Shown: in pieces, positions 1 through 64,000 of the stretch
Layout of the letters: the number at the start of each line of letters is the position of its first letter
How positions within the stretch are numbered: the first letter of the stretch is position 1
Origin: a bacterium
GTDB taxonomy: Bacteria > Sysuimicrobiota > Sysuimicrobiia > Sysuimicrobiales > Segetimicrobiaceae
Assembly (NCBI GenBank): GCA_035295165.1
Contig: DATGJN010000117.1
Location: forward strand, 24,114-88,113
Length of the DNA stretch: 64,000 bases
Direction: 5' to 3'
Position numbers and translations under genes: made by a program
Notes under the pieces: generated by a model
Seen by the model: only the letters and a program-made list of their open reading frames with translations
Databases searched by the model: none
Told to the model about the DNA's origin: nothing

Positions 1-305
1 AGAACCCCGGTGGCGCCCCGGTCGTCGCTCCCAAGGAACCGAAGGTGGAGGCGTTCGGGACGCTCACCCAAGCGGTGGAGATCACGTGTGCCGCGGGCGA
101 GGAACCCAATGTCGTCAAGATCCTGGGCGGCCTCGGGCTGTACAAGAACCCGCTGCGGGGCGTGTGGCAACTCGACTATCGCTACTACGCCGAGGGCGTA
201 CGCCGGTTGCGGTCCGCCGGATACGAGATCGACGGCAAGGACTACCTGGGCCGCCCGCTTGCCGAGTGGGTCCCGGAAGCCCGCGGGTGGACGCGCGTCC
301 GGTAG
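1..305 (+). CDS. 3' end of an unidentified CDS running in from upstream of the window (frame open from base 3, stop at 303-305)
   Basis: Open frame from the window edge, translated ...KNPLRGVWQLDYRYYAEGVRRLRSAGYEIDGKDYLGRPLAEW. Convergent with queA. No recognisable motif. Confidence 0.3.
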   Translation, partial: NPGGAPVVAPKEPKVEAFGTLTQAVEITCAAGEEPNVVKILGGLGLYKNPLRGVWQLDYRYYAEGVRRLRSAGYEIDGKDYLGRPLAEWVPEARGWTRVR

Positions 306-309
306 CGGG

Positions 310-1332
310 TCAGACGATCAACATCGCGTCCCCGAAGCTGTAGAACCGGTACCCTTCCCGCACGGCCGCCTCGTACGCGCCCAGCACGCGGTCGCGCCCC
401 GCGAACGCGCTCACGAGCATGAGCAGCGTCGTTCTCGGCAGATGGAAGTTCGTGATCAGCGCATCCGTCACGCGGAACCGAAATCCCGGGGTGATGAACA
501 GGTCGGTCCACCCGTTTCCCGCCGCCACGGTGCCGTCGTCCTGCGCCACGGACTCCAGCGTCCGGACGCTCGTCGTGCCGACGACCACCACGCGCGCACC
601 CCGGGCGCGCGCCGTGTTGATGGCGCGTGCGGTCTGTGGAGTCACGTCGTACCATTCGGCGTCCATGCGGTGCGCCGCGACGTCCTCCGCCTCGACGGCA
701 CGAAACGTGCCGATGCCGACGTGGAGCGTCAGGAACACCACGTCCACCCCCTGCGTCCGCAGCACGGCGAGCAAGCCGTCCGTGAAGTGCAGCCCTGCGG
801 TCGGCGCGGCCACGGCGCCCTCCCGCTCGGCGTACACGGTCTGGTAGTCGTCAGGATCGTCGAGCGGGCGCTCGATGTATGGCGGCACCGGCATTTCTCC
901 CACCTCGTCGAGCACCGCCCGAAGATCGCCGCGACACGAGAGCGTCACCAGGCGCGTGCCCGAGTCCGTTCGCGGGCCCGCGACGGCCTCGAGCGTACCG
1001 TCCCCAAAGACGAGGCGGGCGCCCTCCCGCACGCGGCGGCTCGGCCGCACCAGGGCCTCCCACGCGCCGCGCCCGTCCGGCCGCAGCAGGAGGACCTCGA
1101 CGGCGCCCCCGCCCGCCCGCCGGCCTCGCAACCGCGCCGGCAGCACCCGCGTGTCGTTGAGGACCAGCACGTCACCGGGGCGCAGATAACCCGGCAGATC
1201 CCGAAACGTGCGGTGCGCGAGCGACCCATCCCTGCGGGCGAGCACGAGCATTCGGGCGCGGTCACGGGGCCTCGCCGGCGCCTGCGCGATCCGCTCATGC
1301 GGAAGCGTGTAGTCGAAGTCCGAGAGCTTCAC
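310..1332 (-). CDS. queA: S-adenosylmethionine:tRNA ribosyltransferase-isomerase
   Basis: N-terminus VKLSDFDYTLPHERIAQAP... and the full-length QueA-like sequence. GTG start at 1332 chosen to match the conserved QueA N-terminus; the ORF track extends spuriously further upstream. Confidence 0.88.
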   Translation of the reverse strand: MKLSDFDYTLPHERIAQAPARPRDRARMLVLARRDGSLAHRTFRDLPGYLRPGDVLVLNDTRVLPARLRGRRAGGGAVEVLLLRPDGRGAWEALVRPSRRVREGARLVFGDGTLEAVAGPRTDSGTRLVTLSCRGDLRAVLDEVGEMPVPPYIERPLDDPDDYQTVYAEREGAVAAPTAGLHFTDGLLAVLRTQGVDVVFLTLHVGIGTFRAVEAEDVAAHRMDAEWYDVTPQTARAINTARARGARVVVVGTTSVRTLESVAQDDGTVAAGNGWTDLFITPGFRFRVTDALITNFHLPRTTLLMLVSAFAGRDRVLGAYEAAVREGYRFYSFGDAMLIV

Positions 1333-1376
1333 CTTGGCTCTATCGTAGCAGCCCGTCGCGGGCGACGCGGCCCGTG

Positions 1377-3653
1377 TCAGCGAGTCGCCAGCGCGTTGAC
1401 CGCCGACCCGGCGCGGAACCACGCCAGCTGCGCCGCGCCGAAGGAGTGACCGAGCCACAGCGTGTCGGCCGTGCCGTCGGCGTGCGCGACGACGCACTCG
1501 ACCGGCGCGCCGGGCCGCATCTCTGCCAGCCCCACGAGACTGAGGCGATCGTCCTCACGGATGCGGTCGTAGTCGCCGGGGTCGCGGAAGGTCAACGCCA
1601 GCAGCCCCTGTTTCTTCAAGTTTGTCTCGTGGATGCGCGCGAAACTCCGGGCGATGACGGCCGCGCACCCGAGCAGGCGCGGCGACAGGGCGGCGTGCTC
1701 GCGGCTGCTCCCCTCGCCGTAGTTGTGGTCGCCGACCGCCACCCACCGCACCCCGCTGGCCTTGTACGCTCGCGCAATCGTGGAGACAGGGTCTCCGGTC
1801 GCTCCCGTCAGCACGTTCTTGCCCGTGCCGGCCTCGCCGGTGAACGCGTTGGTCGCGCCCATGAACATGTTGTCACTGAACCGATCGAGGTGCCCGCGGT
1901 AGCGCAGCCACACGCCCGCCGGGGAGATGTGATCCGTCGTGGTCTTGCCTTTCGTCTTGATCAGCACCGGCAGGTCCGTGAAGTCCCGGCCGTCCCACGC
2001 CGGCCACGGTGCCATCACCTGCAGCCGTTCGCTGCCTGGGTCCACCTCGAGCGCCACGCCGCCTCCGTCGTCGGGCGGCGCCACGTAGACGGTGCGGCCG
2101 AGTTCGAATCGGCGCGGCGGCACCTCGGGCGCCACCGCGGGAGCGGCCAGCATGAAGGGGCGGCCATCGGCACCGATCAGCGGATCGGTGAGCGGGTTGA
2201 ACGACAAGCGGCCCGCCAGCGCGATCGCGGTCACGAGCTCCGGGCTACCGATGAAGTTCATCGTCGCGGCGTGCCCGTCGTTGCGTCGCGGGAAGTTGCG
2301 GTTGTACGAGGTCACGATCGTGTTCGGGGCCCCCGCCCCCGCGTCGGCCCTCCGCCACTGCCCGATGCACGGGCCGCACGCGTTCGCGAGCACGACGGCG
2401 CCGACGTCCCGAAGCACGCGCATCTGTCCGTCACGCTCCGTGGTCGCGCGGACCTGCTCGGAGCCCGGCGTGACGAAGAACGGCACCGATGCCGCGATCC
2501 CGTGGGCGCGCGCCTGCGCGGCCACGTCCGCCGCTCGACTCAGGTCCTCGTACGAGGAGTTTGTGCAGCTGCCGATCAGCGCGGCCGAAACGCGGTCGAT
2601 GAAGCCGTTGCGCGGGTCGTGCACTTCGGCGGCGAGCGCGGAGATCGGACGCGCGCGGTCCGGCGTGTGCGGACCGACGACGTGCGGCTCCAGCCGAGAC
2701 AAGTCGAGCGCGATGACGCGATCGTAGTACCGCTCCGGGGCCGCCTCCACCTCGGCGTCCGGCACCAGGAGATCGCGGTAGCGTTCGGCCAGCGGCACCA
2801 GATCGCCCCGGTCCGTGGCCCGCAGGTACCTGACCATCCGGTCGTCGTGCGGGAACATCGAGGTGGTCGCTCCGAGCTCGGCTCCCATGTTCGCGATCGT
2901 GGCCTTGCCAGTGGCGCTGATCGTCCCCGCACCGGGGCCGATGTACTCGACGATCGCGTTCGTGGCTCCGGCGACTGTGAGTCGGTCCGCAACGCACAGG
3001 ATGACGTCTTTCGGCGCCGCCCATCCGCGCAGCCTGCCGGTCAGGTACACGGCGATGTGCCTCGGGCAGAGCACCTCCCAGGGAAGCCCGGCCATCACTT
3101 CGACCGCGTCCGCGCCGCCGACCCCGACCGCGCACGCCCCAAGGCCGCCCGCGTTCGGCGTGTGTGAATCGGTGCCGATGATGAGTTCGCCCGGGAAGGC
3201 GTAGTGCTCGAGCACCACCTGGTGGATGATGCCGGCGCCGGGGCCCCAGAAGCCGGCCCCGTACCGGGCGGCCGCCGACCGCAGAAAGTCATAGACCTCC
3301 CGGTTCTCGTCCACGGAGGCGCGCAGGTCGGCCTGCCCCTCCACCCTCGCCTGGATCAGGTGGTCGCAGTGGATCGTGGTGGGCACTGCGACGGCGGTGC
3401 GCCGAGTTTGCATGAACTGGAGCATCGCGGTCTGCCCGAGCACGTCCTGCAGGACGACGCGATCCGGCCGGAGTCGCAGGTAGCTTTCGCCGGGCACCAC
3501 GTCCTGCCCGGCCGGATCGTCGAGGTGGCCGAGCAGAATCTTGTCCGCGAGCGTCAGCGGGCGCCCCAACCGTCGGCGCACCACCGCCAGCCGTTGCGCC
3601 ATGGTCGCGTAGACGCGAGCCGCCATCTCTGGGCTCGATGCGAGCGTGCTCAT
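1377..3653 (-). CDS. acnA: aconitate hydratase (aconitase A type)
   Basis: About 758 aa with Fe-S cluster-ligand regions (GTDSHT, SCTNSS..., ANACGPCIG) and the C-terminal swivel-domain SR motif. Start taken at MSTLASSPEM. Confidence 0.9.
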   Translation of the reverse strand: MSTLASSPEMAARVYATMAQRLAVVRRRLGRPLTLADKILLGHLDDPAGQDVVPGESYLRLRPDRVVLQDVLGQTAMLQFMQTRRTAVAVPTTIHCDHLIQARVEGQADLRASVDENREVYDFLRSAAARYGAGFWGPGAGIIHQVVLEHYAFPGELIIGTDSHTPNAGGLGACAVGVGGADAVEVMAGLPWEVLCPRHIAVYLTGRLRGWAAPKDVILCVADRLTVAGATNAIVEYIGPGAGTISATGKATIANMGAELGATTSMFPHDDRMVRYLRATDRGDLVPLAERYRDLLVPDAEVEAAPERYYDRVIALDLSRLEPHVVGPHTPDRARPISALAAEVHDPRNGFIDRVSAALIGSCTNSSYEDLSRAADVAAQARAHGIAASVPFFVTPGSEQVRATTERDGQMRVLRDVGAVVLANACGPCIGQWRRADAGAGAPNTIVTSYNRNFPRRNDGHAATMNFIGSPELVTAIALAGRLSFNPLTDPLIGADGRPFMLAAPAVAPEVPPRRFELGRTVYVAPPDDGGGVALEVDPGSERLQVMAPWPAWDGRDFTDLPVLIKTKGKTTTDHISPAGVWLRYRGHLDRFSDNMFMGATNAFTGEAGTGKNVLTGATGDPVSTIARAYKASGVRWVAVGDHNYGEGSSREHAALSPRLLGCAAVIARSFARIHETNLKKQGLLALTFRDPGDYDRIREDDRLSLVGLAEMRPGAPVECVVAHADGTADTLWLGHSFGAAQLAWFRAGSAVNALATR

Positions 3654-3735
3654 GTCGACAGCCTCCTCACCGGACCGCGATACCCCCACCCTAGCGCTCC
3701 AGAGCGGATCATGTCCAATATATGGAACGCCTGGT

Positions 3736-3749
3736 TATCATATATGATA
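3736..3749. promoter_or_regulatory. perfect palindrome TATCATATATGATA in the AT-rich divergent aconitase/LysR intergenic region; candidate LysR-type operator
   Basis: Seen directly. The 14-bp palindrome lies 12 bp upstream of the LysR GTG start in an AT-rich stretch that stands out in a GC-rich genome. Confidence 0.35.
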
Positions 3750-3760
3750 TATATTGATCT

Positions 3761-4687
3761 GTGGAGCTGCGACATCTGCGCTATTTCATCGCCGTCGCCG
3801 AGGAGCGGCACGTCACCCGCGCCGCGGCGCGGCTCGGGATCCAGCAACCTCCGCTCAGCCAGCAGATCCGGGCGCTCGAGCGGGACCTTGGCGCGCAGCT
3901 GTTTCATCGACAGCCGCGAGGGGTCGAACTGACGGACGCCGGCCATGCCCTCCTCGCCGACGCACGCGCGATTCTCGCGCTCGTCGATCGCGCGGCTGCC
4001 GCCGTCCGGCAGACCGCGGCGGGCCTGCGCGGTCGTGTCGCTGTCGGCTTCACCAGTTCCGCGCCGTTCAATCCGTTTGTGCCGCGCGTCATTCGCGCGT
4101 TTCGCGAGGCGTGCCCGGATGTGTCGTTGACGCTGGAGGAGAACGGGACCGCCGATCTCGTGCAGGACCTGCGCAGCGGCCGCGTCGACGCGGCGTTCAT
4201 CCGCTCCCCGATCGCGGACGCGCCGGATTTGGTCGTGCGAGCGCTCCTCGACGAAGCCATGATCGTCGCGCTGCCGACGGCGCACCGTCTGGCGCGCGCG
4301 GCCGACCGCGACGAGGCGGCGCTGCCGCTCCGAGCGCTCGCCGCGGAGACTTTCATCCTGTATCGTCGGCCGAGCGGACCAGGTCTCCACGACGCGATCA
4401 TCTCGGCGTGTCGCCGCGCGGGCTTCAGCCCGAACATCGGTCAAGAGGCGCCGCTGATCGTGTCCACGCTCAATCTCGTGGCCGCCGGGCTCGGGGTCTC
4501 AATCGTCCCCGCGTCACTCCGTCGCCAGCGCATGGACGGTGTCGTCTACCGGCGCATCGGGGCCCGGCCGCGACTGCGGGCGCCGATTCATCTCGCGTCT
4601 CGACGAGACGAGCATTCCGCCGCTGCTCGGCGGTTCATCGACCTCGTCGACCGCCTCCGGCGCGGCAGCCGGCGGGCGCGGGAATGA
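3761..4687 (+). CDS. LysR-family transcriptional regulator
   Basis: N-terminal HTH MELRHLRYFIAVAEERHVTRAAARLGIQQPPLSQQIRALE and a C-terminal LysR substrate-binding domain. GTG start at 3761. Confidence 0.85.
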   Translation: MELRHLRYFIAVAEERHVTRAAARLGIQQPPLSQQIRALERDLGAQLFHRQPRGVELTDAGHALLADARAILALVDRAAAAVRQTAAGLRGRVAVGFTSSAPFNPFVPRVIRAFREACPDVSLTLEENGTADLVQDLRSGRVDAAFIRSPIADAPDLVVRALLDEAMIVALPTAHRLARAADRDEAALPLRALAAETFILYRRPSGPGLHDAIISACRRAGFSPNIGQEAPLIVSTLNLVAAGLGVSIVPASLRRQRMDGVVYRRIGARPRLRAPIHLASRRDEHSAAARRFIDLVDRLRRGSRRARE

Positions 4688-4760
4688 AACCCGCCGGCGG
4701 GGCGTAGTTCCGGGCGCACCCGGGTTCGAGTGCTCGAACGATGAGCTGTGGAGGTTCGCG

Positions 4761-5702
4761 ATGCGGCTCGACGGGATCCATCACATCACCGCCGTGACGG
4801 CCGACGCGAGACGCAACGTGGAATTCTACACGGGCGTGCTCGGGTTGCGTCTGGTCAAGAAGACGGTGAATCAGGACGATCCGACCGTGTACCATTTGTT
4901 CTACGCCGACGAGGCCGGTAGCCCGGGGGCCGACCTGACGTTCTTCGAGTACCCGGGCACCCCGCGCGGGCGGGCCGGCGCCGGGATGGTGCATCGGATC
5001 GCCTGGCGCGTGGGGTCCGGCGACGCGCTCGAGTTCTGGGCGTCGCGGCTCCGCGACGCGGGCGTCGAGACGGCGCGGGAGGCCGGCGGCGTCCGGTTCG
5101 AGGATCCCGAGGGCCTGGGCCTGGAACTGCGCATCTCCGAGGTCGGCGACGCGCCGCTTACGGGCGCGCACCCGGAGATCCCGGCGGCGGTCGCGCTCCG
5201 GGGATTCGACGGCGTGCGCGCGTACGCCGTCAACCCGGAACGCAGCCAGCCGTTCCTCGAGGACACGCTGGGGTTCGCGCCGATCGCACGCGGGCAGTTC
5301 GAGATCCGCGGGCCGCGCCGCGGCGGACTGTACGCATACGACCCAGCGCCCGGCCGCGGCGTGGCGGGCGCGGGCACGGTCCACCACGTCGCCTGGTCGT
5401 GTGAGATGGCCGAGCACGCGGCGTGGCGGGAGCGCCTCGCGCGAGCCGGCGCCCACGTCACGCCGGTCATCGATCGCTTCTACTTCCGCTCGATCTACTT
5501 CCGCGAGCCAAGCGGGGTTCTGTTCGAGATCGCGACGCTCGGACCCGGGTTCGCCACCGACGAAAGCCCGGAGCATCTCGGCGAGTCGCTGTCGCTCCCG
5601 CCGAAGTTCGAGCCGCTGCGGACAGAACTGGAGCGCGTGCTCACGCCGCTGCCGTCCCCGCGGCCGTGGGCGCGCACATCGGCCGGCCGCGACAGTCGCT
5701 GA
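4761..5702 (+). CDS. VOC-family ring-cleaving (extradiol-type) dioxygenase, two glyoxalase-like repeats
   Basis: MRLDGIHHITAVTADARRNVEFYTGVLGLRL... and a second repeat GTVHHVAWSCEMAEHAAWRERLARAGAHVTPVIDRFYFRSIYFREPSGVLFEIAT. ATG at 4761 preceded by GGAGG. Confidence 0.8.
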   Translation: MRLDGIHHITAVTADARRNVEFYTGVLGLRLVKKTVNQDDPTVYHLFYADEAGSPGADLTFFEYPGTPRGRAGAGMVHRIAWRVGSGDALEFWASRLRDAGVETAREAGGVRFEDPEGLGLELRISEVGDAPLTGAHPEIPAAVALRGFDGVRAYAVNPERSQPFLEDTLGFAPIARGQFEIRGPRRGGLYAYDPAPGRGVAGAGTVHHVAWSCEMAEHAAWRERLARAGAHVTPVIDRFYFRSIYFREPSGVLFEIATLGPGFATDESPEHLGESLSLPPKFEPLRTELERVLTPLPSPRPWARTSAGRDSR

Positions 5703-6728
5703 TCAGCCGCCGCCCGAACCGTCGGACGCGGCGGAGACGGCGGCCCGCACGGCACGCGGCGCGGGTCCGGGATCCCGAGGCGGGACCGCCGCAGGCGCGC
5801 TCGCGCGGGCGATGACGAGACCGCCGAGAACCATCAGGGCGCCCGCCACTTTGAGCGCTCCAAACCGCTCTCCGAGCAGCACCCACGACGCCATCGCGCT
5901 GACAATCGGTACCACGTAGATGAACGTGGCGGTGCGCGCGACGCCGAGGCGAGACGAGACCCACGTCCAGAGCGTCCACGCTACGTACACCGGGACGACC
6001 ACCGACCACAGCAGGCCGGCCCAGCCGAGGCCGGACACCCGGCCCCAGTCCTGCACGACCACACCCGGCAGCGAGACCGCCAGCAACGGCACCGCGCCGA
6101 TCGTGAGCGTGTAGGTCGTCAGCGCCGTGGCGGGGTAGCGGGAGAGCAGCGGTTTGTTGACCACGTTGTAGACCGCAAAGCACAGCGCCGCGAGCACGCT
6201 CAACAGATCCCCCATCCCCGCGGACGCCAATCCGACGCGGAGTTTGTCGTAGACAAACACGAGCACGCCGAGAAATGACACCGCCGTCGCCGCCCACTGC
6301 ACGGTCGCGACCGCCTCCAGGCGGAGCCCCCAGAGCAACAGCGACGTGAACGCCGGCGTGGTGTTGAGCAGCAGCGCCGTGGAGAACGCGGTGGTGGACT
6401 GAAGGCCAAAGACGAACAGCAGCTGATACGCGCCGTGCCCGACAACGCCGGCGATGACGAGGCGCCCGAGGTCGGCGCGTGACGGCGCGACACCCCCCTG
6501 CGACCCTCGCCGCATCCGCCGTGCCGACGCGAGCACGATCCAGGCCAGCGCGACCATGCCGACGAACCGAAGAAACGTGAACGCGCGGACGTCGAACTGC
6601 ATGAGCGTGGCTTTCACGAACGCGAAGTTCACCCCCCAGATCGTCGTGACGAGAAGCGCCGCGCCGTCGCCGAGATCGAACCGTGCGCGCCGCGCCGGGC
6701 CACCGCCGCAACCTGGGCTCCGGCTCAT
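5703..6728 (-). CDS. EamA/DMT-family transporter (10-TM drug/metabolite exporter)
   Basis: Two EamA-like hydrophobic repeats and overall composition. Confidence 0.78.
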   Translation of the reverse strand: MSRSPGCGGGPARRARFDLGDGAALLVTTIWGVNFAFVKATLMQFDVRAFTFLRFVGMVALAWIVLASARRMRRGSQGGVAPSRADLGRLVIAGVVGHGAYQLLFVFGLQSTTAFSTALLLNTTPAFTSLLLWGLRLEAVATVQWAATAVSFLGVLVFVYDKLRVGLASAGMGDLLSVLAALCFAVYNVVNKPLLSRYPATALTTYTLTIGAVPLLAVSLPGVVVQDWGRVSGLGWAGLLWSVVVPVYVAWTLWTWVSSRLGVARTATFIYVVPIVSAMASWVLLGERFGALKVAGALMVLGGLVIARASAPAAVPPRDPGPAPRAVRAAVSAASDGSGGG

Positions 6729-6763
6729 GCGCCCACGCTAACGGGAGCCGCCGGGAGTCGTCT

Positions 6764-6811
6764 GGCCGTTTTCGGACCTCATGGGCCGGACTATCATGTC
6801 CGAAAACGGCC
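6764..6811. promoter_or_regulatory. perfect 14-bp inverted repeat GGCCGTTTTCGGAC-N20-GTCCGAAAACGGCC upstream of ada-alkA; overlaps the putative -35; a TATACT -10 lies at 6833-6838, only about 7 nt before the ATG (near-leaderless)
   Basis: Seen directly in the 116-bp EamA/ada-alkA divergent intergenic region. Confidence 0.35.
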
Positions 6812-6844
6812 AGAAATTGATGATGCCGGCGCTATACTAGGGTC

Positions 6845-8419
6845 ATGGACCTTGACCGGGACGCATGCTACCGAGCGATCCGGGCGCGCGACGCGCGGTT
6901 CGACGGACGCTTCTACACGGCGGTCCTGACGACCGGGATCTACTGCCGGTCGATCTGCCCGGCGCGCCCGCCGAAGATCGAACATTGCCTGTTCCTGCCG
7001 AGCGCGGCGGCGGCGCACCAGGCCGGCTTCCGTCCCTGCCTGCGGTGCCGGCCCGAACTCGCCCCCGGCGTCGCGGGATGGGGCGGCACCGAGCGCACGG
7101 TCTCGCACGCCTTGGACTTGATCGCCGAGAGCACGCTTGAGGACAGCGGCGTCGAGGCGCTCGCAGGGCGCCTCGGCATCACCGCGCGTCAACTGCGACG
7201 GTTGTTCGACAAGCACCTCGGCGCGTCGCCGATCACGGTCGCTCAGGCGCACCGCATCCTCTTCGCCAAGCAGTTGATCGGCGACACCGCGATGTCGATG
7301 GCGGACGTCGCCTACGCGTCGGGGTTCGGCAGCGTGCGCCGGTTCAACGACGCGATGCGCCGGACGTACGGGCGGGCGCCGCGTGAACTCAGACGGGCCG
7401 CTCCCGCCGCGGCGTCCCGCGCGTGCGGGATCACGCTGAAGCTCCCGTTCCGCGCGCCGTACAACTGGGCGGCGATGCTATCGTTCCTGAGGCCGCGGGC
7501 CATTCCCGGCGTCGAAGCCGTGGGCGAGGACGACTATCGTCGCGCCATCTCGGTCGACGACGCCAGGGGGATCATCGAGGTACGCCCGGCCGACCGCGAG
7601 TCGCACCTCCTCGCGACGATTCGCGTGACGCGCGTCACGGCGCTCGGCGCGATCGTCGGGCGCCTCCGGCGGCTCTTTGACCTGGACGCCGACATCACCG
7701 CGATCGAGGCGTATCTCCGGCACGACCCCCGGCTCGCCACGTGCATCGCGGCCCGGCCCGGCCTCCGCGTCCCGGGCGCCTGGGACGGTTTCGAGCTCGC
7801 GGTCCGCGCGATTCTCGGCCAGCAAATCAGCGTCGCGGCCGCAACGACGCTCGCCGGCCGGCTGGCCGCCGCGTACGGGGAGAGGCTTCCCGCGGAAGAA
7901 ACGCCGCGCACAGCCGCCGACCTCCGCGTGTTGTTTCCGCGGCCCGACGCGCTCGCCGGCGCCGATCTGACGCCGATCGGCCTGCCCCGCGCGCGCGCGG
8001 CAGCGGTCGCTGCGCTGGCCGCGGCCGCCGTGGCAGACGCGGACCTGCTCCAGCCGACCGACGGCCTGGACGCGACGGTCGACCGGTTGCGCCGCGTACC
8101 GGGCATCGGCGAGTGGACGGCGCAGTACATTGCGATGCGGGCGCTGCATCAGCCTGACGCCTTTCCTGCCACGGACCTCGGCGTCCTGCGCGCGATGGCC
8201 AGCCCGACGGTGCGGGTGACGCCGGCACGGGTTTCGGACATCGCCGCTGCATGGCGGCCGTGGCGCGCCTACGCGGTCATGCACCTGTGGCTGAAGGATA
8301 CGGCCGCGGTCACCGGGAGGAGGAGCCCACATGAACCTGCTGATCGATCGCATCGACTCGGCGATCGGAACCATTCTCGTCGTCTCCGACGGCGCGCGCC
8401 TGTGCGCGCTCGACTATAG
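6845..8419 (+). CDS. alkA: bifunctional Ada N-domain (Zn-Cys4 methylphosphotriester acceptor)-AraC HTH regulator fused to AlkA 3-methyladenine DNA glycosylase II
   Basis: N-terminus CYRAIRARDARFDGRFYTAVLTTGIYCRSICPAR...FRPCLRCRP (Ada Zn site), then an AraC HTH, then AlkA N-domain and HhH-GPD (VPGIGEWTAQYIAMRAL). The 3' end overlaps ogt by 89 nt. Confidence 0.85.
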   Translation: MDLDRDACYRAIRARDARFDGRFYTAVLTTGIYCRSICPARPPKIEHCLFLPSAAAAHQAGFRPCLRCRPELAPGVAGWGGTERTVSHALDLIAESTLEDSGVEALAGRLGITARQLRRLFDKHLGASPITVAQAHRILFAKQLIGDTAMSMADVAYASGFGSVRRFNDAMRRTYGRAPRELRRAAPAAASRACGITLKLPFRAPYNWAAMLSFLRPRAIPGVEAVGEDDYRRAISVDDARGIIEVRPADRESHLLATIRVTRVTALGAIVGRLRRLFDLDADITAIEAYLRHDPRLATCIAARPGLRVPGAWDGFELAVRAILGQQISVAAATTLAGRLAAAYGERLPAEETPRTAADLRVLFPRPDALAGADLTPIGLPRARAAAVAALAAAAVADADLLQPTDGLDATVDRLRRVPGIGEWTAQYIAMRALHQPDAFPATDLGVLRAMASPTVRVTPARVSDIAAAWRPWRAYAVMHLWLKDTAAVTGRRSPHEPADRSHRLGDRNHSRRLRRRAPVRARL

Positions 8420-8930
8420 CGGGTACGAGCGGCGGATGCGGCGGCTCCTGCGGGCGCGGTACGGCGAGATCCGGCTGCACCCGACGCGCAACCCGGCGGG
8501 ACTCAGCCGCCGCGTCCGCGCGTATCTCGCCGGAACGCACCGCGCCATTGACGACGTCCCGGTCGACACGGGCGGCACGCCGTTCCAACGACGCGTCTGG
8601 TCGGCGCTGCGGAGGATCCCGGCGGGGCAGACACTGACGTACGGCGCGCTCGCCAGGCGGCTTGGGATCCCCGCCGCGAGCCGGGCGGTGGGGCGCGCGG
8701 TGTCGCTGAACCCGGTGGCCATCGTCGTCCCGTGCCACCGCGTGATCGGCGCCAACGGAACGCTCACCGGCTACGCCGGCGGCCTCGATCGCAAGCGCTG
8801 GCTCCTGGCGCACGAGGGCGCCGGCCCCACGCCGTCCCGAGGCCGCGCCGCGCCCGCGCGTACAACGCGCCGAACCCACGCCGGCGCCGTCCGTCTCGCG
8901 GTCGGAGCGGTGACGCGAACCCGTCAGTAG
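8331..8930 (+). CDS. ogt: methylated-DNA--protein-cysteine methyltransferase
   Basis: Active-site PCHRV motif and a YGALARRLGIPAASRAVGRAVSLNP helix-turn-helix. ATG at 8331 preceded by GGGAGGAGG. Confidence 0.9.
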   Translation: MNLLIDRIDSAIGTILVVSDGARLCALDYSGYERRMRRLLRARYGEIRLHPTRNPAGLSRRVRAYLAGTHRAIDDVPVDTGGTPFQRRVWSALRRIPAGQTLTYGALARRLGIPAASRAVGRAVSLNPVAIVVPCHRVIGANGTLTGYAGGLDRKRWLLAHEGAGPTPSRGRAAPARTTRRTHAGAVRLAVGAVTRTRQ

Positions 8931-10069
8931 ACCTGCCCGATCGACACGCCCGTATAGTAGAACTGAAGGATCTGCTGGAACGTCGATCCCTGGGCCGCCA
9001 TCGCACGAGCGCCCCACTGGTCGAGCCCCACGCCGTGCCCGGACCCGCGCCCGTTGAAGACGGCGTCCGCGCCGCGTCGCGACGCCGTGAACATCGTGCT
9101 CTTGACGACGCCGGCGCCGACCAACAGCCGGAAGCGGTTGGCCGAGATCTCCTGAGCCGTCCCGCCGTCGCCGAGCACGCGGACCGTGATCGCTCGTCCC
9201 CACGGCGTCACCCGCCCCGGCTCCACCCCGTCGAGCGATGACACCGGGACGCCGCCGCGCGTGAGCGAGGCGGCGAGCGTGCCGAGCGGCACCGCCGCGG
9301 TCCAAGACACCCCCGGCGCGCTCATCGCGTAGGGATCGGCCACGCCCCGGAGGTAGGGGTACGCGGTGCCCCAGACGTTTTCACTGTCCTCGGTGTGCCC
9401 TCCGGAGTTGGAGTGGTAGGCGGCAAAGATCGGCCGCCCGTCGTAGGTCACCAGCAACCCGCGCGTCGCGTCCACCGCCTCGATTGCGGCCGGATCCTCC
9501 CCCGCCACGCCGAGGTAGACTTGCGCATCGGTGGTGGCCGCGAGATCGTACCCGGTGACCGCCGCGTGGGCCTCCTCGATGCGTTCGACGGCGAGCGTCC
9601 GCGCCGCGACGGCCTGCGCCTTCACCGCCTCGGACGGCCAGTGCGGGTCGATCTCGCCCTTAATGACGCCGTACAGGTACTGCTCGAGCGGCAGCTCGTC
9701 GATCGCGGTGACGCGGCCGGCGGGTGTCCGGTGCACTTCGATCGTGCCCCGATACAACCGACCCTCGACCCGCATCGTGCCGCTTTGCGCCGAGAGACGC
9801 ACGACCGCACCGAACACGGTACCAGCCATGCCGAGCCCCTCTGCGGTCGCCTGCACGGTCCACGGGGCGCCGGGCAGCGTGGCAACGGCCCCCGTGTCCG
9901 GTTGCACGGCCTGCACGGGCCCGTCGGCCGCGAGGTGTAGCGCGGGGCGATCGACCTGGATGCCCACGCGCACGATCAGCGGCTCGGTGGCGCCGGCAGG
10001 CGCGGGGGCGCTCGGCCACGCTCCCGCAAGCGCCGCCACCGCCGCGACCAGCAGCACGGGGCGGATCAT
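8924..10069 (-). CDS. SpoIID/LytB-domain protein (secreted lytic transglycosylase/amidase-enhancer family)
   Basis: Signal peptide MIRPVLLVAAVAALAGA. Conserved SpoIID regions (YLYGVIKGEI, FAAYHSNSGGHTEDSENVWG, GRGSGHGVGLDQWGA). Confidence 0.8.
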   Translation of the reverse strand: MIRPVLLVAAVAALAGAWPSAPAPAGATEPLIVRVGIQVDRPALHLAADGPVQAVQPDTGAVATLPGAPWTVQATAEGLGMAGTVFGAVVRLSAQSGTMRVEGRLYRGTIEVHRTPAGRVTAIDELPLEQYLYGVIKGEIDPHWPSEAVKAQAVAARTLAVERIEEAHAAVTGYDLAATTDAQVYLGVAGEDPAAIEAVDATRGLLVTYDGRPIFAAYHSNSGGHTEDSENVWGTAYPYLRGVADPYAMSAPGVSWTAAVPLGTLAASLTRGGVPVSSLDGVEPGRVTPWGRAITVRVLGDGGTAQEISANRFRLLVGAGVVKSTMFTASRRGADAVFNGRGSGHGVGLDQWGARAMAAQGSTFQQILQFYYTGVSIGQVY

Positions 10070-10275
10070 CGCCGCGCGAAGAACAGGTTCAGCAGAATCG
10101 TGAGCACGATGCTCAACAGCAAGCTCCCGACCACCGGCACGTACAACGAGAAGCCCCGGCGCTGCACGTAGATGTCCCCCGGCAGCCTCGGCAGCCCGCC
10201 CAGCACGAGGACGAGTCCGCCCAGAATGATCAGCAGCACGCCCATGGTAATCAGGAATCGGCCGATCTGCGGCAT
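10066..10275 (-). CDS. DUF2905-family small membrane protein
   Basis: 69 aa, two TM segments, C-terminal GDIYVQRRGFSLYVPVV...FARR typical of DUF2905. Confidence 0.65.
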   Translation of the reverse strand: MPQIGRFLITMGVLLIILGGLVLVLGGLPRLPGDIYVQRRGFSLYVPVVGSLLLSIVLTILLNLFFARR

Positions 10276-10277
10276 GG

Positions 10278-11357
10278 CTACGAGAACAGCGTCCCCTGCC
10301 CGCGCCCGCCCCGATCCGGCACGGCCAGACCCAGGTGGTCGCAGGCCTGGGCGGTCACACGACGCCCGGATTGGGTGCGGGTCAGGAACCCGATCTTCAA
10401 CAGGAACGGCTCGACCATCTCGACGAGGCTGTCCACCTCCTCGTTGAGCGTCGCGGCGAGCGCCTCGACCCCGACCGGCCCGCCGCCGTACACCTCGATC
10501 ACCGTGCGCAGCAGCTCCCGATCCTGCACGTCGAGCCCGAGCGGATCCACGCCCTCGAACTCGAGGCCATCGCGCGCGACCTCCACCGTGATCGCGCCGT
10601 CCGCGCGAACCTGCGCGAAGTCACGCACGCGGCGCAGCAGCCGGTTCGCGATCCGCGGGGTGCCCCGGGCGCGTCGCGCGATCTCCGCGGCGCCGTCGTC
10701 CGTGATCGACACCCCGAGGATCGAAGCCGAGCGCCGCACGACCAGCGTCAGCTCGTCGACGGGGTAGAAGTCGAGATGCTGCGTGATCCCGAACCGCTCC
10801 CTGAGCGGGGACGACAGCAGGCCGGCCCGGGTCGTGGCCCCGACGAGCGTGAACGGCCGCAGCGTGTACCGCAGCGTCCGCGCGTGCGCGCCCTTCTCGA
10901 TGACGAAGTTGACGCAGAAGTCCTCCATCGCCGGGTAGAGGAACTCCTCCACCGTGCGCGGCAGGCGGTGGATCTCATCGATGAAGAGCACGTCGCCCTT
11001 GCTGAGGTTGGTGAGGATCCCCATCAGATCCCCGCCGCGCTCGAGGGCCGGCCCCGACGTGGTCACGATGCTCGTCCCCATCTCGGCGGCGACCACGTTT
11101 GCGAACGTCGTCTTGCCGAGCCCCGGCGGCCCGTGCAGGAGCACGTGATCGAGCGCCTCGCCGCGCTCGCGCGCGGCCTGCAGGCTGATCTTGAGCGCGC
11201 TGGTGACGCGGGTCTGCCCGATACACTCGTCGAGTCGCTTCGGACGCAGGCTGCGGATGAGCTGCTCGTCCTCGACCCCGCTGGGCGCGGGCCCCGCCGC
11301 GGGCGCGGGCCCCGGCCGCGGGTCGGACATGCCGCCGACGAGCCGCTCGCGGGTCAC
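10278..11357 (-). CDS. ruvB: Holliday junction branch-migration helicase RuvB
   Basis: Walker [10 protein letters not shown], a sensor region and a C-terminal winged helix. 4-nt overlap with ruvA. Confidence 0.95.
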
Positions 11358-11989
11358 GCGGGCGCTCCCCGCTCGGCGCGGTACACTTCCTGGAACAGAT
11401 CTTCTGCGGACGCGATCGCGGGGTTCCGCCGGAAGGCGTCCTCCACCATCCGCCGGGCCTCCGCGCCGCGGTGCCCCAACTGTCCGGTCAGCACCTCGAT
11501 CACCTCCGCGCGGAAGTCCTCCGCCGCGACCTCCGGCGGTACCGGTGTCTCGGACCGGAGCAGCGCGTACTTGCCCATCTTGCCGTGGAGGGAGGCCACG
11601 ATCTTCTCCGCGGTGCGCGCGCCGATCCCCGGCAGCCGGCGCAGAAACGCCACGTCTTTGCGCTCGATCGCGTCCGCGACCTGCTCGACCGGGTGCACGA
11701 TCGCTTTCATCGCCTTCGTCGGCCCCAACCCGTCGACGGTGATGAACCGCTCAAAGAACTCCTGCTCGATCTCTCGAAGAAACCCAACGAGCAGCGGCCT
11801 GGGCTGGTTCGTCGACACATGATAGGAGATGTGCAGTTCAAGTTCGGCTTCGCGGATCCGGCCCGGCTCCCCCCGCAGGAGGTCCCGGAGAAACCCCGGC
11901 AGCCGCACCTCGTACCCGACGCCGCCACACTCGATCACCAGCATGTCGTCGGCGTGGCGGATGACGCGCCCGCGCAAAAACGCGATCAC
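11354..11989 (-). CDS. ruvA: Holliday junction DNA-binding protein RuvA
   Basis: MIAFLRGRV... with tandem HhH motifs ([13 protein letters not shown]). Confidence 0.9.
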
Positions 11990-12495
11990 GCCGGCGCCCG
12001 GGCGCCGGCGCCGATCTGCAGCGCGGCCCCCCGCCGGGAGGCTGCAACGAGGGCGAGTGCCAGCGCGTCCGCCGCGTGCGAACCCGGCTCCTCAGCGAGG
12101 TTCAACAAGATGCGCACCATCCGCTGGATCTGGCGCTTGTCGGCCTGACCGGACGCGACCATGGCCCGCTTCACCGCGGCCGGCGCGATCGTGTCCACCG
12201 GCACCCGGGCCTGGGCCGCCGCGAGCCCGATCACCCCGCAGACATGCCCCATGATGATGGCCGTTCTGGGAAAGCCGGGATGGGCAAAGACATCCTCAAG
12301 GGCGATCGCGGCCGGCCGGCCGGCCGCGAGAATCTCGTGTACGCCCACGTGCAACTCGTGAAGTCGGATCGGGAGCGTGGCGCGAAGGCTGGTGCGGATC
12401 ACGCCGGCCTCCACGAACGCGACCCTGGCCCCCGTCACTTCGACGAGACCATACCCGGTCAACCGCAGTCCCGGGTCGATCCCAAGAATCCGCAT
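11986..12495 (-). CDS. ruvC: crossover junction endodeoxyribonuclease RuvC
   Basis: MRILGIDPGLRLTGYG... RNase H-like fold with catalytic acidic residues. Start chosen at M3 of the ORF. Confidence 0.9.
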   Translation of the reverse strand: MRILGIDPGLRLTGYGLVEVTGARVAFVEAGVIRTSLRATLPIRLHELHVGVHEILAAGRPAAIALEDVFAHPGFPRTAIIMGHVCGVIGLAAAQARVPVDTIAPAAVKRAMVASGQADKRQIQRMVRILLNLAEEPGSHAADALALALVAASRRGAALQIGAGARAPA

Positions 12496-12602
12496 GAACA
12501 CTGCTCCGACTCGGCATGGGCCGCTGCTGCGTCTCGATCAACAACGAACCAATGTTCGCCATTGGCCCCAACTCTCCTCCGCCCGGAGGCGGGCCGTCGA
12601 GG

Positions 12603-13064
12603 CTAGCGAGCCAGGAACAGGGGTTTCACGCCCTGCATCCGGAGGTAAATCGACAGCTGACCGTTGTGGTAGAACATGTGCGTGACCCCGCCCTGGACGA
12701 CGATCCCCTGCGGCATCTCCATCCCCCACGGCGTGCGGACGACGCGGTTGGCCTCTTCGTCCGTGAGACGGGCCACCCCAGCCAGAAACCGCTGCCCGGC
12801 TTCGCGCATCGCGGCAAGAACCTGCGATTTCGACATCGGCGCGTCCATCGGATACGGGATGGCGCGCTCCCACACGTCCTTGCCGATGTTCTGGCCGAAG
12901 GTCGTGGTGGCGTTCGCCATGTGGACGGCAATCGCCCGAAACGAACGCGTGTCCAGCCCGGCCGGCGTGAACTCCATCCCGGCCTCGGGCATCGCCTCGA
13001 CGTTCTTCTGGACGGTGTTCCAGATCAACTGAAACCCCGCCTGCACACCCTCACGAACCCCCAT
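12603..13064 (-). CDS. DinB/YfiT-family (DinB_2) metal-dependent protein
   Basis: HxxYHxGQ hallmark (HMFYHNGQLSIYL) plus an upstream His-containing helix. Appears co-transcribed immediately after yebC. Confidence 0.55.
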   Translation of the reverse strand: MGVREGVQAGFQLIWNTVQKNVEAMPEAGMEFTPAGLDTRSFRAIAVHMANATTTFGQNIGKDVWERAIPYPMDAPMSKSQVLAAMREAGQRFLAGVARLTDEEANRVVRTPWGMEMPQGIVVQGGVTHMFYHNGQLSIYLRMQGVKPLFLAR

Positions 13065-13078
13065 ACGCGCCTCCCAGA

Positions 13079-13819
13079 TTAGCCAACCTGTTGCAGAATC
13101 TCGTCGGGAATGTCGAAGTTCGCGTACACATGCTGCACGTCATCGTGGTCCTCGAGCGCCTCCATGAGGCGCAACACTTGTTGTGCCTCCTTGCCCGAGA
13201 GCGGGACGGTCGATTTCGGCATCATGGTGACCTCGGCCGAGTTCAACTTGTATCCGGCCTCTTCGAGCGCCTTCCGCACGGCGGCGAAATCCTCGGGCGC
13301 CGTCGTAATCTCGTACTCGTCCTCGCCGGTCTTCACGTCCTCCGCACCGGCGTCCACCGCCCGTCCCAGGATCTCGTCCTCTGAGGCCGCCGAACGCGGA
13401 ACCGTGATCACGCCCTTCTTGTCGAACATCCACGCCACCGAGGCCCCCATCGAGCCGCCGGCTTTGGTCAGGATGTTCCGGATCTCCGACGCGGTCCGGT
13501 TCCGGTTATCGGTCTGCACCTCGACCAGCACGGCGACGCTCGCGGGCCCCATGCCCTCGTAGGTGACCTCCTCGTAGTTCGCGCCCTCGGCACCGCCGGT
13601 GCCTCGGGCGATCGCGCGCTGGATATTGTCGTTCGGCATGCTCGCCTCGCGGGCGCGGTCGATCGCCGCGCGGAGGCGCATGTTGCCGCCGGGGTCGCCG
13701 CCGCCGTCTTTCGCGGCGATGATGATCTCGCGCGCCAGCTTGCTGAACAACTTGCCCCGCTGCTGGTCCACTTTGGACTTCTTGATCTTGATATTGTGCC
13801 ACTTGGAATGTCCGGACAC
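13079..13819 (-). CDS. yebC: YebC/PmpR-family DNA-binding transcriptional regulator
   Basis: MSGHSKWHNIKIKKSKVDQQRGKLFSKLAREI... canonical YebC. Confidence 0.92.
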   Translation of the reverse strand: MSGHSKWHNIKIKKSKVDQQRGKLFSKLAREIIIAAKDGGGDPGGNMRLRAAIDRAREASMPNDNIQRAIARGTGGAEGANYEEVTYEGMGPASVAVLVEVQTDNRNRTASEIRNILTKAGGSMGASVAWMFDKKGVITVPRSAASEDEILGRAVDAGAEDVKTGEDEYEITTAPEDFAAVRKALEEAGYKLNSAEVTMMPKSTVPLSGKEAQQVLRLMEALEDHDDVQHVYANFDIPDEILQQVG

Positions 13820-13963
13820 GTCGAACCCCCTCTCCCCGCGACCGAGCGGACCCCACGTCCGCCGCGCGGAGCGTACCTTTTACTATAAGCCGGAGGCCCT
13901 CAGGCGCGCAAGCGCGCGGCCGGGATCCGGACGGGCGCAGGGCGGCCGGCCGCTTCGCGCGGA

Positions 13964-16486
13964 CTACCGCACCTGCACGTGCACCGTCGCAGACCCGCTC
14001 TGAGATCCGGTGGACGCGGTCACGGTCACCACGTACGTCGCCCCTGCGGGCCGGAACCACGGCGTCACCATGTACGCGAACCCGCCGCTGTCGTCGGCGC
14101 GCACGTAGACGTCCACCACCTGCGTCCGTAGCAACGCGGTCTGACTCTCCACGGTGATGTGCACCGTCGCGTTCGGCCGTGTCGCGCCCTGGACGAGAAA
14201 CGGGACGTCGACCTGACTCCCTTCTCGCGGGTTGCCCACCGCGACCGGCACCGTCCCCGCGAGCGTAGGTTCGCCTGGCGGCGTTGCCGGTGCAGAGGCG
14301 GGCTGACCGGCCGGCGGCGGTCCCGAGCCCGGCTGGCCAGGGGTCGCTTCCGGCGAGGGCGAGCTCGAGCGCGGAGCCGGTTGTCCGCCCACATCCTGTG
14401 ACGTGCTGGCCGGCACCGGCTGCCCGGTCACGGCCGTGCCGCCGCCGGACGTCCCGCTCGGGGCCGTGGACGCGTCCGGTTCCGTGCCGCGGATGAACAC
14501 CTCCGGCCGCGGATCCGGGCACCCGGGCGCTGCGAGGAGCCCCGACGTGCCGCACACCGTCTCCTGGACCACGCCGTCCGGTGCCGTCCAGTCGTCGTGC
14601 GGCATTTTCGCGGTCACCTGCTTCATCAGGACCGCCCAGATACCCGCCGGGACGCTGCCCCCGGTCACCTTGTTCATCGGCGAGTTGTCGTCGTTCCCCA
14701 CCCACACGCCGGTGACAAGGTACGGCGTGTATCCAATGTACCAGGCGTCCCGATAGTCATCGGTGGTGCCGGTCTTTCCTGCCTGCGGGATTCCGATGTT
14801 CGCCGCGACGCCGGTGCCCCGGAGGACGTTGCCCTTCAGCATGTCCGTCATCACGTACGCGACCTCAGGGCTGAGCACGACCGTGCGCTGCGGCGTGTGC
14901 TCCTCCAGCACCTTACCCCCCCAGTCCGTCACCTTGGTGACCGCCATCGGATCCGCGCGGACACCGTTGTCCGCGAAGACGCCGTACGCCGTCACCAGCT
15001 CCAACGGAGTCACGTCGGACGCACCGAGCGTCAACGCGAGGGTCGGCGACAGCGCGCTCTGGATGCCCATTCGGTGCGCGAGATCCACGATCGAGGACGG
15101 CCCCAGTTGCTGCTCGAGCCGGATCGTGGCGGCGTTGATGGAGTTCTCGAGCGCGTACCGCGCGGTGATCCACCCGTGCCAGGTGTGGTCGAAATCCTGC
15201 GGCTTCCAGACCTTCCCGTCCGGCAACTGGAACTCGAGCGGCGCGTCGAGCAGCAGGCGCGTCGGCGGGATGCCGCGCATCACCGCGACGGTGTAGGTGA
15301 ACGGCTTGAACGCCGAGCCAGGCTGGCGGTGGGCCTGCCACGCCCGGTCGAACTGGCTCGTGCGAAAGTCATAGCCGCCGACCATCGCGCGGATCGCGCC
15401 GGTGCGCGGGTCCATCACCACGACCGCGCCCTGGTGCACATTCAGGTGCTGCGCCAGCGCGGCGTCGATGCCCTGACGGAGCGCTGCGGTGGCCTGCGCC
15501 TGGATCGTGAGGTCGAGCGTCGTGAAGATGCGCAGCCCGCCCTTGTACAGCGTGTCCTCACCGTAGCGCTGAAGCAGTCCCGGTAGGATGTACGCGACGA
15601 AGTACGGGGCGCGGATGCCGATCAGCCCGCCGTTGCCCTTCGCCGCCAACCCAAGCGGCGCGGCCAGCGCGGCGCGCATCTGCGCCGGGGTCAGATCGCC
15701 CACGTCGACCATGCGCTGCAGCACCTCCGCCATGCGCTGGTGCGCGCGGGCGGGATGTTCGTACGGCGAGTACGACGATGGCGCGCGGATCAAGCCGGCG
15801 AGCATCGCGGATTGCGCGAGCGTCAGGGTCCTCGCCGACTCGCCGAAGTACACGCCCGCGGCCGTCTCGACGCCGTAGGCGCCTTCGCCGAGATAGACCT
15901 GGTTCAAGTACCGCTGGAGGATCTCGTCCTTGGTCAGCCGACGCTCGATCTGCACGGCCAGCAGCATCTCGGCGATCTTGCGGGTCAGCGACTTCTGGGG
16001 CGTGAGGAACAGATTCCGCGCCAGCTGCTGCGTGATCGTGCTGCCGCCCTCGGCGTAGCCGCCCTCCAAGGCGTTCCGCACGCCGGCTCGCAGGATCCCG
16101 CGGATGGAGATCCCGCGGTTGTGATAGAAGTCGGCGTCCTCGGTGTCCACAACAGCCCGCTGGAGCGTCCGGGGTACGCTGGACAGAGGAATACTGTCGC
16201 GGTTCTCCTGGTAGAGACTGGCGATCAACTCGCCATCGGCGGCGTAGATGCGGGTCGCCTCGTTCGGGGCCGCGTAGAGGGCGTCCACCGGAGGCAGGTG
16301 AGAGCTGATCGCGACGGCCGCCCCGGCCAGGACACCGATCACCAGCAGCGCGAGGACGCCGCCGCCCACGGCGGCGAGGAGGAACGCCCGGCCCAGCATC
16401 CGCCAGGTCGCGGGGGACATCCCCCCCGCCCGCTGCCGAGGGCCGGAGGTGGCCCGGGACCCAGTGGGACGTCGTGGTTTCGTCAT
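13964..16486 (-). CDS. class A penicillin-binding protein 1A (transglycosylase + transpeptidase) with a Pro/Gly-rich linker and a C-terminal beta-rich domain
   Basis: GT51 motifs (EDADFYHNRGIS, GGSTITQQLARN) and a transpeptidase SxxK/SxN/KTG series (KTGTTDD). Confidence 0.85.
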   Translation of the reverse strand: MTKPRRPTGSRATSGPRQRAGGMSPATWRMLGRAFLLAAVGGGVLALLVIGVLAGAAVAISSHLPPVDALYAAPNEATRIYAADGELIASLYQENRDSIPLSSVPRTLQRAVVDTEDADFYHNRGISIRGILRAGVRNALEGGYAEGGSTITQQLARNLFLTPQKSLTRKIAEMLLAVQIERRLTKDEILQRYLNQVYLGEGAYGVETAAGVYFGESARTLTLAQSAMLAGLIRAPSSYSPYEHPARAHQRMAEVLQRMVDVGDLTPAQMRAALAAPLGLAAKGNGGLIGIRAPYFVAYILPGLLQRYGEDTLYKGGLRIFTTLDLTIQAQATAALRQGIDAALAQHLNVHQGAVVVMDPRTGAIRAMVGGYDFRTSQFDRAWQAHRQPGSAFKPFTYTVAVMRGIPPTRLLLDAPLEFQLPDGKVWKPQDFDHTWHGWITARYALENSINAATIRLEQQLGPSSIVDLAHRMGIQSALSPTLALTLGASDVTPLELVTAYGVFADNGVRADPMAVTKVTDWGGKVLEEHTPQRTVVLSPEVAYVMTDMLKGNVLRGTGVAANIGIPQAGKTGTTDDYRDAWYIGYTPYLVTGVWVGNDDNSPMNKVTGGSVPAGIWAVLMKQVTAKMPHDDWTAPDGVVQETVCGTSGLLAAPGCPDPRPEVFIRGTEPDASTAPSGTSGGGTAVTGQPVPASTSQDVGGQPAPRSSSPSPEATPGQPGSGPPPAGQPASAPATPPGEPTLAGTVPVAVGNPREGSQVDVPFLVQGATRPNATVHITVESQTALLRTQVVDVYVRADDSGGFAYMVTPWFRPAGATYVVTVTASTGSQSGSATVHVQVR

Positions 16487-16634
16487 CTGCGGCCTCTCTC
16501 TGCTACAGCGCGACCGGCTGCGATCCTGGGAGCGACGGCTCGGGCATCCCCGCCCGGCGAACCGCCTGAGAGCGGATCATGCCAGATCCAAGTATACCCT
16601 GCTCGGCTCCGCAGCAGCAAGGCGCACCGCGCAT

Positions 16635-17288
16635 CTAGGAGCCGGGCCCCGGGCGCCTCGCCCGGAGGATGACACGGTCCCGAACACGATAAGCGCACTC
16701 GACGGCCTCGAAGTCGCCGGCGGAGAGTTCGCCGCAGAGCTCGCCCATCGACAGACGCCGGACCGGGTCGGTCAACGCGCCCTGCGCCCATGCCGCCGCC
16801 AGTGTTTCGAGGTCGTAGAGCCACGCGCCTGGCGCCAACATCGTCGCGAGCTCCCGCACCGCCGCTCTGAGCCACGCGAGCCCCGCGGCCAGTGTGCCTC
16901 CTCGGAGCTCCATGACCGGCATGAGCACGCTGCCGACCGTGACGATCGTCGCCTCGCCGCGGGGCAGGGTGCGGTCGTCACCGAGCGCACCCGGGAGGGC
17001 GCGAATGTGTGCAGCGGGAAGCAGGTCGGCCACTCTGGCCCGCGCCCGTTCGAGCTTGGACACGTTCGGTTCGATCAGGGTCACCCGGCCGAGCCGGGGA
17101 TAGCCGCGTGCGATCAGGCAGGCGAGCTTGCCCGTGCCGGTCCCGACGTCGATCAGATGGTCGTCCCGGTCCAGCGGCGGAAGGGCGAGCACGAACTCCC
17201 GATAGTGCTCGGGCTCGCGCTCCGGCCCCGCCGTCCACGTCGTGTCGTGGAGGTCGTACCAGTCGGGGTGGTCCCAGGGGGCCTGCAC
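16635..17288 (-). CDS. class I SAM-dependent methyltransferase
   Basis: Motif I IDVGTGTGKLA. No specific substrate is inferable. Confidence 0.65.
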   Translation of the reverse strand: MQAPWDHPDWYDLHDTTWTAGPEREPEHYREFVLALPPLDRDDHLIDVGTGTGKLACLIARGYPRLGRVTLIEPNVSKLERARARVADLLPAAHIRALPGALGDDRTLPRGEATIVTVGSVLMPVMELRGGTLAAGLAWLRAAVRELATMLAPGAWLYDLETLAAAWAQGALTDPVRRLSMGELCGELSAGDFEAVECAYRVRDRVILRARRPGPGS

Positions 17289-17318
17289 CGGGCGGTCGAG
17301 GAGAGGGAAGATCGAGCG

Positions 17319-17828
17319 CTACGGCCTCAAGACCCGGTCGATCGCATAGACGATGCCGTTCGCACAGGTCGTGCCGGAGTTCAGCACCTTCGCCACGCCG
17401 TCGAGCACGATCGTGCCGTTCTGCACGGTCACGGGCAGCATCTTGCCGAGCAGGGTCTGGAGCGACTGCACGCGCCCAAGTTGCGTCGCGGAGATGGCGG
17501 CGCCGCTGACGATATGGTACTTGAGAAGGTTGGTGAGCAGGCCCTTGTGATTCATCGCGTAGTTGACCTGCCAGGCAGGGATGCGGTCGAACGCCTGCTC
17601 GTCGGGGGCGAACATCGTAAACGCGCCGGGTTGGGTCAGCGCATCCGTAAACCCGGCGGCCTGCACCGCCCGCACGGTCCGCGTGAAGTTGTAGGTGCTC
17701 GAGCCGCTCAGCGCCTCCATCACGCTCGCGCACTCCTGGGCCTGCCCGCGCGGCATTGGCGAGGTCGGCACGAGCACCAGACCCGCAACCAGGAGCGCTG
17801 AGGCGATCGTGCGTCGACCCCTACGCAT
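17319..17828 (-). CDS. secreted fasciclin (FAS1)-domain protein
   Basis: Signal peptide MRRGRRTIASALLVAGLVLV. FAS1 motifs (TMFAPDEQAF, LLKYHIVSG, IVYAIDRVL). ATG at 17828 with AAGGAGAGG upstream; the ORF track's 5' extension is judged spurious. Confidence 0.75.
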   Translation of the reverse strand: MRRGRRTIASALLVAGLVLVPTSPMPRGQAQECASVMEALSGSSTYNFTRTVRAVQAAGFTDALTQPGAFTMFAPDEQAFDRIPAWQVNYAMNHKGLLTNLLKYHIVSGAAISATQLGRVQSLQTLLGKMLPVTVQNGTIVLDGVAKVLNSGTTCANGIVYAIDRVLRP

Positions 17829-17920
17829 GCCCTCTCCTTGTCGGGGACCCCTCCCCTGGGCGAGCGACGATCGGTGCGCCAGTGTTCTGTTCGGGGCGCG
17901 GGGCTCCCTGTCGCACGGGG

Positions 17921-18787
17921 CTACGCCCCTTCGAGCATCGCGGCCGTGAGGCCACGCGTATAGGTGCCAGCCAGCAGCGCGGCGATCAGCACCACGGGCA
18001 GGCTGCCGGCGGTCACGCCCGCCACGACGGTCAAGTCTTCCAGGCTCACGTCCATCGTGGACATGCCCGCGGCGATCGTCTGGTGCCACTGGTTCGGCAG
18101 GAACACCCCGGCGAACATGAAGTCGTTGCTCATCACGCCGAGCGCGAACAGCCCCGCCGCCACGAGCACCGGCCATGTCATCGGCAGGACGATCCGAAGA
18201 AACGCCGTCAGCCGGCCAGCGCCCTCGATGTACGCGGACTCCTCGATCTCAGGCGCGAGCCGCTGGAAGCACGCTGAGAGGAGCCACACGCAGAACGGGA
18301 TCGCCAGCATCGGATACGTCAGCACGAGGGAAAGCAGGTTGTCGTCGAGGTGAACTCGGAACACGACTTGGTACAGCGGCAGGAACAGCAGCGTCTGCGG
18401 CACGAGGAACATCGCCAGCAGCGCGCGCCGCCACCACCGCCACCCCGGGGGCCGGAGGCGTGCGAGACCGTACGCGGCCGCCACGCTGGTGGCCAGGATC
18501 AGCACGAGGGCGGTCCCGAACACGAGCGCCGTGTTGCCGGCCCACAGCACGAACGGCACCGTGCGCCGGGTCACGCCTCCGGCGACAAACCACTCCTCGT
18601 CGTCGAACAGCCCCCGGTACCAGTCGAGGGTCGGGTGCGCCACGTACAGCGGGCTGCCGAACACATCTTCCTCTTCCGGCTTCACAGACTCGATCGTGAC
18701 CATGTAAATCGGGAAAATGCTGTACGCCACGAGCAGCAGCAACAGCGCGCCCTGGACGACCCGATTGAACTGGCGCCGCGCCGTCAT
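17921..18787 (-). CDS. carbohydrate ABC transporter permease (MalG/UgpE type), second pair
   Basis: 288 aa, EAA loop region IEESAYIEGAGRLTAFLRIVLP. ATG at 18787 overlaps the upstream stop (ATGA). Confidence 0.85.
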   Translation of the reverse strand: MTARRQFNRVVQGALLLLLVAYSIFPIYMVTIESVKPEEEDVFGSPLYVAHPTLDWYRGLFDDEEWFVAGGVTRRTVPFVLWAGNTALVFGTALVLILATSVAAAYGLARLRPPGWRWWRRALLAMFLVPQTLLFLPLYQVVFRVHLDDNLLSLVLTYPMLAIPFCVWLLSACFQRLAPEIEESAYIEGAGRLTAFLRIVLPMTWPVLVAAGLFALGVMSNDFMFAGVFLPNQWHQTIAAGMSTMDVSLEDLTVVAGVTAGSLPVVLIAALLAGTYTRGLTAAMLEGA

Positions 18788-19662
18788 GACGGATCCTCTT
18801 CCAGCGGCTCGAACAGACGGAAGCACAGCAGCAACACCGCGAGCAGGACAGGCAGCACCGCGAGGGTTTCCGCGGACGCGAGCGCCCACCGCCCGCCGTT
18901 GAGGGCGAGGTGCATCGCCTGCGTCCAGACGATCGGGTAGACTTCGCGCAGGCCGGACTGCATCCAGATGTTGCTGAGATCGGCCACCGCGCTCGTCAGC
19001 GACAGGAACGCCGCCAGCGCGAGGAAGGGGCGCATGATGGGCACTGTCACCCGCCAGAACATCTGCCACGCATTCCGAGCCTCGAGCGCAGCGTACTCGA
19101 ACAACTGGTCCGGAATCCCGTTGCGAGCGGCCAGAAGAAAGATGCCGACAAAGGAGCCGCCCCGCCAGACGTTGAGAAGAATCACGCTCAGGAACCCCCA
19201 CGTCCCTACGCCGAGGGCGTCGTCCACGGCGAAGTGCAGGCGTGCCATGAACTCCCCGTAGGAGGCGTGGACGGGTGGCATCAGGAACCAGAACCACCCC
19301 ATCTCCGCCGGGCCCGCCGGGTAGGCCCACGGGAGGAACGCGGCGACGAACGCCAACGCCCGGCCGGGGAAGGGCCGCGCGAGCAGCACCGCGATCCCGA
19401 TGCCGACGGCGAGCTTCAGCACGGTCGTGATCGCGATGTAGCCAACCGTGTTGACCGCGGCGCGCCAGAAATCCGCGTCGCGAAGCAACGCCGCGTAGTT
19501 CGCCACCCCGACGAACCTGACGACGGTGTTCCCGGCGAACCAATCCGTGAGGCTGGTCCAGACCTGCCAGCCGAGCGGGTAGACGAGGACCCCGAACACC
19601 AGCACCAGGGCCGGCGCGAGCAGCAGGTATGCCAAACCGATTTCGCGGCGCCGCCGGGACAT
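18784..19662 (-). CDS. carbohydrate ABC transporter permease (MalF/UgpA type), second pair
   Basis: MSRRRREIGLAYLLLAPALVLVF...; EAA-type loop FEYAALEARNAWQMFWRVTVP. Confidence 0.8.
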   Translation of the reverse strand: MSRRRREIGLAYLLLAPALVLVFGVLVYPLGWQVWTSLTDWFAGNTVVRFVGVANYAALLRDADFWRAAVNTVGYIAITTVLKLAVGIGIAVLLARPFPGRALAFVAAFLPWAYPAGPAEMGWFWFLMPPVHASYGEFMARLHFAVDDALGVGTWGFLSVILLNVWRGGSFVGIFLLAARNGIPDQLFEYAALEARNAWQMFWRVTVPIMRPFLALAAFLSLTSAVADLSNIWMQSGLREVYPIVWTQAMHLALNGGRWALASAETLAVLPVLLAVLLLCFRLFEPLEEDPS

Positions 19663-19862
19663 CGTCGGACCGCGGTGGGACCGGGCCGCGACCCCGGGGG
19701 TCGACGCGCCGAGCATGACCTGCGCCATTGGTGGCTACGCCGAGATTCCCGCCCGGTCGCGGGTCGTCATGACGCGTCGGTGTTGGATGCGGAGCGCTCG
19801 GGCTGTCGCGAGAGCGCACGAATCAACCGGGACGCCAAGCGCAGCACCCGAGCCGGGCCCAC

Positions 19863-20765
19863 CTACGACTTCACCGCCGCGCTCGTGATCCCGGAGATGA
19901 ACTGGTCCATGAAAAAACTGTAGAGGATAGCCACCGGCACGCCCACGAGCAGCGCGCCCGCCATCAACGACCCCCAGAAATAGACGTCGCCGCGGATGAG
20001 ATCCGTCGCGACCCCGAGCGGGACCGGCTTTTGGTCCGACACGGACACGAACACGAGCGAGTAGAGGAAGTCCTGCATCGTCAGCGTGAACGCAAAGATC
20101 ACCGCCGTCAGGATCCCCGCGAGGCTCACGGGGAGCACGGTGCGGATGAGGGCGCCGAGGCGGCCGCAACCGTCCACCAGGGCCGCCTCCTCGATTTCGT
20201 GCGGGATCGTTTTGAAGAACCCGCTCAGCAACCAGGTGCAGTACGGAATTGTGAACGTCGGGTACACGAGGATGAGCGCCCACTTCGTATCGATCAGGTG
20301 CGTGATCGCGACGATCCGGGACAACGGGATGAAGAGCAGGATCGGCGGAATCAGATACCCGAGGAAGATCGCGATGCCCATGTTCTCGGCCCCGGGCAGC
20401 TGCAAGCGGGCCAGCGCATAGCCCCCCGGCACGCCCACGAGCAGCGTGATGAGCGAGACGCCCACGGCGATCGCCCCCGTGTTGAAGACCCAATCGCCGT
20501 AGTACGTGTGCTGGAACAGATACGCGAAGTGCTGCAGCGTCGGTGCCTGGTGAAACCAGAACGGGAACACGGTGGGGTTGACGAGATCGTTATCGGTCTT
20601 GAACGCCGTGATCGCCATCCAGAACACGGGGAACACGGTGATCAGCACAAACGGCAGCAACCCCAGGTACACGAGCACGTGCCGCCGGATCTCCCGCGAT
20701 CTGGCCCGTCGGGCGCCCTCCTCGACGAGCACGTGCTCCCGCTGCAGCACCTCGACCGCGTTCAT
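19863..20765 (-). CDS. carbohydrate ABC transporter permease (MalG type), first pair
   Basis: EAA loop IEEAALVDGCGRLGALIRTVLP. 4-nt overlap with the upstream permease. Confidence 0.85.
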   Translation of the reverse strand: MNAVEVLQREHVLVEEGARRARSREIRRHVLVYLGLLPFVLITVFPVFWMAITAFKTDNDLVNPTVFPFWFHQAPTLQHFAYLFQHTYYGDWVFNTGAIAVGVSLITLLVGVPGGYALARLQLPGAENMGIAIFLGYLIPPILLFIPLSRIVAITHLIDTKWALILVYPTFTIPYCTWLLSGFFKTIPHEIEEAALVDGCGRLGALIRTVLPVSLAGILTAVIFAFTLTMQDFLYSLVFVSVSDQKPVPLGVATDLIRGDVYFWGSLMAGALLVGVPVAILYSFFMDQFISGITSAAVKS

Positions 20766-21691
20766 ACGCCACCCTGTCTCCGAAGGTTGCGGAGCAACAC
20801 GTACACCACGGGCAACAGCAACGGGAACAGTACCAGCGCGATCGCCGCGCCGCGACCGAGCGCTCCCGCCTGGATCCCGATCTCTAGCGCGCGGGTGGGC
20901 AGGATCTCGGTGAAGTTCTCCGGCCCGCCGCCGGTCAGGAGGTAGACGATGCTGAGGTCGGACAGGGTGAACACCGTGTCGAACAACAGGCCGACGAACA
21001 GAATCGGCGTGATGACCGGCAGCACGATGTACCGGTACCGGAGCAGGAAGTTCGCCCCGTCAACCTTCCCCGCGTCGAGCAGTTCCGGCGGCACCGCGGA
21101 AAAGCCCGCCAGGATCACGATCGCCGCAAACGGGAATCCGCGCCACACGTTGACCGTGATCACCGCCGCGCGCGCCAACGTGGGGTCGCCGAGCCAGTTC
21201 GGCCAGCCGCCGATGAGGTGCAGGTGCGTGCCGACGTAGTTGATCGCGCTGAACTGTGGATCGAACATCCACTTCCAGGCGAGCGCACTGATCGCCACCG
21301 GCAGCGTCCACGGAAGCACCACCAGCGACCGGATGAGCTTCCGACCACGGACCTCCTGGAGCAGGAGAAACGCCATCAGCGTGCCGAGGACGATCTTGAA
21401 GATCGCGGCGATCACCGTGAACGAGAGCGTGTTCCGGAGGGCCAGGCGAAACGTGTCGTCCTGGAAGATGGCGAAGAAGTTGCCGAGTCCGACGTAGCCG
21501 GCGACCTGATTGCCGACGGACGCGTCGCTGAGCGCGAGATAGAGCGAGAAGAAGAACGGGACCCCGACCAGCAGCGTCATGTACAGCATGGCCGGTGCGA
21601 GAAGCGAATAGCCGAACCGCAATCGCTCCCGCGTAAACGAGCGATGACGTATCTTCGGCGGGCCGGTCAGCGCGACGTCGGCGTGTGCCAT
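20762..21691 (-). CDS. carbohydrate ABC transporter permease (MalF type), first pair
   Basis: Six TM segments, EAA loop LLDAGKVDGANFLLRYRYIVLP. Confidence 0.85.
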   Translation of the reverse strand: MAHADVALTGPPKIRHRSFTRERLRFGYSLLAPAMLYMTLLVGVPFFFSLYLALSDASVGNQVAGYVGLGNFFAIFQDDTFRLALRNTLSFTVIAAIFKIVLGTLMAFLLLQEVRGRKLIRSLVVLPWTLPVAISALAWKWMFDPQFSAINYVGTHLHLIGGWPNWLGDPTLARAAVITVNVWRGFPFAAIVILAGFSAVPPELLDAGKVDGANFLLRYRYIVLPVITPILFVGLLFDTVFTLSDLSIVYLLTGGGPENFTEILPTRALEIGIQAGALGRGAAIALVLFPLLLPVVYVLLRNLRRQGGV

Positions 21692-21751
21692 CGAGGAGGC
21701 ACCGTCACCGGGGAGGGGTCCTCTTCGGACCCCTCCCCATGTGACCGAGGT

Positions 21752-23104
21752 CTACTTGTACTTCGCGTAGATGCCCTTGATCTGGCCGACCCCCCACTTG
21801 ACCGAGGCTTCCAGATCTCCGGTGCGGACGTAGCGGGCCATCATATCCGGTACGACGAACGTCGCCAACACCTCCGCCGCGGGCGCGGCCGCGGGGCCGG
21901 GGTACCCGAACCACAGCGCCGCCTTGCCCCACTCCTGGAGGTAGCCGACCTTCGGATCGGCACCCAGCGCCGGCATCGGCTTCGTGTACCACTTCTGGAG
22001 GTACGGCATGTTGTAGCCCTTGCTCGCGGTGAGCGAGAACTTCACGTCGCCGCCGTACTGCTCCAAGAACGCCTTCGCCGCCGCCTGGTTCTTGGAAAAC
22101 GACCAGATCGCGAGCGTCGTCGGGTCGACGACGGGCGCCCGCATCACGGGCCCCATCGGTTCGATCCACGGGCCGGAGATGTTGACCTTGGCGTAGAGGT
22201 CGGGGTTGCTGTCCTGGATCGACCGGATCGCCGAGATCGCGTCGTGGATCCAGATCGCCACGCCGGAGTCGAGATACCGGTTGTCGGAGACGTTGTCCCA
22301 CGACAGCACTTCCGGGGTCATGGCCTCGTCGTACAACGCCTTCCCGAACCGCATCGCCGCCCTGAGCTCTTTCGAGTCCCACAGCACCTCTTTACCCGAC
22401 GGGTCCGCCTCCTTCACCCCGAAGGCATAGAAGATCGCGCGCCAGTCATGGTTGGAGTCGTTGCAGTGCGAGATCTGGATGCCCGTGGGGTGTCCCTTGG
22501 ACTTCCCGATGCGCCCCGCCGTGCGACAATGATCCCATGTGTCGGGACCCGCGAGGCCATACTCCTTGAAGAGATCGCTGCGCCACAGCATCGGCTGGGG
22601 AATGAAGAACTCGGGCATCGCGTACCAGTGGCCGTTCACGGAACCCACTTGCTTGGCCATCGGGATCCAGCCGCCGGCCTGAGCGCCGAGTTTCTCGCAG
22701 ACGTCGGAGACGTCGACCATGTGCTGATAGTACAGGGTGGTTTGGATGACGCCGTTCTGCTGGAAGATGTCGTGCCCGGCGCCCGCGGCGAGTTCTGAAG
22801 CGACTCGAGCGGGCAGCTGGTCGATCGGGATGTGGTCCACGCGCACCGTGACGTCGTTCGCCACGCCCCAGTCGTTCGCGTACTTGTCGAACGCGGTGTC
22901 GTAGGCAGGGACGAAGTGGCTCCAGGTGAGGATGCGCAGGGAACTGCCCTTGATCTGCGCCGGGGCCGCCCCCGCCTTCCAGGGCGCCACCAACGGGAGG
23001 AGCGCCGCGCCTGCAACACCTGCTCCTGCGGCGGTCAAAAGCTGACGCCGGGTGATCCGCCGGACGGAACGTGTACGAGACTGTCGGTCTGCCTTTCGTG
23101 CCAT
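21752..23104 (-). CDS. ABC transporter extracellular solute-binding protein (family 1, sugar/oligosaccharide) with a twin-arginine signal
   Basis: MARKADRQSRTRSVRRITRRQLLTAAGAGVAGAAL (Tat-like). No lipobox Cys. ATG at 23104 with AAGGAGGG upstream. Confidence 0.85.
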   Translation of the reverse strand: MARKADRQSRTRSVRRITRRQLLTAAGAGVAGAALLPLVAPWKAGAAPAQIKGSSLRILTWSHFVPAYDTAFDKYANDWGVANDVTVRVDHIPIDQLPARVASELAAGAGHDIFQQNGVIQTTLYYQHMVDVSDVCEKLGAQAGGWIPMAKQVGSVNGHWYAMPEFFIPQPMLWRSDLFKEYGLAGPDTWDHCRTAGRIGKSKGHPTGIQISHCNDSNHDWRAIFYAFGVKEADPSGKEVLWDSKELRAAMRFGKALYDEAMTPEVLSWDNVSDNRYLDSGVAIWIHDAISAIRSIQDSNPDLYAKVNISGPWIEPMGPVMRAPVVDPTTLAIWSFSKNQAAAKAFLEQYGGDVKFSLTASKGYNMPYLQKWYTKPMPALGADPKVGYLQEWGKAALWFGYPGPAAAPAAEVLATFVVPDMMARYVRTGDLEASVKWGVGQIKGIYAKYK

Positions 23105-23213
23105 CCGTATCCCTCCTTGGCGTGGCGTGCCTACTGCGTCGTGCAGTTTCTTATTACGCAACGCTACGGCGGGCGGGCCCGAAATGTTCCTAGAATTTCC
23201 CTCCCAAGTTACA

Positions 23214-23227
23214 GTATCTATAGATAC
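23214..23227. promoter_or_regulatory. perfect 14-bp palindrome GTATCTATAGATAC, plus a TAGATACG direct repeat 20 bp downstream, in an AT-rich 300-bp divergent control region
   Basis: Seen directly. Lies between the sugar ABC operon (minus) and imuA (plus). Confidence 0.3.
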
Positions 23228-23373
23228 GTGCAGATATGTTTAGATACGGTTTGATCGCGGGTTTTCAATTTTGAGCCGGAATAGTCCTCTCTGAATCATT
23301 GGGAATCTGGATGGGATTGCTGGTCTATTAGAGCGACGTCCTCAAAACACAAAAACCACTTGCAATTATATAC

Positions 23374-23387
23374 CGAACATATGTACG
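23374..23387. promoter_or_regulatory. LexA (Cheo-type) SOS box CGAACATATGTACG, 25 bp upstream of imuA
   Basis: 13 of 14 positions match the Bacillus consensus CGAACATATGTTCG. Overlaps a putative TTGCAA / TACGATAT promoter. Confidence 0.55.
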
Positions 23388-23411
23388 ATATATGCTGACG
23401 GTGCGTCTACT

Positions 23412-24035
23412 ATGCCGACCCCCGCGCGTGATGTGCTGAACCGACTCTCGTGGCGTCCAGTCACGAGCGTGCCGGCCGCGCCCGGCGCGCCGACGCTCGC
23501 CGCGCTGGCCGGTCAGTTGAGCGAGTTCTCGGGGCTCGGAGCCACGGCCGGTCTCACCATGGCAACGCGGTTGGTGCTAGACGCTCAACAGCAAGGAGAG
23601 ATCGCCGCCTGGATCACTCCTGTGGATCGGACCTTCTTCCCCCCAGACGTCGCGGAGAGCGGCGTGGATCTCGCCTCCCTGGTGGTGGTGCGCATCCCCG
23701 ACGCGATCGCCGCGGCGCGCAGCGCCGACCGGCTCACGCGATCGGGGGCCTTCGGCCTGCTGATCCTGGATCTGCATGGATCCCACACGCTGCCGCCCCA
23801 CGCGCTCGCCCGGCTCGCGGGACTGGCCCAACAGCATCACACGGCGATCGTCTTCGTGACGCAGAAATCCACCGACGCCGCATCGCTGGGATCGCTGATC
23901 GCGTTGCACGGCACGACGACGCGCGTGCGTCTTGAACCAGACGCGTTCACGTGCGCCCTGCGCATCGTCAAGGACAAGCGTCGGGGTCCCTGGACGTTCG
24001 AGGAAGTCTGCCGTGGACCGGCTGGCCTGCGTTAA
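23412..24035 (+). CDS. imuA: ImuA-like (inactive RecA-fold, SulA-like) mutasome protein
   Basis: About 207 aa with a degenerate RecA-like core (...SEFSGLGATAGLTMATRLVLDAQQQGEIAAWITP...GLLILDL). First gene after the LexA box and before imuB-dnaE2. Confidence 0.65.
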   Translation: MPTPARDVLNRLSWRPVTSVPAAPGAPTLAALAGQLSEFSGLGATAGLTMATRLVLDAQQQGEIAAWITPVDRTFFPPDVAESGVDLASLVVVRIPDAIAAARSADRLTRSGAFGLLILDLHGSHTLPPHALARLAGLAQQHHTAIVFVTQKSTDAASLGSLIALHGTTTRVRLEPDAFTCALRIVKDKRRGPWTFEEVCRGPAGLR

Positions 24036-25521
24036 CGTCCCGGAGTTTCCGATGCAGATCCTCCTCCGCGATCACCCCGAGTGGCGCGGGACGCCCGCCG
24101 CCGTCCTCGAGGAAGATCGACCGCAGAGCCCGGTTGTCTGGGTCAACGACCACGCCCGCCGGGCAGGAGTGCGTCCCGGCATGCGGTTTGCCGCCGCACT
24201 AGCGCTTTCTCCAACCCTCAACACGGGATGTGTCTCTCCCGTCCACATCGCGCAAGAACAGGATCGCCTGATCGCCAGGCTCCGGAAGTTCACGCCGGAC
24301 ATCGAACCGGCGGACGAACCCGGGATGTGCTGGGTCGGCCTGACCGGACTCGAACACCTCTATCCCTCGCCGGAGCGCTGGGCCGATGCGATCCGCGCGG
24401 ATCTCCAGGAGACCGGGATGCAGGCGACCGTGGTAATTGGGTTCACCCGCTTCGGCACCTACGCCGTCGCGCAGATTTCCCAGGGCACGCGGATCTTTCA
24501 CGATCCCGCCGACGAACGAACGGCGGCGATGGACGTCCCGCTCGCCCGTCTCGCGCTCGCCCCGGAGCTGCGGGATACGCTCGCCAAGCTCGACGTGACG
24601 ACCGTGCGCGCCCTAGTGCGGTTGCCGGAGGCCGGACTCCTCGAGCGGTTCGGCGTCGAGCCGTACCGGTTGCATCAGGCGGTCGGTGCGCGGTCGACGG
24701 CGTTGCGGCCGTCCGCCGAGCCCCTCCCCGTACGCGCTCGGCGCACACTCGACACACCGGAAACCGATCTGTCCCGATGCCTCTTCGTGTTCAAGCAGAT
24801 GCTCGACCCGATGCTGGCCACCCTGGCCGCCCGGGGAGCGGCGCTCGCCGCGCTCGGGATCCGGCTCAAGTTCGACCGGCACGGATGGCAGGCGGACCAT
24901 GTCCGGCCGGCCGCCCCGACGCTCGATTCCGTTCAAGTGCTGGATTTGGTCCGACTGCGCCTGGAGACCGTCCGGCTCTCCCAGGCGCCCGCGGAAGCGC
25001 AGCGGGCCGCAGCCGGGATCGTCGACATCGAACTCACGGCCGAGGCAGTCCTCGCGACCCACGAGCAGCTCCGGTTCTTTGGCGTCCATCCGCACCGCGA
25101 TCTCGCCGCCGGCAACCGTGCGCTGGCCCGCCTCCGGGCCGAGCTCGGCGAGCAAGCGGTGGTCCGCGCGCGGCTTCGAGACGGCCACCTCCCCGAGTCC
25201 CACGTCACGTGGGAGCCGGTGGCCGCGCTCACGCTCCCCCGCCCCACCCTTGTGCCGCAGCGGACGCTCGTCCGGCGCATCTGGACGCATCCGGTGCCGG
25301 TCGCGACGGCCACGACGCGGCAACACGACGGATGGCTGATTCTCGGGACGGCGTACGGTGCGGTGGACGACCTGCTCGGTCCCTACGTCGTCTCCGGCGG
25401 CTGGTGGGTCCGCGAGGTGGACCGCGCCTACCACTTTGCGCAGACCAGGCGCGGCGACCTCTTGTGGGTATACCACGATCGGCGGCGGCGGCGGTGGTTC
25501 CTGCACGGCCAGGTGGAGTGA
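24013..25521 (+). CDS. imuB: Y-family-polymerase-like mutasome subunit ImuB
   Basis: N-terminus [23 protein letters not shown]... (UmuC-like fold lacking catalytic acidic residues). GTG at 24013 after GAGGAAG; overlaps the imuA 3' end. Confidence 0.8.
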
Positions 25522-25525
25522 CCTC

Positions 25526-28500
25526 GTGTACACGCCGCTGTGGTGCAAGAGCGCGTTCTCATTTTTGGAGGGCGCATCACACCCCGAGGAGTTGGTGGAC
25601 GAGGCGCACCGCCTCGGCCTGCGGGCTATCGCGCTGACGGACCGCGACGGCGTGTACGGGGTGGTGCGCGCGCACGTGACGGCACGCGAGACGGGATGCC
25701 GCCTGATCTCCGGCGCGGAGGTCACCCTCACCGACGGCTCGATGGCCGTCCTCCTCGCGCAGGACCGCACCGGCTACGCGAACCTCTGCCGGCTGCTCAC
25801 GCTGGGGCGGCGCCGGTCGCCCAAAGGCATCAGCACCGTCACCTGGGCCGAGGTCTGCGCGCATGCGCGCGGCCTCATCGCGTTGTGGGGCGGAGATCGG
25901 AGCCTGCTCGCTGGCGAGTCCGTCCCGGACGCGGTCGCCGGATCGGTGCGGGACGCGTTCGGCGACGCGGTGTACGCACTCGTCACCCGCCACCGCCAGA
26001 GCACCGACCCTCGCCAGGAGGCGCGGGTACGCAACCGTGCCGCCCGCTACGCCCTCCCCGTCGCGGCCGCGGTCGAGGTCCTCTATCACACGCCCGCCCG
26101 CCGGCCGCTGCAGGATGTCCTCACCTGCCTCAGGCACGGGACCCAACTCGCGGACGCCGGGCGGCTGATTAAGCCCAACGCCGAGCACGCCGTGCTCTCG
26201 CCGTACGCGTTCGCAACACTGTTCCAGGACGATCCGGACGCCGTGGCCCGCACCGAGGAGATCGCCGCACGGTGCGTCTTCTCGCTCGATCAACTCCGCT
26301 ATCGCTATCCGGAGGAACGGGTCCCCGTGGGCACGACCCCCGAAGCCTGGCTCCGCCGACTCGTGTTCGAGGGCGCCCGGGAGCGCTATCCAGACACGGT
26401 CCCGACCGACGTCGCGCAGCAGCTCGAAAAGGAACTGACGCTGATCGCCGAGCTGGACTACGGAGGGTACTTCCTGACGATGTGGGAGATCGTCCAGTTT
26501 TGCCGCCGGGAAGGAATCCTCTGTCAGGGACGCGGCTCCGCCGCCAACTCCGCCGTCTGCTACTGTCTGGGGATCACCGCGGTGGATCCGGTGCGGATGA
26601 ACCTGCTGTTCGAGCGCTTCCTCTCCCGGGAGCGCGCCGAGCCGCCCGACGTAGATCTGGACATCCAGCACAATCGCCGCGAGGAGGTCATCCAGTTCGT
26701 CTACACGCGATACGGACGCACGCACGCGGCGATGGTCGCGAACGTCATCCGCTACCGCCCGCGGTCGGCCGTGCGGGACGTCGGCAAGGCGCTGGGGATT
26801 CCGGAGACCGGGCTCGACCGCCTGGCCCGGCTCCTTGACTACGGCGGCGCGGTCCCCCCGGAGACGCTGCAGGCGGCGGGGCTGGATCCGGAGACCCCGG
26901 CGCACCGGCACCTACTGCGCCTCACGAACGAGCTGGTGGGACTCCCCCGCCACCTGTCGATCCACCCCGGTGGGTTCTTGCTGGGCGATCACCCGGTGGA
27001 CGAGATCGTCCCGATCGAGAACGCCACGATGGACGACCGGACGGTCATCCAATGGGACAAGGACGATCTCGAAACCCTTGGGCTGTTCAAGGTGGATTTG
27101 CTTGGGCTCGGCGCGCTCACACATCTCGACCTGGCGTTCCAGTTGCTCCGGGGCCACCGGGGCGTCGCGCACTCCATGGCGACGATCCCGGCGGACGATC
27201 AGGCGACGTTTGCGATGGCATCCCGCGCCGACACGGTCGGCGTGTTCCAGATCGAAAGCCGCGCCCAGATGGCGATGCTCCCGCGCCTGCGGCCGCGCAG
27301 CTTCCATGATCTGGTCGTCGAGATCAGCATCGTGCGCCCGGGCCCGATCACGGGAGGGATGGTGCATCCCTATCTGCGCCGCCGGAACGGCGAGGAGAAG
27401 GTCGAGTATCCTCATCCGTCGCTCATCCCGGTCCTCGAAGGGACCCTCGGCGTTCCCCTCTTTCAGGAACAGGTGATGCGGCTCGCGGTCGTCGCCGCAG
27501 ACTACACGCCGGGCGAGGCCGACCAACTGCGTCGCGACATGGCGGCCTGGCGCCGCACCGGCCGCATCGAGCGCCACCGCGACCGGCTAATCTCGCGCAT
27601 GCAGGCCAAGGGAATCGCGCCCGAGTTCGCCGAGCGGGTGTTCAAGCAGATCTGCGGGTTTGGGGAATACGGCTTCCCGCAGTGTTGCGTGGGTGAGACC
27701 TGGGTCCTTGATGCCTCGACGGGCCGCTGGGTCATGATCAAAGACGTGGCGCACGGACGCGTGCGGTTGCGGACCACGCTCGCGTGCGACGCGAATCTCC
27801 GTCTTCGCAAACGCCGCGTGACAGGGGTGACATCGAGCGGGCCCCGACCGGTCTTTCGAGTGGTCACGGCGCTCGGACGATCCGTCGCCGCCACGATTGA
27901 GCATCCGATCCTGACCCCGGAGGGATGGGTTCCGCTCGGTGCCCTGCGGCCGGGAGATCGCATCGCCGCCGCGCGCAGGGCCACAGCTCCAAAGCCCACC
28001 AATGGAATCCATCAGGACGGGATGACGTCACGCGAGGTCGTCCCGGTGGGCGTGAGAGAAATCGTCGACCGCGAGGTCGCTCGACGCCCCGACGCCCGGC
28101 AGCAACGCACTCCCCCCACCAGCTTGCGTCTGCACGAGGCGCAACCCGGTGATGTACTGCGCTGGTCTGTGGCCCGCGCTGGGCGCGAGCGTCGATCCTC
28201 GGATCGTCCCCAACTCGCCACTGCCGACGTTTATTGGGACCGCGTCACGATGATCCAGCCGCTCGGTATGCGGGACACGTACGACCTGCACGTGGAAGGC
28301 GACCACAACTTCCTCGCCAACGATCTCGTGATCCACAACTCGCACGCCGCCAGCTTCGCCCTGATCGCCTACGCGACCGCGTATCTCAAGTGCCACTTCC
28401 CCGCGGAGTTTACGTGCGCGCTCCTCAACGCGCAGCCGATGGGCTTCTACAGCGCGGCCACGATCGTCGAGGACGCCAAACGCCACGATATCGTCGTCCG

Positions 28501-29269
28501 GCCGGTGGACGTCCGGCAGAGTGCGTGGGACTGCACGCTCGAACCGTGCGCGCGCGCCGGCGGAATGGCCGTGCGCATGGGGCTGCGCTACGTCCACGGG
28601 CTCGGCGAGGATGCCGGCACGCGCCTGGTACGCGTCCGCGACGAGGCGCCGTTCGCATCGCTCGACGACTGCGTGCGGCGGGCCGGGCTCGACCGGGGTG
28701 CGCTCGCCGCCCTCGCGGAGGCGGGGGCATTCGAGCGCTTCGACGACAACCGTCGAGCGGCGTTGTGGGAGGTGCACGGCCTGGCGCGCCGGCGAGAAAT
28801 CGCGCTGCCGATCAGCGTGCCCGAACCTGCGCCGGCGCTCACCCCCCTGAGCCTCCGCGAGCAGATCGCCTGGGACTATCGAGTCGCCGCCCACAGCACC
28901 CGAGGACACCCTCTGGAAGCACTCCGGGAAGACCTTCGGTCTGCAGGCCTACCTGACGCGCGCACTGTCGGCACACTCCCCAACGGCCGCGCCGTCCGGT
29001 ACGCGGGGCTCGTCATCTGCCGGCAGACGCCCGGTACTGCGTCGGGCGTGACCTTCATGACGCTCGAGGACGAGACCGGCTTCGTCAATCTCGTCGTCTG
29101 GGAACGCGTCTTCGAGCGGTTCGTGACGTTGGCTAAAACCGCCGTGTTCCTCGGCGTCTCGGGAACGATCCAGCGAGAACACGAGGTCGTCCACATTGTC
29201 GCCCGGACGCTGTGGACGCCGTCGGTCCACCACCGCCCGCCCATGCTCCGAAGCCGGGATTTTCACTAG
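25526..29269 (+). CDS. dnaE2: error-prone DNA polymerase III alpha-type DnaE2 (ImuC), interrupted in frame by a mini-intein
   Basis: N-terminal PHP domain [18 protein letters not shown]..., palm/fingers motifs, and a C-terminal OB fold. GTG at 25526 after GGTGGAG, 4 nt past the imuB stop. Confidence 0.9.
27683..28339 (+). other. mini-intein (Hint domain, 219 aa, no LAGLIDADG/HNH endonuclease) inserted in the DnaE2 finger motif GFPQ|SHAASFA
   Basis: Block A CCVGETWV. Block [15 protein letters not shown]. Blocks [24 protein letters not shown] followed by +1 Ser. Conceptual excision restores the conserved Pol III alpha [12 protein letters not shown] motif. Confidence 0.8.
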
Positions 29270-29711
29270 CGGGGCCGGACGAGCGCTCGGCTCGACGTAG
29301 CGGCGCGGATCTCACTTACGGGCCGGGCGCGCGTTCTTGGACGGCCGGCGACGGCCGGTGAGCCGCGCAAGCACGCGGACCGAGCGGCCGGACACCTGCA
29401 TTCCGCGACGCTTCGCGCGGCTCACGTCGCGGCGCGCGGCGTGACGATCCGGTGCGTCAGCACTCAGACGCGGCACTCACGTCCTCCCCAGGCGTGACAT
29501 CCACACGCGCGCCTCGTCGCCACCCGTTCACGCGGCCGGGATGCAACCCGCGCTGCGTTCCGTTACCCTGTCGGGCGCCACACTTCCTGTCGCCGCCCGT
29601 GCCGTTCCGGCCGACGGCATGGTACGATCTGGATCGGCGATCCACCCGATCACGCGGAAACAGATCCGGCCCCGGCGGAGCGGCGGGCCGGCCACCGGGG
29701 GGCGAAACGCA

Positions 29712-31202
29712 ATGTGTGCGAGCGGAAGGCTTCGATACCTGGCGGCCGCGATCGCCGTGGTGTTTGTGGTGTGTCTCAGCGGCAGCCCATCGCCCGCGAC
29801 GGGCGATCCGTCGGAGGCCGGCGGACGGGGCGACATCTCGGTGCTCGTGAGCGGGATCCCGCTCGGCGCGGAGGTGCCAGACGAGTTCCTCGGCTTGAGC
29901 TTCGAGACGACCGCCCTGGACGATGACGAGTTCGCCGCGGATCGCCCGGTACTGATTCGACTGTTCGCCAATCTCGGCACGGGCGTCGCCCGATTTGGCG
30001 GCAACACGCTCGACCAGTCGGCCTGGACACCCGCCGGCGTCTTTGAGGGCGCCACGTCGACCGTGACCCCGGCCGATCTGCAGCGCATGTTTGACTTCAC
30101 TCGGCAAACCGGCTGGAAGGTGTTGCTCGGCCTGGACCTCGGCCACTACGATCCCGAGGCCGCGGCCGACGAAGCGGCGACGGCCACGCTCCTCGGGGCC
30201 GGGTCGCTGGACGCCTTTGAGTTCGGCAACGAGCCCGACCTGTACGTCCGCACCTACGCCGGGGCCCTGCGTCCATCCTCGTACGGCGTGCCGGAGTACC
30301 TGCGTGAGTGGCAGGAGTACCTCCGGGCGGTGCGGCGCCGCGTGCCGAACGCGCGGGTGGTCGGCCCGAGCATCGCCGGCACGGCGGGCGGCGTCGAGAT
30401 CCTGCGGCAGCTCGCCGAGGCAGAACACAACGAGATCGAGTTCGCCACATCGCATCACTACCCGTTGGGGGCACCGATCACCGATCTCCATTCGCCCGCG
30501 TACGCGAGCATTTCCAATCTGGTCTCGCCCGCGCTCCGGGCGCGGGAGGTCGAGGAAATCGGGGGGTGGGTGCGGACCGTCACGGAGGTCGGCCAGTCGC
30601 TCCGTCTGACCGAGACCAACTCCGTATTCGGCGGGGGCAAGCACGGCGTCAGCGACACAGTCGCCGGCGCCCTGTGGACGGTGGACTACATGTTCCGCAT
30701 CGCCCAGCTCGGCGTGATCGGCATCAACCTGCACGCGACGCTCGACCGGTGCGGCGGCTATACACCGATCTGTGCGCCGACGCGCGCCGATGCACAGGCG
30801 GACCGGTTCCACGTCCAGCCCAACTATTACGCGCTGCTGCTGTTCCATGTGGCCGCGCAGGGCCGGTTCATCCCGACGAAAGTCGCCCCGAACGCGCGCG
30901 TGACCGCGTACGCCACCCGGGGCGCCGACGGCCTGACCCGGATCACCGTCGTCAACTTCGGCGTCCAGGTGGCGACGGTCCGGATCCGCGTCATCGACGC
31001 GGCCGCCGACAGTTCGGGGTCCCTCATCCGCCTGCTCGGTCCGTCGCTCGACGCCACGGAAGGCGTGACCCTCGGCGGCAGCGTCGTGGCCGCAGACGGG
31101 ACGTTGACCATGGACCCGCCGGAACCGGTGGCGTTCGCCGGTGGGGTGGCGCGACTCGACCTCCCCGGCGCAAGTGCCGCGGTGCTCACGCTGTCAAAGT
31201 AA
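29712..31202 (+). CDS. secreted glycoside hydrolase family 79-like (beta-glucuronidase/heparanase-like)
   Basis: Signal peptide MCASGRLRYLAAAIAVVFVVCLSG. Putative acid/base FGNEPD and nucleophile ETNS motifs at the expected spacing. Confidence 0.7.
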   Translation: MCASGRLRYLAAAIAVVFVVCLSGSPSPATGDPSEAGGRGDISVLVSGIPLGAEVPDEFLGLSFETTALDDDEFAADRPVLIRLFANLGTGVARFGGNTLDQSAWTPAGVFEGATSTVTPADLQRMFDFTRQTGWKVLLGLDLGHYDPEAAADEAATATLLGAGSLDAFEFGNEPDLYVRTYAGALRPSSYGVPEYLREWQEYLRAVRRRVPNARVVGPSIAGTAGGVEILRQLAEAEHNEIEFATSHHYPLGAPITDLHSPAYASISNLVSPALRAREVEEIGGWVRTVTEVGQSLRLTETNSVFGGGKHGVSDTVAGALWTVDYMFRIAQLGVIGINLHATLDRCGGYTPICAPTRADAQADRFHVQPNYYALLLFHVAAQGRFIPTKVAPNARVTAYATRGADGLTRITVVNFGVQVATVRIRVIDAAADSSGSLIRLLGPSLDATEGVTLGGSVVAADGTLTMDPPEPVAFAGGVARLDLPGASAAVLTLSK

Positions 31203-31247
31203 CCGGGCGCCCAGGAGACGCAAGCGAGCGGCCGAGCCGAGTGTCTC

Positions 31248-31568
31248 CTATTCGCCGGGAGCGCGATACACGACCACTTTCTTGGCGGCCTCATCCATCT
31301 CGTCCACGGTCAGGAGCGGGATGGTCCGCAGGGTGGCCCCGCCGGCACTGCTAACCGCCAAGGACACCGCCGCCATGCTCACGTTGTCGGGTGCATCCAC
31401 GATCACGTAGGCCTCCACGCCGCCGATCCCATAGTACAACGCCTCGACGGATCCACCGAGGCCTTGCATCATTTCGTGCACGGCCTTCCGGCGCGCGGTG
31501 GCTCCGCCCGACACGATCCCGGTGGCGCCTCGTGATGTGTATGCCGCTTCGATGAGGTACTTAGGCAT
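31248..31568 (-). CDS. GYD-domain protein
   Basis: 106 aa MPKYLIEAAYTSRGATGIVSGGATARRKAVHEMMQGLGG...YYGIGGVEAYVIVDAPD typical GYD. ATG at 31568 with GGGAGGTG upstream. Confidence 0.75.
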   Translation of the reverse strand: MPKYLIEAAYTSRGATGIVSGGATARRKAVHEMMQGLGGSVEALYYGIGGVEAYVIVDAPDNVSMAAVSLAVSSAGGATLRTIPLLTVDEMDEAAKKVVVYRAPGE

Positions 31569-31878
31569 CTCACACCTCCCGTGGATGCACTTTCTTGGGC
31601 CGAGCGCGTTCGGCTCGCGGGAAAACTTCCCGTCGACTGTCGCGGATCCTCCGTCGAACAGATCGATACGTCCGTGTCCCGTGTCCAGGGTGCGCTCGAC
31701 CCACCTGCGGTGCGGGCAGATTCGCACGGGCGGCAGCAGACCGCATCGATCCCCGGTGTTTGCGACCGACGGCCTGACGCTCTCCTCGCATCCCACCATG
31801 GGGTCGAACCGAGAACGCGGCGGCCAGGCTACGGTCTGAGGAGGGGTGCCGCAGCGCGCCGGCTACGCGATTTGACGG

Positions 31879-32400
31879 TTACGGGGCGAACACGGTGATT
31901 TCGGTGACGGTCCGGTACCCCTCGATGTTTGCGTCGTCCACGACCGTGAAGCGGATCCCGGATGCGTAGACGAGATCGTGGGCGGTCTTGCCAATCGGTT
32001 CGATGCTCGTGGGCGCACCCATGGCGGCTTTGACTTGGGGTTCCGTCATGCCGTCGTGCACCCCGTTCGGCGTGACACTCCGCGGATCATTGTGTGCGGT
32101 CACTCGGAGGATCTGGCCCGAGAAATCTGCGGCGACATACAGTCCGCCGGCTTGCGGCGCGGTCGCACTCGGATTCGCGTCGTACCATCGAAATACGACG
32201 ACCCCGCCCTGCCCGGACGGTTCGGTACTCTTGGGCATCCCCATCACCTTGATCGCGTCGGCGATGGCCATCCCGATGTGGAGCGGACCGATGCTCTGGC
32301 CGGGAAAGATGAGGAAGCCCGCCGGTGCAGATTGCTGCGCGACGCCGATTCCTACTTCGGCAAACAGCATTGCGGCGCATACGATCGCCACGAGCTTCAT
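31879..32400 (-). CDS. hypothetical secreted protein (signal peptide, no recognised domain)
   Basis: MKLVAIVCAAMLFAEVGIGVAQQ signal. ATG at 32400 with a G-rich RBS. Coding-like composition. Confidence 0.5.
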   Translation of the reverse strand: MKLVAIVCAAMLFAEVGIGVAQQSAPAGFLIFPGQSIGPLHIGMAIADAIKVMGMPKSTEPSGQGGVVVFRWYDANPSATAPQAGGLYVAADFSGQILRVTAHNDPRSVTPNGVHDGMTEPQVKAAMGAPTSIEPIGKTAHDLVYASGIRFTVVDDANIEGYRTVTEITVFAP

Positions 32401-33109
32401 CAACGGATCCCCTCTTCGAACTCGTGCCCATCTTTCGCACACCCGAGGACCGTACCCTTCCCGTAACGAGGGGTTCGGGGCCCGGCCGCACCGCGCGCTG
32501 TAAGCGCCGCTTCCCGCCGTGCGACCTGGCGCGAGAACGACCACACGTGCTTTCCCCGATTCCTCACGCGGCCCGATCCTCGCCGGCAGCACACCCGGCC
32601 CGGTGTGTGATCAGTTCGCCCGCTGCCGGTGGGATCCCGGCACGCGAACCGTCAGCAGCACTGTTCGGCTGACGTCGTGGACACCTGCACTTGTCTCAGT
32701 TGTCCACAGAACTAGGAACGGTATCGAGCGGTGACGCGGGATGTCGCGAGCGATCTCCAAGCGATCCCGCCGGTCGCGGCCCTGCGCCGGACCGCGCAGC
32801 CCTCCATGTGATCCACGTCACGATGGCGTGGTGAACGGGTTCATTGTTGTCGATACCGTCGCCCGCTACGATCGAACGCGCCAGGACGATTGGAGGGCGA
32901 CGACATGCGACATACGCTCGCGACAGCGGGAAGAGTCGGTCTACTCATGCTGGTGTGGCCGGTTTGGATGATCGGATGTGCACCGCTTGTCGCCACGCTG
33001 TGCCACGCCGTGTTCAGTGTCCCTCACGTGGTCGGCGCGGTGGCCGCGTTCACGGTTCCCGTGGTACCGGGAATGGGAGCCGCAGTGTATGTAGTGCACG
33101 CTACCAAGA

Positions 33110-33186
<77 letters not shown>

Positions 33187-33247
33187 GCCGCTCCCATAGT
33201 ATATGGAGGGGTCGACAGAGCGTCAACCGTCGTGCGAGGCGGCGCCG

Positions 33248-34882
33248 TTACCACCGTGCCCGGAGTGAAGGCGAGGGCCACGCGGGCCGCGGCGCCCAAT
33301 CGGGCACGTTGGGATCGCGGTAGCCGCCGAGATCGGCGATGCGCGTCCGCACGTGCGCCCACACGGCCGGTCCGATCTGGACGTACCCGTGCGCGGCCAG
33401 GTCCGCGCGCGTCGCATCGTCGATGACGTAGTACGGCTCCTGACCGTGGCCGTAGTCGTTCATCACAATGTAGTCGTAGTGCTCGCCGTCAATCTTCCAA
33501 CGCACGTCGCCGCCGGTGTAGTCGATCCACCGCGGGTCCCCGCCCGCGTAGAACATCGTCTGCGGAGTGTCCACGATCGTCCGCCCTTCGGGGAGTCGGG
33601 CCGCGATCCGGGCCGAGTAGAACGGCGCCGGGTCGATCGCCGGGGCGTGCGGCATCGTGGCGCGAGCGATCCGATCGCCCATCGGATCCCAGAGATCGTA
33701 CGCCAGCGTGAGCCCGAGCACGACGGCGAGCGGCACCCACGCCGACCGGGGGATCCAGGACCGCCCCGGTGACCGCACGAGCCGCGCGCGCCAGAGCACG
33801 AGCGCCGGCAGCACCACGAGGACGTAGAGGGCTGGCAGATCGTAGTACCGGTTGGCGAGGCTGTCCCACGGTGCGATTACGTACTGGAGCAGCCACGGCG
33901 CGCACCACACCCACAGCCATCCCAACCGGGAGCGCCATCGCACGGCGATGCCAATCCCGGCGAGTAGGCACAGAAACAGCGGGACGAACAGATGCGCCTC
34001 GACCGCGAGCGGAATCTCGGTGACCGCCTTGGCAACCCCGCCGATCGTCCAGTCCCGGTGGAAGAACTCACCGCCCGGGTCGTGTGCCAGCCAGTTTGCG
34101 GCCATCCACGCCACACTCGGCAGCGCGGTGAGCCCAACGAATGCCGCGGCGACGCCGAACGCCGCCGCCGGCCGCGCGGGACGCGCGGGCCACCAGAACA
34201 GCAGGTAGACCGGGACCAGCAGGGCGGCGGTGAACTTGAACCAGATGGCGACCAGCAGCCACAGCCCCGCGCCGACGAGATCTCCCGAGCGGCGCTCATC
34301 GCGGTACCGGAGCATCAGCACGGCACCGGCGAGACCGCAACAGATGCTGGGCGTATCCAACTGCGCGTTCTGCGCGAAGTAGACGGCGCCGGGCGCGACC
34401 GCCACGCACGCAGCGGCGATCAGCGCGACCTGTTCGCTCCGCATGACCCGGCGGACCAGGACCCCGACGAGGATGATCGCCACGACGCCGCTCACCACCA
34501 TCGGCAGCCGGGCCGCCCACTCGGTCGGCCCGAACAGCCTGAACGATGCCCAGATCATCCACGGCACGCCCGGCGAGAACGTCCGGTCCACCCCGAGTTC
34601 GTTGTGCTGGGACCACAAGCCGTACCGGTCGAAGTTGAGCGCGATCATGGCATAGTGCCCCTCGTTCCACGCCATGAGCCGGTTGAAGGGACGAGCGAGG
34701 TTGGCGACCCGAAGCAGCGCGCCGAGGAGCGCACAGCCGACCAGCCCCCACCGGTAGGCGCCGAGCGGGAGGTGCACGTCCTCCCACGGCGCGCGCGGGC
34801 CCCGGTCGGCGGCGTCCGGCCGACGTTCCGCGGGGTCGATTGCCGAAAGGGAAGCGCCGGCCGCAGAGACCGGGGGGTTCAC
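33248..34882 (-). CDS. integral-membrane glycosyltransferase of the GT39/GT83 (PMT/ArnT-like, PMT_2) family
   Basis: Multi-TM N-terminal region with the GT-C DE-like loop (WNEGHYAMIALNF) and a large C-terminal soluble domain. Confidence 0.7.
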   Translation of the reverse strand: MNPPVSAAGASLSAIDPAERRPDAADRGPRAPWEDVHLPLGAYRWGLVGCALLGALLRVANLARPFNRLMAWNEGHYAMIALNFDRYGLWSQHNELGVDRTFSPGVPWMIWASFRLFGPTEWAARLPMVVSGVVAIILVGVLVRRVMRSEQVALIAAACVAVAPGAVYFAQNAQLDTPSICCGLAGAVLMLRYRDERRSGDLVGAGLWLLVAIWFKFTAALLVPVYLLFWWPARPARPAAAFGVAAAFVGLTALPSVAWMAANWLAHDPGGEFFHRDWTIGGVAKAVTEIPLAVEAHLFVPLFLCLLAGIGIAVRWRSRLGWLWVWCAPWLLQYVIAPWDSLANRYYDLPALYVLVVLPALVLWRARLVRSPGRSWIPRSAWVPLAVVLGLTLAYDLWDPMGDRIARATMPHAPAIDPAPFYSARIAARLPEGRTIVDTPQTMFYAGGDPRWIDYTGGDVRWKIDGEHYDYIVMNDYGHGQEPYYVIDDATRADLAAHGYVQIGPAVWAHVRTRIADLGGYRDPNVPDWAPRPAWPSPSLRARW

Positions 34883-36207
34883 GCGTCGAGCCAGACCCGC
34901 ACGAAGCGGCGACGCCCCACCTGAATCCGGCGGCCGCTTGCGGGACCGACGGCCGTCCGCGCGGCGTCGTCCGGGAGGTGCACAAACACCACGTTGCCCC
35001 TGGCTTCGACGGCGCCCGGATTGCCAGGGCCGAGGTGGGCGGAGATCGGCAGGTCGTCGATCCTCACGCCGTCCTGATCTCGCAGGCGCCGCGCCTCGCT
35101 GTTCGACTTGGGAAAATCGGGGACGCGGGCGCCGAGTTCCACGAGCAGGTGTTCCAGGCGCACCGCGTCGGTGCCGACCAGCTTCCCGGTCTTCTGCAGC
35201 TGCGCCCGGCTCAGCGTCACCTCCGGGATCTCCTCCGGAAGCTCGCGCCCCCGGAACACGCGCGCGAACTCCTCCTCGGCCGCCTGGGCGGCGGCTTCTC
35301 CGTGATACCGGGCCGTGATCGCCCGGGCGAGCCGTTGTTTCGCGTCGCGCGGATGCAGCGTGTTGTTCCGCAGCGCGGCCTCGATCACGCGGATCTCCTC
35401 GAGCGGCACCAGCGTGCAGTACTCGAAGTAGGGAATCATCAGGTGGTCCGCGAGCGACATGACCTTGCCGTACATCGCGTTGGCCGGCTCGGTGATCCCG
35501 ATCGCGTTGCCGAGGCTCTTGCTCATCTTCTGCACGCCGTCGAGCCCGGGCAGCAACGGCGTCAACACGACGACTTGAGGCGCCTGCCCCACCTCACGCT
35601 GCAGCTCGCGACCCATCAGGTTGTTGAATTTCTGATCCGTCCCGCCGAGCTCCACATCGGCCTGGATCGCGACGGAGTCGTACGCCTGGCAGAGCGGGTA
35701 CAGGAGTTCGTGCAGGTGGATCGGCAGGTGTTCCCGGAAGCGCTTCTCGAAATCGTCGCGCTCGAGCAATCGGTGCACGGTGGCACGGCTGGCCAGCTTG
35801 ATGACATCGTAGAACGTCATCGGCCGAAGCCATTCGCTGTTGAACACGACCCGCGTCCGGGCCGGGTCGAGGATCAGGCTGTACTGGTCGCGATACGTCT
35901 TGGCGTTCTGCTGGATCTCCTCCGGAGACAGCGCCGGACGGGTCTCGGACTTGCCGGACGGGTCGCCGATCAGCCCGGTGAAGTCGCCGATGACGAGGAT
36001 CGCCTCGTGCCCGAGATCCTGGAACTGCCGAAGCTTCTGCAGCACAATCGCGTTGCCGATGTGGATGTCGGGCGCCGTGGGATCCAGCCCCAGTTTGACG
36101 CGCAGGGGCCGGCGCTCTTCGAGCTTCTCAAGCAACGCGTCCTCGCTGATGATCTCGACGGCGCCCCGGCGGAGGCGCGCGAGTTGCTCGTGCGGGGGGG
36201 TCGTCAC
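34879..36207 (-). CDS. tyrS: tyrosine--tRNA ligase (with C-terminal S4-like domain)
   Basis: HIGN and KMSKS motifs (PDIHIGNAIVL, KMSKSLGNAIGI). Confidence 0.95.
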   Translation of the reverse strand: MTTPPHEQLARLRRGAVEIISEDALLEKLEERRPLRVKLGLDPTAPDIHIGNAIVLQKLRQFQDLGHEAILVIGDFTGLIGDPSGKSETRPALSPEEIQQNAKTYRDQYSLILDPARTRVVFNSEWLRPMTFYDVIKLASRATVHRLLERDDFEKRFREHLPIHLHELLYPLCQAYDSVAIQADVELGGTDQKFNNLMGRELQREVGQAPQVVVLTPLLPGLDGVQKMSKSLGNAIGITEPANAMYGKVMSLADHLMIPYFEYCTLVPLEEIRVIEAALRNNTLHPRDAKQRLARAITARYHGEAAAQAAEEEFARVFRGRELPEEIPEVTLSRAQLQKTGKLVGTDAVRLEHLLVELGARVPDFPKSNSEARRLRDQDGVRIDDLPISAHLGPGNPGAVEARGNVVFVHLPDDAARTAVGPASGRRIQVGRRRFVRVWLDA

Positions 36208-36268
36208 GGCGGTGATTATACCATTGGCCCGAGCGAGGGGCTACCCGGGCCGATCGGATGCGGACGAC

Positions 36269-37237
36269 TCACCGCGGCACGCCCCCCGTCGCGCGGGGGC
36301 GTACCTCGGGGGCACAGTCGGTGTGCCAAGGCGCCTCGACGGCCTCCGTCTCGAGCTGGATCGTGGTATGACTGAGCCCAAACCGCTCGTGCAGCGTCGT
36401 GCACAACGCCATGAGGATGTGGTGTCCCTCGGCCGGGTTGGCGATGCGCACGTGCGCGCTTACGGCGGGAACGCCAGCGGTAAGCGACCAGACGTGGAGG
36501 TCGTGGATCTCGAGCACGCCGGGGACCGCGCGCATGGCGGCTTCGACCGCCGGCATCGAGATCCCGCGCGGCGTCGCCTCCATGAGGATCGCCACGGCGT
36601 CCCGCACCGGCGCCCAGGATCCCACAAGCAGCAGGCCGGCGATCCCGAAGCTCACCCACGCATCCGCAGCGGTCCAGCCGGTCGTGAGGATCACGAGGCT
36701 CGCGGCGATCGTCCCGACGGCCGCGGCGGCGTCCCCGAGAACGTGCACGAGCGCCGCCCGGACGTTCAAGTTCTCGCCCCCAGACCGGGCGAGGAGCGCG
36801 GTGCTGGCGAGGTTCCCGGCCAGCCCGACCACCGCGACGACCAGCATCGCCGGCGCGACCACAGGGTGCGGCGCCCCGAGACGGCGGACCGCCTCGTAGA
36901 TGATCGCCGCGGCGATCACCCACAGCGCCACACCGTTCGTGACCGCGGCGAGGATCTCGGCCCGTCGATAGCCGTACGACATCTGCGACGTCGCCGGGCG
37001 CGATGCCACCCAACTTCCCACGACCCCGAGCCCAAGGGCGCCGACGTCCACGAGCAGATGTCCCGCGTCCGCCAGCAACGCGAGGCTACCCGTGACCCAG
37101 CCCCCCACCGCCTCGACCAGCAACAACGACAGCGTGACCCCGAGGGCGAGCCCGAGCGCCCGCGCCGAGCGCGCCGTCTCGCCGCCGCGCTCGGGTTCGT
37201 GACCGTGCCGGTGTCCCGGCGCGCCGTGTCCGATCAT
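36269..37237 (-). CDS. cation diffusion facilitator (CzcD/ZitB-type) metal efflux transporter
   Basis: His-rich N-terminus, six TM segments, HxxxD motifs, a C-terminal CTD (HDLHVWSLTAG). Confidence 0.85.
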   Translation of the reverse strand: MIGHGAPGHRHGHEPERGGETARSARALGLALGVTLSLLLVEAVGGWVTGSLALLADAGHLLVDVGALGLGVVGSWVASRPATSQMSYGYRRAEILAAVTNGVALWVIAAAIIYEAVRRLGAPHPVVAPAMLVVAVVGLAGNLASTALLARSGGENLNVRAALVHVLGDAAAAVGTIAASLVILTTGWTAADAWVSFGIAGLLLVGSWAPVRDAVAILMEATPRGISMPAVEAAMRAVPGVLEIHDLHVWSLTAGVPAVSAHVRIANPAEGHHILMALCTTLHERFGLSHTTIQLETEAVEAPWHTDCAPEVRPRATGGVPR

Positions 37238-39624
37238 TGTTCCGCGAACTCCACGATCGTCGCCCCCGTCCCACCCTCGCCATCCGCGCCGACCCGAAAC
37301 GACACGACCTCCGGATGGTGGGCGAGGTACTCGTGGACCGCGCGCCGCAGCGTCCCGGTGCCCTTCCCGTGGATGATCGTCGCCCGCGGCAGCCCGGCGA
37401 GCACCGCGTCGTCGAGGTACTTGTCCAGCTCCGCCAACGCCTCCTCCGTCCGCTTGCCGCGCAGGTGAATCGACGCCGGGACGGAGAGCGCCTTCGCGAG
37501 GGGACCCTGCCCGGGGCCCTCACGAGCCGCGTCCGCAGCGTTCGGCGCTTCCCGCTCGGCGCGGCCGTCGTCCACACGGCGCAGCTCGTCGGAGGACACG
37601 CGCACTTTGAGCGCGCCGACCTGAACCTCCACCTCCCCGCGCGCATCGGGAAGCACCTGCACGACCCCCCGCTGCCCAAGCGACGTCACCAGCACGGTAT
37701 CTCCCACCCGGAGATCTTGCGGGGGCGCGCCGGACACGGGGACCCGGGTCTCGACCGCGTAGCGCTCCGAGAGCTGCCGCAGCTCCCGCAGATGGGCACG
37801 CACCTGCGCCGTCGCTTCCGGCGTCGGCTTCGAGCGCAACGCGGCGAGGAGTACCTGAAGCTCCCCTTCCGCGCGCCGCTGCAGCCCCGCGAGTTCGGCC
37901 TGGAAGCGCTCGAGCACGCGCCGGCGGTCGGCGGCGAGGCGTTGTGCCTCCTCGCGCGCCCGCGCCTCGGCGCGCGCGAGGTCGGCCCGTTCCCGCACAA
38001 GCGTTTCGCGCTCGCGGAAGAGCGCGTCTCGCTCCTCTTCGACACGTTGGATCACGCGGGTCAGATCGGTCGCGTGCGGCGACAGGTACCCTTTAGCCCG
38101 CTCGATGATCTCCGAGGCGAGCCCCAAGCGGTTGGCGATCGCGAGCGCGTTGCTGCGCCCCGGCGTCCCGATCAGCAGCCGGTACGTCGGCCGGAGCGTC
38201 GCGTCGTCGAACTCCACCGAGGCGTTCTCGACCCCGGGATGGGTGAACGCGAGCGACTTGAGCTCGTTGTAGTGGGTGGTCACAGCGGTGCACGCCCCGA
38301 CCGCGTGCAGCGTCTCGATCAGCGCACGCGCAAGCGCAGCCCCCTCCGCCGGATCGGTGCCGGCGCCCACCTCGTCCAGCAGCACAAGCGCCCGCGCGGG
38401 GCCAGGCGGCGTGCCGCGCAACGCCTCGAGGATCTCCACGATCGCCGTGAGGTGCGACGAAAACGTCGAGAGATTCTGCTCCACGCTCTGCTCATCACCG
38501 ATGTCCGCGTACACGTGGGGGAACACCGCGACATCGCTCTCGGGGGCGGCAGGCACATGCAGCCCGGCTTCGGCCATCAGCGTCAGCAGTCCGAGCGTTC
38601 GAAGCGTGACCGTCTTGCCGCCGGTATTGGGACCGGTGATGACCAACGTGCGGAACGCGTCGCCGAGCCGAATGTCGATCGGGACCACGGTCCCGGTCAA
38701 CAACGGGTGACGGGCCTCGCGCAGATCCACGCACCCGGCCGCGTTGAGCCGCGGCGCCGCCGCCCCCATCTCCGCGCCAACGTGCGCTTTGGCCGCCGCG
38801 ACATCCAGCTCCCCGAGCGCCATGAGCGTCTCCACGATCCGGTCGCCCGCCGCACCAACCGCGGCGCTCAGCGCGGCGAGGATCCGCGCCACCTCTTCCC
38901 GTTCCTCCGCCGCCAGCTCACGGAGCCGGTTGCCGAGGGGAACCGCGGCCAACGGCTCCATGAACACGGTCATGCCGCTCGCGGATTGGTCGTGCGCCAC
39001 CCCGGGAAACTGCTCGCGAAACTCGGCCCGCACCGGCACCACGAACCGGTCGTCGCGAATGGTGATCAGGGGATCCTGCAGCATCCGGGCCATCGCGGGC
39101 GTCCGCAGGACCTGCTCCATCCGTTCGCGGAGGCGCGCCTCGCTGGCGCGCCGCTCCCGCCGAATGCGGGCCAGGTCGGGGCTCGCGCCGTCCACGACGA
39201 TCCCCTCGTCGTTGAGGGCACCCGCGATCTCCCCTTCCAGCTCGGAAAACACCTCGATACCGTCGGCGATCTCGGCGAGGACCGGCACGTCGGCCTCCCG
39301 CGACGCGAGAAACCCCTTGAGCGTGCGCGCGACGCCAAGGGTGTCTCGAATGTCGAGCAGTTCCCGCGGCGTGAGCACGCCGCCGATCTGCGCGCGGTGC
39401 GTCGACGCCCGGATGTCGCGGGCGCCCCGCACCGGCAGGCCGCCCGCCTGCTCGAGCAGCGCGCGCGCCTCGGACGTCTCCTGCTGGCGCCGCTCCACCT
39501 CCTCGACCCACGGCGACGGCGTGAGCGCGAGCGCCCGTTCCCGCCCGACGGTGGAGACGCACCGACCGGCCAAGCGTTCCAGCACGGCGGGGAACCCGAG
39601 CACGCGGAGGGCGCGGGGCGTCAC
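37234..39624 (-). CDS. mutS2: endonuclease MutS2 (MutS domains III/IV + ATPase + C-terminal Smr)
   Basis: Walker A GPNTGGKTV, DEVGAGTDP, and a C-terminal Smr (LDKYLDDAVLAGLPRATIIHGKGTGTLRRAV). GTG start at 39624 overlaps the upstream stop (GTGA). Confidence 0.9.
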   Translation of the reverse strand: MTPRALRVLGFPAVLERLAGRCVSTVGRERALALTPSPWVEEVERRQQETSEARALLEQAGGLPVRGARDIRASTHRAQIGGVLTPRELLDIRDTLGVARTLKGFLASREADVPVLAEIADGIEVFSELEGEIAGALNDEGIVVDGASPDLARIRRERRASEARLRERMEQVLRTPAMARMLQDPLITIRDDRFVVPVRAEFREQFPGVAHDQSASGMTVFMEPLAAVPLGNRLRELAAEEREEVARILAALSAAVGAAGDRIVETLMALGELDVAAAKAHVGAEMGAAAPRLNAAGCVDLREARHPLLTGTVVPIDIRLGDAFRTLVITGPNTGGKTVTLRTLGLLTLMAEAGLHVPAAPESDVAVFPHVYADIGDEQSVEQNLSTFSSHLTAIVEILEALRGTPPGPARALVLLDEVGAGTDPAEGAALARALIETLHAVGACTAVTTHYNELKSLAFTHPGVENASVEFDDATLRPTYRLLIGTPGRSNALAIANRLGLASEIIERAKGYLSPHATDLTRVIQRVEEERDALFRERETLVRERADLARAEARAREEAQRLAADRRRVLERFQAELAGLQRRAEGELQVLLAALRSKPTPEATAQVRAHLRELRQLSERYAVETRVPVSGAPPQDLRVGDTVLVTSLGQRGVVQVLPDARGEVEVQVGALKVRVSSDELRRVDDGRAEREAPNAADAAREGPGQGPLAKALSVPASIHLRGKRTEEALAELDKYLDDAVLAGLPRATIIHGKGTGTLRRAVHEYLAHHPEVVSFRVGADGEGGTGATIVEFAEQ

Positions 39625-40541
39625 GGGGCCAGCGCTCCGGATCGCCACAGATCGAGGCAGGCCGGCGCGACGTCGGTGATCGCCCGCAGTCGGGGGGCGA
39701 GCGCGTCCCGCCCGGCCCCCACCAGCAGCGCCGGCACCGGGTTGAGGGTGTGCGCGCGGGTCCGCGCGTCCTCGAGGTTGCCGTGGTCGCTCGTCAGCAA
39801 GACGAGGGTCTCCCGCGCATCGACGGCCGCGAGCGCCGCGCCCAACATGCGGTCGAGCCGCTCGATGACCTCGACGGGATCGCCGGTGCGACCGTGCCCC
39901 GCGAGATCCGTTTCGAAGAACTCGAACAGCGTGAACTGGTGCTGCCCCGCGATCGCGCCCAGCCGGCGCCCCGCTTCCTCGGGGGCCACCGCGGGGACGT
40001 CGATCCCCTGGCGGCGTAGCCACGTGTTCGTGAGATCATGGTAGACGGCGCGCCCGGCGCGCAAGTCGTCGAGATCGCGAAGTCGCACCCCGGCCTGCAT
40101 CGCGTTGAGCGTGATCGCCGCGTGACGTAGCCGCCGGGCGGTCACCGCGGCGAAGTACCCATCGGTGTAGGCGTTGGCGAGGGCGGCCGGCACGTCGGCC
40201 GCCCGAAGCCGGACCAGGAGTCCTCGGGACGCCAGCAAGCTCCGCAGCGACGGCGTTGGATATGCGGTGACGTGGCGCCCGAGCAGCGCGGGGGCGTTCT
40301 CGCCGGTGAGCAGCGCCGTCTGTCCCGTCGCGCTCTGGGGGAGGCCGGCGACTCCGAGCCGCGCGTCAAGCGGCACGAGGGTCGCGCGCTCGGTCCGCAC
40401 CCGCTCGCGTCCGGCGAGTGGACCGTCGAGCAGCGCGTGGAGCGTCGGCGTGTGCGCGCGCACAAAGGGGTTGGCCGCGGGGTCGCGGTCTCCCAGCCCA
40501 ACGCCGTCCACGAACACGAGCAGCATCCGCACGGGCTGCAT
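39621..40541 (-). CDS. alkaline-phosphatase-superfamily 'metalloenzyme' domain protein (cofactor-independent phosphoglycerate mutase / phosphopentomutase-related)
   Basis: MLLVFVDGVGLG...TSDHGNLED motif layout of the PF01676-like family. Exact activity not inferable. Confidence 0.5.
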   Translation of the reverse strand: MQPVRMLLVFVDGVGLGDRDPAANPFVRAHTPTLHALLDGPLAGRERVRTERATLVPLDARLGVAGLPQSATGQTALLTGENAPALLGRHVTAYPTPSLRSLLASRGLLVRLRAADVPAALANAYTDGYFAAVTARRLRHAAITLNAMQAGVRLRDLDDLRAGRAVYHDLTNTWLRRQGIDVPAVAPEEAGRRLGAIAGQHQFTLFEFFETDLAGHGRTGDPVEVIERLDRMLGAALAAVDARETLVLLTSDHGNLEDARTRAHTLNPVPALLVGAGRDALAPRLRAITDVAPACLDLWRSGALAP

Positions 40542-40854
40542 GCTACCATATTACTCCACGGACTCGACCGGGGATGTCCCCGGAGTGCGCCGCGTATGTG
40601 GGCCCCGCGCCAAAGACGCCCTTTCGCACGGATCCCAGCGGTGCGCCCATGGATCGGCTCACTCCGGTGATGCGAAGAAGACCCCACCCACCTGCACGCC
40701 CACCCGGACGCGTAGCTAGCCTGTGCGGCTCCCGACGCCGAATCCGCCGAGACGCCCGCCTGCCGGTACACGCCCGCACGATCCACGGTGGGCGCGCGAT
40801 CGCCCCCGGCGCCCGCCAAACGTGGCCGACGCCGGCACCGGCCGGCGCGCCGCG

Positions 40855-41487
40855 TCAGCGCACCGGCCGCGAGAGAAAGGGCGATCCGCGCTCGACGAAC
40901 CGCCGCCGCGCGTCCGTTGCCACCGAGATGCCGATGCGCGGCGTGCGGACCACGGCCGGCGGGCGCGGGCCCCGAGCCAGATACAGCGGCCCGGCGACGA
41001 GGTCCGCGCGGTTGTCCGCGAGCGTGATGCCGAGCGCCTGCGTGAGCCGCCCCGGACCGCTCGCAAGCAACCGCGCGTCGCCGACCCCACGCCGACGGCG
41101 CATGAGGTCCAAGCCCGCGATGGGCTCGAGCGCACGGATGAGCACGGCTCCGGCGCGCCCCTCGGGCTCGGTCACGACGTTCACGCAGGCGTGGTTGCCG
41201 TAGCTGAAGTACACGTACGCGGTTCCCGGCCGGCTCCACATCACTTCGCTGCGCGAGGTGCGCCGGTACGCGTGGCTCGCCGGATCCCGGGGGCCCAGGT
41301 ACGCCTCCACCTCCACCAGGCGTCCGGCGGTCCGCCCCTCCACCGACTGGTGCACCAGGTAACAGCCGACGAGGTCACGCGCCACCGCGAGCGTACTCCG
41401 GGCGAAGAACGCACGCGGCAGCCGGCGAAACGCGCGCGGCGGCATGTCCGGCGGCACCGTGACCGACGGCCGGCGCCGATGTGTCAT
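40855..41487 (-). CDS. mpg: DNA-3-methyladenine glycosylase (Mpg/AAG family)
   Basis: [23 protein letters not shown]...[17 protein letters not shown]...[15 protein letters not shown]...[14 protein letters not shown] at 41487 overlaps the polX stop (ATGA). Confidence 0.8.
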
Positions 41488-43208
41488 CCGCGCAAGAAGT
41501 CGAGCAGCGTCGCGAGCGGCCAGGCGTTGATCACGTCTTTCGGCTCCACCCATCCCCGTCGCGCGGTGCCGACGCCGTATTCGATCTGCGCGAAATGCTC
41601 CTTGCGGTGGGCGTCGCTGCCGATCTCGAACAGCACGCCGCGGTCCCGCGCGAGGCGCACGTGCGTGTCACGCAGGTCGAGGCGTTCAGGGGAGGCGTTG
41701 ATCTCCAGCACCGTCCCGGTCTGGTGCGCCACGTCCACCACCGCCTCCATGTCGAGGTCCATCGGCTCGCGCTCGCCCACGAGTCGGCCGGTGGGATGAC
41801 CGAGCACGTCGAGGTGCGGGTGCTCCAGCGCGCGCACGACGCGCCGGGTCAACGCCTCGCGCGTCATCTGCATCCGGGAGTGCACCGACCCGATCACCAG
41901 GTCGAGCGAGGCGAGCACGTCGTCCGGGTAGTCGAGCGATCCGTCAGCGAGAATGTCCACCTCGGCACCGATCAGGACGCGGATGCCTACCCGCTCGCTG
42001 ACCTCCGCGACGGTCCGGACGTGCTCCCGCAGCGCGTCCACGGTCACACCGCCAGCGAACTTGAGCGACTGAGAGTGATCGGTGACGCACACGTAGGCGT
42101 ACCCGCGGGCCTTGGCGGCCCGCGCCATCGCCTCGACAGCATCCTGCCCGTCGCTCCACGTCGTATGCATGTGCAGGTCCCCGCGGATGTCCTCGAGGGC
42201 GACGAGCGCGGGCAAGGCGCCGCGCTGTGCGAGTTCAAGCTCGCCCTGCCCCTCGCGGATCTCGGGAGGCACCCACGGCAGCCCGACCGCGCCGTAGACT
42301 TCCTCCTCGGTGCGCCCCGCGATCCGCCGATCGTCTGCGAGGGTGAACACGCCGTACTCGTTGATCTTGAGCCCCCGGCGCACGCCCATCTCGCGAAGTT
42401 GCACGTTGTGGTCCTTGCTCCCGGTGAAATACTGCAGCGCGGCGCCGTACGCGTCGGGCTCCACGGCCCGGACGTCGCACTGCACGCCCAGTCGGCCGAG
42501 GATCACGCTGCTGCGCGTCGGCCCGCGCGAGAGAACCTCTCCGACCTGCGGCAGGCCCACGAAGGTGTCCATCACCGCCTCGGGCGCCCGCGTGGCCACG
42601 ACGAGATCGATGTCCGCGATCGTGTCGCGCATGCGTCGGAGGCTGCCGGCGAGGGCGAGCGCCTCCACGCCGGGCGCGCGACGAAGCGCATCCTCGATCG
42701 CGTGCGCATACGGCAGCACGGCGCCGAGCGGATGGCGGGTCCCCTGGCGACGCCGGCGTTCGATACCGCGGAGGATGTTCGCTTCGGTCTTCGCGCCCAT
42801 CCGGGGAAGCTCGCGGATCTGCCCGGCGAGGGCGGCGCGCTCGAGCGCGTCCATGTCGGCGATCCCGAGGTGATCGAACAAGAGACGCGCGGTCTTGGGG
42901 CCGACCTCCGGGATCGTCATCAGCTCCGACAGCCCCCGCGGAAGCTCGCGCTGCAGCTCTTGGTGGTACCCGACGGCGCCGGTCTTGAGGTATTCCTCGA
43001 TCTTCTCCGCCAGCTTCGCCCCGATCCCTCCGACCTTGCGCAGGTCACCGCGCTGCGCGATCGTGGCGACGTCCTCGCCGAGGCTCTCGAGCGCACGCGC
43101 GGCCCGTCGGTAGGCGTTGATGCGGAACGTCGACTCCTGCTTGATCTCCAGAAAGTCGGCGATCTCGGAGAAGACTCTGGCCAGCTCCAGGTTGTGGGAC
43201 GTCGGCAC
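41484..43208 (-). CDS. polX: family X DNA polymerase with C-terminal PHP 3'-5' exonuclease domain (PolX)
   Basis: N-terminal HhH/8-kDa and Pol beta-like core ([18 protein letters not shown]). PHP motifs ([11 protein letters not shown]...VTDHS). Confidence 0.9.
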
Positions 43209-43739
43209 CTAGAACGTCGCGCCGCCGGGCCCGATCCGCGGCACGCGCACAGGAAGCACCGGAAGCAGCATGGTCGTGACGCGGGCGCCTCCGGTGAGCA
43301 GGTACGGCGCAACCATCGAACGGGACGCGTCGGCCGACACGACGGCTCGAAACGGCGCGGCCAGACTCACGGCGAGCAGCGCGGCGACGAGTACCAGACC
43401 TCGCACGGCGCCCAGCAGCGCGCCGACCAGCCCGGACGCGGGGAACGGCAGCCCGCCCAAGGCCAGCCGGAGCAGCAAGGAGGTCGGCCAATAACACACG
43501 AGCCAGATCAGAAGAAAACAGCCCAAGGCTCCCCACGGGAGCGGGACCATCGGCAGGAACTGCACCACACCCCGGGCGGCGTCGGCGTAGAGTGCGGACG
43601 CGGCAAAGAACGCGGCCACCAGGGCGACAAGATCGGCGAGCCCGCCCCATACCCCGTAGCGGGACCCCCGCAGGACCGACACCAGCACGATCGCCAGCGT
43701 CACCCAGTCGATCCAGTTGAGTACAATGGTCCGGGACAT
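43209..43739 (-). CDS. cvpA: CvpA-family membrane protein
   Basis: MSRTIVLNWIDWVTLAIVLVSVLRG... four TM segments. Confidence 0.7.
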   Translation of the reverse strand: MSRTIVLNWIDWVTLAIVLVSVLRGSRYGVWGGLADLVALVAAFFAASALYADAARGVVQFLPMVPLPWGALGCFLLIWLVCYWPTSLLLRLALGGLPFPASGLVGALLGAVRGLVLVAALLAVSLAAPFRAVVSADASRSMVAPYLLTGGARVTTMLLPVLPVRVPRIGPGGATF

Positions 43740-43770
43740 CTCGCCGGCCGCCTCTCCCTCCGGGTCCGCG

Positions 43771-46050
43771 TCACTCGCGGAGCTGGGCCCCGGCCTCCGT
43801 GCGTAGCGCTATTCGGACCTGTAGCATAATTTCCTCTGCCTCCTCGGCAACCAGCGTGCGGTCGGGCGCCCGCAACCGCAGCCGGTAGGCAAGGTTGCGG
43901 TGGTCCCGCGGGATCGGCGCGCCGGTGTACACGTCGAACAGGTCGATCGCTTCGAGCAGCGGCCCGGCCGCCGCGCGAATGATCGCTTCGACCCGGCCCG
44001 CGGGCACCGTCTCCGGCAGGACCACGGCGAGGTCGCGTTCGATTTCGGGGTAGCGCGGCAGGCCGGTGAACGTGCGAGCCGGCACGAGCGATCGCGGCAC
44101 GGGCGGGACGGGCATCTCGTCGCTCACGCGGTCGTCGCCTCCTCGACCGCCGGCGAGCGCGTACAGCGCTTCGAGATCTATCTCCGCGAGATACGCACGG
44201 TGCGGCAGTTTGTGCGGCGAGGCGAGATCCGGATGCAGCTCGCCGAATCGTGCGACGAGCCGGTCGCCGATCCGGACCTCCGCCGAGCGGCCGGGATGCC
44301 ACCACCCCGCGCGGCTCAACGAGGGCGGATCTCCGCTCCCAGCGGAAGCGGGTCGCTGCCGCTCCGCGGACTCACGGACCTCCGCCACCTCGTGTGCCGG
44401 GACCGCGAGCTCGGCCAACAGCGCATCCAGGATCCACCGAAGGTGGTAGAAGTCCACGACCGCCTGATCCGCCGGCACGTTCCATCCGGCGCGCCAGCGG
44501 CCTGTCGCGGCGATCGCCAGGCTGCGCCGCTCGTCGGGACCGCTGCCCGCGCCCGGTAAGAACACACGGCCGAGTTCGAACACCTGCGCATCCGCGATCC
44601 GCCGCGCGGCGTTGGTGGCGAGCACCGCCAGCGCCCCGGGGATCAGCGATCGGCGGAGCGCGTTGTGGTCCTGGGTCAACGGATTCGCGATTGCGACGAG
44701 CGGCTCGGTATCGTCGGCGTCCGGCGCGGCGCGGACCAGCGTGAGCGTCATCGCTTCGACGAGGCCGCAGCGTGTCAACACGTCGCGCACGCGCCGGTCG
44801 GTCGCCAGCGCGGGCGCCACGCTCCCGGGCGTCGTGTCCCCGATGGGCAGCGTGGGTGGGACGCGGTCGTAACCGTACACGCGGATGACTTCTTCGATCA
44901 GGTCTTCCTCCACCACCACGTCCGGCCGAAATGTCGGAGCCTGCACGGTCAGCGCGCGGCCAGGCGTCACCCGGCATCCGAGCGCACGGAGAATGCGGAC
45001 CATCTCACGAGGAGCGATCTCAACGCCCAGCACCGACACCGCTCGGTCGGGTCGCAGACGGATCGTCTTCGGGGTCACCAGTCGAGGATACACGTCCACC
45101 ATGCCGGGGAGCACCCGTCCGCCGGAGGTCTCAGCGACAAGCACCGCGGCCCGCATCTGCGCCCGCGGCGGCCCGTTCGGATCAGCGCCCCGTTCGAACC
45201 GTGCGCCAGCCTCTGTGCGCACGCCCAACCGGCGTGCGGCGCGCCCGATCACGAGAGGATTCCAGTACGCGGCCTCGAGGAGGACCGTCGTCGTGCGCGG
45301 CCCGATCTCCGTGTCCGCGCCGCCGATGATGCCGGCGATCGAGACCGACCGCCGATCGTCGGCGACGACTAGCATCTCGTCGTCGAGCGCCCGTGTGACC
45401 CCGTCGAGCGTCTCCAGCGTCTCGCCCGGCCGCGCACGCCGCACGACGAGCCGGTGTCCGGCGACGGCGTCGTAGTCGAATGCATGCATCGGCTGACCGG
45501 ACTCCAGCATCACGTAGTTGGTCACGTCCACGATGTTGTTGATCGCGCGGACGCCCGCGGCCTCGAGCCGGCGCTGCATCCAGGCGGGCGACGGCCCGAC
45601 GCGAACACCCTCGATCACCGTGGCGGTGAACCGGGGGCACCCCACGGCGTCCTCGACGTCGACCCGCACCCGATCCTCGGCCGTCGCGCGCGCCGCGGCC
45701 GCGGCAGCCCCGATGGGGGCCGCCCCACGGCGCGGGGATGTGGCCGCTCGGCCGGTCCGCCGGCGCGGACGGGCCAGCGACGCCCCTTGCCGCCCCTCCG
45801 TCCGCGGGTCGGGGTAGCCGTGGGGATAGCGCAGCGGGTGGCCGAGCAGCAGCGCGACCTCGCGGCCCACCCCGAGCACGCTCATGCAGTCGGGACGGTT
45901 GGCCGTCACCTCGAGGTCCAGCACCACGTCGTCGGCGACGTGCGCGATCTCCTCGGCCGGAAGCCCGACCCCCGCAAGGCGCTCCGCAAGCACTTCGGGC
46001 GCCACACCCACCGTCACGTACTCCCGCAGCCAGTCAAGCGGTACCCGCAT
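43771..46050 (-). CDS. pheT: phenylalanine--tRNA ligase beta subunit (short form, no N-terminal EMAP/tRNA-binding domain)
   Basis: MRVPLDWLREYV..., B3/B4 region (ANRPDCMSVLGVGREVA), B5, and a C-terminal anticodon-binding domain. ATG at 46050 with GAGGGGAG RBS. Confidence 0.93.
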   Translation of the reverse strand: MRVPLDWLREYVTVGVAPEVLAERLAGVGLPAEEIAHVADDVVLDLEVTANRPDCMSVLGVGREVALLLGHPLRYPHGYPDPRTEGRQGASLARPRRRTGRAATSPRRGAAPIGAAAAAARATAEDRVRVDVEDAVGCPRFTATVIEGVRVGPSPAWMQRRLEAAGVRAINNIVDVTNYVMLESGQPMHAFDYDAVAGHRLVVRRARPGETLETLDGVTRALDDEMLVVADDRRSVSIAGIIGGADTEIGPRTTTVLLEAAYWNPLVIGRAARRLGVRTEAGARFERGADPNGPPRAQMRAAVLVAETSGGRVLPGMVDVYPRLVTPKTIRLRPDRAVSVLGVEIAPREMVRILRALGCRVTPGRALTVQAPTFRPDVVVEEDLIEEVIRVYGYDRVPPTLPIGDTTPGSVAPALATDRRVRDVLTRCGLVEAMTLTLVRAAPDADDTEPLVAIANPLTQDHNALRRSLIPGALAVLATNAARRIADAQVFELGRVFLPGAGSGPDERRSLAIAATGRWRAGWNVPADQAVVDFYHLRWILDALLAELAVPAHEVAEVRESAERQRPASAGSGDPPSLSRAGWWHPGRSAEVRIGDRLVARFGELHPDLASPHKLPHRAYLAEIDLEALYALAGGRGGDDRVSDEMPVPPVPRSLVPARTFTGLPRYPEIERDLAVVLPETVPAGRVEAIIRAAAGPLLEAIDLFDVYTGAPIPRDHRNLAYRLRLRAPDRTLVAEEAEEIMLQVRIALRTEAGAQLRE

Positions 46051-46061
46051 CGGCGCTCCCC

Positions 46062-47087
46062 TCAAACCTGCCGCAGAAAGCGGAGATCGTTCTCGTAGAA
46101 CAGCCGGATGTCGTCGATCCGGTGTCGGAGCATCGCGGGCCGCTCCACGCCCATGCCGAACGCGAACGCGGTGTAGCGTTGCGGATCGATCCTGGACATC
46201 TCGAGGACGCGGGGATGAAACATCCCGCAGCCGAGGATCTCAAGCCAGCCGGACCGCTTGCACACGGCGCACCCCCGGCCGCCGCAGATCACGCAGGAGA
46301 TCGCCATCTCCGCGCTCGGCTCCGTGAACGGGAAGTACGACGGCACGAACCGCGCGCGGGTCTCCGGTCCGAAGAACGCCTGGGCGAAGTGCAGCAGCAC
46401 GCCTTTGAGATCCGAGAAGCGCACCCCCTCACCGACCATGAACCCGTCGACCTGCTGAAACATCGGCGAGTGACTCGCGTCCACCGGGTCGCGCCGGTAG
46501 CAGTGCCCGTACGAGATCGCCCGCATCGGTGGGCGGCGGCAGTCCATGACGTGCACGTCCACGACCGTCGTGTGCGTGCGCAACAGCCACTCGCCCCCGA
46601 GGTAGAACGAGTCTTGCGCGTCGCGCGCAGGATGGTACGGTGGCATGTTCAGCCGCTCGAAGTTGTCGTGGTCGCGCTCGACCTCGGGGCCCTCGACGAC
46701 TTCGAACCCGAGCCCGAGGAAGATCTGCGCGACGTCCTCCATCGCTCTCGACAGCACGTGCGTCCGGCCCGACGCAAGCGGACGCCCGGGCAGCGTGACA
46801 TCGATCCGCTCGTCCGCGAGCCGTGTCTGTCGCCCCGCAGCCGCCAGCGTCTCCGCGCGGCGCTGGACGGCGTCCTCGACTGCGGCTTTCAGCGCGTTCA
46901 GCACCTGGCCGAGCCGGGGACGGTCCTCCGCGGACGCGCGCCCGAGCGCCCGGAACGCCTGGGCGATGACGCCCTGGCGGCCGAGATATCGGACGCGCAC
47001 TTCCTCCAGCGCCGTCTCCGTCGTGGCGTCCCTGCACGCCTGCTGCGCCTCGCGCTCGATCTCCGGGATCCGGTCCAACTCCGTCAT
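46062..47087 (-). CDS. pheS: phenylalanine--tRNA ligase alpha subunit
   Basis: MTELDRIPEIEREAQQ... with class II motifs 1-3 (FPFTEPSAE, GMGVERPAML). ATG near 47087, plus or minus 1-2 nt, with GGAGGAGGG RBS. Confidence 0.9.
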   Translation of the reverse strand: MTELDRIPEIEREAQQACRDATTETALEEVRVRYLGRQGVIAQAFRALGRASAEDRPRLGQVLNALKAAVEDAVQRRAETLAAAGRQTRLADERIDVTLPGRPLASGRTHVLSRAMEDVAQIFLGLGFEVVEGPEVERDHDNFERLNMPPYHPARDAQDSFYLGGEWLLRTHTTVVDVHVMDCRRPPMRAISYGHCYRRDPVDASHSPMFQQVDGFMVGEGVRFSDLKGVLLHFAQAFFGPETRARFVPSYFPFTEPSAEMAISCVICGGRGCAVCKRSGWLEILGCGMFHPRVLEMSRIDPQRYTAFAFGMGVERPAMLRHRIDDIRLFYENDLRFLRQV

Positions 47088-47126
47088 GCGCCCTCCTCCG
47101 GCGCGCTGCGGCGCGTCCGGTTCGGC

Positions 47127-47395
47127 AACAAAAAAACGCACCTCCGTCCAAGGGACGGAAGTGCAGCTTCCGCGGTCCCACCCTTCTTCCGCCCGCGATC
47201 GTAGGGCCGCGGACGACACTCGATGCACCCCGGGGTACGGGCCGGGCGCCCTGTCTGCCTACAGGCGGCGATCCGCCGCGGTCAGCACACCGCTCGGGAG
47301 TGAACGTGCGCGGCGAGGAACGCGGGCCGGCTCGCAGTCGGTGACCGGCCCTCCCTTGGCGCCGCGATCTCGCGCACCCTCTCCGTCATCGCAAA
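47127..47395 (-). ncRNA. T-box riboswitch leader of pheST: Stem I (GCGAUGACGGAGAGGG...), T-box sequence AGGGUGGGACCGCGG (47170-47184), intrinsic terminator (11-bp stem CACUUCCGUCC/GGACGGAGGUG plus U7, 47129-47164)
   Basis: Reverse complement read directly: GAAGAAGGGTGGGACCGCGGAAGCTGCACTTCCGTCCCTTGGACGGAGGTGCGTTTTTTTGTTGCC, about 40 nt upstream of the pheS RBS. Confidence 0.6.
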
Positions 47396-47435
47396 ACAAC
47401 TCGCTGCGATTGCCCGCCGACCCGGCGTCGTCGGG

Positions 47436-47564
47436 TCAGTTCAGGATCGGCACGATCCAACGCGGATGCCGCGTCGTGAGCTGTCGGTACAGCAGATACG
47501 CCCAGACGGAACCCGTGGTCTCGAATACGCGCCAGAAGCACTCCGGCGTCCACGTGATCTCCAC
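47436..47564 (-). CDS. candidate 42-aa small protein (V/MEITWTPECFWRVFETTGSVWAYLLYRQLTTRHPRWIVPILN), Trp-rich, lower local GC
   Basis: GTG start 6 nt after AGGAGGGG. Extended -10 TGTTATACT at 47650-47658 upstream. Not in the 60-aa-minimum ORF track. Composition unlike GC-driven spurious ORFs. Confidence 0.35.
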   Translation of the reverse strand: MEITWTPECFWRVFETTGSVWAYLLYRQLTTRHPRWIVPILN

Positions 47565-47706
47565 CGCGCCCCTCCTGCGTGCCACGTACGTTTCTGGGGG
47601 CCCCGAAGGAAACGACCGCCGTCGCGGATGGCCCTCTGAGGTTGGTCCCAGTATAACACAGCCTCGCTGGCTGCGTCACGCACTCAGCCGCGGCGGGTAG
47701 CTGTTC

Positions 47707-47752
47707 AATGATTTTGTCACCCCGGAACTGCTCAGTGATTCTGTCACCCTGG
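47707..47752. repeat. tandem 19-bp imperfect direct repeat (AATGATTTTGTCACCCCGG / AGTGATTCTGTCACCCTGG, period 27 bp); each copy contains a CRP/FNR-like GTGA-N5-TCAC half-palindrome
   Basis: Seen directly. Positioned about -45 to -95 relative to the putative TSS of the small-ORF promoter. Confidence 0.4.
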
Positions 47753-47790
47753 GAGGATGGACAGGGAGACGATCACCGGACGCGCGTGCG

Positions 47791-48603
47791 TTAGGACAGA
47801 CCCGCGGCGCGGTAGAGCAGAATCGCCGCCGCAGCGGCGACGTTGAGCGACTCCACACCGTCCGCGATCGGGAGGCGCACGGCCTCGGCGCCGGCGCGCC
47901 ACCACGCTGCGTCGGCGCCCGCGCCTTCGTTGCCGAAGATCATCGCCAGCGGCCGATCGAACGACGCCTCGGCGACCAGCCGCCCGCCGCGCGGGGCCGC
48001 CACCAGCAGCCGAACGCCTCGCCGGCGCAGCTCCTCGGCGGCCGTCGCGGCGGTCGCCGCGTGCAGGAGCGGCATGCGGAACGCCGTGCCCGCGGATGCC
48101 CGCAGCGCCTTCGCACCGAACGGATCCGCCGCGCCGCCGACCGTCACCGCGCCCGTCGCCCCGACGGCCGCAGCGGTACGCAGAATCGCCCCCACATTTC
48201 CGGGATCCTGGACGGCGTCGAGCACGACGAGCAGCGCGTCCGGCCGGTCCAGCTCGGAGGGGGACGCCGGCGCGGGCCTCCGCGCGATCCCGAGCGCGCC
48301 CTGAGGCGTCTCGACCTGCGCCACCGCGGCAAACACGTCGCGCGCGACGAGTACTTCGCGCGCGCCCAGCGCCTGCAGATCTCGGCGCAACGGCGCGTAA
48401 CGCGCATCGCCGGCGGCGTCGGGCGTGTAGACGACGGCCTCGAAGCGTGCACCGGCCGAGGCGGCGGCGGCGAGCGCGCGCCACCCCTCAACGGCCACGC
48501 GGTCCGCCTCCCGGTGCGGCGAACGCAGCAGCGCGCGCAGATCGCGGATGAATGGATTGCCGCGGCTCGTGATCACGACACCCGACCGTGCCAGAGAGCG
48601 CAT
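47791..48603 (-). CDS. TrmH/SpoU-family RNA 2'-O-methyltransferase (RlmB-like)
   Basis: SPOUT motifs (LVVLDAVQDPGNVGAILRTAAAVGA; IFGNEGAGA; LNVAAAAAILLYR). Confidence 0.8.
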   Translation of the reverse strand: MRSLARSGVVITSRGNPFIRDLRALLRSPHREADRVAVEGWRALAAAASAGARFEAVVYTPDAAGDARYAPLRRDLQALGAREVLVARDVFAAVAQVETPQGALGIARRPAPASPSELDRPDALLVVLDAVQDPGNVGAILRTAAAVGATGAVTVGGAADPFGAKALRASAGTAFRMPLLHAATAATAAEELRRRGVRLLVAAPRGGRLVAEASFDRPLAMIFGNEGAGADAAWWRAGAEAVRLPIADGVESLNVAAAAAILLYRAAGLS

Positions 48604-48664
48604 ACACAAGGCCCTCCCCGTGTTTGGGGAGGGCCCTCCGCGCGCATCGCGTGCACGTCCGCGG

Positions 48665-49018
48665 CTACTTGTCGACTTGAGCCCGTTTGACGAGCGCCTC
48701 GAACGCGTGACCGTCCCGCACCGCGAGATCGGCCAGGATCTTCCGGTTCACCTGGATGCCGGCGCGGCGCAACCCGCAGATCAGGCGGCTGTACGAGGTG
48801 CCGTGGGTTCTCGCCGCCGCGTTGATCCGGGCGATCCAGAGACGGCGGAAGTCGCGCTTCCGCGCGCGCCGGTGCGCGTAGGCCTGCGCCAGCGCCCGCA
48901 GCACCGTCTGGTTGGCCATCTTGAACCAACGGCTCTTCTTGCCCCAGTATCCCTTGGCCAGCTTCAGCACCTTGCGGTGCCGGTGTCTGGCCGCCATCCC
49001 TCTCTTTACGCGTGCCAT
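48665..49018 (-). CDS. rplT: 50S ribosomal protein L20
   Basis: [37 protein letters not shown]... canonical. Confidence 0.96.
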
Positions 49019-49048
49019 CGAACGACCCCCCTCCTCACAAGCTACGCG

Positions 49049-49246
49049 CTACCTGTACGGGAGCAGCCGCTCGATCCGCGCCGCATCCTGCGTTCCGATC
49101 TCCCGTGTCTGCCGGAGCGACCGCTTTCGCGATCCCCGCTTGTGCTCCATCAGGTGCCCGCCCAACTGACGGCCGCGTATCAGCTTGCCGCGGCCGGTGA
49201 CGCGAATCCGCTTCGACGCGCCCCCGTGTGTCTTCAGTTTCGGCAT
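49049..49246 (-). CDS. rpmI: 50S ribosomal protein L35
   Basis: MPKLKTHGGASKRIRVTGRGKLIRGRQ... canonical. Confidence 0.95.
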   Translation of the reverse strand: MPKLKTHGGASKRIRVTGRGKLIRGRQLGGHLMEHKRGSRKRSLRQTREIGTQDAARIERLLPYR

Positions 49247-49298
49247 CTCGTCCCCCCTCCCGCCCGACGCCCGACGGCGCCCGACGCTGCGAGTGGTG

Positions 49299-49826
49299 CT
49301 AGGTCTTCTTCGGTGCGAGGATCATGATCATGTTGCGACCCTCCATCAGAGGCTGCCGCTCCACGACCGCGACCTCGCCAAGTTGCGTGGCCATCCGGCG
49401 GAGAATCTGCTCCCCGACCTGGGGGTGCGCCATCTCGCGCCCACGGAACCACATCGACACGCGAACTTTGTCGCCGTCCTTAAGGAACCCGCTGACCGCC
49501 CGGGTCTTGACTTGCAGATCGTGTTCCCCGATCTTCGGGCTCAGCCGCATGCCCTTGAGTTCCGACGTCTTGGACTTCTTGTGCGCCAACCGTTCGCGCT
49601 TGGCCTGCTCGTACTTGTACTTGCCGAAATCCATGACGCGGCAGACCGGCGGAGACGCGGTGGGCGCGACCTCCACGAGATCGACCCCGGCCTCTTGAGA
49701 CTTCGCCAGGGCGTCTTGCAGCGACAAGACACCTAACTGCTCGCCGTTCGCTCCAATCAGCCGGACCTCGCGGGCCCGGATGCGATTGTTGATCCGCGTC
49801 TCGCGCTCGCGCTCTACGGGTGTGAT
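49299..49826 (-). CDS. infC: translation initiation factor IF-3 with a non-AUG (ATC) start
   Basis: The in-frame extension upstream of the first ATG encodes the conserved IF3 N-terminus INNRIRAREVRLIGANGEQLGV. The frame opens right after a TGA. Candidate start is ATC at 49826. Confidence 0.8.
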   Translation of the reverse strand: MTPVERERETRINNRIRAREVRLIGANGEQLGVLSLQDALAKSQEAGVDLVEVAPTASPPVCRVMDFGKYKYEQAKRERLAHKKSKTSELKGMRLSPKIGEHDLQVKTRAVSGFLKDGDKVRVSMWFRGREMAHPQVGEQILRRMATQLGEVAVVERQPLMEGRNMIMILAPKKT

Positions 49827-49865
49827 GGGTGTTCAGCCCCCTTTGCATCCCATACTCGTCGTGCC

Positions 49866-49900
49866 GGTACAAACACAGAAGAGGATGGCGACGCCATCCC
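49866..49900 (-). terminator. intrinsic terminator/attenuator hairpin (GGAUGGC-GUC-GCCAUCC + UCUUCUGUGUUUGU) inside the infC leader
   Basis: Seen directly on the minus strand, about 40 nt upstream of the infC start and about 95 nt downstream of the promoter. Confidence 0.5.
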
Positions 49901-49999
49901 CTCCACATGCGTACGTTCTGTGGTGACCTTACCGGCAACCGCACCCGAGGGCTGGCGTCGTAAGGTGAGAAGCGGATGGCTTCTGCTTAGAATGGGCTC

Positions 50000-50029
50000 A
50001 CTATAGCATACGTGCGTTGGAGCGTCAAC
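50000..50029 (-). promoter_or_regulatory. sigma-A type promoter TTGACG-N17-TATAGT for infC-rpmI-rplT
   Basis: Read on the reverse complement of 50000-50029. Confidence 0.5.
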
Positions 50030-50111
50030 GGACGCGCCACGCCGGGCGCGAGATGTTACGAACAGCATGCCGGGCCGCGCCGGAGCCCTGGCAACCTGTC
50101 GCGCTGCATGT

Positions 50112-52373
50112 TCACTGTGGGGGAGGCACGTTCGTGCCCCACGGCAGCACGCGGACCACCACGAGCGCCTGGTCGTCCCTCGCGCCGTCGCCGCTCCATC
50201 GTGCCACGGCGTCCATAACGCGGTCGGCGATGTCCTCTGGTTGGGCGTGACGGTGCTCCACGACGTGCTCGGCGAGCCGCTGTTCGCCAAACTGCTCGCC
50301 GTCCGCGCGCCGCGCCTCCGTGATCCCGTCGGTGAACAGCACCATCAGATCGCCGGGACCCACGCGCGTCTCGATCGCCGCATAGTGTGCTCGGGTCTCG
50401 ACGCCGAGCAGCAAGCCGGGCGCCTCCAGCGTGACCGGGGCGGGCTCGCCGGCGCGCAGCACCAAGGGCGCCGGGTGCCCGGCGCTCGTGCAGCGCAGCG
50501 TCCCCGCCTCCGGGTCGATCACGCCGTAGAAGAGACTGACGAACAGATCCGACGCCGCGTCCTGCGTAAGCACGGTATTCATCCGTGCCAGCACCGCTTC
50601 GGGCGGCCGCCCGTCGAGCACAAACGCCTCAAGCAGGTAGCGGGTGCGCGCGGAGAGCGTGGCGGCGCGAATCCCCTTGCCCGAGACGTCTGCGATCGCA
50701 AAACCGACCTGTCCCTGCCCCAGCGCCAAAACAGCGTAGAAGTCGCCGCCCACCTCGCGGCTCGGGACGTATCGTCCGGCGACTGCGAGGCCGGGGAGGC
50801 GGACGCTCGGCGTCGGGAGCAGCGCCTGCTGTATCACCCCGGCGATCTCCTGTTGGCGCTCGTAGGCGCGCGCGTTGTCGACGGCCAGGGCGACGCGGTC
50901 CGCGAACGCTTCGATCAATCGCACGTCTTGGGCCCGGAACTCGCGCGCTTCGTGGGACACGATCTGCATGACGCCAATGACCTTCCCACCCACGCGCAGC
51001 GGCACGCTCGCCGCGGCTCGCACCCCCTGCGCGAGCAGTCGGGGATCGAGCGCCCGAAACGCCTCTTCGCCCGAGAGCACGAGCGCGCGCCCGCCGTCGG
51101 CGACCCGTCCGGCCAGCCCCTCGCCTCGCGGCAGCCGGCGCACGCCTGCCGCGCCCTGGCCGGACTCCGCCGGAACGACGAGGTCGCCCGTGGCCTCGTC
51201 GACGAACCACACCGTCCCGCCGTCGGCGCGCAGCGCCGAGGCGATCTGTTGCACGAGCGTGACGAGCAACTCGCCGAGCCGCACCGTCGAGAGCGCGGCG
51301 TCGCTGACGCCCTGGAGCGCGTTCATCTCGTCGTGGGACCGCGTGAGCCGTTCGCTCATCTCGTCGAACGCCGCCCCGAGTTCCCCGAGTTCGTCGGTGC
51401 GGCGAAGCCCCACGCGGTGGCCGACCTCGCCGCGTCCGATCGCGCGCGCACCCCGCGCGAGCGCGAGGATCGGGGCACTCAGCTCCGCCCCCAGCACCCA
51501 CGCCAGAAACAGCCCGAGCCCAACCGCGGCGAACACCCACTCCAGTTCTTCCTGCGCGGCCCGGCGCACCGGCTCCAGCGCCGAGGTCTCCGGTTCCAGG
51601 ACGACCGCGGCCCATCGTAGGTTCGAGATCGGCACCGCCGCGCCAACCTCGCGCGCGCCGGCACCGTTCTCCTGGTACCCCTCGATCGTCCGCGGCTCGC
51701 CGCGGAGCGCAGCCTGAACGGCCGGGAGCGCCGCGAGCGAGTGCGCCGACCTCGCCGGCCGCCGCAGATCGAGGACGATGCGGCCGGCATCGTCGACGAT
51801 GACACCGTCCATGTCCGGCGCAAGCGCCGTCGGCAACACCGGCCGCACGCTCGTCAGGTCGACGATGCCGTCGACGACGGCGGCCAGATGCTGCGCCTCG
51901 GTGATGCCGGTGGCGACTTCCAACCCGGGACGGCCGGCCGAGACCCGCACGGCGCCGGTCGCCCAGGGCGCGCCCGCCAGCACCGCGGCGAACCCGCGGC
52001 GGGTCACGACGTTCGCGTAGGGGTCCCCGGACGGGTCGGCCGCCTCTACATGGCCGTCCGGCAGCACTAGGCCGAGCCAGAGGAAGGACGGGTCGTAGGC
52101 GCGGATCGACGCCAGCAACTGCACGATGCCGACCACCGGATACGGCTGGCTCTCCACCGCCGATCCCGCGGCGAGCTCGGCGTGCACCGTGTTGTCGATG
52201 AACGTCGAGACGTCCGAGGCGAGCGCGCGCGCGGCGTCCTGCTGGGTCCGAAGCACAACGTTCCGCCGGGCTCGGTCTTGCTCCACGGTGAGGAGGACCC
52301 CGAGGACCAACACCGGGACCATGCAAATCAGGATGACGCCCGCGATCTTACCGCGGATGCCGAGCCGCATCAC
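50112..52373 (-). CDS. membrane-anchored sensor PP2C phosphatase (N-terminal TM + periplasmic sensor domain, HAMP, GAF, SpoIIE/PP2C)
   Basis: TM segments flanking a periplasmic region of about 250 aa, a HAMP-like linker, a GAF-like segment, and a C-terminal PP2C (GDFYAV...DVSGKG...FTDGITE). Confidence 0.8.
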   Translation of the reverse strand: MMRLGIRGKIAGVILICMVPVLVLGVLLTVEQDRARRNVVLRTQQDAARALASDVSTFIDNTVHAELAAGSAVESQPYPVVGIVQLLASIRAYDPSFLWLGLVLPDGHVEAADPSGDPYANVVTRRGFAAVLAGAPWATGAVRVSAGRPGLEVATGITEAQHLAAVVDGIVDLTSVRPVLPTALAPDMDGVIVDDAGRIVLDLRRPARSAHSLAALPAVQAALRGEPRTIEGYQENGAGAREVGAAVPISNLRWAAVVLEPETSALEPVRRAAQEELEWVFAAVGLGLFLAWVLGAELSAPILALARGARAIGRGEVGHRVGLRRTDELGELGAAFDEMSERLTRSHDEMNALQGVSDAALSTVRLGELLVTLVQQIASALRADGGTVWFVDEATGDLVVPAESGQGAAGVRRLPRGEGLAGRVADGGRALVLSGEEAFRALDPRLLAQGVRAAASVPLRVGGKVIGVMQIVSHEAREFRAQDVRLIEAFADRVALAVDNARAYERQQEIAGVIQQALLPTPSVRLPGLAVAGRYVPSREVGGDFYAVLALGQGQVGFAIADVSGKGIRAATLSARTRYLLEAFVLDGRPPEAVLARMNTVLTQDAASDLFVSLFYGVIDPEAGTLRCTSAGHPAPLVLRAGEPAPVTLEAPGLLLGVETRAHYAAIETRVGPGDLMVLFTDGITEARRADGEQFGEQRLAEHVVEHRHAQPEDIADRVMDAVARWSGDGARDDQALVVVRVLPWGTNVPPPQ

Positions 52374-52456
52374 CCTCCCCCCGTCGGACGGCCCCAGGTC
52401 GGCAAATCGATCCGGGCCCGCGGCGCCTCAGCGACGCTGCCGTTCGAGTAGCGCGC

Positions 52457-52819
52457 CTACGGCCGGCCGGACCCGTGCGTCCTCGCCTTCTCGATGGCCT
52501 CAGGTTCGGTGGCGCAGATCGGGAACACCTGGTCCAGCCCGGTGATCGAAAAGAGCTTCGCGATCTTCGGCTGCGTCGACACGAGCGCCAGCGCGCCCTC
52601 GCGTTCCCGGATCCGCTTCAACGCCGCGGTCAGCACGCGCAGGGCGGTGCTGTCCATGTACGTCGTCTTCGACAGGTTCACCACGACGAGCGGCGGCGCG
52701 CCCGCAGACCCCCGGGCCAGCGCTTCCTCCAGCCGGGGTGCCGTGTAGAGATCCACTTCGCCCGCAACGTCGATGACCGTGACGGTTCCCTCCGTGCGGG
52801 CTCCGATCTGGAGTTCCAT
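52457..52819 (-). CDS. STAS-domain anti-sigma-factor antagonist (RsbV/SpoIIAA-like)
   Basis: MELQIGARTEGTVTVIDVAGEVDLYTAPRLEE...YMDSTALRVL with a conserved phosphorylatable Ser (DST). ATG at 52819 after GGGAGGGA. Confidence 0.8.
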   Translation of the reverse strand: MELQIGARTEGTVTVIDVAGEVDLYTAPRLEEALARGSAGAPPLVVVNLSKTTYMDSTALRVLTAALKRIREREGALALVSTQPKIAKLFSITGLDQVFPICATEPEAIEKARTHGSGRP

Positions 52820-52844
52820 CACCGTCCCTCCCAACCGATGCGGC

Positions 52845-53126
52845 TCAATCGTCCTCGCGGACGACTGTCGCGGCTTGGTAGAGCGCGATCCCCTTGTTCG
52901 CCACCGCCGACGCCACGAACCCGAGCAGGAACAAGAACAGCCCCTTGCTCGCAACGGCGAGTGCGGCGTCCCCGGTCGACCGCCCCGGAACCGACCCCAT
53001 GAGCGCGCCCGACGCCACCAGCTCCAGGTACGCCAGGTAGAATACCGCCAGCAGCAGGAGCACGCCGAGCGCGAAGACGATCATGCCGGACGCCCGTCCC
53101 ACGCCGTCCCGCCCCACCCCCGCCAT
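52845..53126 (-). CDS. hypothetical small membrane protein (2-3 TM)
   Basis: MAGVGRDGVGRASGMIVFALGVLLLLAVFYLAYLELVAS... ATG at 53126. Immediately upstream of the STAS gene. Confidence 0.4.
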   Translation of the reverse strand: MAGVGRDGVGRASGMIVFALGVLLLLAVFYLAYLELVASGALMGSVPGRSTGDAALAVASKGLFLFLLGFVASAVANKGIALYQAATVVREDD

Positions 53127-53137
53127 CCGATCACCCC

Positions 53138-53965
53138 CTAGTCCGGCCGGGCGTGCGCCAGCGCCGTCTGGCACGGACACACCCGCGTGCGGGGGAGTCG
53201 CTCGACCATCGCAAACAGGAGCCGTCGGACCTGTTCGATATTTCCCTGCATGACCTTGATCACGGCCTCATGCGTCACCGGCGGTGCCGTCGGGTCGTCC
53301 TCGACGCCGACGTCGTAATCGGTGATCAACGAGATGTTCACGTAGCACATCTCCAACTCCCGGGCCAAGTACCCTTCGGGATAGTTGGTCATGTTGATCA
53401 CCTCCCATCCCTGCGCGCGGAACCAGCGGCTTTCCGATCGGGTGCTGAACCGCGGCCCCTGAATCACGACCATCGTCCCGCCGTCGTGCACCGAGATCCC
53501 AAGCTCGCGGGCGGTCGTCACCGCCGACCGCCGTAGCGTTGGGCAGTACGGGTCCGCCGCGGACACGTGCGTCACCACCGGCCCATCGTAGAACGTGTCG
53601 GCGCGCCCCCACGTGCGATCCACGAACTGGCTGCAGATGACGAACTCCCCGGGCTTTACGTGCGCCTGCAGGCTCCCGGCGGCACACGGGCCCAACACCC
53701 ATTCCACGCCAAGCGACTTCATCGCCCAAACATTCGCACGGTAGTTGATCCGGTGGGGCGGCAACCGATGGGTCCTGCCGTGTCGCGGGAGAAACACGAC
53801 ACTGCGTCCCGCGATCTCCCCGAGCGTGAGCACGTCGCTCGGCTCCCCGTACGGAGTGTCCACCGTGTGCTCCCGCGCGCCCTCGAGCAGCGAGTAGAAG
53901 CCGGACCCGCCAAATACTCCAATCTCTGCGTGCGGCACCCTCTCCCTCCTTACCCGTGGTCGCAT
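53138..53965 (-). CDS. mtnP: S-methyl-5'-thioadenosine phosphorylase
   Basis: IGVFGGSGFYSL...; PNP/MTAP family motifs (VVFLPRHG, VINMTNYPE). ATG at 53965 with AAGGAGGGAGA RBS; the ORF track's 5' extension is judged spurious. Confidence 0.85.
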   Translation of the reverse strand: MRPRVRRERVPHAEIGVFGGSGFYSLLEGAREHTVDTPYGEPSDVLTLGEIAGRSVVFLPRHGRTHRLPPHRINYRANVWAMKSLGVEWVLGPCAAGSLQAHVKPGEFVICSQFVDRTWGRADTFYDGPVVTHVSAADPYCPTLRRSAVTTARELGISVHDGGTMVVIQGPRFSTRSESRWFRAQGWEVINMTNYPEGYLARELEMCYVNISLITDYDVGVEDDPTAPPVTHEAVIKVMQGNIEQVRRLLFAMVERLPRTRVCPCQTALAHARPD

Positions 53966-54344
53966 CGGTCGAAACCCGCCGCGGCAGCGCGACCGAGGCG
54001 CCGCGTCGCGGCACAACCGCCCCGGCTCGATCAGACGCCCACGATGGCCAGCCGCGCTAACATGCGGCGCGTGGACCGAGGCCGACCCAGCGTCGACGCG
54101 CACCACGTTGGGAACCCCTGCGATGCGCGCGGCGGGAACCGCCCGCACACCCGAATCACGTCTGGGAGGGCGCCGGAAGGCGGCATACCTGAGCGATTCC
54201 GCTCCACGCCGATGCCGTTCGCGTGGCTGTGCTCCCGGCGGTGAAATTGCGCGCGAAACCGCCACGATGGTATCATCTCGGGTGACGGTGGGTCAACTCG
54301 CGGCCGTGCGAATGCCGCGCCCGCCGCACATCCGGAGGTGCGTC

Positions 54345-55529
54345 ATGTCCGCGCGCTCCACCCTGCACGACGAAGCCCGCCCGTTCCGCGGGCCGAGCCG
54401 TCTCTGGTACGGTATGGGGGCCGCCGCACACGCGGCGGACTGCGCGCGGGAGCTGGGCATTCCCTCCGGCCCGGTCCTCGTCCTGACCGACCCCGTCGTG
54501 GACAAGCTCGGACTGGCCGACGACGTTATCGCAAGCCTCCGCGAGGCCGGGTTCGCGCTGCACCGTTTCTCCGAGATCCCCGGGGAACCTACTGTGGAAG
54601 TCGCCGACCGCGGCGCCGCGATCGCCCGCGAGCTCGCGCCGGTTCTCATCGTCGGAGTGGGCGGTGGAAGCGTCATGGATGTGGCGAAGCTCGCCGCCGC
54701 GCTCATCGGCAACCCCGGGAGCGTGCTTGACTATACGCACTTCGGCCGCAAGCGCTTCGCCGGGCCGTCGGTGCCTACGATCCTCGTGCCGACCACCGCC
54801 GGCACCGGTGCGGAGGCCAGCCAGAATGCGGTCGTCACATCGGGCTCGAGGAAGGCGTTCGCCAACAACTACCCTCAACTCCTCGCCGCGGGCGCGTTGC
54901 TCGATCCGCGCCTGACCGTCTCGCTGCCGCCGACCGTCACCGCGCACACCGGCCTCGATGCCCTGAGCCACTGCGTTGAGGGAATCCTCTCCACCAATGC
55001 CACGGCGCTGACGGATCTCTCCGCCGTCCAGGGCATCGGGCTGATCGTGCGTTCGCTCCCGCGTGCCTACGCGGCCGGGACCGACGCCGAGGCCCGCGCG
55101 GGGATGGTGCTGGCCGCGTACCTCGGCGGACTGTCTCTCAACGCGGGCATGGTGCTCGGCCACTCGATCGCCTACACGATCGCGAACCGGCTCCACCTGC
55201 CGCACGGCTTCTCATGCGCGCTCGCGCTCCCGTACGCCATGGCGTACAGTCGTGAGACCGCCGCGGCGCGCCTGCGGCGAATCGGCGAGGCGGCCGGGAC
55301 GGATGGGGCCGACGCGGTGCGCGCGGTCGAATCGCTCTGCCACGACCTCGGCATGCCGGAAGCGCTCAAGACGCTCGGTTTGGCGCGCGAACGCCTCCCC
55401 GAAATGGTGACGGAGTGTCTCGAGCAGTACCCGCGGCCCAACAACCCGCGGCCGCTCGACCCGAGCGTTCTCCTGTCGCTCTATCAGGCGATGTGGGACG
55501 GACGGCCCGCGCACGCGTGGGCGTCGTGA
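54345..55529 (+). CDS. iron-containing (group III) alcohol dehydrogenase
   Basis: GGGS motif (VGVGGGSVMDVAKLAA) and metal-binding His residues (GLDALSHCVEG, HSIAYT). ATG at 54345 after GGAGGTG. Confidence 0.85.
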   Translation: MSARSTLHDEARPFRGPSRLWYGMGAAAHAADCARELGIPSGPVLVLTDPVVDKLGLADDVIASLREAGFALHRFSEIPGEPTVEVADRGAAIARELAPVLIVGVGGGSVMDVAKLAAALIGNPGSVLDYTHFGRKRFAGPSVPTILVPTTAGTGAEASQNAVVTSGSRKAFANNYPQLLAAGALLDPRLTVSLPPTVTAHTGLDALSHCVEGILSTNATALTDLSAVQGIGLIVRSLPRAYAAGTDAEARAGMVLAAYLGGLSLNAGMVLGHSIAYTIANRLHLPHGFSCALALPYAMAYSRETAAARLRRIGEAAGTDGADAVRAVESLCHDLGMPEALKTLGLARERLPEMVTECLEQYPRPNNPRPLDPSVLLSLYQAMWDGRPAHAWAS

Positions 55530-56188
55530 GCGGACGCGGTGAGGCACGCCGTCCGGCCGCGATCCTGTTCGACCTCGACGGCACGCTCCTGGACAGCGCG
55601 GAACTGATCATCACCGCGTTCCAGGAGACGTGCCGATTCCACCTCGGCCTCGACATCGACCGCGGGCTCATTCTTCGGGCGTGGGCCCGGCCGATCCGCG
55701 AGCGCTTTCACGCGCTCGCGCCGGACCGCGACGAGGAACTGTCGCAGGACTACCTAGAGCGGTACGTGGCGCTCCACGACCGATACGCCCGGCTGTTTCC
55801 GGGCGTGCCCCAGACGCTCCAGGCGCTGTCCGACCGCGGGTACCCGATGGCGATCGTCACCTCCAAGCGCCGCGCGACGACGCGCGCGGCGCTGGACGCG
55901 TTCGACTTGGCCCGGTGGTGTTCTGCCGTCATCGTCGATGAGGACACCCGGCGCCACAAGCCGGACCCGGAGCCGGTGCATGCGGCCGCGGGCCAGCTGG
56001 GCGTGACGGCTGCGGAAACGCTCATGGTGGGCGACACACCGTTCGACGTCGCTGCGGGCCGGGACGCCGGCGCGGCCACCGCCGGGGCCTTATGGGGCGC
56101 CGTGGATGCGGACGCCCTCCGTGCCCATCGTCCCGACTATATGCTCACACAACCAGAGGATCTGCTGACGATCTGCCCGTCGCCATAG
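55526..56188 (+). CDS. HAD-family hydrolase (phosphoglycolate-phosphatase-like)
   Basis: Motif I ILFDLDGTLLDS, motif II VTSK, motif IV GDTPFDV. GTG start overlapping the ADH stop (GTGA). Confidence 0.8.
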   Translation: MSGRGEARRPAAILFDLDGTLLDSAELIITAFQETCRFHLGLDIDRGLILRAWARPIRERFHALAPDRDEELSQDYLERYVALHDRYARLFPGVPQTLQALSDRGYPMAIVTSKRRATTRAALDAFDLARWCSAVIVDEDTRRHKPDPEPVHAAAGQLGVTAAETLMVGDTPFDVAAGRDAGAATAGALWGAVDADALRAHRPDYMLTQPEDLLTICPSP

Positions 56189-56210
56189 CGGATCGCGGTC
56201 CCACGGGCGG

Positions 56211-58961
56211 TCACGGCCGACGCCCGGCACGCAGCCTGGCGATGTACAACCTCGCCGCGTGGTCCATCGACGCGGCACGGAGGCGCTCCTCTTCGGCGAA
56301 TTTCGCCTCCTCGGCGGCCCAGCGGTCGGCCTTCTCGTAGGCGTCGTCTTCGATGCGCCGTACCGGATCTGACACCGCACGCTCGCCTCGCACGAACGCG
56401 GCCGCCGCGGCTGCAGCGCCGCCGAGACGGTCCGCGATCGCCGGCACACGGCGGATCGTCACCTCGGCGAGCAGCGCCGCCACCGCCAGTGCCGCGACCG
56501 GGGGCCAGGCGTCGCTTGTCCCGCGGCCGTGCCCCTGGCGGAACGCCTCGTCGGGCGCGTGCAGCAGGATCCCCCCGGTGGCCTCCGCGAGGTGGGCCAG
56601 AAGCGCTGGGTTCCCGCCTGGCTCGCGGAGTTCCGGCGAGTACGGCACGACGAGCCCGGCCGCGCGCGTGCCCACGGGGCCGCGCGCATCCCGTGCCGCG
56701 ACGGTCACCGTGTATACCCCGGGCGTCCCCGCGGGCCACGACGCCTCATAGCGACCTGGCGCGGTCTGCATCATCTCGATGACGTGGCCCGCGCTGCCCG
56801 GGGCGTCCAATTCGGCCTCCACGCGCAGTCCGTCCCAGGGCACACCGTCCGGCCGCCGCGCGTCCACGGCCACCTGGCCAGTCGCCCCGCGAGGATCGCG
56901 CGTGAGCGACACATAGAGCCCGCCGCCGGGGTCGCGCATCGTCCACCGCACCGCCTGCGACCAGAAACGCGCCGCCTGCGGCCATGCCGTCCACGGCGCC
57001 GTCCAGCGCGTGCCGTCGTCCGACGTGAACGCAACGGTGCGCCCGAGCCCGTAGCGCCACGTCGCGAGGACGGGATCGCGCCTGGGGCCCTGCAACGCAA
57101 CGTCGGCCGCGGGCTTCGCGACCGTGGCCACGTATCCTGCGATCGCCGGCGGGATCGCAAGACCGGCGAGGGTCGGCGCCGGCCCGCCGCGGACAAGCGG
57201 TGTCGGTTCCTCGACGAGGTAGGATCGGACGGCGATCAACGCCTCGGTCGTGAAGATCTGCGGGATGGCGTACAGGTCCTTCGCGACGTAAGATCTCCCG
57301 CCGGCCCAGCGGGCCAAGTTGCGCATGAACACCAGATCGGCGTCACCGCCGATGGCGACGGTGCTGATCGTGATCTTCTTGCGGGCGAACGCCGTCGCGA
57401 GCGTGTGAAAATCGCCGGGATCGGTCAGACCATCGCTCATCACGATGATGTGGCGGACTTTGGCCGGAGACGTCTCGAGAAACTTGCCGGCCGCCGCGAG
57501 CGGAGGGTACATCAGCGTCCCGCCGCCCGCCTCGATCCGGGCGACTTCGTTCAGGATCCGATCGCGACTGCGCGCTTCGGTCGGCGGAACGAGCCAGCGG
57601 AATGTCTGGTCGAATGTGATCACGCCGACCTGATCGTGCTCGCTCAGCAAGTCGATGACCGACGAGGCGATCTCCTTGGCCAGCGCCACCTTGGCAAGCT
57701 CCGTACCGAACGCCTCCATGCTGCCCGACGTGTCGATGACCAACACGACCGCCACCGTCGGAAGCGCAGTGGTCTGCCGCACATCCATCCGGACCGGGAG
57801 CGCCGTCTCGAGCGGGGTCCCGGCGTACCCGCCGACGCCGTAGCTCCGCGGACCGCCGATCGCGACCAACCCGCCGCCGAACGCACCGACAAACGTCTTG
57901 AGCGCCGTCTGCTGCGCGGAGCTCAGATCGCCTGCCGCGACGTTGTCCAGCACGACGCTGCCGTAGGGCGCCAAGGCCGTCGGCAGCGTCGGCACGCCGT
58001 CCGGGGTCCGCACGTCCACCGGAAGCCCTTGCCTGGCCAACCAGTCCGGGAGCACGCTCGGGTCGTTCGCGACAAACAGCACGCGGGGCGCGCCCTGCAC
58101 CACGACCAGCGCCTCACCGTGCTTATTGCCCGGCAGCGAATCGGCCGATGTTGTGACGTCGACGCGATACCGTAGGAGCGCCTCGCGCGTCGCCCGGTCG
58201 TCGAACGACACCGCGGTCTCGCCGGGGGCGAGCGACACGTGGCGGGTGGCGACCGGCGTCCCATCCCGACTCCACGTCACCGTGGCGTCCGCCGGCACCG
58301 TCGCGCGCAGGACCGCGCGGACCTGGTACGCCTCCCCGACGTGCACCTCGGCGGGCGCCACCACGTCGTCCACGAGCACCACGGCGGGGGCGGCCCCGGC
58401 GAGCGGCACGGCGTCGACGGCGATTCCATCGGCGGCCGCGCGGCGCGCGGCCGCCGCGGCGTCACCGACGTTCTCGGCCCCGTCGCTCAGCACCACGATC
58501 CGCCGTGCGCCTTCGCGCGGAAGGATCTGCCGCGCCAGGTCGACTGCCGCGCCGATGTCGGTGGCGTCGGGCTGCGGCGCTGCCTCGAGGCCGTCCACCG
58601 CCGCGTGCGGCGCAACCGGAAACTGCAACAACGGCGCACCCGCAAAGGTCACGACGCCGGCCTGGTCCTCCGGGTGCATGCGGGCCAGCGCGCCGGTCAC
58701 AAACGCGGCTTCCGCGCGGCGCTCGTCCGGCGTGATGCTCGCCGACCGATCTACCGCGAACGCGACGCGGACGCCCGCCGACGGCACGGTCATCGTCGGC
58801 CCGGCAAGCGCCAGGATGAGCAGGGCGAGCGTTGCGGCCCGCAACGCCGTCGCAATGCGCCAGCGACGTCCAAGGCGGCGCCGCCCCAGCCACCAAACCA
58901 CGAGCACAAGCGGCAGCAGCGCGAGCCACCAGGGATGCTGGAGCGCGATCGGCAGCGTCAT
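56211..58961 (-). CDS. BatB-like protein: N-terminal double-TM anchor, two VWA domains and a long C-terminal region
   Basis: MTLPIALQHPWWLALLPLVLVVWWL (BatA_N-type anchor). MIDAS motifs in two VWA repeats (AVDRSASI; VIDTSGSM). ATG overlaps the upstream stop (ATGA). Confidence 0.8.
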   Translation of the reverse strand: MTLPIALQHPWWLALLPLVLVVWWLGRRRLGRRWRIATALRAATLALLILALAGPTMTVPSAGVRVAFAVDRSASITPDERRAEAAFVTGALARMHPEDQAGVVTFAGAPLLQFPVAPHAAVDGLEAAPQPDATDIGAAVDLARQILPREGARRIVVLSDGAENVGDAAAAARRAAADGIAVDAVPLAGAAPAVVLVDDVVAPAEVHVGEAYQVRAVLRATVPADATVTWSRDGTPVATRHVSLAPGETAVSFDDRATREALLRYRVDVTTSADSLPGNKHGEALVVVQGAPRVLFVANDPSVLPDWLARQGLPVDVRTPDGVPTLPTALAPYGSVVLDNVAAGDLSSAQQTALKTFVGAFGGGLVAIGGPRSYGVGGYAGTPLETALPVRMDVRQTTALPTVAVVLVIDTSGSMEAFGTELAKVALAKEIASSVIDLLSEHDQVGVITFDQTFRWLVPPTEARSRDRILNEVARIEAGGGTLMYPPLAAAGKFLETSPAKVRHIIVMSDGLTDPGDFHTLATAFARKKITISTVAIGGDADLVFMRNLARWAGGRSYVAKDLYAIPQIFTTEALIAVRSYLVEEPTPLVRGGPAPTLAGLAIPPAIAGYVATVAKPAADVALQGPRRDPVLATWRYGLGRTVAFTSDDGTRWTAPWTAWPQAARFWSQAVRWTMRDPGGGLYVSLTRDPRGATGQVAVDARRPDGVPWDGLRVEAELDAPGSAGHVIEMMQTAPGRYEASWPAGTPGVYTVTVAARDARGPVGTRAAGLVVPYSPELREPGGNPALLAHLAEATGGILLHAPDEAFRQGHGRGTSDAWPPVAALAVAALLAEVTIRRVPAIADRLGGAAAAAAAFVRGERAVSDPVRRIEDDAYEKADRWAAEEAKFAEEERLRAASMDHAARLYIARLRAGRRP

Positions 58962-60763
58962 GCGTCGCCCCCGCGGCGCCGCGTCGCGAGCGCCCACTCG
59001 CCGAGCACCGCCGCAGCCGCGGCCGTCAGCAGCCACGGCCAGAGCGGCACGTGAACCAGCACGCTCCCGGGCACCACCGATGCCCGGGACCCGGGCGGCG
59101 CCGACTCAGCGTCGGCCGGTGCGCGCCCGGGATGGATCACGCCCGCGTCCCGCCCTCCGATCGTAGCCGCGAACGTCCGCTCGCCCGCCGCCGTCGAGAA
59201 CCGGTAGAGACCCGCGCGCACCAGCGGCGGCAGCACAAAGACCCCGTCGGTGGGGTGGAGGTCGAAGCGCCGGCCATCCGGCGCAACGAGCGTCGCGGCG
59301 GCCGCGCTGCCGGCCGGAATCTGCACCTCGTCCCCGGCGGTCGCGCCGTCGACGCCGCCGCCGAGCCACGCCAAGCTGTTGCGGACGAGAATCGGAAACG
59401 CCACGTGCGCCGGTAGATCTGAGTCCTCGAGCGCGAACCCCAGCAACACCGCGCGCACGCCCCGGCCCTCGTACTCCCACAGCAGCGGCGTTTGGCCAGC
59501 CGCGAGCACACGCCCGCCCTCGGGCACCAACGTAAGGGCCCGGTTGATGCGCACGTCGCGCAGGTCCACGAACCGGAGGACCGGGTCTTCGCGGTCCCAC
59601 GTCGCGATCTCCGGCTGGGGCGTGACGCCAGTCGCGCTGACGGGCAGGTTGGGCGGCACCGAACCGATGACGAGGTAGTTCCCCGGAGGCAGCGGCCCAG
59701 TGTCCACCCGGTCGAGGATGACGACGTCAAAAGCGGCCCACGCCGCGGGGTTGACGGTCTCGGTCGCGACGGCACGCGCCACCGGCAAGAGGCGGAGCAC
59801 GCGCTCGAGCGAGGGGTTCCCGCGGCCGACCAGCAGCACCGACGGCAGCGGCGTCGGCGCGAGGACCGCCGTCGCATCATCGTCCTCCGGCAGCATGTCG
59901 CGGACGGCAAGGTGGGCGCGCAACACGCCCGCGCCGGCGACGGGAAACACGGCAGTCCGACTGCCACCGGCCTGCAGCTCCAGCGTCGCGCGATACACCA
60001 GCGTCTCTCCGAGGCGGACTTCGAGCGGCACGCGCCGGGCTGCGCTCCCGTAGTTGTCGACGCGGACGAGCGCTTCGGGCGTCGGGGCGTCGCGAAGCAC
60101 GCGCAACTCCGTGATCGCCACGTTGTCGTCGGACGTCCCGACGATGCGGTAGGTGACGCCCGAGACCGCGGGCAGCGGGCCGCGTGCCGCGTCGGTCCAC
60201 ACGACGATCTGCCCGTTCGGCCCCGGCCGCTGCGCAGCCGCCACGGTCACCGCTGCGGCGACGTCTCCGGCGGCGTCCCACGGCTCCGCGTTGCGCAGGG
60301 CCGCAGCCACCGCGCGGAAGTCGTCGGTGATCGGCGCGAGCACCACCGGGTGCGGCGCGGCCAGGACAACCGCGGCGCGCTGACCCAGCTGCAGCCGGGC
60401 GACGAGCGCGAGCGCCTCCCCGCGCGCCCGGTCGAACCGGGTCGGCGACACGTCCCGCGCCCGCATCGAGAGCGATCCGTCGAGCACGAACACGACGTCG
60501 CGCCCCGCGACGTTCCGGCCAACCAGCGCCGGCCGCGCGAGCCCGGCGACAATCGCCGCGACCGCGAGCAGCTGGAGCAGGAGCAGCAAGCCGCGCTCAA
60601 TGCGCCGTGACGGCCGGTACGCGGCGAGGGTCGGTACCGAACGTTGCCACAACAGGATGCTGCTGACCGGGTGGTCCCGTCGCCGCACGCGGAGCAGGTA
60701 CAGCAGCACCAGGAACGGCAGCGCGAGAAGCCCCCACAGCGCCGCCGGGGCGCCGAGGCTCAC
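58958..60763 (-). CDS. BatA-like protein: N-terminal double-TM anchor and a VWA domain
   Basis: MSLGAPAALWGLLALPFLVLLYLLR...; VWA MIDAS VLDGSLSM. Confidence 0.8.
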   Translation of the reverse strand: MSLGAPAALWGLLALPFLVLLYLLRVRRRDHPVSSILLWQRSVPTLAAYRPSRRIERGLLLLLQLLAVAAIVAGLARPALVGRNVAGRDVVFVLDGSLSMRARDVSPTRFDRARGEALALVARLQLGQRAAVVLAAPHPVVLAPITDDFRAVAAALRNAEPWDAAGDVAAAVTVAAAQRPGPNGQIVVWTDAARGPLPAVSGVTYRIVGTSDDNVAITELRVLRDAPTPEALVRVDNYGSAARRVPLEVRLGETLVYRATLELQAGGSRTAVFPVAGAGVLRAHLAVRDMLPEDDDATAVLAPTPLPSVLLVGRGNPSLERVLRLLPVARAVATETVNPAAWAAFDVVILDRVDTGPLPPGNYLVIGSVPPNLPVSATGVTPQPEIATWDREDPVLRFVDLRDVRINRALTLVPEGGRVLAAGQTPLLWEYEGRGVRAVLLGFALEDSDLPAHVAFPILVRNSLAWLGGGVDGATAGDEVQIPAGSAAAATLVAPDGRRFDLHPTDGVFVLPPLVRAGLYRFSTAAGERTFAATIGGRDAGVIHPGRAPADAESAPPGSRASVVPGSVLVHVPLWPWLLTAAAAAVLGEWALATRRRGGDA

Positions 60764-61674
60764 CGAACGAGTCCCGCCTGTCGCAGGTAGCGGAGGACGA
60801 GCGCATCCGCGGGCACCGATGACGCGGTCCGGACATAGTCGATGCCGTGGCGGAAGCAGAATCGCTCGACGGCGAGGAAGTAGGCGTCGCGCGCCTCGGC
60901 GTAGGCACGCAGCGCTTCTGCGTCGACCGTGATCTCGACCGCGCGACCGGTTTCGACGTCCACCAACCTGAGGTCGCCCGCGAGCGGCGGCGCGATCTCC
61001 TCGTCTGCGAGGATCTGAATCAGGAACGTTTGGAACCGCTGTTGTCGCGCGTGCAGGAGTCCGGTCTCGTAGCCGTGAGGATCAAGCAGATCGGAGATGA
61101 CAATCAACAATCCCCGGTGGCGGCTTGCCTTCAGGTGACGGCGCATGGTCTGGCCGAGGTCGGTCCTCCCGTCGGCTGTGAGCCCGTCTAGGAAACGCAG
61201 CAGGTCGAACGCACGGCCGCGGCCGCGCAGACGTGCCAGGCTGGGACCCCGCTCCGAGGTGAACGCAGTTACCCCGACGCGATCGAGGTTGCTGAGACCG
61301 ATGTACCCGATCGCGGCGGCGACGCGCTTGCCGAGCGCGAGCTTGCTGGGCGTCCCGACCGCCATCGACGCGCTCGTGTCGAGCAGGAGCTGGACGTCGA
61401 GGTCCTCCTCCTCGCTGAACAGCTTCACGAAGATGCGGTCGAGCCGGGACACGATGTTCCAGTCGATGTAGCGGTAGTCGTCGCCGGCCTGATACGCGCG
61501 GTAGTCGTCGAACTCGATGCCCCGCCCTCTCGCGACGCTGCGCCGCTCGCCGCGCTGCTGGCCCTGGACCCGGCGCCGGGTGATCAAGCTCAACGTCTCG
61601 AGCCGCTGGAGAAACTCGGGGTCGAACAGGCTTGCCTCGTGCGCACCGGTGCCGGCCGGAGCGGTGGGCGTCAC
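60760..61674 (-). CDS. DUF58-domain protein (MoxR-associated, VWA-like)
   Basis: GIEFDDYRAYQAGDDYRYIDW...LLLDTSASM typical DUF58. Confidence 0.85.
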   Translation of the reverse strand: MTPTAPAGTGAHEASLFDPEFLQRLETLSLITRRRVQGQQRGERRSVARGRGIEFDDYRAYQAGDDYRYIDWNIVSRLDRIFVKLFSEEEDLDVQLLLDTSASMAVGTPSKLALGKRVAAAIGYIGLSNLDRVGVTAFTSERGPSLARLRGRGRAFDLLRFLDGLTADGRTDLGQTMRRHLKASRHRGLLIVISDLLDPHGYETGLLHARQQRFQTFLIQILADEEIAPPLAGDLRLVDVETGRAVEITVDAEALRAYAEARDAYFLAVERFCFRHGIDYVRTASSVPADALVLRYLRQAGLVR

Positions 61675-61682
61675 GGGCAGCC

Positions 61683-62692
<1,010 letters not shown>

Positions 62693-62696
<4 letters not shown>

Positions 62697-63985
62697 GGTG
62701 TGCCTCCCTGAGTCTCGAAGTACTGCCGGACCAACTGCAGGAACGTCGGCGGCAGCGGCGCTTCCGACACGGCGCGGTCGAGTTCGTGCGCCACTGCGGC
62801 CGGCGGGCGCCCCGCAGGCAGACGCGACGCCCCGCCCTGTCCTGGCGCGACGATCTCCCGCATCGACGACGGGCCCTCGCCCGGAGCACCCTGGACGTAC
62901 GCCGGCACGCGCGTGCCCTGCAGCCGCGGTGTCGCCGCCCCGAGCTGCGGGCCGGTGCCCTGCCCCGGCAGGCTCCCCTGGTTCGGACCGGGCGGCGGCG
63001 GCGCGCCGGTCTCGTCCGTCGTGCCAGAGGGCGGATTCGGTCCGGACGCCTCTGGCGGCGGCGCGCTCGGGGACGGCTCGCCGGACACCGGGGCGTTCGC
63101 GCCCCCAAGCGGTCCCTGCTCGGCGATCCGCGCCGCGGATTGCTGCACGTTCTGCCGCGCATCGCCGAGCGCTTGCTCGTCGCCGAACATGCGCTCCAGC
63201 CCCTGGAGATCCTGCATCGCCTCGTTGAGGGACCCGGACGCCGCCGCGAGATGGCCTTGCGCCGCCTCCCGGCGCGCCTGATTGATGCGCTCGCGCGTGG
63301 ACACCGGAGCATTCATCTGATCGAGAGACTCCGACAGCGCCCGCAGTTGGGTCGAGAGGGACTGCGGGTCGACCGGAGTCCCGCCGCGCTCGAGCTGGCC
63401 CGTGAGCGCCCGCACTTGGCGGACCGCGGCGTCCAGCCGCTGCAGGCGCTGGGCGTCCGTCCCGGCGCGAGACGCCGGCGTCGGTCGTGACGGCGTCCCG
63501 GGTGCCGTGGTCTGAGGCAGCGACGCGTCGAGTTGGCGCTGCAAGAGATCCTGCGCCGCACCCAGTTGCCGGGCCACATCTCGCACCGATCCGAGGGCCT
63601 GCTCGCGATCGATCCGCGGTCCTTCGAGACGATGACCGAGCGCCTGCACCTGGGGCGCGAGGCGCTCGGCTTCCGGCAGCGCCTGTGACCGCCCCATCGC
63701 CTCCAGCCGCCGGCCGGCGACGACGATCGACTGCCCTTCGCGGTGGACGATGGCGAGCGCCTTCGCCGCGGGCGTCGCGGGCAGCGACCATCCGACAAGA
63801 AACTGGGCCCAGAGCAGGAGCAGCAGGCACGCAGCGCCCGCGAGCCACGTCTCGCGCGGCACGCGGAGCGGCGCCACCGCCCGCGGCTCCACGCCCTGCG
63901 CCGCGATCACGGCGTCGGCCACTTGGAGGCGCGCCAAGCCCACCGGTCGTGCAGAACGCCCCAGCAGCTCGACGGCCGTGCTCAA
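62693..63985 (-). CDS. hypothetical membrane-anchored, coiled-coil/Pro-rich protein (first gene of the MoxR operon; may extend beyond the window)
   Basis: One TM segment (WLAGAACLLLLLWAQFLVGW), Gln/Leu-rich heptad-like stretches, a Pro/Gly-rich tail. No recognisable domain. Confidence 0.45.
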
Positions 63986-64000
63986 CCGATCATGCAGGCC

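Follow-up and report, generated by a model that had tools for sequence, protein, structure and literature searches.

A putative LexA-type operator sharing a base with a predicted -10 hexamer, and a mini-intein in DnaE2, at an imuA-imuB-dnaE2 locus of an uncultured soil lineage

We begin with the LexA-regulated imuA-imuB-dnaE2 (imuABC) adaptive mutagenesis cassette, which is attributed to Erill et al. 2006 as cited in PMC4951493 and PMC3919608, and which has a mycobacterial counterpart, imuA'-imuB/dnaE2 (PMC10421592). In the published definition, ImuA and ImuA' consist of a RecA core with neither a functional ATPase site nor a C-terminal domain (PMC6511836). In Firmicutes and Actinobacteria the motif of LexA is GAAC-N4-GTTC, variants of which are found in Chloroflexi and Cyanobacteria (PMC4951493, PMC3919608, PMC6511836); the LexA box of Nostoc reads RGTACNNNDGTWCB, and ruvC figures in a proposed set of commonly LexA-regulated genes (both PMC3091678). 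LexA control of imuA-imuB-dnaE2, GAAC-N4-GTTC boxes included, is already textbook knowledge.

We examine such a cassette in a 64-kb window (the whole stretch of 64,000 nucleotides that was analysed) from a member of an uncultured soil group, to which the Armatimonadota are the closest relatives with a name; over 22 kb, 4 SNPs separate the window from the ENA contig. Here an imuA-like gene (23412..24035, 207 aa), imuB (24013..25521, 502 aa) and dnaE2 (25526..29269), all on the plus strand, are contiguous and co-oriented, a layout that recurs at three related loci (L089, L091 and L020). The start of imuB is placed at GTG 24013, 7 nt after a GAGGA Shine-Dalgarno sequence, where it overlaps imuA by 23 nt; the same overlap is present in the gene calls of relatives. 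The alternative start given by the gene caller of the contig, ATG 24052, would remove conserved N-terminal residues. The GTG start of dnaE2 at 25526 is preceded by GGAG and lies 4 nt past the imuB stop, so that both junctions of the original prediction agree with our re-measurement. The 496-aa gene at 29712-31202 begins 442 nt after the dnaE2 stop and is rejected as a member of the operon; its product has a hydrophobic N-terminus, presumably for secretion, and no Pfam match. An Rfam scan of 22900-29800 returned nothing.

The identity of the three proteins as an ImuA-ImuB-DnaE2 cassette is solid. The DnaE2 (ImuC) precursor of 1247 aa, intein included, would leave a protein of 1028 aa after the predicted splicing. 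It scores 1321 bits against the NCBIfam model NF004225 'error-prone DNA polymerase' (cut-off 939) and 640 bits against the DnaE1 model, which is below that model's own cut-off; its Pfam domains are PHP, DNA_pol3_alpha, finger, HHH_6 and OB, and its NCBI record (HLJ62286.1) also names it 'error-prone DNA polymerase'. ImuB (Pfam IMS, 59 bits) is predicted to be an inactive Y-family polymerase with a long C-terminal extension, its 502 aa comparing with about 350 for DinB. When it is aligned to Pol IV structures, the DinB motifs VDMDAF and SIDEAY read VNVPEF and CWVGLT, and the catalytic carboxylates (Asp/Glu) of the Y family are missing. A clamp-type motif, QLRFFG, is located at residues 352-357, where relatives keep QLx[LMF]F.

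The ImuA-like protein falls short of the curated profile cut-offs. Along its full length it weakly resembles ImuA and RecA, and it reaches 23.7 bits against Pfam RecA (cut-off 27) and 28.9 bits against the curated ImuA equivalog NF033429 of NCBIfam, far under the cut-off of 150 for membership, in an alignment that spans model positions 52-178 of 181. A profile of the protein's family aligns with the core of RecA (E 1e-11). Where RecA has the Walker A sequence GPESSGKTT, this protein reads GLGATAGLT, so that GKT becomes AGL and the Walker A lysine is lost, and the C-terminal domain is absent; the protein is therefore predicted to be an ATPase-dead RecA core, which fits the published definition of ImuA (PMC6511836). 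It belongs to a divergent ImuA-like clade, with 701 homologues found, many of which carry the NCBI name 'recombinase A'. On these protein identities, the proposal of an SOS mutagenesis cassette of RecA-fold ImuA-like protein, ImuB and DnaE2 is borne out. The other repair genes named with it, Ada/AlkA (6845-8419), Ogt (8436-8930), MutS2 (37234-39624), Mpg (40855-41487) and PolX (41484-43208), the last three on the minus strand, are indeed in the window, but they are 8-20 kb off rather than nearby.

We turn our attention to the promoter. A candidate LexA-like operator of the Cheo type (GAAC-N4-GTTC class), CGAACATATGTACG, occupies positions 23374..23387 (plus strand, palindromic). As predicted, a re-scan finds it at this position with 13 of 14 positions in agreement with the B. 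subtilis consensus CGAACATATGTTCG; its spacer is A/T-rich. It is the sole site in the window with at most one mismatch to CGAACATATGTTCG, and dinucleotide-preserving shuffles gave such a site in 0 of 100 cases. The first possible start after the box, ATG 23412, follows a gap of 24 nt, within one of the 25 bp first claimed. The operator lies inside an extended imperfect palindrome, ATATACCGAACATATGTACGATATAT (23368..23393), whose arms are 87% complementary in a repeat search. All six promoters of the closest lineage keep the box, and the 23-nt block ATACCGAACAtAnGTACGaTAT is invariant at 20 of 23 positions across these six orthologous promoters, with flanks that are unalignable. The ImuA proteins of the genomes sharing this footprint have 48-78% identity to that of the window.

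The box overlaps a pair of promoter-like hexamers. The -35-like hexamer is TTGCAA (23360..23365, plus strand), and at the equivalent place the six orthologous promoters read TTGCAA, TTGCAT, TTGCCC, TTGCCT, TTGCGT or TTGACC; the putative -10-like hexamer, TACGAT (23384..23389, plus strand), overlaps the right half-site and is kept as TACGAT in all but one of the six promoters, the exception having TACGCT. The spacing between the two is constant at 17-18 nt across the six promoters. A generic promoter scan with a threshold of 9 of 12 gave no matches at that threshold because the hexamers match at just 8 of 12 positions. The right half-site, GTAC rather than GTTC, is invariant in 6/6 promoters, with GTAC-bearing copies of the box at L004, L005, L020, L089 and L091.

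Only one other site in the window has at most one arm mismatch and an A/T-rich spacer. This second Cheo box, CGAACATTGGTTCG (12545..12558, minus strand), has perfect arms, stands 49 nt upstream of the ATG of ruvC in the ruvCAB genes (12495..10278, minus strand), and was absent from the original prediction. None of lexA, recA and uvrA lies in the window: the LexA proteins of E. coli and B. subtilis, taken as tblastn queries, reveal no lexA in the 64 kb, and the gene table of the 10 kb beyond the left end of the window lists no LexA-type protein. LexA binding at the box is thus a prediction. Among the 80 related cassettes fetched, 45 adjoin lexA, and most of these lexA-linked cassettes carry another palindrome, CAGAC-N4-GTCTG, so that the GAAC-N4-GTTC motif is not proper to the cassette itself; the LexA motifs of alpha, gamma and Verrucomicrobia are absent upstream of all 80.

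How should the GTAC half-site and the conserved palindrome be read? The A of GTAC is position 2 of TACGAT, the sole -10-like hexamer at the correct spacing, and GTTC in its place would yield TTCGAT, without the key A. The apparent mismatch, then, is probably the A that the -10 hexamer requires rather than a neutral or tuning change; it would be fixed because operator and promoter have bases in common, and a base common to the repressor half-site and the -10 hexamer explains the perfect conservation of a 'non-consensus' operator. The original prediction had suggested that the mismatch tunes repression, and one can indeed picture a deliberate lowering of affinity that sets the timing of mutasome induction independently of promoter function: a weakened half-site is expected to reduce LexA affinity, and all six orthologues keep it. 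Tuning, however, needs no single base that is invariant over such divergence, and the A falls exactly on -10 position 2. The tuning claim is not specifically supported and the -10 explanation is simpler, so we regard affinity lowering as rather unlikely, although the two are not mutually exclusive. A different concern is whether the palindrome is merely Cheo-like and belongs to another lineage-specific repressor (an XRE/HTH protein, say, or a damage regulator of the DdrO or PafBC kind). The conserved block, asymmetric and longer at 23 nt than a LexA box, would suit such a repressor, as would the lack of lexA in the 74 kb examined and the CAGAC-N4-GTCTG palindrome of most related cassettes that have their own lexA. 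Yet the extra conserved bases of the block are explained by the -10 hexamer that lies there, and the core agrees with the LexA consensus at all but one position. The gene order of the window, which we take to resemble that of Firmicutes, also argues against it, since GAAC-N4-GTTC is the LexA motif in that group. The perfect-arm copy precedes ruvCAB, and ruvC has been proposed as commonly LexA-regulated (PMC3091678). We consider another repressor improbable. LexA control of the operon, as originally claimed, is supported indirectly but well by the sequence evidence: the six-promoter footprint, the hexamer overlap, the ruvCAB box and the linkage to lexA in 45/80 relatives.

The original prediction did not mention that dnaE2 carries an intein. 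The insertion is in frame between GFPQ and SHAASFA, 219 aa long (27683..28339, plus strand), and matches Pfam Intein_splicing (57 bits) as well as TIGR01445 and TIGR01443 above their cut-offs. The insertion site is the conserved finger motif GFP(E/Q)|SH, which is uninterrupted in L004 (YGFPQAHAASFA) and L005 (YGFPCSHAASFA) and, among the 47 other loci whose sequence extends to it, is continuous in 45. The presence of the intein is sporadic among relatives. An exhaustive HMMER search finds inteins at the same site in some distant DnaE2 and DnaE1 proteins, and those of L010 and L024 carry LAGLIDADG_3; this search was more informative than a word-indexed protein search, which returned 6 matches and missed the query's own protein. 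In the window's intein, no LAGLIDADG or HNH match is found at E up to 1. The absence of an endonuclease domain is the defining trait of a mini-intein, and a remnant of about 75 aa is kept here from the region that followed the endonuclease. Among solved structures, DnaB inteins come closest. Within the literature searched, we found no paper describing an intein in DnaE2/ImuC.

With the intein inside dnaE2, the polymerase cannot work without protein splicing. Loss of the homing endonuclease, a GC3 of 0.75 in the intein that is below the 0.85-0.88 of the exteins, and the lack of an intein in the closest relatives could be taken as signs of decay, with a degenerate intein that no longer splices, a dead DnaE2 and a cassette heading for loss. 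We find this very unlikely: the canonical splicing residues are all present, namely Cys1 (CCVGETW...), TIEH (the TxxH of block B) and the His-Asn and Ser+1 of ...DLVIHN|SHAASFA; the frame of 1247 codons is intact; the exteins have a normal GC3 and share 80-85% identity with relatives that lack the intein; and no damage is seen in the operator or at the two coupled starts. A two-tier control, in which LexA gates transcription and the immobilised mini-intein, placed in the nucleotide-binding finger motif of DnaE2, acts as a conditional post-translational switch, with both needed for error-prone synthesis, is a long shot; given the Cys1-Cys2 pair, such a switch may be, for example, redox- or damage-sensitive.

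Combining the observed sequence features, domain identities and conservation of the locus with the sporadic presence of the intein, we arrive at a model in which LexA binding, promoter use, damage induction and splicing are inferred, and which we hold to be quite probable as a whole: an imuA-imuB-dnaE2 mutasome operon controlled by a LexA-type operator that has bases in common with the -10 hexamer, with coupled translation and a spliced DnaE2. The operon would encode an ImuA-ImuB-DnaE2 (ImuC) translesion 'mutasome' and be transcribed from a sigma-70-type promoter (TTGCAA, 18 nt, TACGAT), whose spacer and -10 hexamer are covered by the 14-bp GAAC-N4-GTTC-class operator. A host LexA dimer, presumably encoded elsewhere in the genome, would bind the operator and exclude RNA polymerase until DNA damage, through RecA-stimulated self-cleavage of LexA, frees the promoter. 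The three genes, each with its own Shine-Dalgarno sequence, would be translationally coupled through the 23-nt overlap and the 4-nt gap. In this model, ImuA is the ATPase-dead RecA core, ImuB a scaffold of the Y family that is catalytically dead and carries a clamp-binding-type motif, and DnaE2 the polymerase, from whose precursor the class-1 mini-intein (Cys1...His-Asn|Ser+1) must splice out of GFP(E/Q)|SH before the enzyme could work. The ancestor of this intein was probably a LAGLIDADG homing intein, whose endonuclease has since been lost.

The model adds one more lineage with a mutagenesis cassette behind a GAAC-N4-GTTC-type operator, and the locus is consistent with the view that the SOS regulon has translesion synthesis as its ancestral core. 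An endonuclease-free intein in the finger motif of an error-prone polymerase also offers a natural setting in which to ask whether mutagenesis is modulated by splicing.

Compared with the known imuABC cassette, the locus has the three proteins in equal order, with ImuA and ImuB both predicted to be dead enzymes, and, in the putative promoter, a box of the motif class of Actinobacteria and Firmicutes (PMC4951493). In contrast to it, the ImuA of the window is too divergent for the NCBIfam equivalog, the DnaE2 bears an intein and the host lineage is uncultured; the cassette is contiguous whereas the mycobacterial one is split, and it lacks the neighbouring lexA that 45 of the 80 related loci have. 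The operator resembles the B. subtilis Cheo box as a 14-bp site with 5-N4-5 geometry, and its reading on the other strand, CGTACATATGTTCG, matches the Nostoc box at 13 of 14 positions, the GTAC half included. What sets the putative operator apart from both is a fixed asymmetry that coincides with the predicted -10 hexamer. The intein is, like known DnaE inteins, a class-1 Hint-fold intein that interrupts a C-family polymerase at its conserved finger motif, GF(N/P)xSH, and differs from them in its deleted endonuclease and retained post-endonuclease remnant. The cyanobacterial split DnaE intein, which we take to sit four residues earlier (AEY|CFNKSH), is in two pieces, whereas that of the window is contiguous and its host is the error-prone paralogue; as a class-1 Hint-fold mini-intein, it compares with those of DnaB (PDB accession codes: 1mi8, 4o1r). 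Neither the shared operator/-10 base nor the DnaE2 intein overturns current understanding, and in its other features the locus appears to be an ordinary mutasome operon of the DNA-damage-inducible type.

The 14-mer CGAACATATGTACG at window 23374-23387, a LexA-like site of the Cheo type (GAAC-N4-GTTC class), stands before the imuA-imuB-dnaE2 cassette (imuA 23412-24035, imuB 24013-25521, dnaE2 25526-29269). The window holds five sites with at most three mismatches to CGAACATATGTTCG where 1.45 are expected; CGAACATATGTACG is the sole one with at most one mismatch, and none of 100 dinucleotide-preserving shuffles gives such a site. The intergenic region holding the box is 307 bp long; its G+C content is 47%, against about 70% for the window as a whole. 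On one flank is a divergently transcribed gene for an ABC-transporter binding protein, and on the other is the imuA-like open reading frame, whose earliest possible start is ATG 23412, 24 nt past the box. The A/T-rich intergenic region also contains, at 23211-23250, two copies (TATCTATAGATACG and TATGTTTAGATACG) that form an inverted repeat, 20 nt apart. This repeat is not conserved in L089, a related cassette locus, and may bind a regulator of the divergent ABC-transporter operon.

An ImuA-family profile scan with one genome per species gives 80 related loci (L-numbers). The same box is found in five independent relatives: as CGAACATATGTACG in L004 and L089/L090 (ImuA 78% and 76% identical to that of the window), as CGAACATACGTACG in L005 and L091/L092 (67% and 63%), and as CGAACAAATGTACG in L020 (48%). 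The six box-anchored promoters, the window's included, have ATACCGAACAtAnGTACGaTAT in common with 20 of its 23 positions invariant, and the likeness of their flanks is at chance level. By sequence comparison, this conserved block is a clear phylogenetic footprint. At a constant distance 5' of the box, the six promoters have a -35-like hexamer (TTGCAA, TTGCAT, TTGCCC, TTGCCT, TTGCGT or TTGACC), followed after 17-18 nt by TACGAT (TACGCT in L020). The final four bases of the box also open this second hexamer. A generic promoter scan does not call this promoter, because the hexamers match at just 8 of 12 positions.

The next question is why the right half-site reads GTAC. The original prediction suggested that this mismatch may tune repression. 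The A in question is invariant in all six promoters and is, at the same time, position 2 of the -10-like hexamer, where an A is the most critical base of sigma-70 -10 elements; a perfect GTTC would turn the hexamer into TTCGAT, without that A. Because the invariant base doubles in this way, the asymmetry of the box would be forced on it by the overlapping promoter. We think that this overlap, rather than a free "tuning", sets the GTAC sequence; free tuning is disfavoured by the invariance and location of the A, while the two ideas are not mutually exclusive. A second Cheo box in the window bears on this half-site and, indirectly, on LexA as the regulator. This box, CGAACATTGGTTCG (12545-12558, minus strand), is intergenic with perfect arms and lies 49 nt before the ATG of ruvC (12495). 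Apart from the imuA box, it is the only site of the window that combines an A/T-rich spacer with no more than one mismatch in the arms. Its half-site is the canonical GTTC; therefore, the regulator of this organism would recognise GAAC/GTTC, and GTAC would be particular to the imuA promoter. Downstream of the box, ruvC heads ruvCAB, which is probably a second member of the same regulon, and ruvC has been proposed as one of the common LexA targets of Proteobacteria and Gram-positives (PMC3091678). The box stands right after a hairpin that terminates the upstream DinB_2-family gene.

We turn to the identity of the regulator. No lexA is found in the 64-kb window, and the gene table of the 10 kb to its left has no LexA-type protein. 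Among the 80 related cassettes, lexA adjoins imuA in 45, nearly all directly upstream; lexA-imuA-imuB-dnaE2 is a known arrangement (PMC4951493), and the literature counts the cassette in the minimal LexA regulon of Bacteria as a whole (PMC4951493, PMC3919608, PMC6511836). In Firmicutes and Actinobacteria, LexA is reported to recognise GAAC-N4-GTTC, of which Chloroflexi and Cyanobacteria have variants (PMC4951493), and the Nostoc LexA pattern RGTACNNNDGTWCB (PMC3091678) is matched at 13 of 14 positions by the other strand of the imuA box, CGTACATATGTTCG. We infer that LexA binds at this box and that the cassette is induced by damage. A different palindrome, CAGAC(A/G)-N2-TGTCTG, sits 40-121 nt upstream of lexA in 12 of the 45 lexA-bearing cassettes (L008, L016, L021, L022, L024, L028, L047, L049, L050, L055, L064 and L066), and a thirteenth locus, L070, has a weaker AGAC-N4-GTCT version. 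The hosts are from Acidobacteriota, Planctomycetota, Gemmatimonadetes, Desulfarculaceae, Polyangiales, Sericytochromatia and Latescibacteria, and this palindrome may be a LexA2 operator that the cassette carries along as it moves.

The 207-aa ImuA-like protein is under both curated cut-offs (23.7 against 27 bits for Pfam RecA, 28.9 against 150 for NCBIfam ImuA), and a profile from 25 members of its family matches the RecA core with E of about 1e-11. Its Walker A lysine is lost, since GLGATAGLT replaces the RecA sequence GPESSGKTT, and it has no C-terminal domain; both features, with the RecA core, agree with the published description of ImuA/ImuA' (PMC6511836). ImuB (502 aa) has a Y-family IMS domain (59 bits). 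When aligned to Pol IV structures, it shows VNVPEF for the DinB VDMDAF and CWVGLT for SIDEAY, so the catalytic carboxylates are absent; its QLRFFG (residues 352-357), kept as QLx[LMF]F in relatives, fits a clamp-binding-type motif. The third gene is the error-prone DnaE2 (NCBIfam NF004225, 1321 bits for a cut-off of 939), with Pfam PHP, DNA_pol3_alpha, finger, HHH_6 and OB domains. The imuB GTG at 24013 is 7 nt past GAGGA and gives a 23-nt overlap with imuA, called identically in three relatives. The metagenome gene call of the contig starts imuB at ATG 24052 (489 aa), by which the conserved N-terminus is lost; the relatives' genes are called from the overlapping start, at 498-502 aa. The dnaE2 GTG at 25526 is 4 nt past the imuB stop and 7 nt past GGAG. 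The predicted anatomy of the cassette is correct. NCBI lists proteins of the cassette under HLJ62284.1 and HLJ62286.1. After a 442-nt gap, dnaE2 is followed by a 496-aa protein (29712-31202) with a hydrophobic N-terminus and no Pfam hit, probably secreted and probably unrelated to the mutasome. In L004, an 83%-identical homologue closely follows dnaE2, and L089 has a 497-aa protein without Pfam hits about 2.6 kb downstream of its dnaE2.

A feature overlooked in the original prediction is an intein within DnaE2, matched by Pfam Intein_splicing and TIGR01445/TIGR01443. This mini-intein of 219 aa (DnaE2 residues 720-938, DNA 27683-28339) spans CCVGETW, with two opening cysteines, to DLVIHN, and the next residue is Ser+1 of SHAASFA. 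The intein also has block B (TIEH), and splicing is predicted from these motifs. The insertion falls in the finger motif, between GFPQ and SHAASFA, at about E. coli residues 758/759 because the N-extein alignment to E. coli Pol III alpha runs up to residue 757; the E. coli motif at this point is GFNK|SH. GC3 is 0.75 in the intein, lower than the 0.85-0.88 of the exteins. No LAGLIDADG endonuclease domain is found in the window intein, and about 75 residues homologous to the post-endonuclease region are kept; it is thus a mini-intein that arose from a homing intein by deletion.

The site is uninterrupted in the closest relatives, L004 and L005 (DnaE2 85% and 80% identical), and likewise in L089 and L091, where the called dnaE2 lengths, 1085 and 1031 aa, are those of a gene without an intein. 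Of 47 other fetched loci reaching the site, 45 are continuous; the remaining two, L010 (Rokubacteria) and L024 (Acidobacteriota), have an intein at the same place with a LAGLIDADG_3 endonuclease domain. The L010 intein (10118-11227) retains LAGLIDADG and lacks about 38 residues including block B (TxxH), so that either it is incapable of splicing or the assembly is faulty. An exhaustive search with the intein gives 4504 related sequences. Among the best seven, checked against NCBIfam, three are DnaE2 interrupted by an intein at that very point (position 739 of the NF004225 model), three are DnaE1 with one at the homologous position, and one is a DnaB helicase with a related intein. Since same-site inteins occur in both DnaE2 and DnaE1, the insertion site is one that inteins occupy repeatedly in C-family polymerases. 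No description of a DnaE2-specific intein was found in the literature searched, and surveys of these polymerases report excising inteins before analysis (PMC3919608, PMC6511836).

The gene order of the window (ruvC-ruvA-ruvB ... queA-tgt-yajC, further infC-rpmI-rplT ... pheS-pheT-cvpA-polX-mpg ... mutS2), which also has spoIID and SpoIIE-family phosphatase genes, is similar to that of Firmicutes. PheT has homologues at 53-90% identity, and the nearest named ones, at 45-48%, are Armatimonadota; the host lineage looks allied to Firmicutes and Armatimonadota. The repair genes that had been predicted nearby are present, but at 8-20 kb from the cassette, and no box is found at them. The window has counterparts in soil metagenomes. 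Its proteins have exact matches in JGI 3300027986, and over the 22,280 bases of window 33771-56050 there are 4 substitutions relative to ENA ERZ27279680 contig k141_403149 (134 kb; L087), so that the window was assembled separately from nearly the same strain.

In the best-supported model, LexA would occlude a promoter whose -10 hexamer has bases in common with the operator, and DNA damage would lift the repression. Three translationally coupled genes would then give an ATPase-dead RecA-like ImuA, a scaffold ImuB and a DnaE2 precursor, whose finger motif would be restored once the intein is spliced out. We consider it very improbable that the intein gates mutagenesis a second time, in a conditional manner. 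All features of the locus fit a well-described system, to which the overlap of promoter and operator and the mini-intein in DnaE2 add modestly.

Follow-up and report, generated by a model that had tools for sequence, protein, structure and literature searches.

Proteins of replication and repair are common hosts of inteins. Whether some of these elements have turned into post-translational regulators, a role proposed for the mycobacterial RecA and DnaB inteins, is debated. The Ssp and Npu DnaB and the Mtu RecA mini-inteins (PDB 1MI8, 4O1R, 6FRH, 2IMZ) share with the intein described here a Cys1, a TxxH motif, blocks F and G and a terminal His-Asn pair; the DnaB inteins also have the same Ser at position +1. 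They occupy a different host and site, however, and are 21–24% identical to it by structural alignment. The solved DnaB and RecA mini-inteins presumably lack their parent's endonuclease through engineering, whereas in the present intein the endonuclease was lost naturally, and a vestigial linker of ~80 residues, helical or disordered, is kept in its place.

Two other groups of inteins sit in Pol III alpha. The cyanobacterial split DnaE intein (Ssp/Npu) is a class-1 intein associated with the same YGFNKSH fingers motif, but it is encoded by two separate genes and splices in trans. Its site, KFAEY/CFN (PDB 1ZDE), corresponds to E. coli Y754/G755 and has Cys at +1, four residues upstream of the site considered here. 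The second group comprises inteins of DnaE1, the essential replicative paralogue, inserted as YGFNK/C...HN/SHxxxY at the same position as ours, E. coli K758/S759, and with a related architecture of intein plus LAGLIDADG domain. P0031, P0045 and, among 150 representatives listed, 37 of the 149 newly fetched ones are DnaE1 with an intein at this site. Novikova et al. 2016 (PMC4760082) count 116 Pol III alpha inteins, and the K758/S759 site falls in their fingers 'hot spot'. The locus analyzed below lies in a bacterial DNA stretch of 64,000 nucleotides (the window), where the gene carrying the intein is the error-prone polymerase gene dnaE2. No paper describing a DnaE2 intein was found in the limited library of literature searched, and dnaE2 is apparently undescribed as an intein host, although many uncultured bacteria have an intein there at the same position. 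All features are on the forward strand.

The insert and its splicing lobes

The open reading frame at 25358–29269 contains an in-frame insert of exactly 657 nt (219 codons) at 27683–28339, the translation of which is free of stop codons. The original prediction had placed a mini-intein here, and every string and coordinate it gave is present in the sequence, including the N-side junction, where ...FGEYGFPQ is followed by CCVGETWV at 27683. An intein-profile search, set beforehand as a check, returned three profiles above their cut-offs: PF14890 (Pfam Intein_splicing; 57.3 bits, cut-off 35.8, E=2e-15), TIGR01445 for the N-terminal splicing region (31.3, cut-off 24.5) and TIGR01443 for the C-terminal splicing region (25.5, cut-off 15.6). 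In a PDB sequence alignment, the DnaB mini-inteins of Npu and Ssp were among the best matches to the insert, at E ~1e-17. The intein signal in 27683–28339 is far beyond chance, and profiles, catalytic residues and predicted fold all agree on the identity of the insert. It is a class-1 HINT intein without an endonuclease, an ordinary kind of element in what is apparently a new host gene for it.

The N-terminal splicing lobe (residues 1–97; 27683..27973), delimited by TIGR01445, aligns with the Ssp DnaB, Npu DnaB and Mtu RecA inteins. It begins with the block A Cys1 and includes block B, T71-I-E-H74 (27893–27904). The C-terminal lobe (residues 181–219; 28223..28339), defined by TIGR01443 and the PDB sequence alignment, holds block F (D201 and H208-N-F) and block G (H218-N219). 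Across 75 aligned members of the DnaE2-intein family, Cys1 is invariant (75/75), Thr or Ser at 71 and His74 are each found in 74, and D201, H208-N-F, H218 and N219 are kept in all 75; Ser+1, present in the window copy, is likewise invariant. A non-catalytic cysteine, Cys35, is retained in 74 of the 75 members.

Three residues near the N-side junction set the window copy apart. Position 2 is a cysteine unique to this copy (Val in 71/75 members), position 7 is Trp where most members have Arg, and position -1 is Gln where most have Glu, although Gln-1 also occurs in seven other members. Each of Cys2, Trp7 and Gln-1 could slow or change splicing.

An AlphaFold2 model of the insert, based on an alignment built from database proteins, has a mean pLDDT of 82.8, with both lobes above 90 (93–98 for the C-terminal lobe) and the linker at 40–74. 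By Foldseek, the model most resembles the Ssp DnaB, Mtu RecA and Npu DnaB mini-inteins (target-normalised TM-scores 0.81–0.94), and its top 50 PDB matches consist entirely of intein, Hedgehog-autoprocessing and BIL domains. The insert is thus predicted to adopt the HINT fold. The split DnaE intein is a much weaker structural match to the model (Foldseek E ~1e-8), and identity of the insert with it was rejected, the insert being contiguous and placed at another site.

Host gene, splice junction and operon

The N-extein (25526..27682) covers the PHP, palm and fingers regions up to ...YGFPQ, with Pfam matches to PHP, DNA_pol3_alpha and DNA_pol3_finger. The C-extein (28340..29269, stop codon included) begins with Ser+1 and carries the HhH and OB regions (Pfam HHH_6, tRNA_anti-codon). 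The frame is open from 25358, and the alignment to NF004225 starts at residue 58 of the open reading frame; the start codon is likely GTG 25526, which lies 4 nt past the imuB stop and is preceded by GGAG. The window ORF scores 1321 bits against the error-prone polymerase model NF004225 (cut-off 939) but only 640 against the replicative DnaE model NF004226 (cut-off 1002), and it has YGFPx-SHAASF, the motif typical of DnaE2-type matches. These scores, together with a position downstream of imuB and an imuA candidate, identify the host by sequence as DnaE2 (ImuC) and not DnaE1, in line with the original prediction.

With the insert removed, the extein aligns without gaps to the Pol III alpha structures of Taq, E. 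coli and M. tuberculosis, which places the junction at E. coli K758/S759, and to the intein-less homologue P0129, with the C-extein aligning from its first residue. The junction is therefore restored on excision, as had been anticipated. Among the closest 120 junction-region homologues, 119 have no intein domain. Two findings had been named beforehand as telling against an intein, a continuous alignment of the segment to non-intein proteins and missing Hint matches; neither was obtained, and both tests favour an intein.

dnaE2 is the last gene of a tightly coupled imuA-imuB-dnaE2 operon. The operon partner expected of a mutasome polymerase is ImuB, an inactive Y-family homologue. The imuB gene (24013..25521; 502 aa) probably starts at GTG 24013, with GAGGAAG 7–13 nt upstream, and overlaps the end of imuA; its product matches Pfam IMS (impB/mucB/samB) at E=5e-16, with weak matches to Pol IV families. 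The imuA-like gene (23412..24035) would encode a RecA-fold protein of 207 aa, which scores 28.9 bits against NCBIfam ImuA_translesion, below the cut-off of 150, and matches RecA weakly; its assignment as imuA is weak. An imuA-like gene precedes imuB-dnaE2 in five relatives as well (L072, L067, L009, L018 and L055).

The polymerase had also been described as SOS-inducible, a claim that fares less evenly. A candidate LexA (SOS) operator, CGAACATATGTACG (23374..23387), precedes the start codon of imuA by 25–38 nt; it is of the Cheo type, a GAAC-N4-GTAC box with one mismatch to CGAAC-N4-GTTCG. The same box is found upstream of imuA in L072 (CCGAACATATGTACGA), and in L009 (TTGACTATCGAACATATGTTCGTATAAT) and L018 it sits between clear -35 and -10 hexamers. 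A perfect LexA-type box also precedes ruvCAB in the same window. On the other side, LexA-type boxes in the window are not more numerous than in shuffled controls, so the case for SOS control rests on the position of the box and its recurrence in relatives. A strict scan upstream of imuA returned no sigma-70 promoter; a manual match, TTGCAA-N18-TACGAT, agrees at only 8 of 12 positions. The imuA-imuB-dnaE2 operon appears to be under LexA control.

Allelic inteins and the lost endonuclease

With the intein as sole query, a word-indexed protein search found only six fragments; a profile search and a genome scan revealed the family, with 186 stretches encoding a relative. Eighty of these loci were fetched (L001–L080, from uncultured-bacterium assemblies), and 78 have, at exactly the same DnaE2 position between YGFP[E/Q] and SHAxSFAL, a homologous intein, which in 74 of the 78 is uninterrupted. 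Their lobes are 42–72% identical to those of the window intein, and in the window's own clade they share the imuA-imuB-dnaE2 context. Most DnaE2-type representatives are about 52–62% identical to the window intein, against 37–47% for the DnaE1 inteins. In public annotations, the C-terminal half of these genes is often labelled 'LAGLIDADG family homing endonuclease' or 'hypothetical protein', and DnaE2 is therefore under-annotated in these lineages.

Inteins at the DnaE2 site range from 137 to 440 aa. Long forms include a LAGLIDADG homing endonuclease, as in L013 and L018 (438–440 aa), whereas L072 has an intein of 144 aa. LAGLIDADG_3 (PF14528) is matched in L013 and L016 at E=1e-16 to 4e-15. 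For the window copy, a Pfam search of the segment gave no match to LAGLIDADG, HNH or any other endonuclease profile, and the designation LAGLIDADG-containing intein, which holds for L013 and L016, was rejected.

Aligned with relatives of 420–440 aa, the window copy has a gap of ~220 aa that spans both LAGLIDADG motifs. Homology resumes after the gap, where the relatives' counterpart stretch reads GRMSRDIVPVAVREVIRRE. The segment between the lobes (residues 98–180; 27974..28222) matches no Pfam family. It is 37–40% identical to the relatives, compared with 64–79% for the lobes, while the relatives are 71–80% identical to one another over the same columns. All three frames were translated, and compensating frameshifts were ruled out: the other two frames hold no relative-like sequence, so the linker diverged by substitution. 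By this alignment, the linker is a decayed remnant of ~80 aa, left where a core of ~220 aa was deleted, with both splicing lobes conserved. The term mini-intein thus stands as far as the missing endonuclease core is concerned, but the middle of the element is a decayed post-endonuclease segment rather than a plain linker. The window copy differs from its allelic relatives in its deletion end-points, which are its own, in its intermediate length of 219 aa and in a decayed helix-turn-helix-like segment, as well as in Cys2 and Trp7.

Decay does occur elsewhere in the family: block B is missing from L067, and frameshifts are present in L034, L062 and L069. The GC content of the intein (0.66–0.69) is no different from that of its flanks (0.65–0.74), and a recent acquisition on grounds of composition was rejected. 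The divergence of the intein tracks that of the extein (Spearman 0.64). Long residence of the intein in dnaE2 is supported by the matching GC content and the correlated divergence.

Splicing, competing explanations and significance

Our preferred reading, to which we assign a probability of roughly 0.85, is that of a canonical class-1 intein in the DnaE2 fingers that excises itself, descends from a LAGLIDADG-bearing ancestor and is expressed from an apparently LexA-controlled operon. The ancestor would have homed into the conserved Pol III alpha site that is also filled in DnaE1; in the window lineage, the endonuclease core would then have been deleted and the neighbouring segment would have decayed. 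With the core gone and the adjoining segment decayed, the intein would be unable to home, and it would persist because precise removal alone restores the gene. The whole precursor, 1247 aa and ~137 kDa, would be translated, and the intein would fold as a HINT domain and remove itself in four steps: Cys1 would undergo an N-S acyl shift, Ser+1 would attack, Asn219 would cyclise and an O-N shift would follow, ligating ...YGFPQ to SHAASF... to give a DnaE2 of ~1028 aa. The analysis establishes the identity of the intein, its precise junction, the missing endonuclease, the family to which it belongs and the operon. We infer that the intein is competent for splicing and the precursor inactive, and it is reasonable to suppose that translesion capacity would hinge on splicing. 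Since the operon is apparently LexA-controlled, an active mutasome polymerase would need both SOS induction and splicing.

The same loss of the endonuclease and decay of the linker could instead mark a relic that splices poorly or not at all, leaving dnaE2 an effective pseudogene or a source of cleavage products only. The unusual Cys2, Trp7 and Gln-1 and the decayed copies in L067, L034, L062 and L069 fit such an end-point. Yet the catalytic residues are all intact, the 1247-codon frame is open with exteins above the curated DnaE2 cut-off, and the lobes have stayed 64–79% identical to relatives while the linker has fallen to 37–40%; Gln-1, moreover, is shared with seven other family members. 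We consider a relic unlikely. That the intein was kept despite losing its endonuclease might also indicate a co-opted conditional switch, in which splicing would depend on DNA damage or the redox state, perhaps by way of Cys1, Cys2 or Cys35. The M. tuberculosis RecA intein reportedly splices conditionally after DNA damage (PMC11377839), Cys35 is kept in 74/75 members, and a Cys2 found in no other member adjoins Cys1 in the window copy. Persistence without an endonuclease, however, is expected of any intein in a conserved site, and Cys2, being confined to the window copy, is not under selection in the family; a switch of this kind seems to us quite improbable.

A lineage-specific insertion or BIL domain retained in the mature polymerase would also be in frame, and nothing else speaks for it. 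It is at odds with the full intein motif set and Ser+1 at a highly conserved host site, with intein profiles above their cut-offs and a predicted fold matching solved inteins, and with the existence of alleles that carry a LAGLIDADG endonuclease alongside intein-less alleles in close relatives. Motifs, profiles, fold and alleles effectively refute this identity, and we give it almost no credence.

Placed in the polymerase responsible for damage-induced mutagenesis, the DnaE2 intein offers a clean test case for regulation by inteins, because its host is non-essential and apparently SOS-controlled and its effect can be read as a mutation rate. The family runs through a complete decay series, with full LAGLIDADG inteins of ~423 aa at one end and mini-inteins of 137 aa at the other. 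With the same site filled in both DnaE1 and DnaE2, it lends itself to studies of how inteins home from one paralogue to another, and it can be mined for compact splicing domains that tolerate Ser+1. If splicing does act as a conditional switch, error-prone lesion bypass would be gated post-translationally in addition to LexA, and the family, with its 186 encoding stretches, would be a retained regulatory module and not a purely selfish remnant.

An intein in the fingers domain of DnaE2

The translation of 27623–28399 reads FGEYGFPQ, the insert and then the C-extein, matching the strings and coordinates of the original prediction, which had described a 219-codon mini-intein splitting the error-prone polymerase DnaE2. 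The insert is encoded by 657 stop-free nucleotides (27683–28339, plus strand), in frame with a long ORF (25358–29269), and scores higher than the curated cut-offs set for three intein models: Pfam Intein_splicing (57.3 bits, cut-off 35.8, E=2e-15), TIGR01445 for the N-terminal splicing region (31.3, cut-off 24.5) and TIGR01443 for the C-terminal splicing region (25.5, cut-off 15.6). Sequence comparison pairs it with the Npu and Ssp DnaB mini-intein structures (E about 1e-17) and with the Mtu RecA mini-intein; the alignment covers residues 4–100 and 174–219, with the middle unaligned. An AlphaFold2 model built from 42 sequences has a mean pLDDT of 82.8, with values above 90 for residues 1–100 and 181–219 and of 40 to 74, with a few helices, for residues 101–180. 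A Foldseek search of the PDB with this model retrieved inteins and related HINT domains (Hedgehog, BIL), the best matches being the Ssp DnaB, Mtu RecA and Npu DnaB mini-inteins at target-normalised TM-scores of 0.81–0.94.

The host ORF, with PHP, Pol III alpha, finger, HhH and OB Pfam domains, is a DnaE2 by sequence, as predicted: it scores 1321 bits with the NCBIfam error-prone polymerase model NF004225 (cut-off 939) and just 640 with the replicative DnaE model NF004226, below its cut-off of 1002. ORF residue 58 is the first that the profile alignment covers. The likely start is GTG 25526, because it lies 4 nt past the upstream gene's stop with GGAG ahead; from there, the computed precursor is 1247 aa and the spliced product 1028 aa. 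The spliced sequence aligns gap-free through the junction with Taq, E. coli and M. tuberculosis Pol III alpha, which places the junction between conserved halves of the finger motif, as proposed. YGFPQ-SHAASF of the spliced host corresponds to YGFNK-SHSAAY, and the intein thus sits at E. coli K758/S759, in the fingers domain.

An intein-less metagenomic DnaE2 fragment (P0129) matches both exteins (75% and 67% identity) and on alignment holds no counterpart of the 219 aa; among the 120 homologues closest to the junction region, 119 are free of any intein domain. Both tests proposed beforehand, the intein-profile search and the alignment to non-intein DnaE2, thus favour an intein. The segment is almost certainly one, and the original prediction was right in both observation and interpretation.

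Operon context and candidate SOS control

Upstream of dnaE2 lie imuB, an IMS-family Y-polymerase homologue (24013–25521, Pfam IMS E=5e-16), and a gene for a 207-aa RecA-like protein that matches ImuA weakly (imuA-like, 23412–24035); the order imuA-imuB-dnaE2 is common to five relatives. A candidate LexA box, CGAACATATGTACG, lies 25–38 nt upstream of the imuA start, one base off GAAC-N4-GTTC, the Gram-positive-type operator bound by LexA. The same box precedes imuA in one relative (L072), and in another (L009) the box lies within a textbook promoter, TTGACTATCGAACATATGTTCGTATAAT, nearly identical in L018. Box matches in the window are not above chance in number; SOS control of the operon is likely because of the position of the box and its conservation in relatives.

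The sole perfect box of the window, CGAACCAATGTTCG (12545–12558), a CGAAC-N4-GTTCG palindrome, lies about 45 nt upstream of ruvC in a ruvC-ruvA-ruvB operon (12501 to 10281, minus strand), which is likely a second SOS-regulated operon. A gene for a 153-aa DinB-family protein (PF05163/PF12867) and one for a YebC/PmpR-family regulator adjoin ruvC upstream (12606–13819, minus strand); yebC-ruvC linkage is common, but a DinB-family gene in between is less usual. The 250-bp region upstream of imuA (23160–23411) is far more AT-rich than its ~70% GC surroundings. Ahead of the LexA-like box it holds two copies of the 8-mer TAGATACG, at about 23221 and 23241 and spaced 20 bp apart, where a second regulator might bind.

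A family of alleles at one Pol III alpha site

Scanning one genome for each GTDB species with a small intein alignment turned up 186 stretches that code for a relative. Among the 80 loci listed, all from genomes assembled from uncultured bacteria, 78 carry an intein at the exact site in a DnaE2-type gene (YGFP[E/Q] / C...HN / SHAxSFAL), uninterrupted in 74; the hosts of the other two are DnaB and a P-loop helicase. Lineage labels include Steroidobacteraceae and other Gammaproteobacteria, Rokubacteria/Methylomirabilota, Kofleriaceae and other Myxococcota, Armatimonadota, Acidobacteriota and others; the window, too, belongs to a metagenome contig. Lengths fall into two main groups, >400 aa (31 loci) and <=160 aa (28 loci), with 15 loci in between; the long forms carry a two-motif LAGLIDADG endonuclease (Pfam LAGLIDADG_3, E=1e-16).

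C1, D201, H208-N209-F210 and H218-N219 are invariant in the family, and T71 and H74 are missing from one member only. The non-catalytic Cys35 (27785–27787) is kept in 74 of 75 members. Cys2 (27686–27688), Val in 71 of 75, is unique to the window copy and creates an adjacent Cys1-Cys2.

From the N-terminal splicing lobe of the 385-aa LAGLIDADG-bearing allelic intein of L067 (5254–6408), ~38 aa are gone, block B (TxxH) among them; this copy is either splicing-dead or an assembly artefact. The allelic DnaE2 inteins of L034, L062 and L069 (start ~6001) are of a length not divisible by three or change frame internally, which points either to dnaE2 pseudogenes in decay or to sequencing errors in those assemblies. 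Pieces of 600–760 aa (P0016, P0040, P0012, P0017) join an intein to the DnaE2 C-terminal HhH and OB domains under public names such as 'LAGLIDADG family homing endonuclease' or 'intein/homing endonuclease'; in these lineages gene callers either split dnaE2 or give it the wrong name. Because close relatives also sit in a P-loop helicase (GTGVGK / C), DnaB and dCTP deaminase (L046:3357-4142, L066:6001-6639, P0060/P0065/P0083), a single intein lineage has spread into several genes of nucleotide metabolism and replication.

When 1.84 billion cluster representatives were searched exhaustively with HMMER, 4504 matched at E<=1e-3 and 43 reached E<=1e-30; the top match was a 1453-aa DnaE2 at 59% identity. 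Among 149 newly fetched of the 150 representatives listed, 47 carry an intein at YGF(N/P)x / C...HN / SH, 10 of DnaE2 type and 37 of DnaE1 type (YGFNK / ... / SHxxxY, proteins of 1500–1800 aa). P0031 and P0045, which score highest with replicative DnaE models, and 37 further representatives (P0272–P0388) are DnaE1 proteins with related LAGLIDADG inteins at K758/S759, from Anaerolineae, Rhodothermales and many other lineages. Since these occupy the very same position, DnaE1 and DnaE2 share one intein site by alignment, and K758/S759 is a commonly occupied Pol III alpha site. Most DnaE2 alleles are 52–62% identical to the window intein, compared with 37–47% for DnaE1 alleles, and form the closer cluster; transfer between DnaE1 and DnaE2 by homing at the shared motif is plausible. 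The site lies inside the fingers 'hot spot' defined from 116 Pol III alpha inteins (Novikova et al. 2016, PMC4760082), four residues downstream of the cyanobacterial split DnaE intein (KFAEY / CFN, PDB 1ZDE). Literature searches on inteins in connection with DnaE2, ImuC, the mutasome and error-prone DNA polymerase found no paper describing an intein in DnaE2; Pol III alpha surveys cut inteins out ahead of analysis.

Endonuclease loss, predicted splicing and significance

Compared with relatives of 420–440 aa, the window intein lacks ~220 aa spanning both LAGLIDADG motifs, and a Pfam profile search of the segment matched no endonuclease, in keeping with the predicted absence of an endonuclease core. 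The post-endonuclease segment (in relatives GRMSRDIVPVAVREVIRRE, FRRWVIARLGR...LATSDIYWDRV) is retained, at 37–40% identity to L013, L018 and L067, which are 71–80% identical among themselves over the same columns; the splicing lobes are 64–79% identical to theirs. This pattern fits a loosened constraint on the DNA-recognition remnant, with splicing still constrained. In the window's DnaE2 clade (exteins 76–87% identical), intein lengths are 144, 372, 385, 438 and 440 aa, and so deletions arose independently. Intein divergence is correlated with that of the exteins (Spearman 0.64), the intein and its flanks have the same GC content, and the linker translations revealed no hidden frameshifts; all three point to long residence, not recent acquisition.

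We propose that the precursor would follow the canonical class-1 splicing pathway to yield active DnaE2, that the element is now immobile, and that it is retained since only precise loss would be tolerable at so conserved a site. Our estimate is about 85% that it can splice and that it behaves in this way. Impaired splicing, which the C2, W7 and Q-1 deviations and the visibly decaying relatives would favour, is improbable beside the signs of continued constraint on the splicing lobes. A regulatory role through conditional splicing, for which the M. tuberculosis RecA intein is a precedent (PMC11377839), seems slightly less probable still.

DnaE2 is an interesting and apparently undescribed host for an intein. 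Nothing in the site, architecture, fold or evolutionary behaviour of this intein departs from the standard, and the same allele is already present in many public genomes.

Follow-up and report, generated by a model that had tools for sequence, protein, structure and literature searches.

The origin of T-boxes is believed to go back to an ancestor shared by Firmicutes, Actinobacteria, Chloroflexi and Deinococcus-Thermus, and because of this ancient origin a T-box in another phylum of the Bacillati is to be expected. The closest described systems to the one analysed here are the class-I T-boxes of aminoacyl-tRNA synthetase (aaRS) genes in Bacillota, which are modelled in Rfam as RF00230. For pheS, an example entry in TBDB combines a UUC specifier with a UGGU bulge, the last base of which (N) faces the discriminator base of the tRNA (N73). 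In the majority of T-boxes N and N73 form a Watson-Crick pair, and the noted exception is the G:U wobble of Trp (TBDB, PMC7778990). No T-box report for Sysuimicrobiota was found in our literature search.

Here, a complete class-I T-box leader was identified upstream of pheS-pheT in an uncultured soil bacterium of Candidatus Sysuimicrobiota (formerly CSP1-3). It runs from 47392 to 47130 on the minus strand of a 64-kb stretch of DNA, the whole of which is called the window; all the features described below lie on this strand. It is very probably a class-I transcription-attenuation T-box for tRNA-Phe that controls pheS-pheT. A T-box leader had been proposed at this site in a first-pass annotation, and that proposal was borne out by the presence of all elements in order, by covariation across 13 leaders and by the full-length alignment to RF00230 of the leader L096 from a related locus. 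As the match of the window itself to RF00230 is partial and below the gathering threshold, the support for the T-box is comparative rather than from Rfam.

The regulated genes were identified by equivalog-level profile matches. They are pheS, encoding the phenylalanine--tRNA ligase alpha subunit (46062..47087; TIGR00468, 314.6 bits against a cut-off of 237), and pheT, encoding the beta subunit (43771..46065; TIGR00472, 515.4 bits against a cut-off of 403), with the start of pheT overlapping the stop of pheS. A Shine-Dalgarno (SD) sequence, GGAGGAGGG, is located at 47100..47092, upstream of the pheS start at 47087. On the other side, a YqzL-like ORF of 42 amino acids (47436..47564; PF14006, 28.7 bits against a gathering threshold of 27) lies directly 5' of the leader in the window and in all relatives. 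No sigma-70-like promoter was found directly upstream of Stem I. The only such site in the region, a candidate with the form GTGACG-18-TATACT and a TG (47679..47650; 1 site against 0.1 expected), precedes the yqzL-like ORF. In the related loci L089 and L091, too, this ORF has a TGCTATACT motif on its 5' side. This site could possibly act as the promoter for yqzL-T-box-pheST. As the only promoter-like site precedes the ORF that adjoins the leader, the leader may well be co-transcribed with the YqzL-like ORF. A long ORF further upstream was considered as thrS and rejected, being a PP2C/SpoIIE-type phosphatase. We take the SpoU-methylase-pheS neighbourhood of this locus to resemble the ysgA-pheS region of B. 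subtilis.

Relatives of the locus were collected by PheS-based scans of reference genomes and metagenomes, giving 21 loci with a PheS identity of 65-96%. All of them are MAGs or metagenome contigs, and one (L004) is Candidatus Thermofontivivens primus of the phylum Candidatus Sysuimicrobiota, formerly CSP1-3 (PMC11604079). The next-best PheS matches (Clostridia, Actinomycetota and others) were at most 52% identical. At the orthologous site upstream of pheS, the T-box core and a GUUC(A/G)CUYC specifier segment were present in 19 of the 21 loci. The remaining two, L089 and L091, represent independent lineages in which the T-box was lost and the terminator hairpin retained, showing that selection on the T-box is not absolute in the clade. 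A second exact match to the core, in L003 (90-101), was coding-like, had no terminator and was judged to be due to chance.

From these loci, 13 non-redundant leaders were aligned (alignment A1; 355 columns, 68% mean identity) and a hand-specified canonical class-I architecture of 57 pairs was tested on the alignment. This structure replaced a global RNAalifold fold, which was set aside as it contained spurious long-range pairs. Standard pairs occupied 93.8% of the cells, compared to 42-50% when the 3' partners were slid by 1-3 columns, and 14 pairs had changed on both sides, compared to 5-8 in the slid versions; none of 500 shuffles reached any of the five measures. The 14 compensatory pairs are distributed over Stem II (7), Stem III (5), upper Stem I (1) and the antiterminator helix A1 (1). 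The unpaired motifs, namely the K-turn, the AG bay, the distal loop, GUUC with its following purine, GCUGA, CCCGUA, RRRxG/AA and the T-box 14-mer except N, are invariant or nearly so.

Stem I occupies 47292..47392, with its helices (1-4) 90-100% paired in the leader alignment, and consists, in order, of a GA/K-turn motif, a GGAG/CUCC helix, the specifier loop, an upper helix, an AG-bay-like element and a distal helix with its loop. The K-turn is made of GCGAUGA (47392..47386) opposite ..CGAGC (47296..47292). All 13 leaders keep GAUGA and GA unchanged and form both of the flanking pairs, 7:107 and 8:106 (100%). The 3' strand of the specifier loop reads G-UUC-A (47301..47305), with UUC at 47304..47302, followed by a purine and directly above the CUCC:GGAG helix, which is 100% paired. 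GUUC is invariant in 13/13 leaders; the next base is A in 12 of them and G in L085, and RF00230 puts UUC at the specifier position in both L096 and L085. For this part of the leader, the first-pass annotation had correctly located the start of a Stem I-like element, GCGAUGACGGAGAGGG at 47392, and had named the right Phe codon, UUC, at coordinates that need correction (47298-47300). A non-Phe codon in the specifier loop, which it had regarded as evidence against a T-box for tRNA-Phe, was found in none of the 13 leaders. The alternative specifier frames GUU (Val) and UCA (Ser) were rejected, and their discriminators, A73 in Val tRNA and G73 in Ser tRNA, would also form no pair with the G found at N in the window.

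Above the specifier loop, the pair 24:91 shows a compensatory change, being GC in 5 leaders and CG in 4. The AG-bay-like sequence CAAGGGAG is located at 47358..47351 (CAGAGAG in relatives; CA(A/G)(A/G)G(A/G)G as a consensus across the leaders), and a conserved distal loop of 14 nt (47344..47331) sits on a 7-bp distal helix that is 98.9% paired. In L085 the AG bay and the distal loop align to cAGAGA and GGUGaaA of RF00230, and the two may together form the interdigitated T-loop platform for the tRNA elbow. The S-turn (loop E; AGUA/GAA) is missing from the window's clade; directly above the codon, its positions form the Watson-Crick pairs G22:C93, U23:A92 and the covarying G24:C91. Aligning L085 to RF00230 deletes the AGUA of the model. 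The AGUA...GAA S-turn is kept in the sister family, as seen in the RF00230 alignment of L096 and by eye in L004. As the S-turn is common and not universal, its absence makes this clade a variant rather than excluding it from the T-boxes.

Downstream of Stem I, the remaining structural elements were found in the expected order. Stem II (47253..47290) is flanked by GA(C/A)...GUA, which resembles an S-turn, and its apical helix covaries; its helices (5-6) are 95.6% paired with compensatory changes in 7 pairs, and the RF00230 alignments of L085 and L096 support it as well. The Stem IIA/B pseudoknot (47230..47251; helices 7-8) is 87-88% paired with little variation and contains an F-box-like CCCGUA (47241..47236), which in relatives aligns to the CCGUUA of RF00230. 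Stem III with its flanking purines (47189..47221), 5' GAGUG and 3' AA, corresponds to the flank motif 5'-RRRxG ... AA-3' described as the purine string of the discriminator domain (PMC7583486, PMC11404447). Compensatory changes were seen in 5 of the 9 pairs of this stem (helix 9), which is 95.7% paired and also lies inside the partial RF00230 match of the window.

The T-box 14-mer, AGGGUGGGACCGCG, is located at 47184..47171 and contains the bulge UGGGACC (47180..47174), in which UGGG occupies 47180..47177, with G47177 as the variable base N. The core GGTGGNACCNCG has this as its sole exact match in the window; as 18 matches occur when one mismatch is allowed, against 13.6 expected, such a short motif is by itself weak proof. 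The antiterminator (47151..47184) is formed by A1 (AGGG/CCCU) and A2 (GCGGAAG/CUUCCGU) with the 7-nt bulge between them. Both helices (10-11) are 100% paired in the 13 leaders, A1 with a compensatory change from G:C to C:G in L067. The terminal pair of A2, which has been described as sensing the aminoacyl group sterically (PMC7583486), is G.U in 12/13 leaders.

The antiterminator is followed by an intrinsic terminator (47130..47165), which has a 13-pair stem (47165..47137) with a U7 tract and is 96% paired across the leaders. It is the one terminator-like hairpin in 46900..47800, where 0.3 would be expected. In the antiterminator, the 14-mer pairs with a 3' strand (47161..47151) that overlaps the 5' arm of the terminator, sharing 47161..47153, and the two structures are therefore mutually exclusive. 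The fold containing the terminator has an energy of -27.8 kcal/mol and the antiterminator, at -12.8 kcal/mol, is about 15 kcal/mol weaker, an asymmetry shared with the TBDB averages of -19.5 and -7.4 kcal/mol, respectively. The first-pass annotation was right about the presence of the 14-mer, the strong terminator and its U7, while its 11-bp stem is replaced by 13 pairs. Its overlap between the 14-mer and the 5' arm of the terminator could not be upheld, as the 14-mer ends 5 nt upstream of that arm and it is the 3' strand of the antiterminator that overlaps. A class II translational mechanism was rejected because the SD sequence, ~30 nt 3' of the terminator, is left free.

At the Rfam gathering threshold, no T-box was detected in the window or in 8 loci from the PheS scans. 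The covariance-model check suggested in the first-pass annotation was made with a permissive search of 47000..47550, which returned a match at 47224..47151 with 25.1 bits against a gathering threshold of 93. The match is partial, covering model positions 156-216 (Stem III and antiterminator) and leaving Stem I unaligned. With E=0.0013 in the 551-nt search and E=0.15 window-wide, the T-box proposal narrowly escaped the lack of a significant hit that had been named as grounds for dropping it. No other RF00230 match was found in the window at E<=1. From the window sequence alone, the T-box reading would be weakly supported. Under permissive settings, the leaders of five relatives were aligned to the full length of the model (positions 1-219), with scores of 69.6 bits for L096 (E=2.9e-13), 34.2 for L085, 31.9 for L086, 28.4 for L090 and 24.5 for L092, and it is the clear orthology with these leaders that ties the window leader to the T-box family.

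Neither the window leader nor any relative reached the gathering threshold. As this threshold is tuned on Bacillota-like sequences, the shortfall is a failure of sensitivity and not evidence against homology; the replacement of the S-turn and the GC content can explain the poor scores of the window's clade. MFE folding did not do better than shuffled sequences for either the whole leader (z = -1.07) or its Stem I (z = -0.10), and the single-sequence fold buried the specifier in spurious GC pairs, a null result that is expected for a motif-rich RNA of ~70% GC.

From its homology with characterised T-boxes, the leader would be expected to bind tRNA, sense its charging and regulate the genes as follows. 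Stem I would capture tRNA-Phe during transcription of the leader, with the UUC specifier pairing with the GAA anticodon and the platform of AG bay and distal loop stacking on the tRNA elbow. The NCCA at the 3' end of an uncharged tRNA would pair with the UGGG bulge and stack on helix A1. This contact could stabilise the weaker antiterminator and allow RNA polymerase to read into pheST. Otherwise, formation of the 13-bp terminator with its U7 would stop transcription ~30-40 nt before the ribosome-binding site of pheS.

The part of this scheme that departs from the canonical T-box is the pairing of the bulge with the discriminator base. The first-pass annotation had pointed out that UGGG differs from the UGGU expected for tRNA-Phe; this G is real and conserved in the clade, and UGGU occurs in the sister family only. 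Of the 13 non-redundant leaders, 11 have G at N (that of the window and 10 others), on every deep branch of the clade, and this G is retained while PheS identity falls to 70%. N is C in one nested subclade (L002 and L083), and U in the sister-family leaders L004 and L096 only. When these states were mapped on a neighbour-joining tree of PheS, the simplest history would be a single change from U to G followed by a single change from G to C. No pheS T-box that could act as an outgroup for N was found in the more distant loci outside Sysuimicrobiota (Clostridia, Actinomycetota and others), and a search of the window for a second T-box of the same organism, as a control for the N:N73 rule, gave nothing beyond chance. 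As G at N is conserved while the neighbouring loop positions vary freely, it is not neutral.

In the reading that we consider most likely, A73 lies opposite G (or C) with no standard pair formed, in a switch that is still under selection. If tRNA-Phe has A73, the fourth intermolecular pair would be a non-Watson-Crick G.A (C.A in one subclade), and the switch of this clade would rely on the other three pairs, which are Watson-Crick, and on purine stacking. It is plausible, as a speculation, that the purine-purine opposition preserves stacking of the acceptor stem on the three G/U:C/A pairs. Tentatively, the clade could have run its pheST T-box through deep divergence with a G.A or C.A opposition and without an S-turn, the less likely alternative being that A73 was abandoned. 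Among the papers covered by our literature search, none reported a UGGG T-box or mentioned G or C opposite A73.

Another explanation is that the T-box is canonical and that the A73 rule is broken instead, with tRNA-Phe carrying C73 or U73 in the genomes that have UGGG and G73 in those that have UGGC. This would agree with the N:N73 covariation followed by the majority of T-boxes, and the retention of G on all the deep branches is what a paired position would show. Also in its favour, A73 in T. thermophilus is not contacted by PheRS and is a minor determinant only (PMC9976931). However, A73 is listed as one of four strictly conserved identity elements for Phe in all three domains (Giege and Eriani, PMC9976931). 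Moreover, A73 pairs with U only, G73 with U and C, C73 with G only and U73 with G only (as a wobble). No single discriminator pairs with all three of the observed states of N, and at least two tRNA changes would therefore be needed among genomes whose PheS proteins are 65-96% identical. A tRNA-Phe gene that could support such changes was found neither in the window nor in the close loci, nor among the 25 tRNAs in 156 sequences (1.95 Mb). We therefore regard an altered discriminator as unlikely.

It could also be argued that the deviations at N and at the S-turn, two canonical features, are signs of a decaying T-box that has lost tRNA sensing, with pheST expressed through a leaky terminator or from another promoter. 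The leader would then be on its way to the state of L089 and L091, the two independent losses in which the terminator hairpin was kept, and the interrupted U-tracts of several relatives, such as GUUUGCGUUG, would fit with this. However, at 68% identity the K-turn, specifier, AG bay, distal parts, GCUGA, F-box, Stem III purines, 14-mer and G.U remain invariant or nearly so, and 14 compensatory changes keep the helices paired, both of which indicate continuing purifying selection. The conservation of N itself, compared to freely varying neutral loop positions, also argues against decay, to which we give a very small chance.

The least probable explanation is that G at N is maintained by a contact within the leader itself and not by the tRNA, for instance by an alternative pairing of the OFF state or of co-transcriptional folding. 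It was suggested by the long-range RNAalifold pairs between columns 85-89 and 290-294 and by five columns that turn to G exactly where column 294 turns to C. However, the supposed pair 85:294 reads G.G in three leaders (the window, L001 and L067). Among the columns that co-switch, four already have a partner in Stem II or Stem III, and column 264, the remaining one, is in the poorly aligned loop of Stem III. As all the co-switches belong to a single event in the L002/L083 lineage among 15 private substitutions, they are explained by chance, and the search for an intramolecular partner of N yielded no credible one.

With G (or C) facing A73, the discriminator pair might be dispensable in this clade, or deliberately weakened or replaced by purine stacking in order to tune the switch. 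The series from UGGU to UGGG to UGGC and to loss of the T-box is a natural series at the bulge position that is said to covary with the discriminator. If tRNA-Phe keeps A73, the series would provide natural evidence on the contribution of the fourth T-box:tRNA pair. As the curated Rfam threshold misses the window leader and all of its relatives, T-boxes are probably undercounted in uncultured high-GC phyla of the Bacillati such as Sysuimicrobiota, and the alignment of 13 sequences could be used to seed a clade-specific model.

Compared with known systems, the Actinomycetota class-II ileS T-boxes are similar in occurring outside Bacillota in a high-GC lineage. However, Stem I is short or ultrashort in them and their SD sequence is sequestered, whereas the window leader has a full-length Stem I and a terminator ~30 nt before a free SD sequence. 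The Trp T-boxes, with U opposite G73, and the His T-boxes, to which the discriminator rule is not applied, are documented departures from strict Watson-Crick N:N73 pairing (TBDB, PMC7778990), as our leader would be. In those cases there is a standard wobble or an internally paired discriminator, whereas G (or C) opposite A73 in the window's clade would form no standard pair.

The class-I aaRS T-boxes of Bacillota, for example that of Staphylococcus xylosus pheS (UUC/UGGU), have the same order of elements and the same competing terminator, and the pheS T-boxes among them also share the UUC specifier and the regulation of pheST. The window leader differs from them in its score of 25 bits against the gathering 93, its ~70% GC, the Watson-Crick pairs in place of the S-turn, G (C in a subclade) rather than U at N, the YqzL-like ORF between the sole recognisable promoter and the leader, and its non-Bacillota host. 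It is a divergent T-box of the known family, departing from it only in the Rfam threshold, the S-turn and, presumably, the N:N73 pair; apart from the oddities at N and the S-turn, it is an ordinary aaRS T-box. The nearest system is the sister family (L004, Ca. Thermofontivivens primus, and the metagenome locus L096), which has the orthologous site, the GUUC specifier, the T-box core and the terminator logic in common with the window, and differs in its UGGU, its AGUA...GAA S-turn and a Stem I that is ~40-70 nt longer. L004 and L096 show the canonical state that the window's clade has left.

In the window the genes are ordered infC-rpmI-rplT-spoU-yqzL-Tbox-pheS-pheT, where spoU stands for a SpoU/TrmH-family RNA methyltransferase (47791..48609, minus strand; PF00588, 115.7 bits) encoded between rplT and the yqzL-like gene. 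The latter is a 42-aa YqzL-like ORF, VEITWTPECFWRVFETTGSVWAYLLYRQLTTRHPRWIVPILN (47436..47564, minus strand), which is preceded by an AGGAGG Shine-Dalgarno sequence and matched PF14006 with 28.7 bits against a gathering threshold of 27. At 42 aa, it falls below the length covered by the default ORF list and was omitted from it. The ORF is conserved and adjoins the pheS T-box on its upstream side in all Sysuimicrobiota relatives, and it was retained in two loci, L089 and L091, despite the loss of the T-box.

In these two loci, both within the UGGG clade to which the window belongs, Stem I and the T-box core have been lost (upstream of 5001 in L089 and upstream of 865 in L091), and the homologous terminator hairpin, GCACUUCCGUCCC..GGACGG..GUGC with its U-rich tail, has been kept between yqzL and pheS. 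An unregulated terminator is left there ahead of pheST. Insertions are present in some of the leaders. The subclade of L086, L088 and L094 carries approximately 65 nt in the linker from the IIA/B pseudoknot to Stem III (columns 175-241 of A1, the alignment of 13 non-redundant orthologous leaders), and the sister-family leaders, from Ca. Thermofontivivens primus (L004) and a metagenome contig (L096), carry an insertion of approximately 40-70 nt within Stem I.

The interval that separates Stem I from the stop codon of the yqzL-like ORF contains a short GC hairpin, CCGAC-N8-GUCGG (window ~47417..47434, minus strand), which lacks a U-tract. The relatives have other sequences at this site which, judged by eye, are also capable of forming a hairpin. 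The hairpin might act as an insulator or weak terminator, or it might mark a processing site.

Upstream of infC lies a 753-aa ORF (50112..52373, minus strand), for which an identity as thrS was rejected, as it carries HAMP/histidine-kinase-like and PP2C (SpoIIE-like) phosphatase regions instead. A 'mir-598' Rfam match (36 bits) at 51771..51855, inside this ORF, was spurious. The search for the T-box core also brought up, as one-mismatch matches, three copies of the 12-mer CGTGGGACCGCG in the window, at 51332 on the plus strand and at 56194 and 59590 on the minus strand.

A tRNA-Ile(GAU) gene, whose discriminator base is A73 and whose CCA end is encoded in the genome, is located at 33110..33186 (minus strand), ~10.6 kb downstream of pheT, and its syntenic counterpart in Ca. 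Thermofontivivens primus is at 20657..20733, ~9.6 kb downstream of pheS. ARAGORN also called a 96-nt 'tRNA-Asp(GTC)' at 40329..40424 (plus strand). The Rfam tRNA model gave no match to this call even at E<=1, and it is probably a false positive.

Two other RNA elements were observed in relatives: a Transposase-2 RNA (RF03015, 44.8 bits against a gathering threshold of 42.7) in L001 at 5338..5404, ~300 nt upstream of the pheS leader, of which no counterpart was detected in the window, and, in L067 at 8631..8705, ~7 kb downstream of pheS, a fluoride riboswitch that scored 35.5 bits with RF01734 (gathering threshold 34).

Within the window, a ribosomal protein L20 leader was matched at 49867..49994 (minus strand; RF00558), with infC (49299..49727), rpmI (49049..49246) and rplT (48665..49018) downstream. 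The match is sub-threshold, with 42.5 bits against a gathering threshold of 58.7, and this leader was also matched in L090 (2243-2374) and L092 (79-212), with ~33 bits. Alongside the T-box, the L20 leader is a second cis-regulatory RNA of a known kind that the curated threshold misses in the Sysuimicrobiota lineage.

Follow-up and report, generated by a model that had tools for sequence, protein, structure and literature searches.

The window examined in this work is a stretch of 64,000 nucleotides from a bacterium of the Segetimicrobiaceae. Its minus strand carries, in the 5′ to 3′ direction of that strand, a gene for a SpoU/TrmH-family RNA methyltransferase (47791..48609, recognised by the Pfam SpoU_methylase domain of its orthologues), a small gene of 42 codons plus TGA (47436..47564), a T-box leader (47130..47392), pheS (46062..47087) and pheT (43771..46065). 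The methyltransferase gene is an upstream neighbour and is given for context; it lies outside the unit discussed below. The limits of pheT come from the list of ORFs and from the loci of relatives. For pheS, tblastn aligns residue 1 of the 341-residue product, read from the ATG at 47087, with the pheS starts called in relatives, and the Pfam matches of the orthologues agree with the assignment. The mechanical ORF list over-extends pheS by 47 codons to a GTG at 47228 (46062-47228, minus strand), through the terminator of the T-box. The true start, ATG 47087, is preceded by GGAGGAGGG. The called pheS start at one related locus (L001, position 5158) is over-extended in a similar way.

The small gene runs on the minus strand from a GTG at 47564-47562 to a TGA at 47438-47436, and its product is MEITWTPECFWRVFETTGSVWAYLLYRQLTTRHPRWIVPILN, of 42 amino acids. 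A Shine–Dalgarno sequence, AGGAGGGG (47569..47576), can be read directly upstream, with a gap of 6 nucleotides between AGGAGG and the GTG. It is kept as GGAGGGG in close relatives, and 19 of 20 distant loci have a Shine–Dalgarno-like motif of at least 4 bases before the start that was chosen for them. The original prediction was of a 42-codon ORF with a promoter-like site and a ribosome-binding site, and direct reading of the sequence finds all three where they had been placed. The composition argument that accompanied it holds less well. Five Trp had been counted where the peptide has four (W5, W11, W21 and W36), Arg had been called scarce in a peptide that carries four, and the codons, said to be AT-ending, are in fact 86% GC-ending. 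The GC content by codon position is 52% (GC1), 50% (GC2) and 86% (GC3) in a window of 70% GC. Coding sequences of a genome with 70% GC normally show this profile, which supports a coding region better than the earlier argument did. An alternative start that would give 49 amino acids (GTG 47585) was considered and rejected: it has no Shine–Dalgarno sequence, the homologues are 42-43 amino acids long and the in-frame translation upstream is not conserved. An exact-sequence look-up of the 42-residue peptide returned no match, and NCBIfam holds no model that matches it.

Is this ORF spurious? Long ORFs are common by chance in DNA of 70% GC, several, in different frames and on the complementary strand, cover the same place, and the Pfam match reported below is marginal. 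A related possibility is that what is conserved is an RNA element, e.g. a T-box that reaches further upstream, or else a gene on the opposite strand. The pattern of substitution speaks against all of these. Among 11 unique close DNA sequences the mean pS is 0.49 and the mean pN 0.08, with a median dN/dS of 0.10 in the yqzL frame, and the start codon in the alignment is GTG at all the close-clade loci examined. Among 96 unique core DNA sequences from related loci the entropy at the three codon positions is 0.63, 0.27 and 1.47 bits, a pattern that persists over genomes of 36-72% GC, and the fourfold-degenerate sites of the invariant T, G, S and A are almost saturated. Eight residues other than Phe do not vary in any of the 96; the extraction pattern itself imposed four of these eight. 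Such near-saturation of third positions and fourfold sites points to selection on the peptide, not on an RNA motif. Furthermore, the length and the start position of the ORF are conserved, Rfam has no match in 47560-47800 at E up to 10, and related 5′ UTRs share only a weak RNA structure. It had been proposed that the absence of a conserved reading frame in related genomes would refute the gene; what was found is a conserved frame. We consider the spurious and RNA-based readings to be extremely improbable, and in effect already refuted by the substitution pattern. Judged by its conservation, the ORF is a genuine small-protein gene, and its translation is predicted on the same grounds.

Which protein does it encode? 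The peptide matches the Pfam family YqzL (PF14006) with 28.7 bits against a gathering cutoff of 27, a small margin of 1.7 bits (E = 1.6e-6), with residues 11-29 on profile positions 4-22. The aromatic/TG core of the family, W..F..TG....YL.[YF][KR], is present in the window peptide as WRVFETTGSVWAYLLYR, and its W, F, T, G, Y and Y do not vary among 68 family members. Six close homologues were found in a large protein database; all are 42-43 amino acids long and 81-88% identical, and one is named ‘YqzL family protein’ by NCBI. The same NCBI name is carried by homologues in Halothermothrix, Thermincola, Sporomusa, Heliophilum and others, so as a kind the gene is not an unannotated one, as had been suggested earlier. 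An exhaustive profile search gave 101 clusters at 50% identity, mostly of 29-36 amino acids, with the consensus ..AEFFW[RK]xFExTGS[IV]xAYLxY[RK]. When the pheS-linked family (alignment A3) is compared by hhalign with 12 real Bacillaceae YqzL (A10), the two align over 27 columns with a probability of 96.4% and E = 1.1e-9. The Bacillaceae probes (A6 and A7) were composed sequences that served only to retrieve real proteins; the homology test itself used real sequences.

From the alignment of close homologues, AF2 predicts a helix at residues 7-17, a turn at the TG and a second helix at residues 20-31. The mean pLDDT is 96 for residues 11-20 and 90 for residues 21-30, and the lineage-specific tail has low confidence. 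Neither Foldseek against the PDB nor an HMM search of PDB sequences gave a meaningful match for the helical hairpin. By its family match and its modelled fold, the window protein is a 42-residue helix-turn-helix microprotein of the YqzL family. That family is known but uncharacterised, and its type member is B. subtilis YqzL. As a gene call the result is ordinary, because this is a new member of a known family. The 60-aa cutoff of the ORF list explains how such a routine gene was missed.

The members of PF14006 share the core F-x-W-x-x-F-x-x-T-G-x-[IV]-x-x-Y-L-x-[YF]-[KR] and range from 29 to 47 amino acids, and they differ in their tails and their neighbours. Bacillaceae YqzL has 47 amino acids and an acidic tail (...ELEKEN...ELAExDFPIS), and its gene lies in the order ybeY-dgkA-cdd-era-yqzL-recO-glyQS. 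In contrast, YqzL of the window type has TGS, AYLxY[RK] and a short basic or hydrophobic tail, and its gene lies between a SpoU methyltransferase gene and T-box-pheST. In the clade of the window there is an extra tail of about 12 residues, ...RHPRW[IV]VPILN, that is specific to the high-GC lineage. The era-yqzL-recO context of the type member, which we see in two Bacillaceae loci (L111 and L112), is absent at the window; it is not a formal requirement of the family. Because the gene has the SpoU methyltransferase-yqzL-T-box-pheS context and not era-yqzL-recO, we assign it to a distinct, pheS-linked subfamily. The extended C-terminus that occurs in a subset of the family (P0012, P0019, P0022, P0033, P0051, P0059 and the window clade) always ends in ...[LI][SL]LN or ...PILN before the stop codon. 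This terminal Leu-Asn is conserved within a tail that AF2 models with low confidence.

The linkage to pheS is nearly universal. At every close locus with enough sequence the order is infC-rpmI-rplT-SpoU methyltransferase-yqzL-pheS-pheT-cvpA-polX. At one of these (L002) the upstream genes have been replaced by transposases, yet yqzL is still joined to pheS. In a scan of one genome per species, pheS-pheT lies directly downstream in 16/16 loci, which come from uncultured Bacillota, Clostridiales, Selenomonadales and Dendrosporobacter. A metagenome scan, seeded with a 10-sequence subset of short, low-GC family members, found pheS downstream in 65/70 loci that have at least 700 nucleotides of downstream sequence, and a SpoU methyltransferase gene upstream in 55/66 that have at least 900 nucleotides upstream. 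The cultured Halothermothrix orenii (strain H168, CP001098.1, about 611.8-612.3 kb) and Thermincola have the same gene order, with pheS-pheT downstream. Synteny with pheS had been suggested as a check on the small gene, and these counts bear it out.

The region between the methyltransferase gene and yqzL is less constant. In the closest relative (L013, with a peptide 93% identical to that of the window) the spacer is about 370 nucleotides long, where about 140 is otherwise found, and contains a match to the Rfam Transposase-2 RNA (RF03015) at 3810-3876, with 44.8 bits against a gathering cutoff of 42.7. Transposase genes occupy the same spacer in L002 and L008. Together these observations mark the spacer upstream of the conserved promoter as a variable insertion site. 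In some lineages from fermentation metagenomes (L030, 2234-2307, and L037, 2242-2315) a tRNA gene, not a SpoU methyltransferase gene, lies about 200 nucleotides upstream of the small ORF.

Between yqzL and pheS lies the T-box leader (47130..47392, minus strand). Its Stem I starts with GCGAUGA at 47392. The ORF had been said to end 44 nucleotides before Stem I; the two are indeed adjacent, with an actual gap of 43 nucleotides from the stop codon. Direct reading gives the Phe specifier UUC at 47304-47302, followed by an A (47301), in the sequence ACG-UUC-A on the 3′ side of Stem I. The T-box sequence itself, AAGGGUGGGACCGCG, is at 47185-47171 and aligns with the T-box sequence of the Rfam model. 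A terminator of 13 base pairs followed by a U-run lies at 47165-47137, and is the only one that a consensus scan finds in 46900-47900. The leader thereby has the features that define its class, a T-box sequence in an antiterminator set against a terminator and a specifier that matches the regulated aminoacyl-tRNA synthetase. It shares with the pheST T-boxes of Firmicutes the Stem I, the UUC specifier, the T-box sequence and the antiterminator/terminator hairpins before pheS. The Rfam T-box model (RF00230), in contrast, reaches just 25.1 bits on the window against a gathering cutoff of 93 (E = 0.0024, over 47224-47151), as this copy is too divergent and GC-rich for gathering. Since the match is limited to the 3′ third of the model (positions 156-216), the T-box call rests on direct reading and on orthology; the orthologous leaders of 20 lower-GC relatives do reach gathering.

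The same model misses the pheS leader at its gathering cutoff throughout the clade of 67-72% GC (window 47130-47392 and L013-L019), where the hallmarks of a T-box are nonetheless readable. Annotation of high-GC Bacillota has a blind spot here. At some loci the gap between yqzL and pheS, at about 80-150 nucleotides, is too short for a full T-box (L009 5130-5262, L019 2859-2977, L020 4088-4214 and L006 5130-5290; also L094, L101 and L107). The gap has no Rfam match in L019 and L020, and L006 keeps a T-box-like sequence, AGUAGGACCGCGG, and a terminator with Stem I seemingly absent. Even at loci that have lost all or part of the riboswitch, the small ORF remains joined to pheS.

Upstream of the ORF is a promoter-like site, with a -35-like hexamer GTGACG (47674..47679, minus strand) from the consensus scan and, after an 18-nucleotide spacer, an extended -10, TGTTATACT (TGn + TATACT; 47650..47658), found by direct reading and by the scan. 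This site, GTGACG-18-TATACT with an upstream TG (47679..47650), is the sole one in 46900-47900 according to a scan that detects sigma-70-type consensus sites, and shuffled sequence has a mean of 0.1. CTGTGyTATACT is kept in 7/8 sequences of the close-clade alignment A1, the window included; the exception, L006, has its own TGGTATACT closer to the ORF. From the position of the -10 we infer a start of transcription at about 47643, and with it a predicted 5′ UTR of about 79 nucleotides (47565..47643) that includes a sequence block kept in close relatives and a small UUCG-type hairpin. A structured RNA in the 5′ UTR and ORF region was considered and set aside: besides the empty Rfam search, the RNAalifold consensus is weak, at -8.4 kcal/mol for the 5′ UTR. 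The UUCG-type hairpin (47590-47612) is kept in relatives, with other bases in its stem (UCC-UUCG-GGG in the window and CUCC-GUUC-GGAG in L001). The fold given by RNAalifold has CCUUC paired instead with the GGAGG of the Shine–Dalgarno sequence, a possible anti-Shine–Dalgarno pairing within an overall weak consensus.

Further upstream on the minus strand are two tandem 21-nucleotide direct repeats, GGTGACA[G/A]AATCA[C/T]TGA[G/A]CAG (47701-47721 and 47728-47748), that are 27 nucleotides apart and centred about 60-90 nucleotides upstream of the predicted transcription start. Each contains a GTGA-N5-TCA[C/T] half-palindrome. The window has no other copy (0 expected by chance), and the closest relative, L013, lacks them. 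They could be an operator or the remnant of a mobile element.

Are the small gene and pheST transcribed together? The original prediction held that no separate promoter for the T-box is evident and that co-transcription may follow. The first point stands, given the single site of the scan and its place upstream of the ORF, and the second is well supported by comparing the positions of promoters and T-boxes. In the 20 loci whose leaders reach the Rfam gathering cutoff, position 1 of the T-box model falls between 11 nucleotides before and 36 nucleotides after the last base of the ORF stop. The T-box thus abuts the stop codon, which leaves no room for a promoter between them. A near-perfect TTGnnn-17/18-TGnTATAAT ends about 35-65 nucleotides before the ORF start in 20/20 of these loci, with one outlier at 120, and nothing comparable occurs inside the ORF of the same loci. 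For 93 unique loci we required TGn plus at least 5/6 of TATAAT, and found such an extended -10 within 170 nucleotides ahead of the ORF in 91/93. From the ORF through 25 nucleotides past the stop it occurs in 6/93, a background frequency, as control windows further upstream have it in 5/91. A T-box promoter embedded in the ORF was rejected on these counts.

The simplest reading of these positions would be that pheST is transcribed from the promoter ahead of the ORF and that the ORF occupies the 5′ part of what is usually T-box leader. Textbook T-box leaders begin a few tens of nucleotides upstream of Stem I. Here, in contrast, the sole conserved promoter lies about 150-250 nucleotides upstream, and a conserved ORF that is predicted to be translated fills the interval. 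Extended to the relatives, yqzL is very probably the first cistron of the pheST operon in many Firmicutes.

That said, a GC-rich hairpin without a U-tract overlaps the stop codon of the window ORF (47417..47439, minus strand). It is seen in single-sequence folds and is not scored as a terminator. A hairpin of 6-9 GC base pairs, different in sequence each time, occupies the same place right after the stop in most members of the high-GC clade. The hairpin may act as a weak or U-less terminator, a pause site, a processing site that splits the two parts or a stabiliser. As a conserved, aligned structure it was rejected, with an indel-rich alignment and several single-sequence folds that only marginally beat shuffled sequences. 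High-GC bacteria often terminate transcription without a U-tract, and a few loci (the same 6/93, e.g. L025) do have an extended -10-like match inside the ORF or the gap. These points would fit two units, a monocistronic small gene that ends at the hairpin and a T-box-pheST unit with a promoter of its own, so far unrecognised, inside or after the ORF. We regard this arrangement as unlikely. In the window nothing promoter-like was found from 47564 to 47392, and the internal matches are at background. The lower-GC relatives lack both the hairpin and the room for a promoter. The hairpin of the window, without its U-run, folds only about 1 standard deviation better than shuffled sequence.

A different question, given a single transcript, is whether the product of the ORF or the act of translating it is what matters. 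The original prediction had left open a small protein or a regulatory upstream ORF; of these the second is the less likely option. The ORF could be a cis-acting leader peptide, whose translation, more than its product, tunes pheST. A shortage of Phe-tRNA might make ribosomes stall at the conserved Phe codons, or a ribosome that terminates next to Stem I might affect the folding of the T-box or the stability of the leader. In E. coli, pheST is controlled by the Phe-rich leader peptide pheM, and the likeness to the window is plain: in both, pheST is preceded by a short ORF with Phe codons and, after that ORF, by a transcription terminator. The FFWxxF core has Phe in 85%, 95% and 100% of the 96 sequences at its three Phe positions. 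Furthermore, with the stop codon abutting or overlapping position 1 of the T-box model in the 20 loci, the footprint of a terminating ribosome would be expected to extend over the 5′ strand of Stem I at many of these loci.

However, the residues other than Phe (W, E, T, G, S, A, Y and Y) are at least as conserved as the Phe. Together with the near-saturated fourfold sites, this argues for selection on a folded peptide and not on the identity of codons. The window peptide itself has C-F in place of F-F. Its two Phe (F10 and F14) are not adjacent, and no cluster of regulatory codons overlaps the hairpins. The ORF ends 43 nucleotides before Stem I and about 270 nucleotides before the terminator, so it cannot overlap the alternative hairpins as classical attenuators do. 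pheM has 14 codons, five of them Phe, and overlaps alternative hairpins, whereas the window ORF has 42 codons with two Phe, shows the conservation of a folded peptide and has a whole tRNA-sensing T-box between itself and the terminator. Conservation is not limited to regulatory codons either, as the dN/dS of 0.10 and the homologues away from any aminoacyl-tRNA synthetase leader indicate; in Bacillaceae, yqzL is flanked by era and recO and is not directly followed by a T-box. Bacillus-type Firmicutes largely uncouple translation from transcription, and a T-box makes its decision while the RNA is still being transcribed, which also tells against this reading. On the features of the ORF, the leader-peptide reading fails to show what defines attenuator peptides, and we consider it improbable.

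The reading that we favour, and with some confidence, is a translated YqzL microprotein gene that would form the promoter-proximal cistron of a yqzL/T-box/pheS/pheT transcription unit. In this model RNA polymerase would initiate at the conserved extended -10 promoter, at about 47643, and transcribe the small ORF first and the Phe-specific T-box immediately after it. With charged tRNA-Phe, transcription would stop at the T-box terminator (about 47130), giving an RNA of about 510 nucleotides with the complete microprotein ORF; uncharged tRNA-Phe would stabilise the antiterminator and let the same transcript extend into pheST. As the terminated RNA retains the whole ORF, the microprotein would be made whenever the promoter fires and PheRS conditionally. 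The microprotein probably acts in trans, because the folded hairpin is conserved, the Bacillaceae homologues have no adjacent T-box and the window has C-F where F-F is usual.

We also put forward, more tentatively, a broader hypothesis that we think doubtful but worth stating. The pheST T-box leader of many Bacillota may be a dual-function RNA, at once a tRNA-sensing riboswitch and the mRNA of a microprotein of 30-40 amino acids, so that even the leader in its off state would be productive. The microprotein might be tied to the charging of Phe-tRNA, e.g. by binding PheRS, tRNA-Phe or the ribosome, or its translation might feed back on the stability of the leader or the folding of Stem I.

In the searchable literature we found nothing relevant on YqzL/PF14006, or on a conserved translated ORF inside a T-box leader transcript; the gene belongs to a known family, and we did not find its arrangement described there. 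In most of the carriers examined outside the Bacillaceae, this family of about 30 amino acids sits between a well-conserved extended -10 promoter and the pheST T-box. These carriers include Negativicutes, Halanaerobiales, Thermoanaerobacterales, heliobacteria and soil MAG lineages. We regard this promoter-microORF-T-box-pheST architecture as a moderately interesting lead. If the co-transcription predicted here is correct, the T-box ‘leader’ RNAs of the pheST operon would have to be counted as coding, a connection with PheRS and translation would be the first clue to what YqzL does, and annotators would have a simple synteny rule with which to locate yqzL.

A final observation concerns the Bacillaceae loci. 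In L111 and L112 yqzL lies about 35 nucleotides upstream of recO, which is followed by glyQ-glyS, an operon that is under T-box control as well. In both of its contexts, then, the family has an operon for an aminoacyl-tRNA synthetase close by, perhaps by coincidence.
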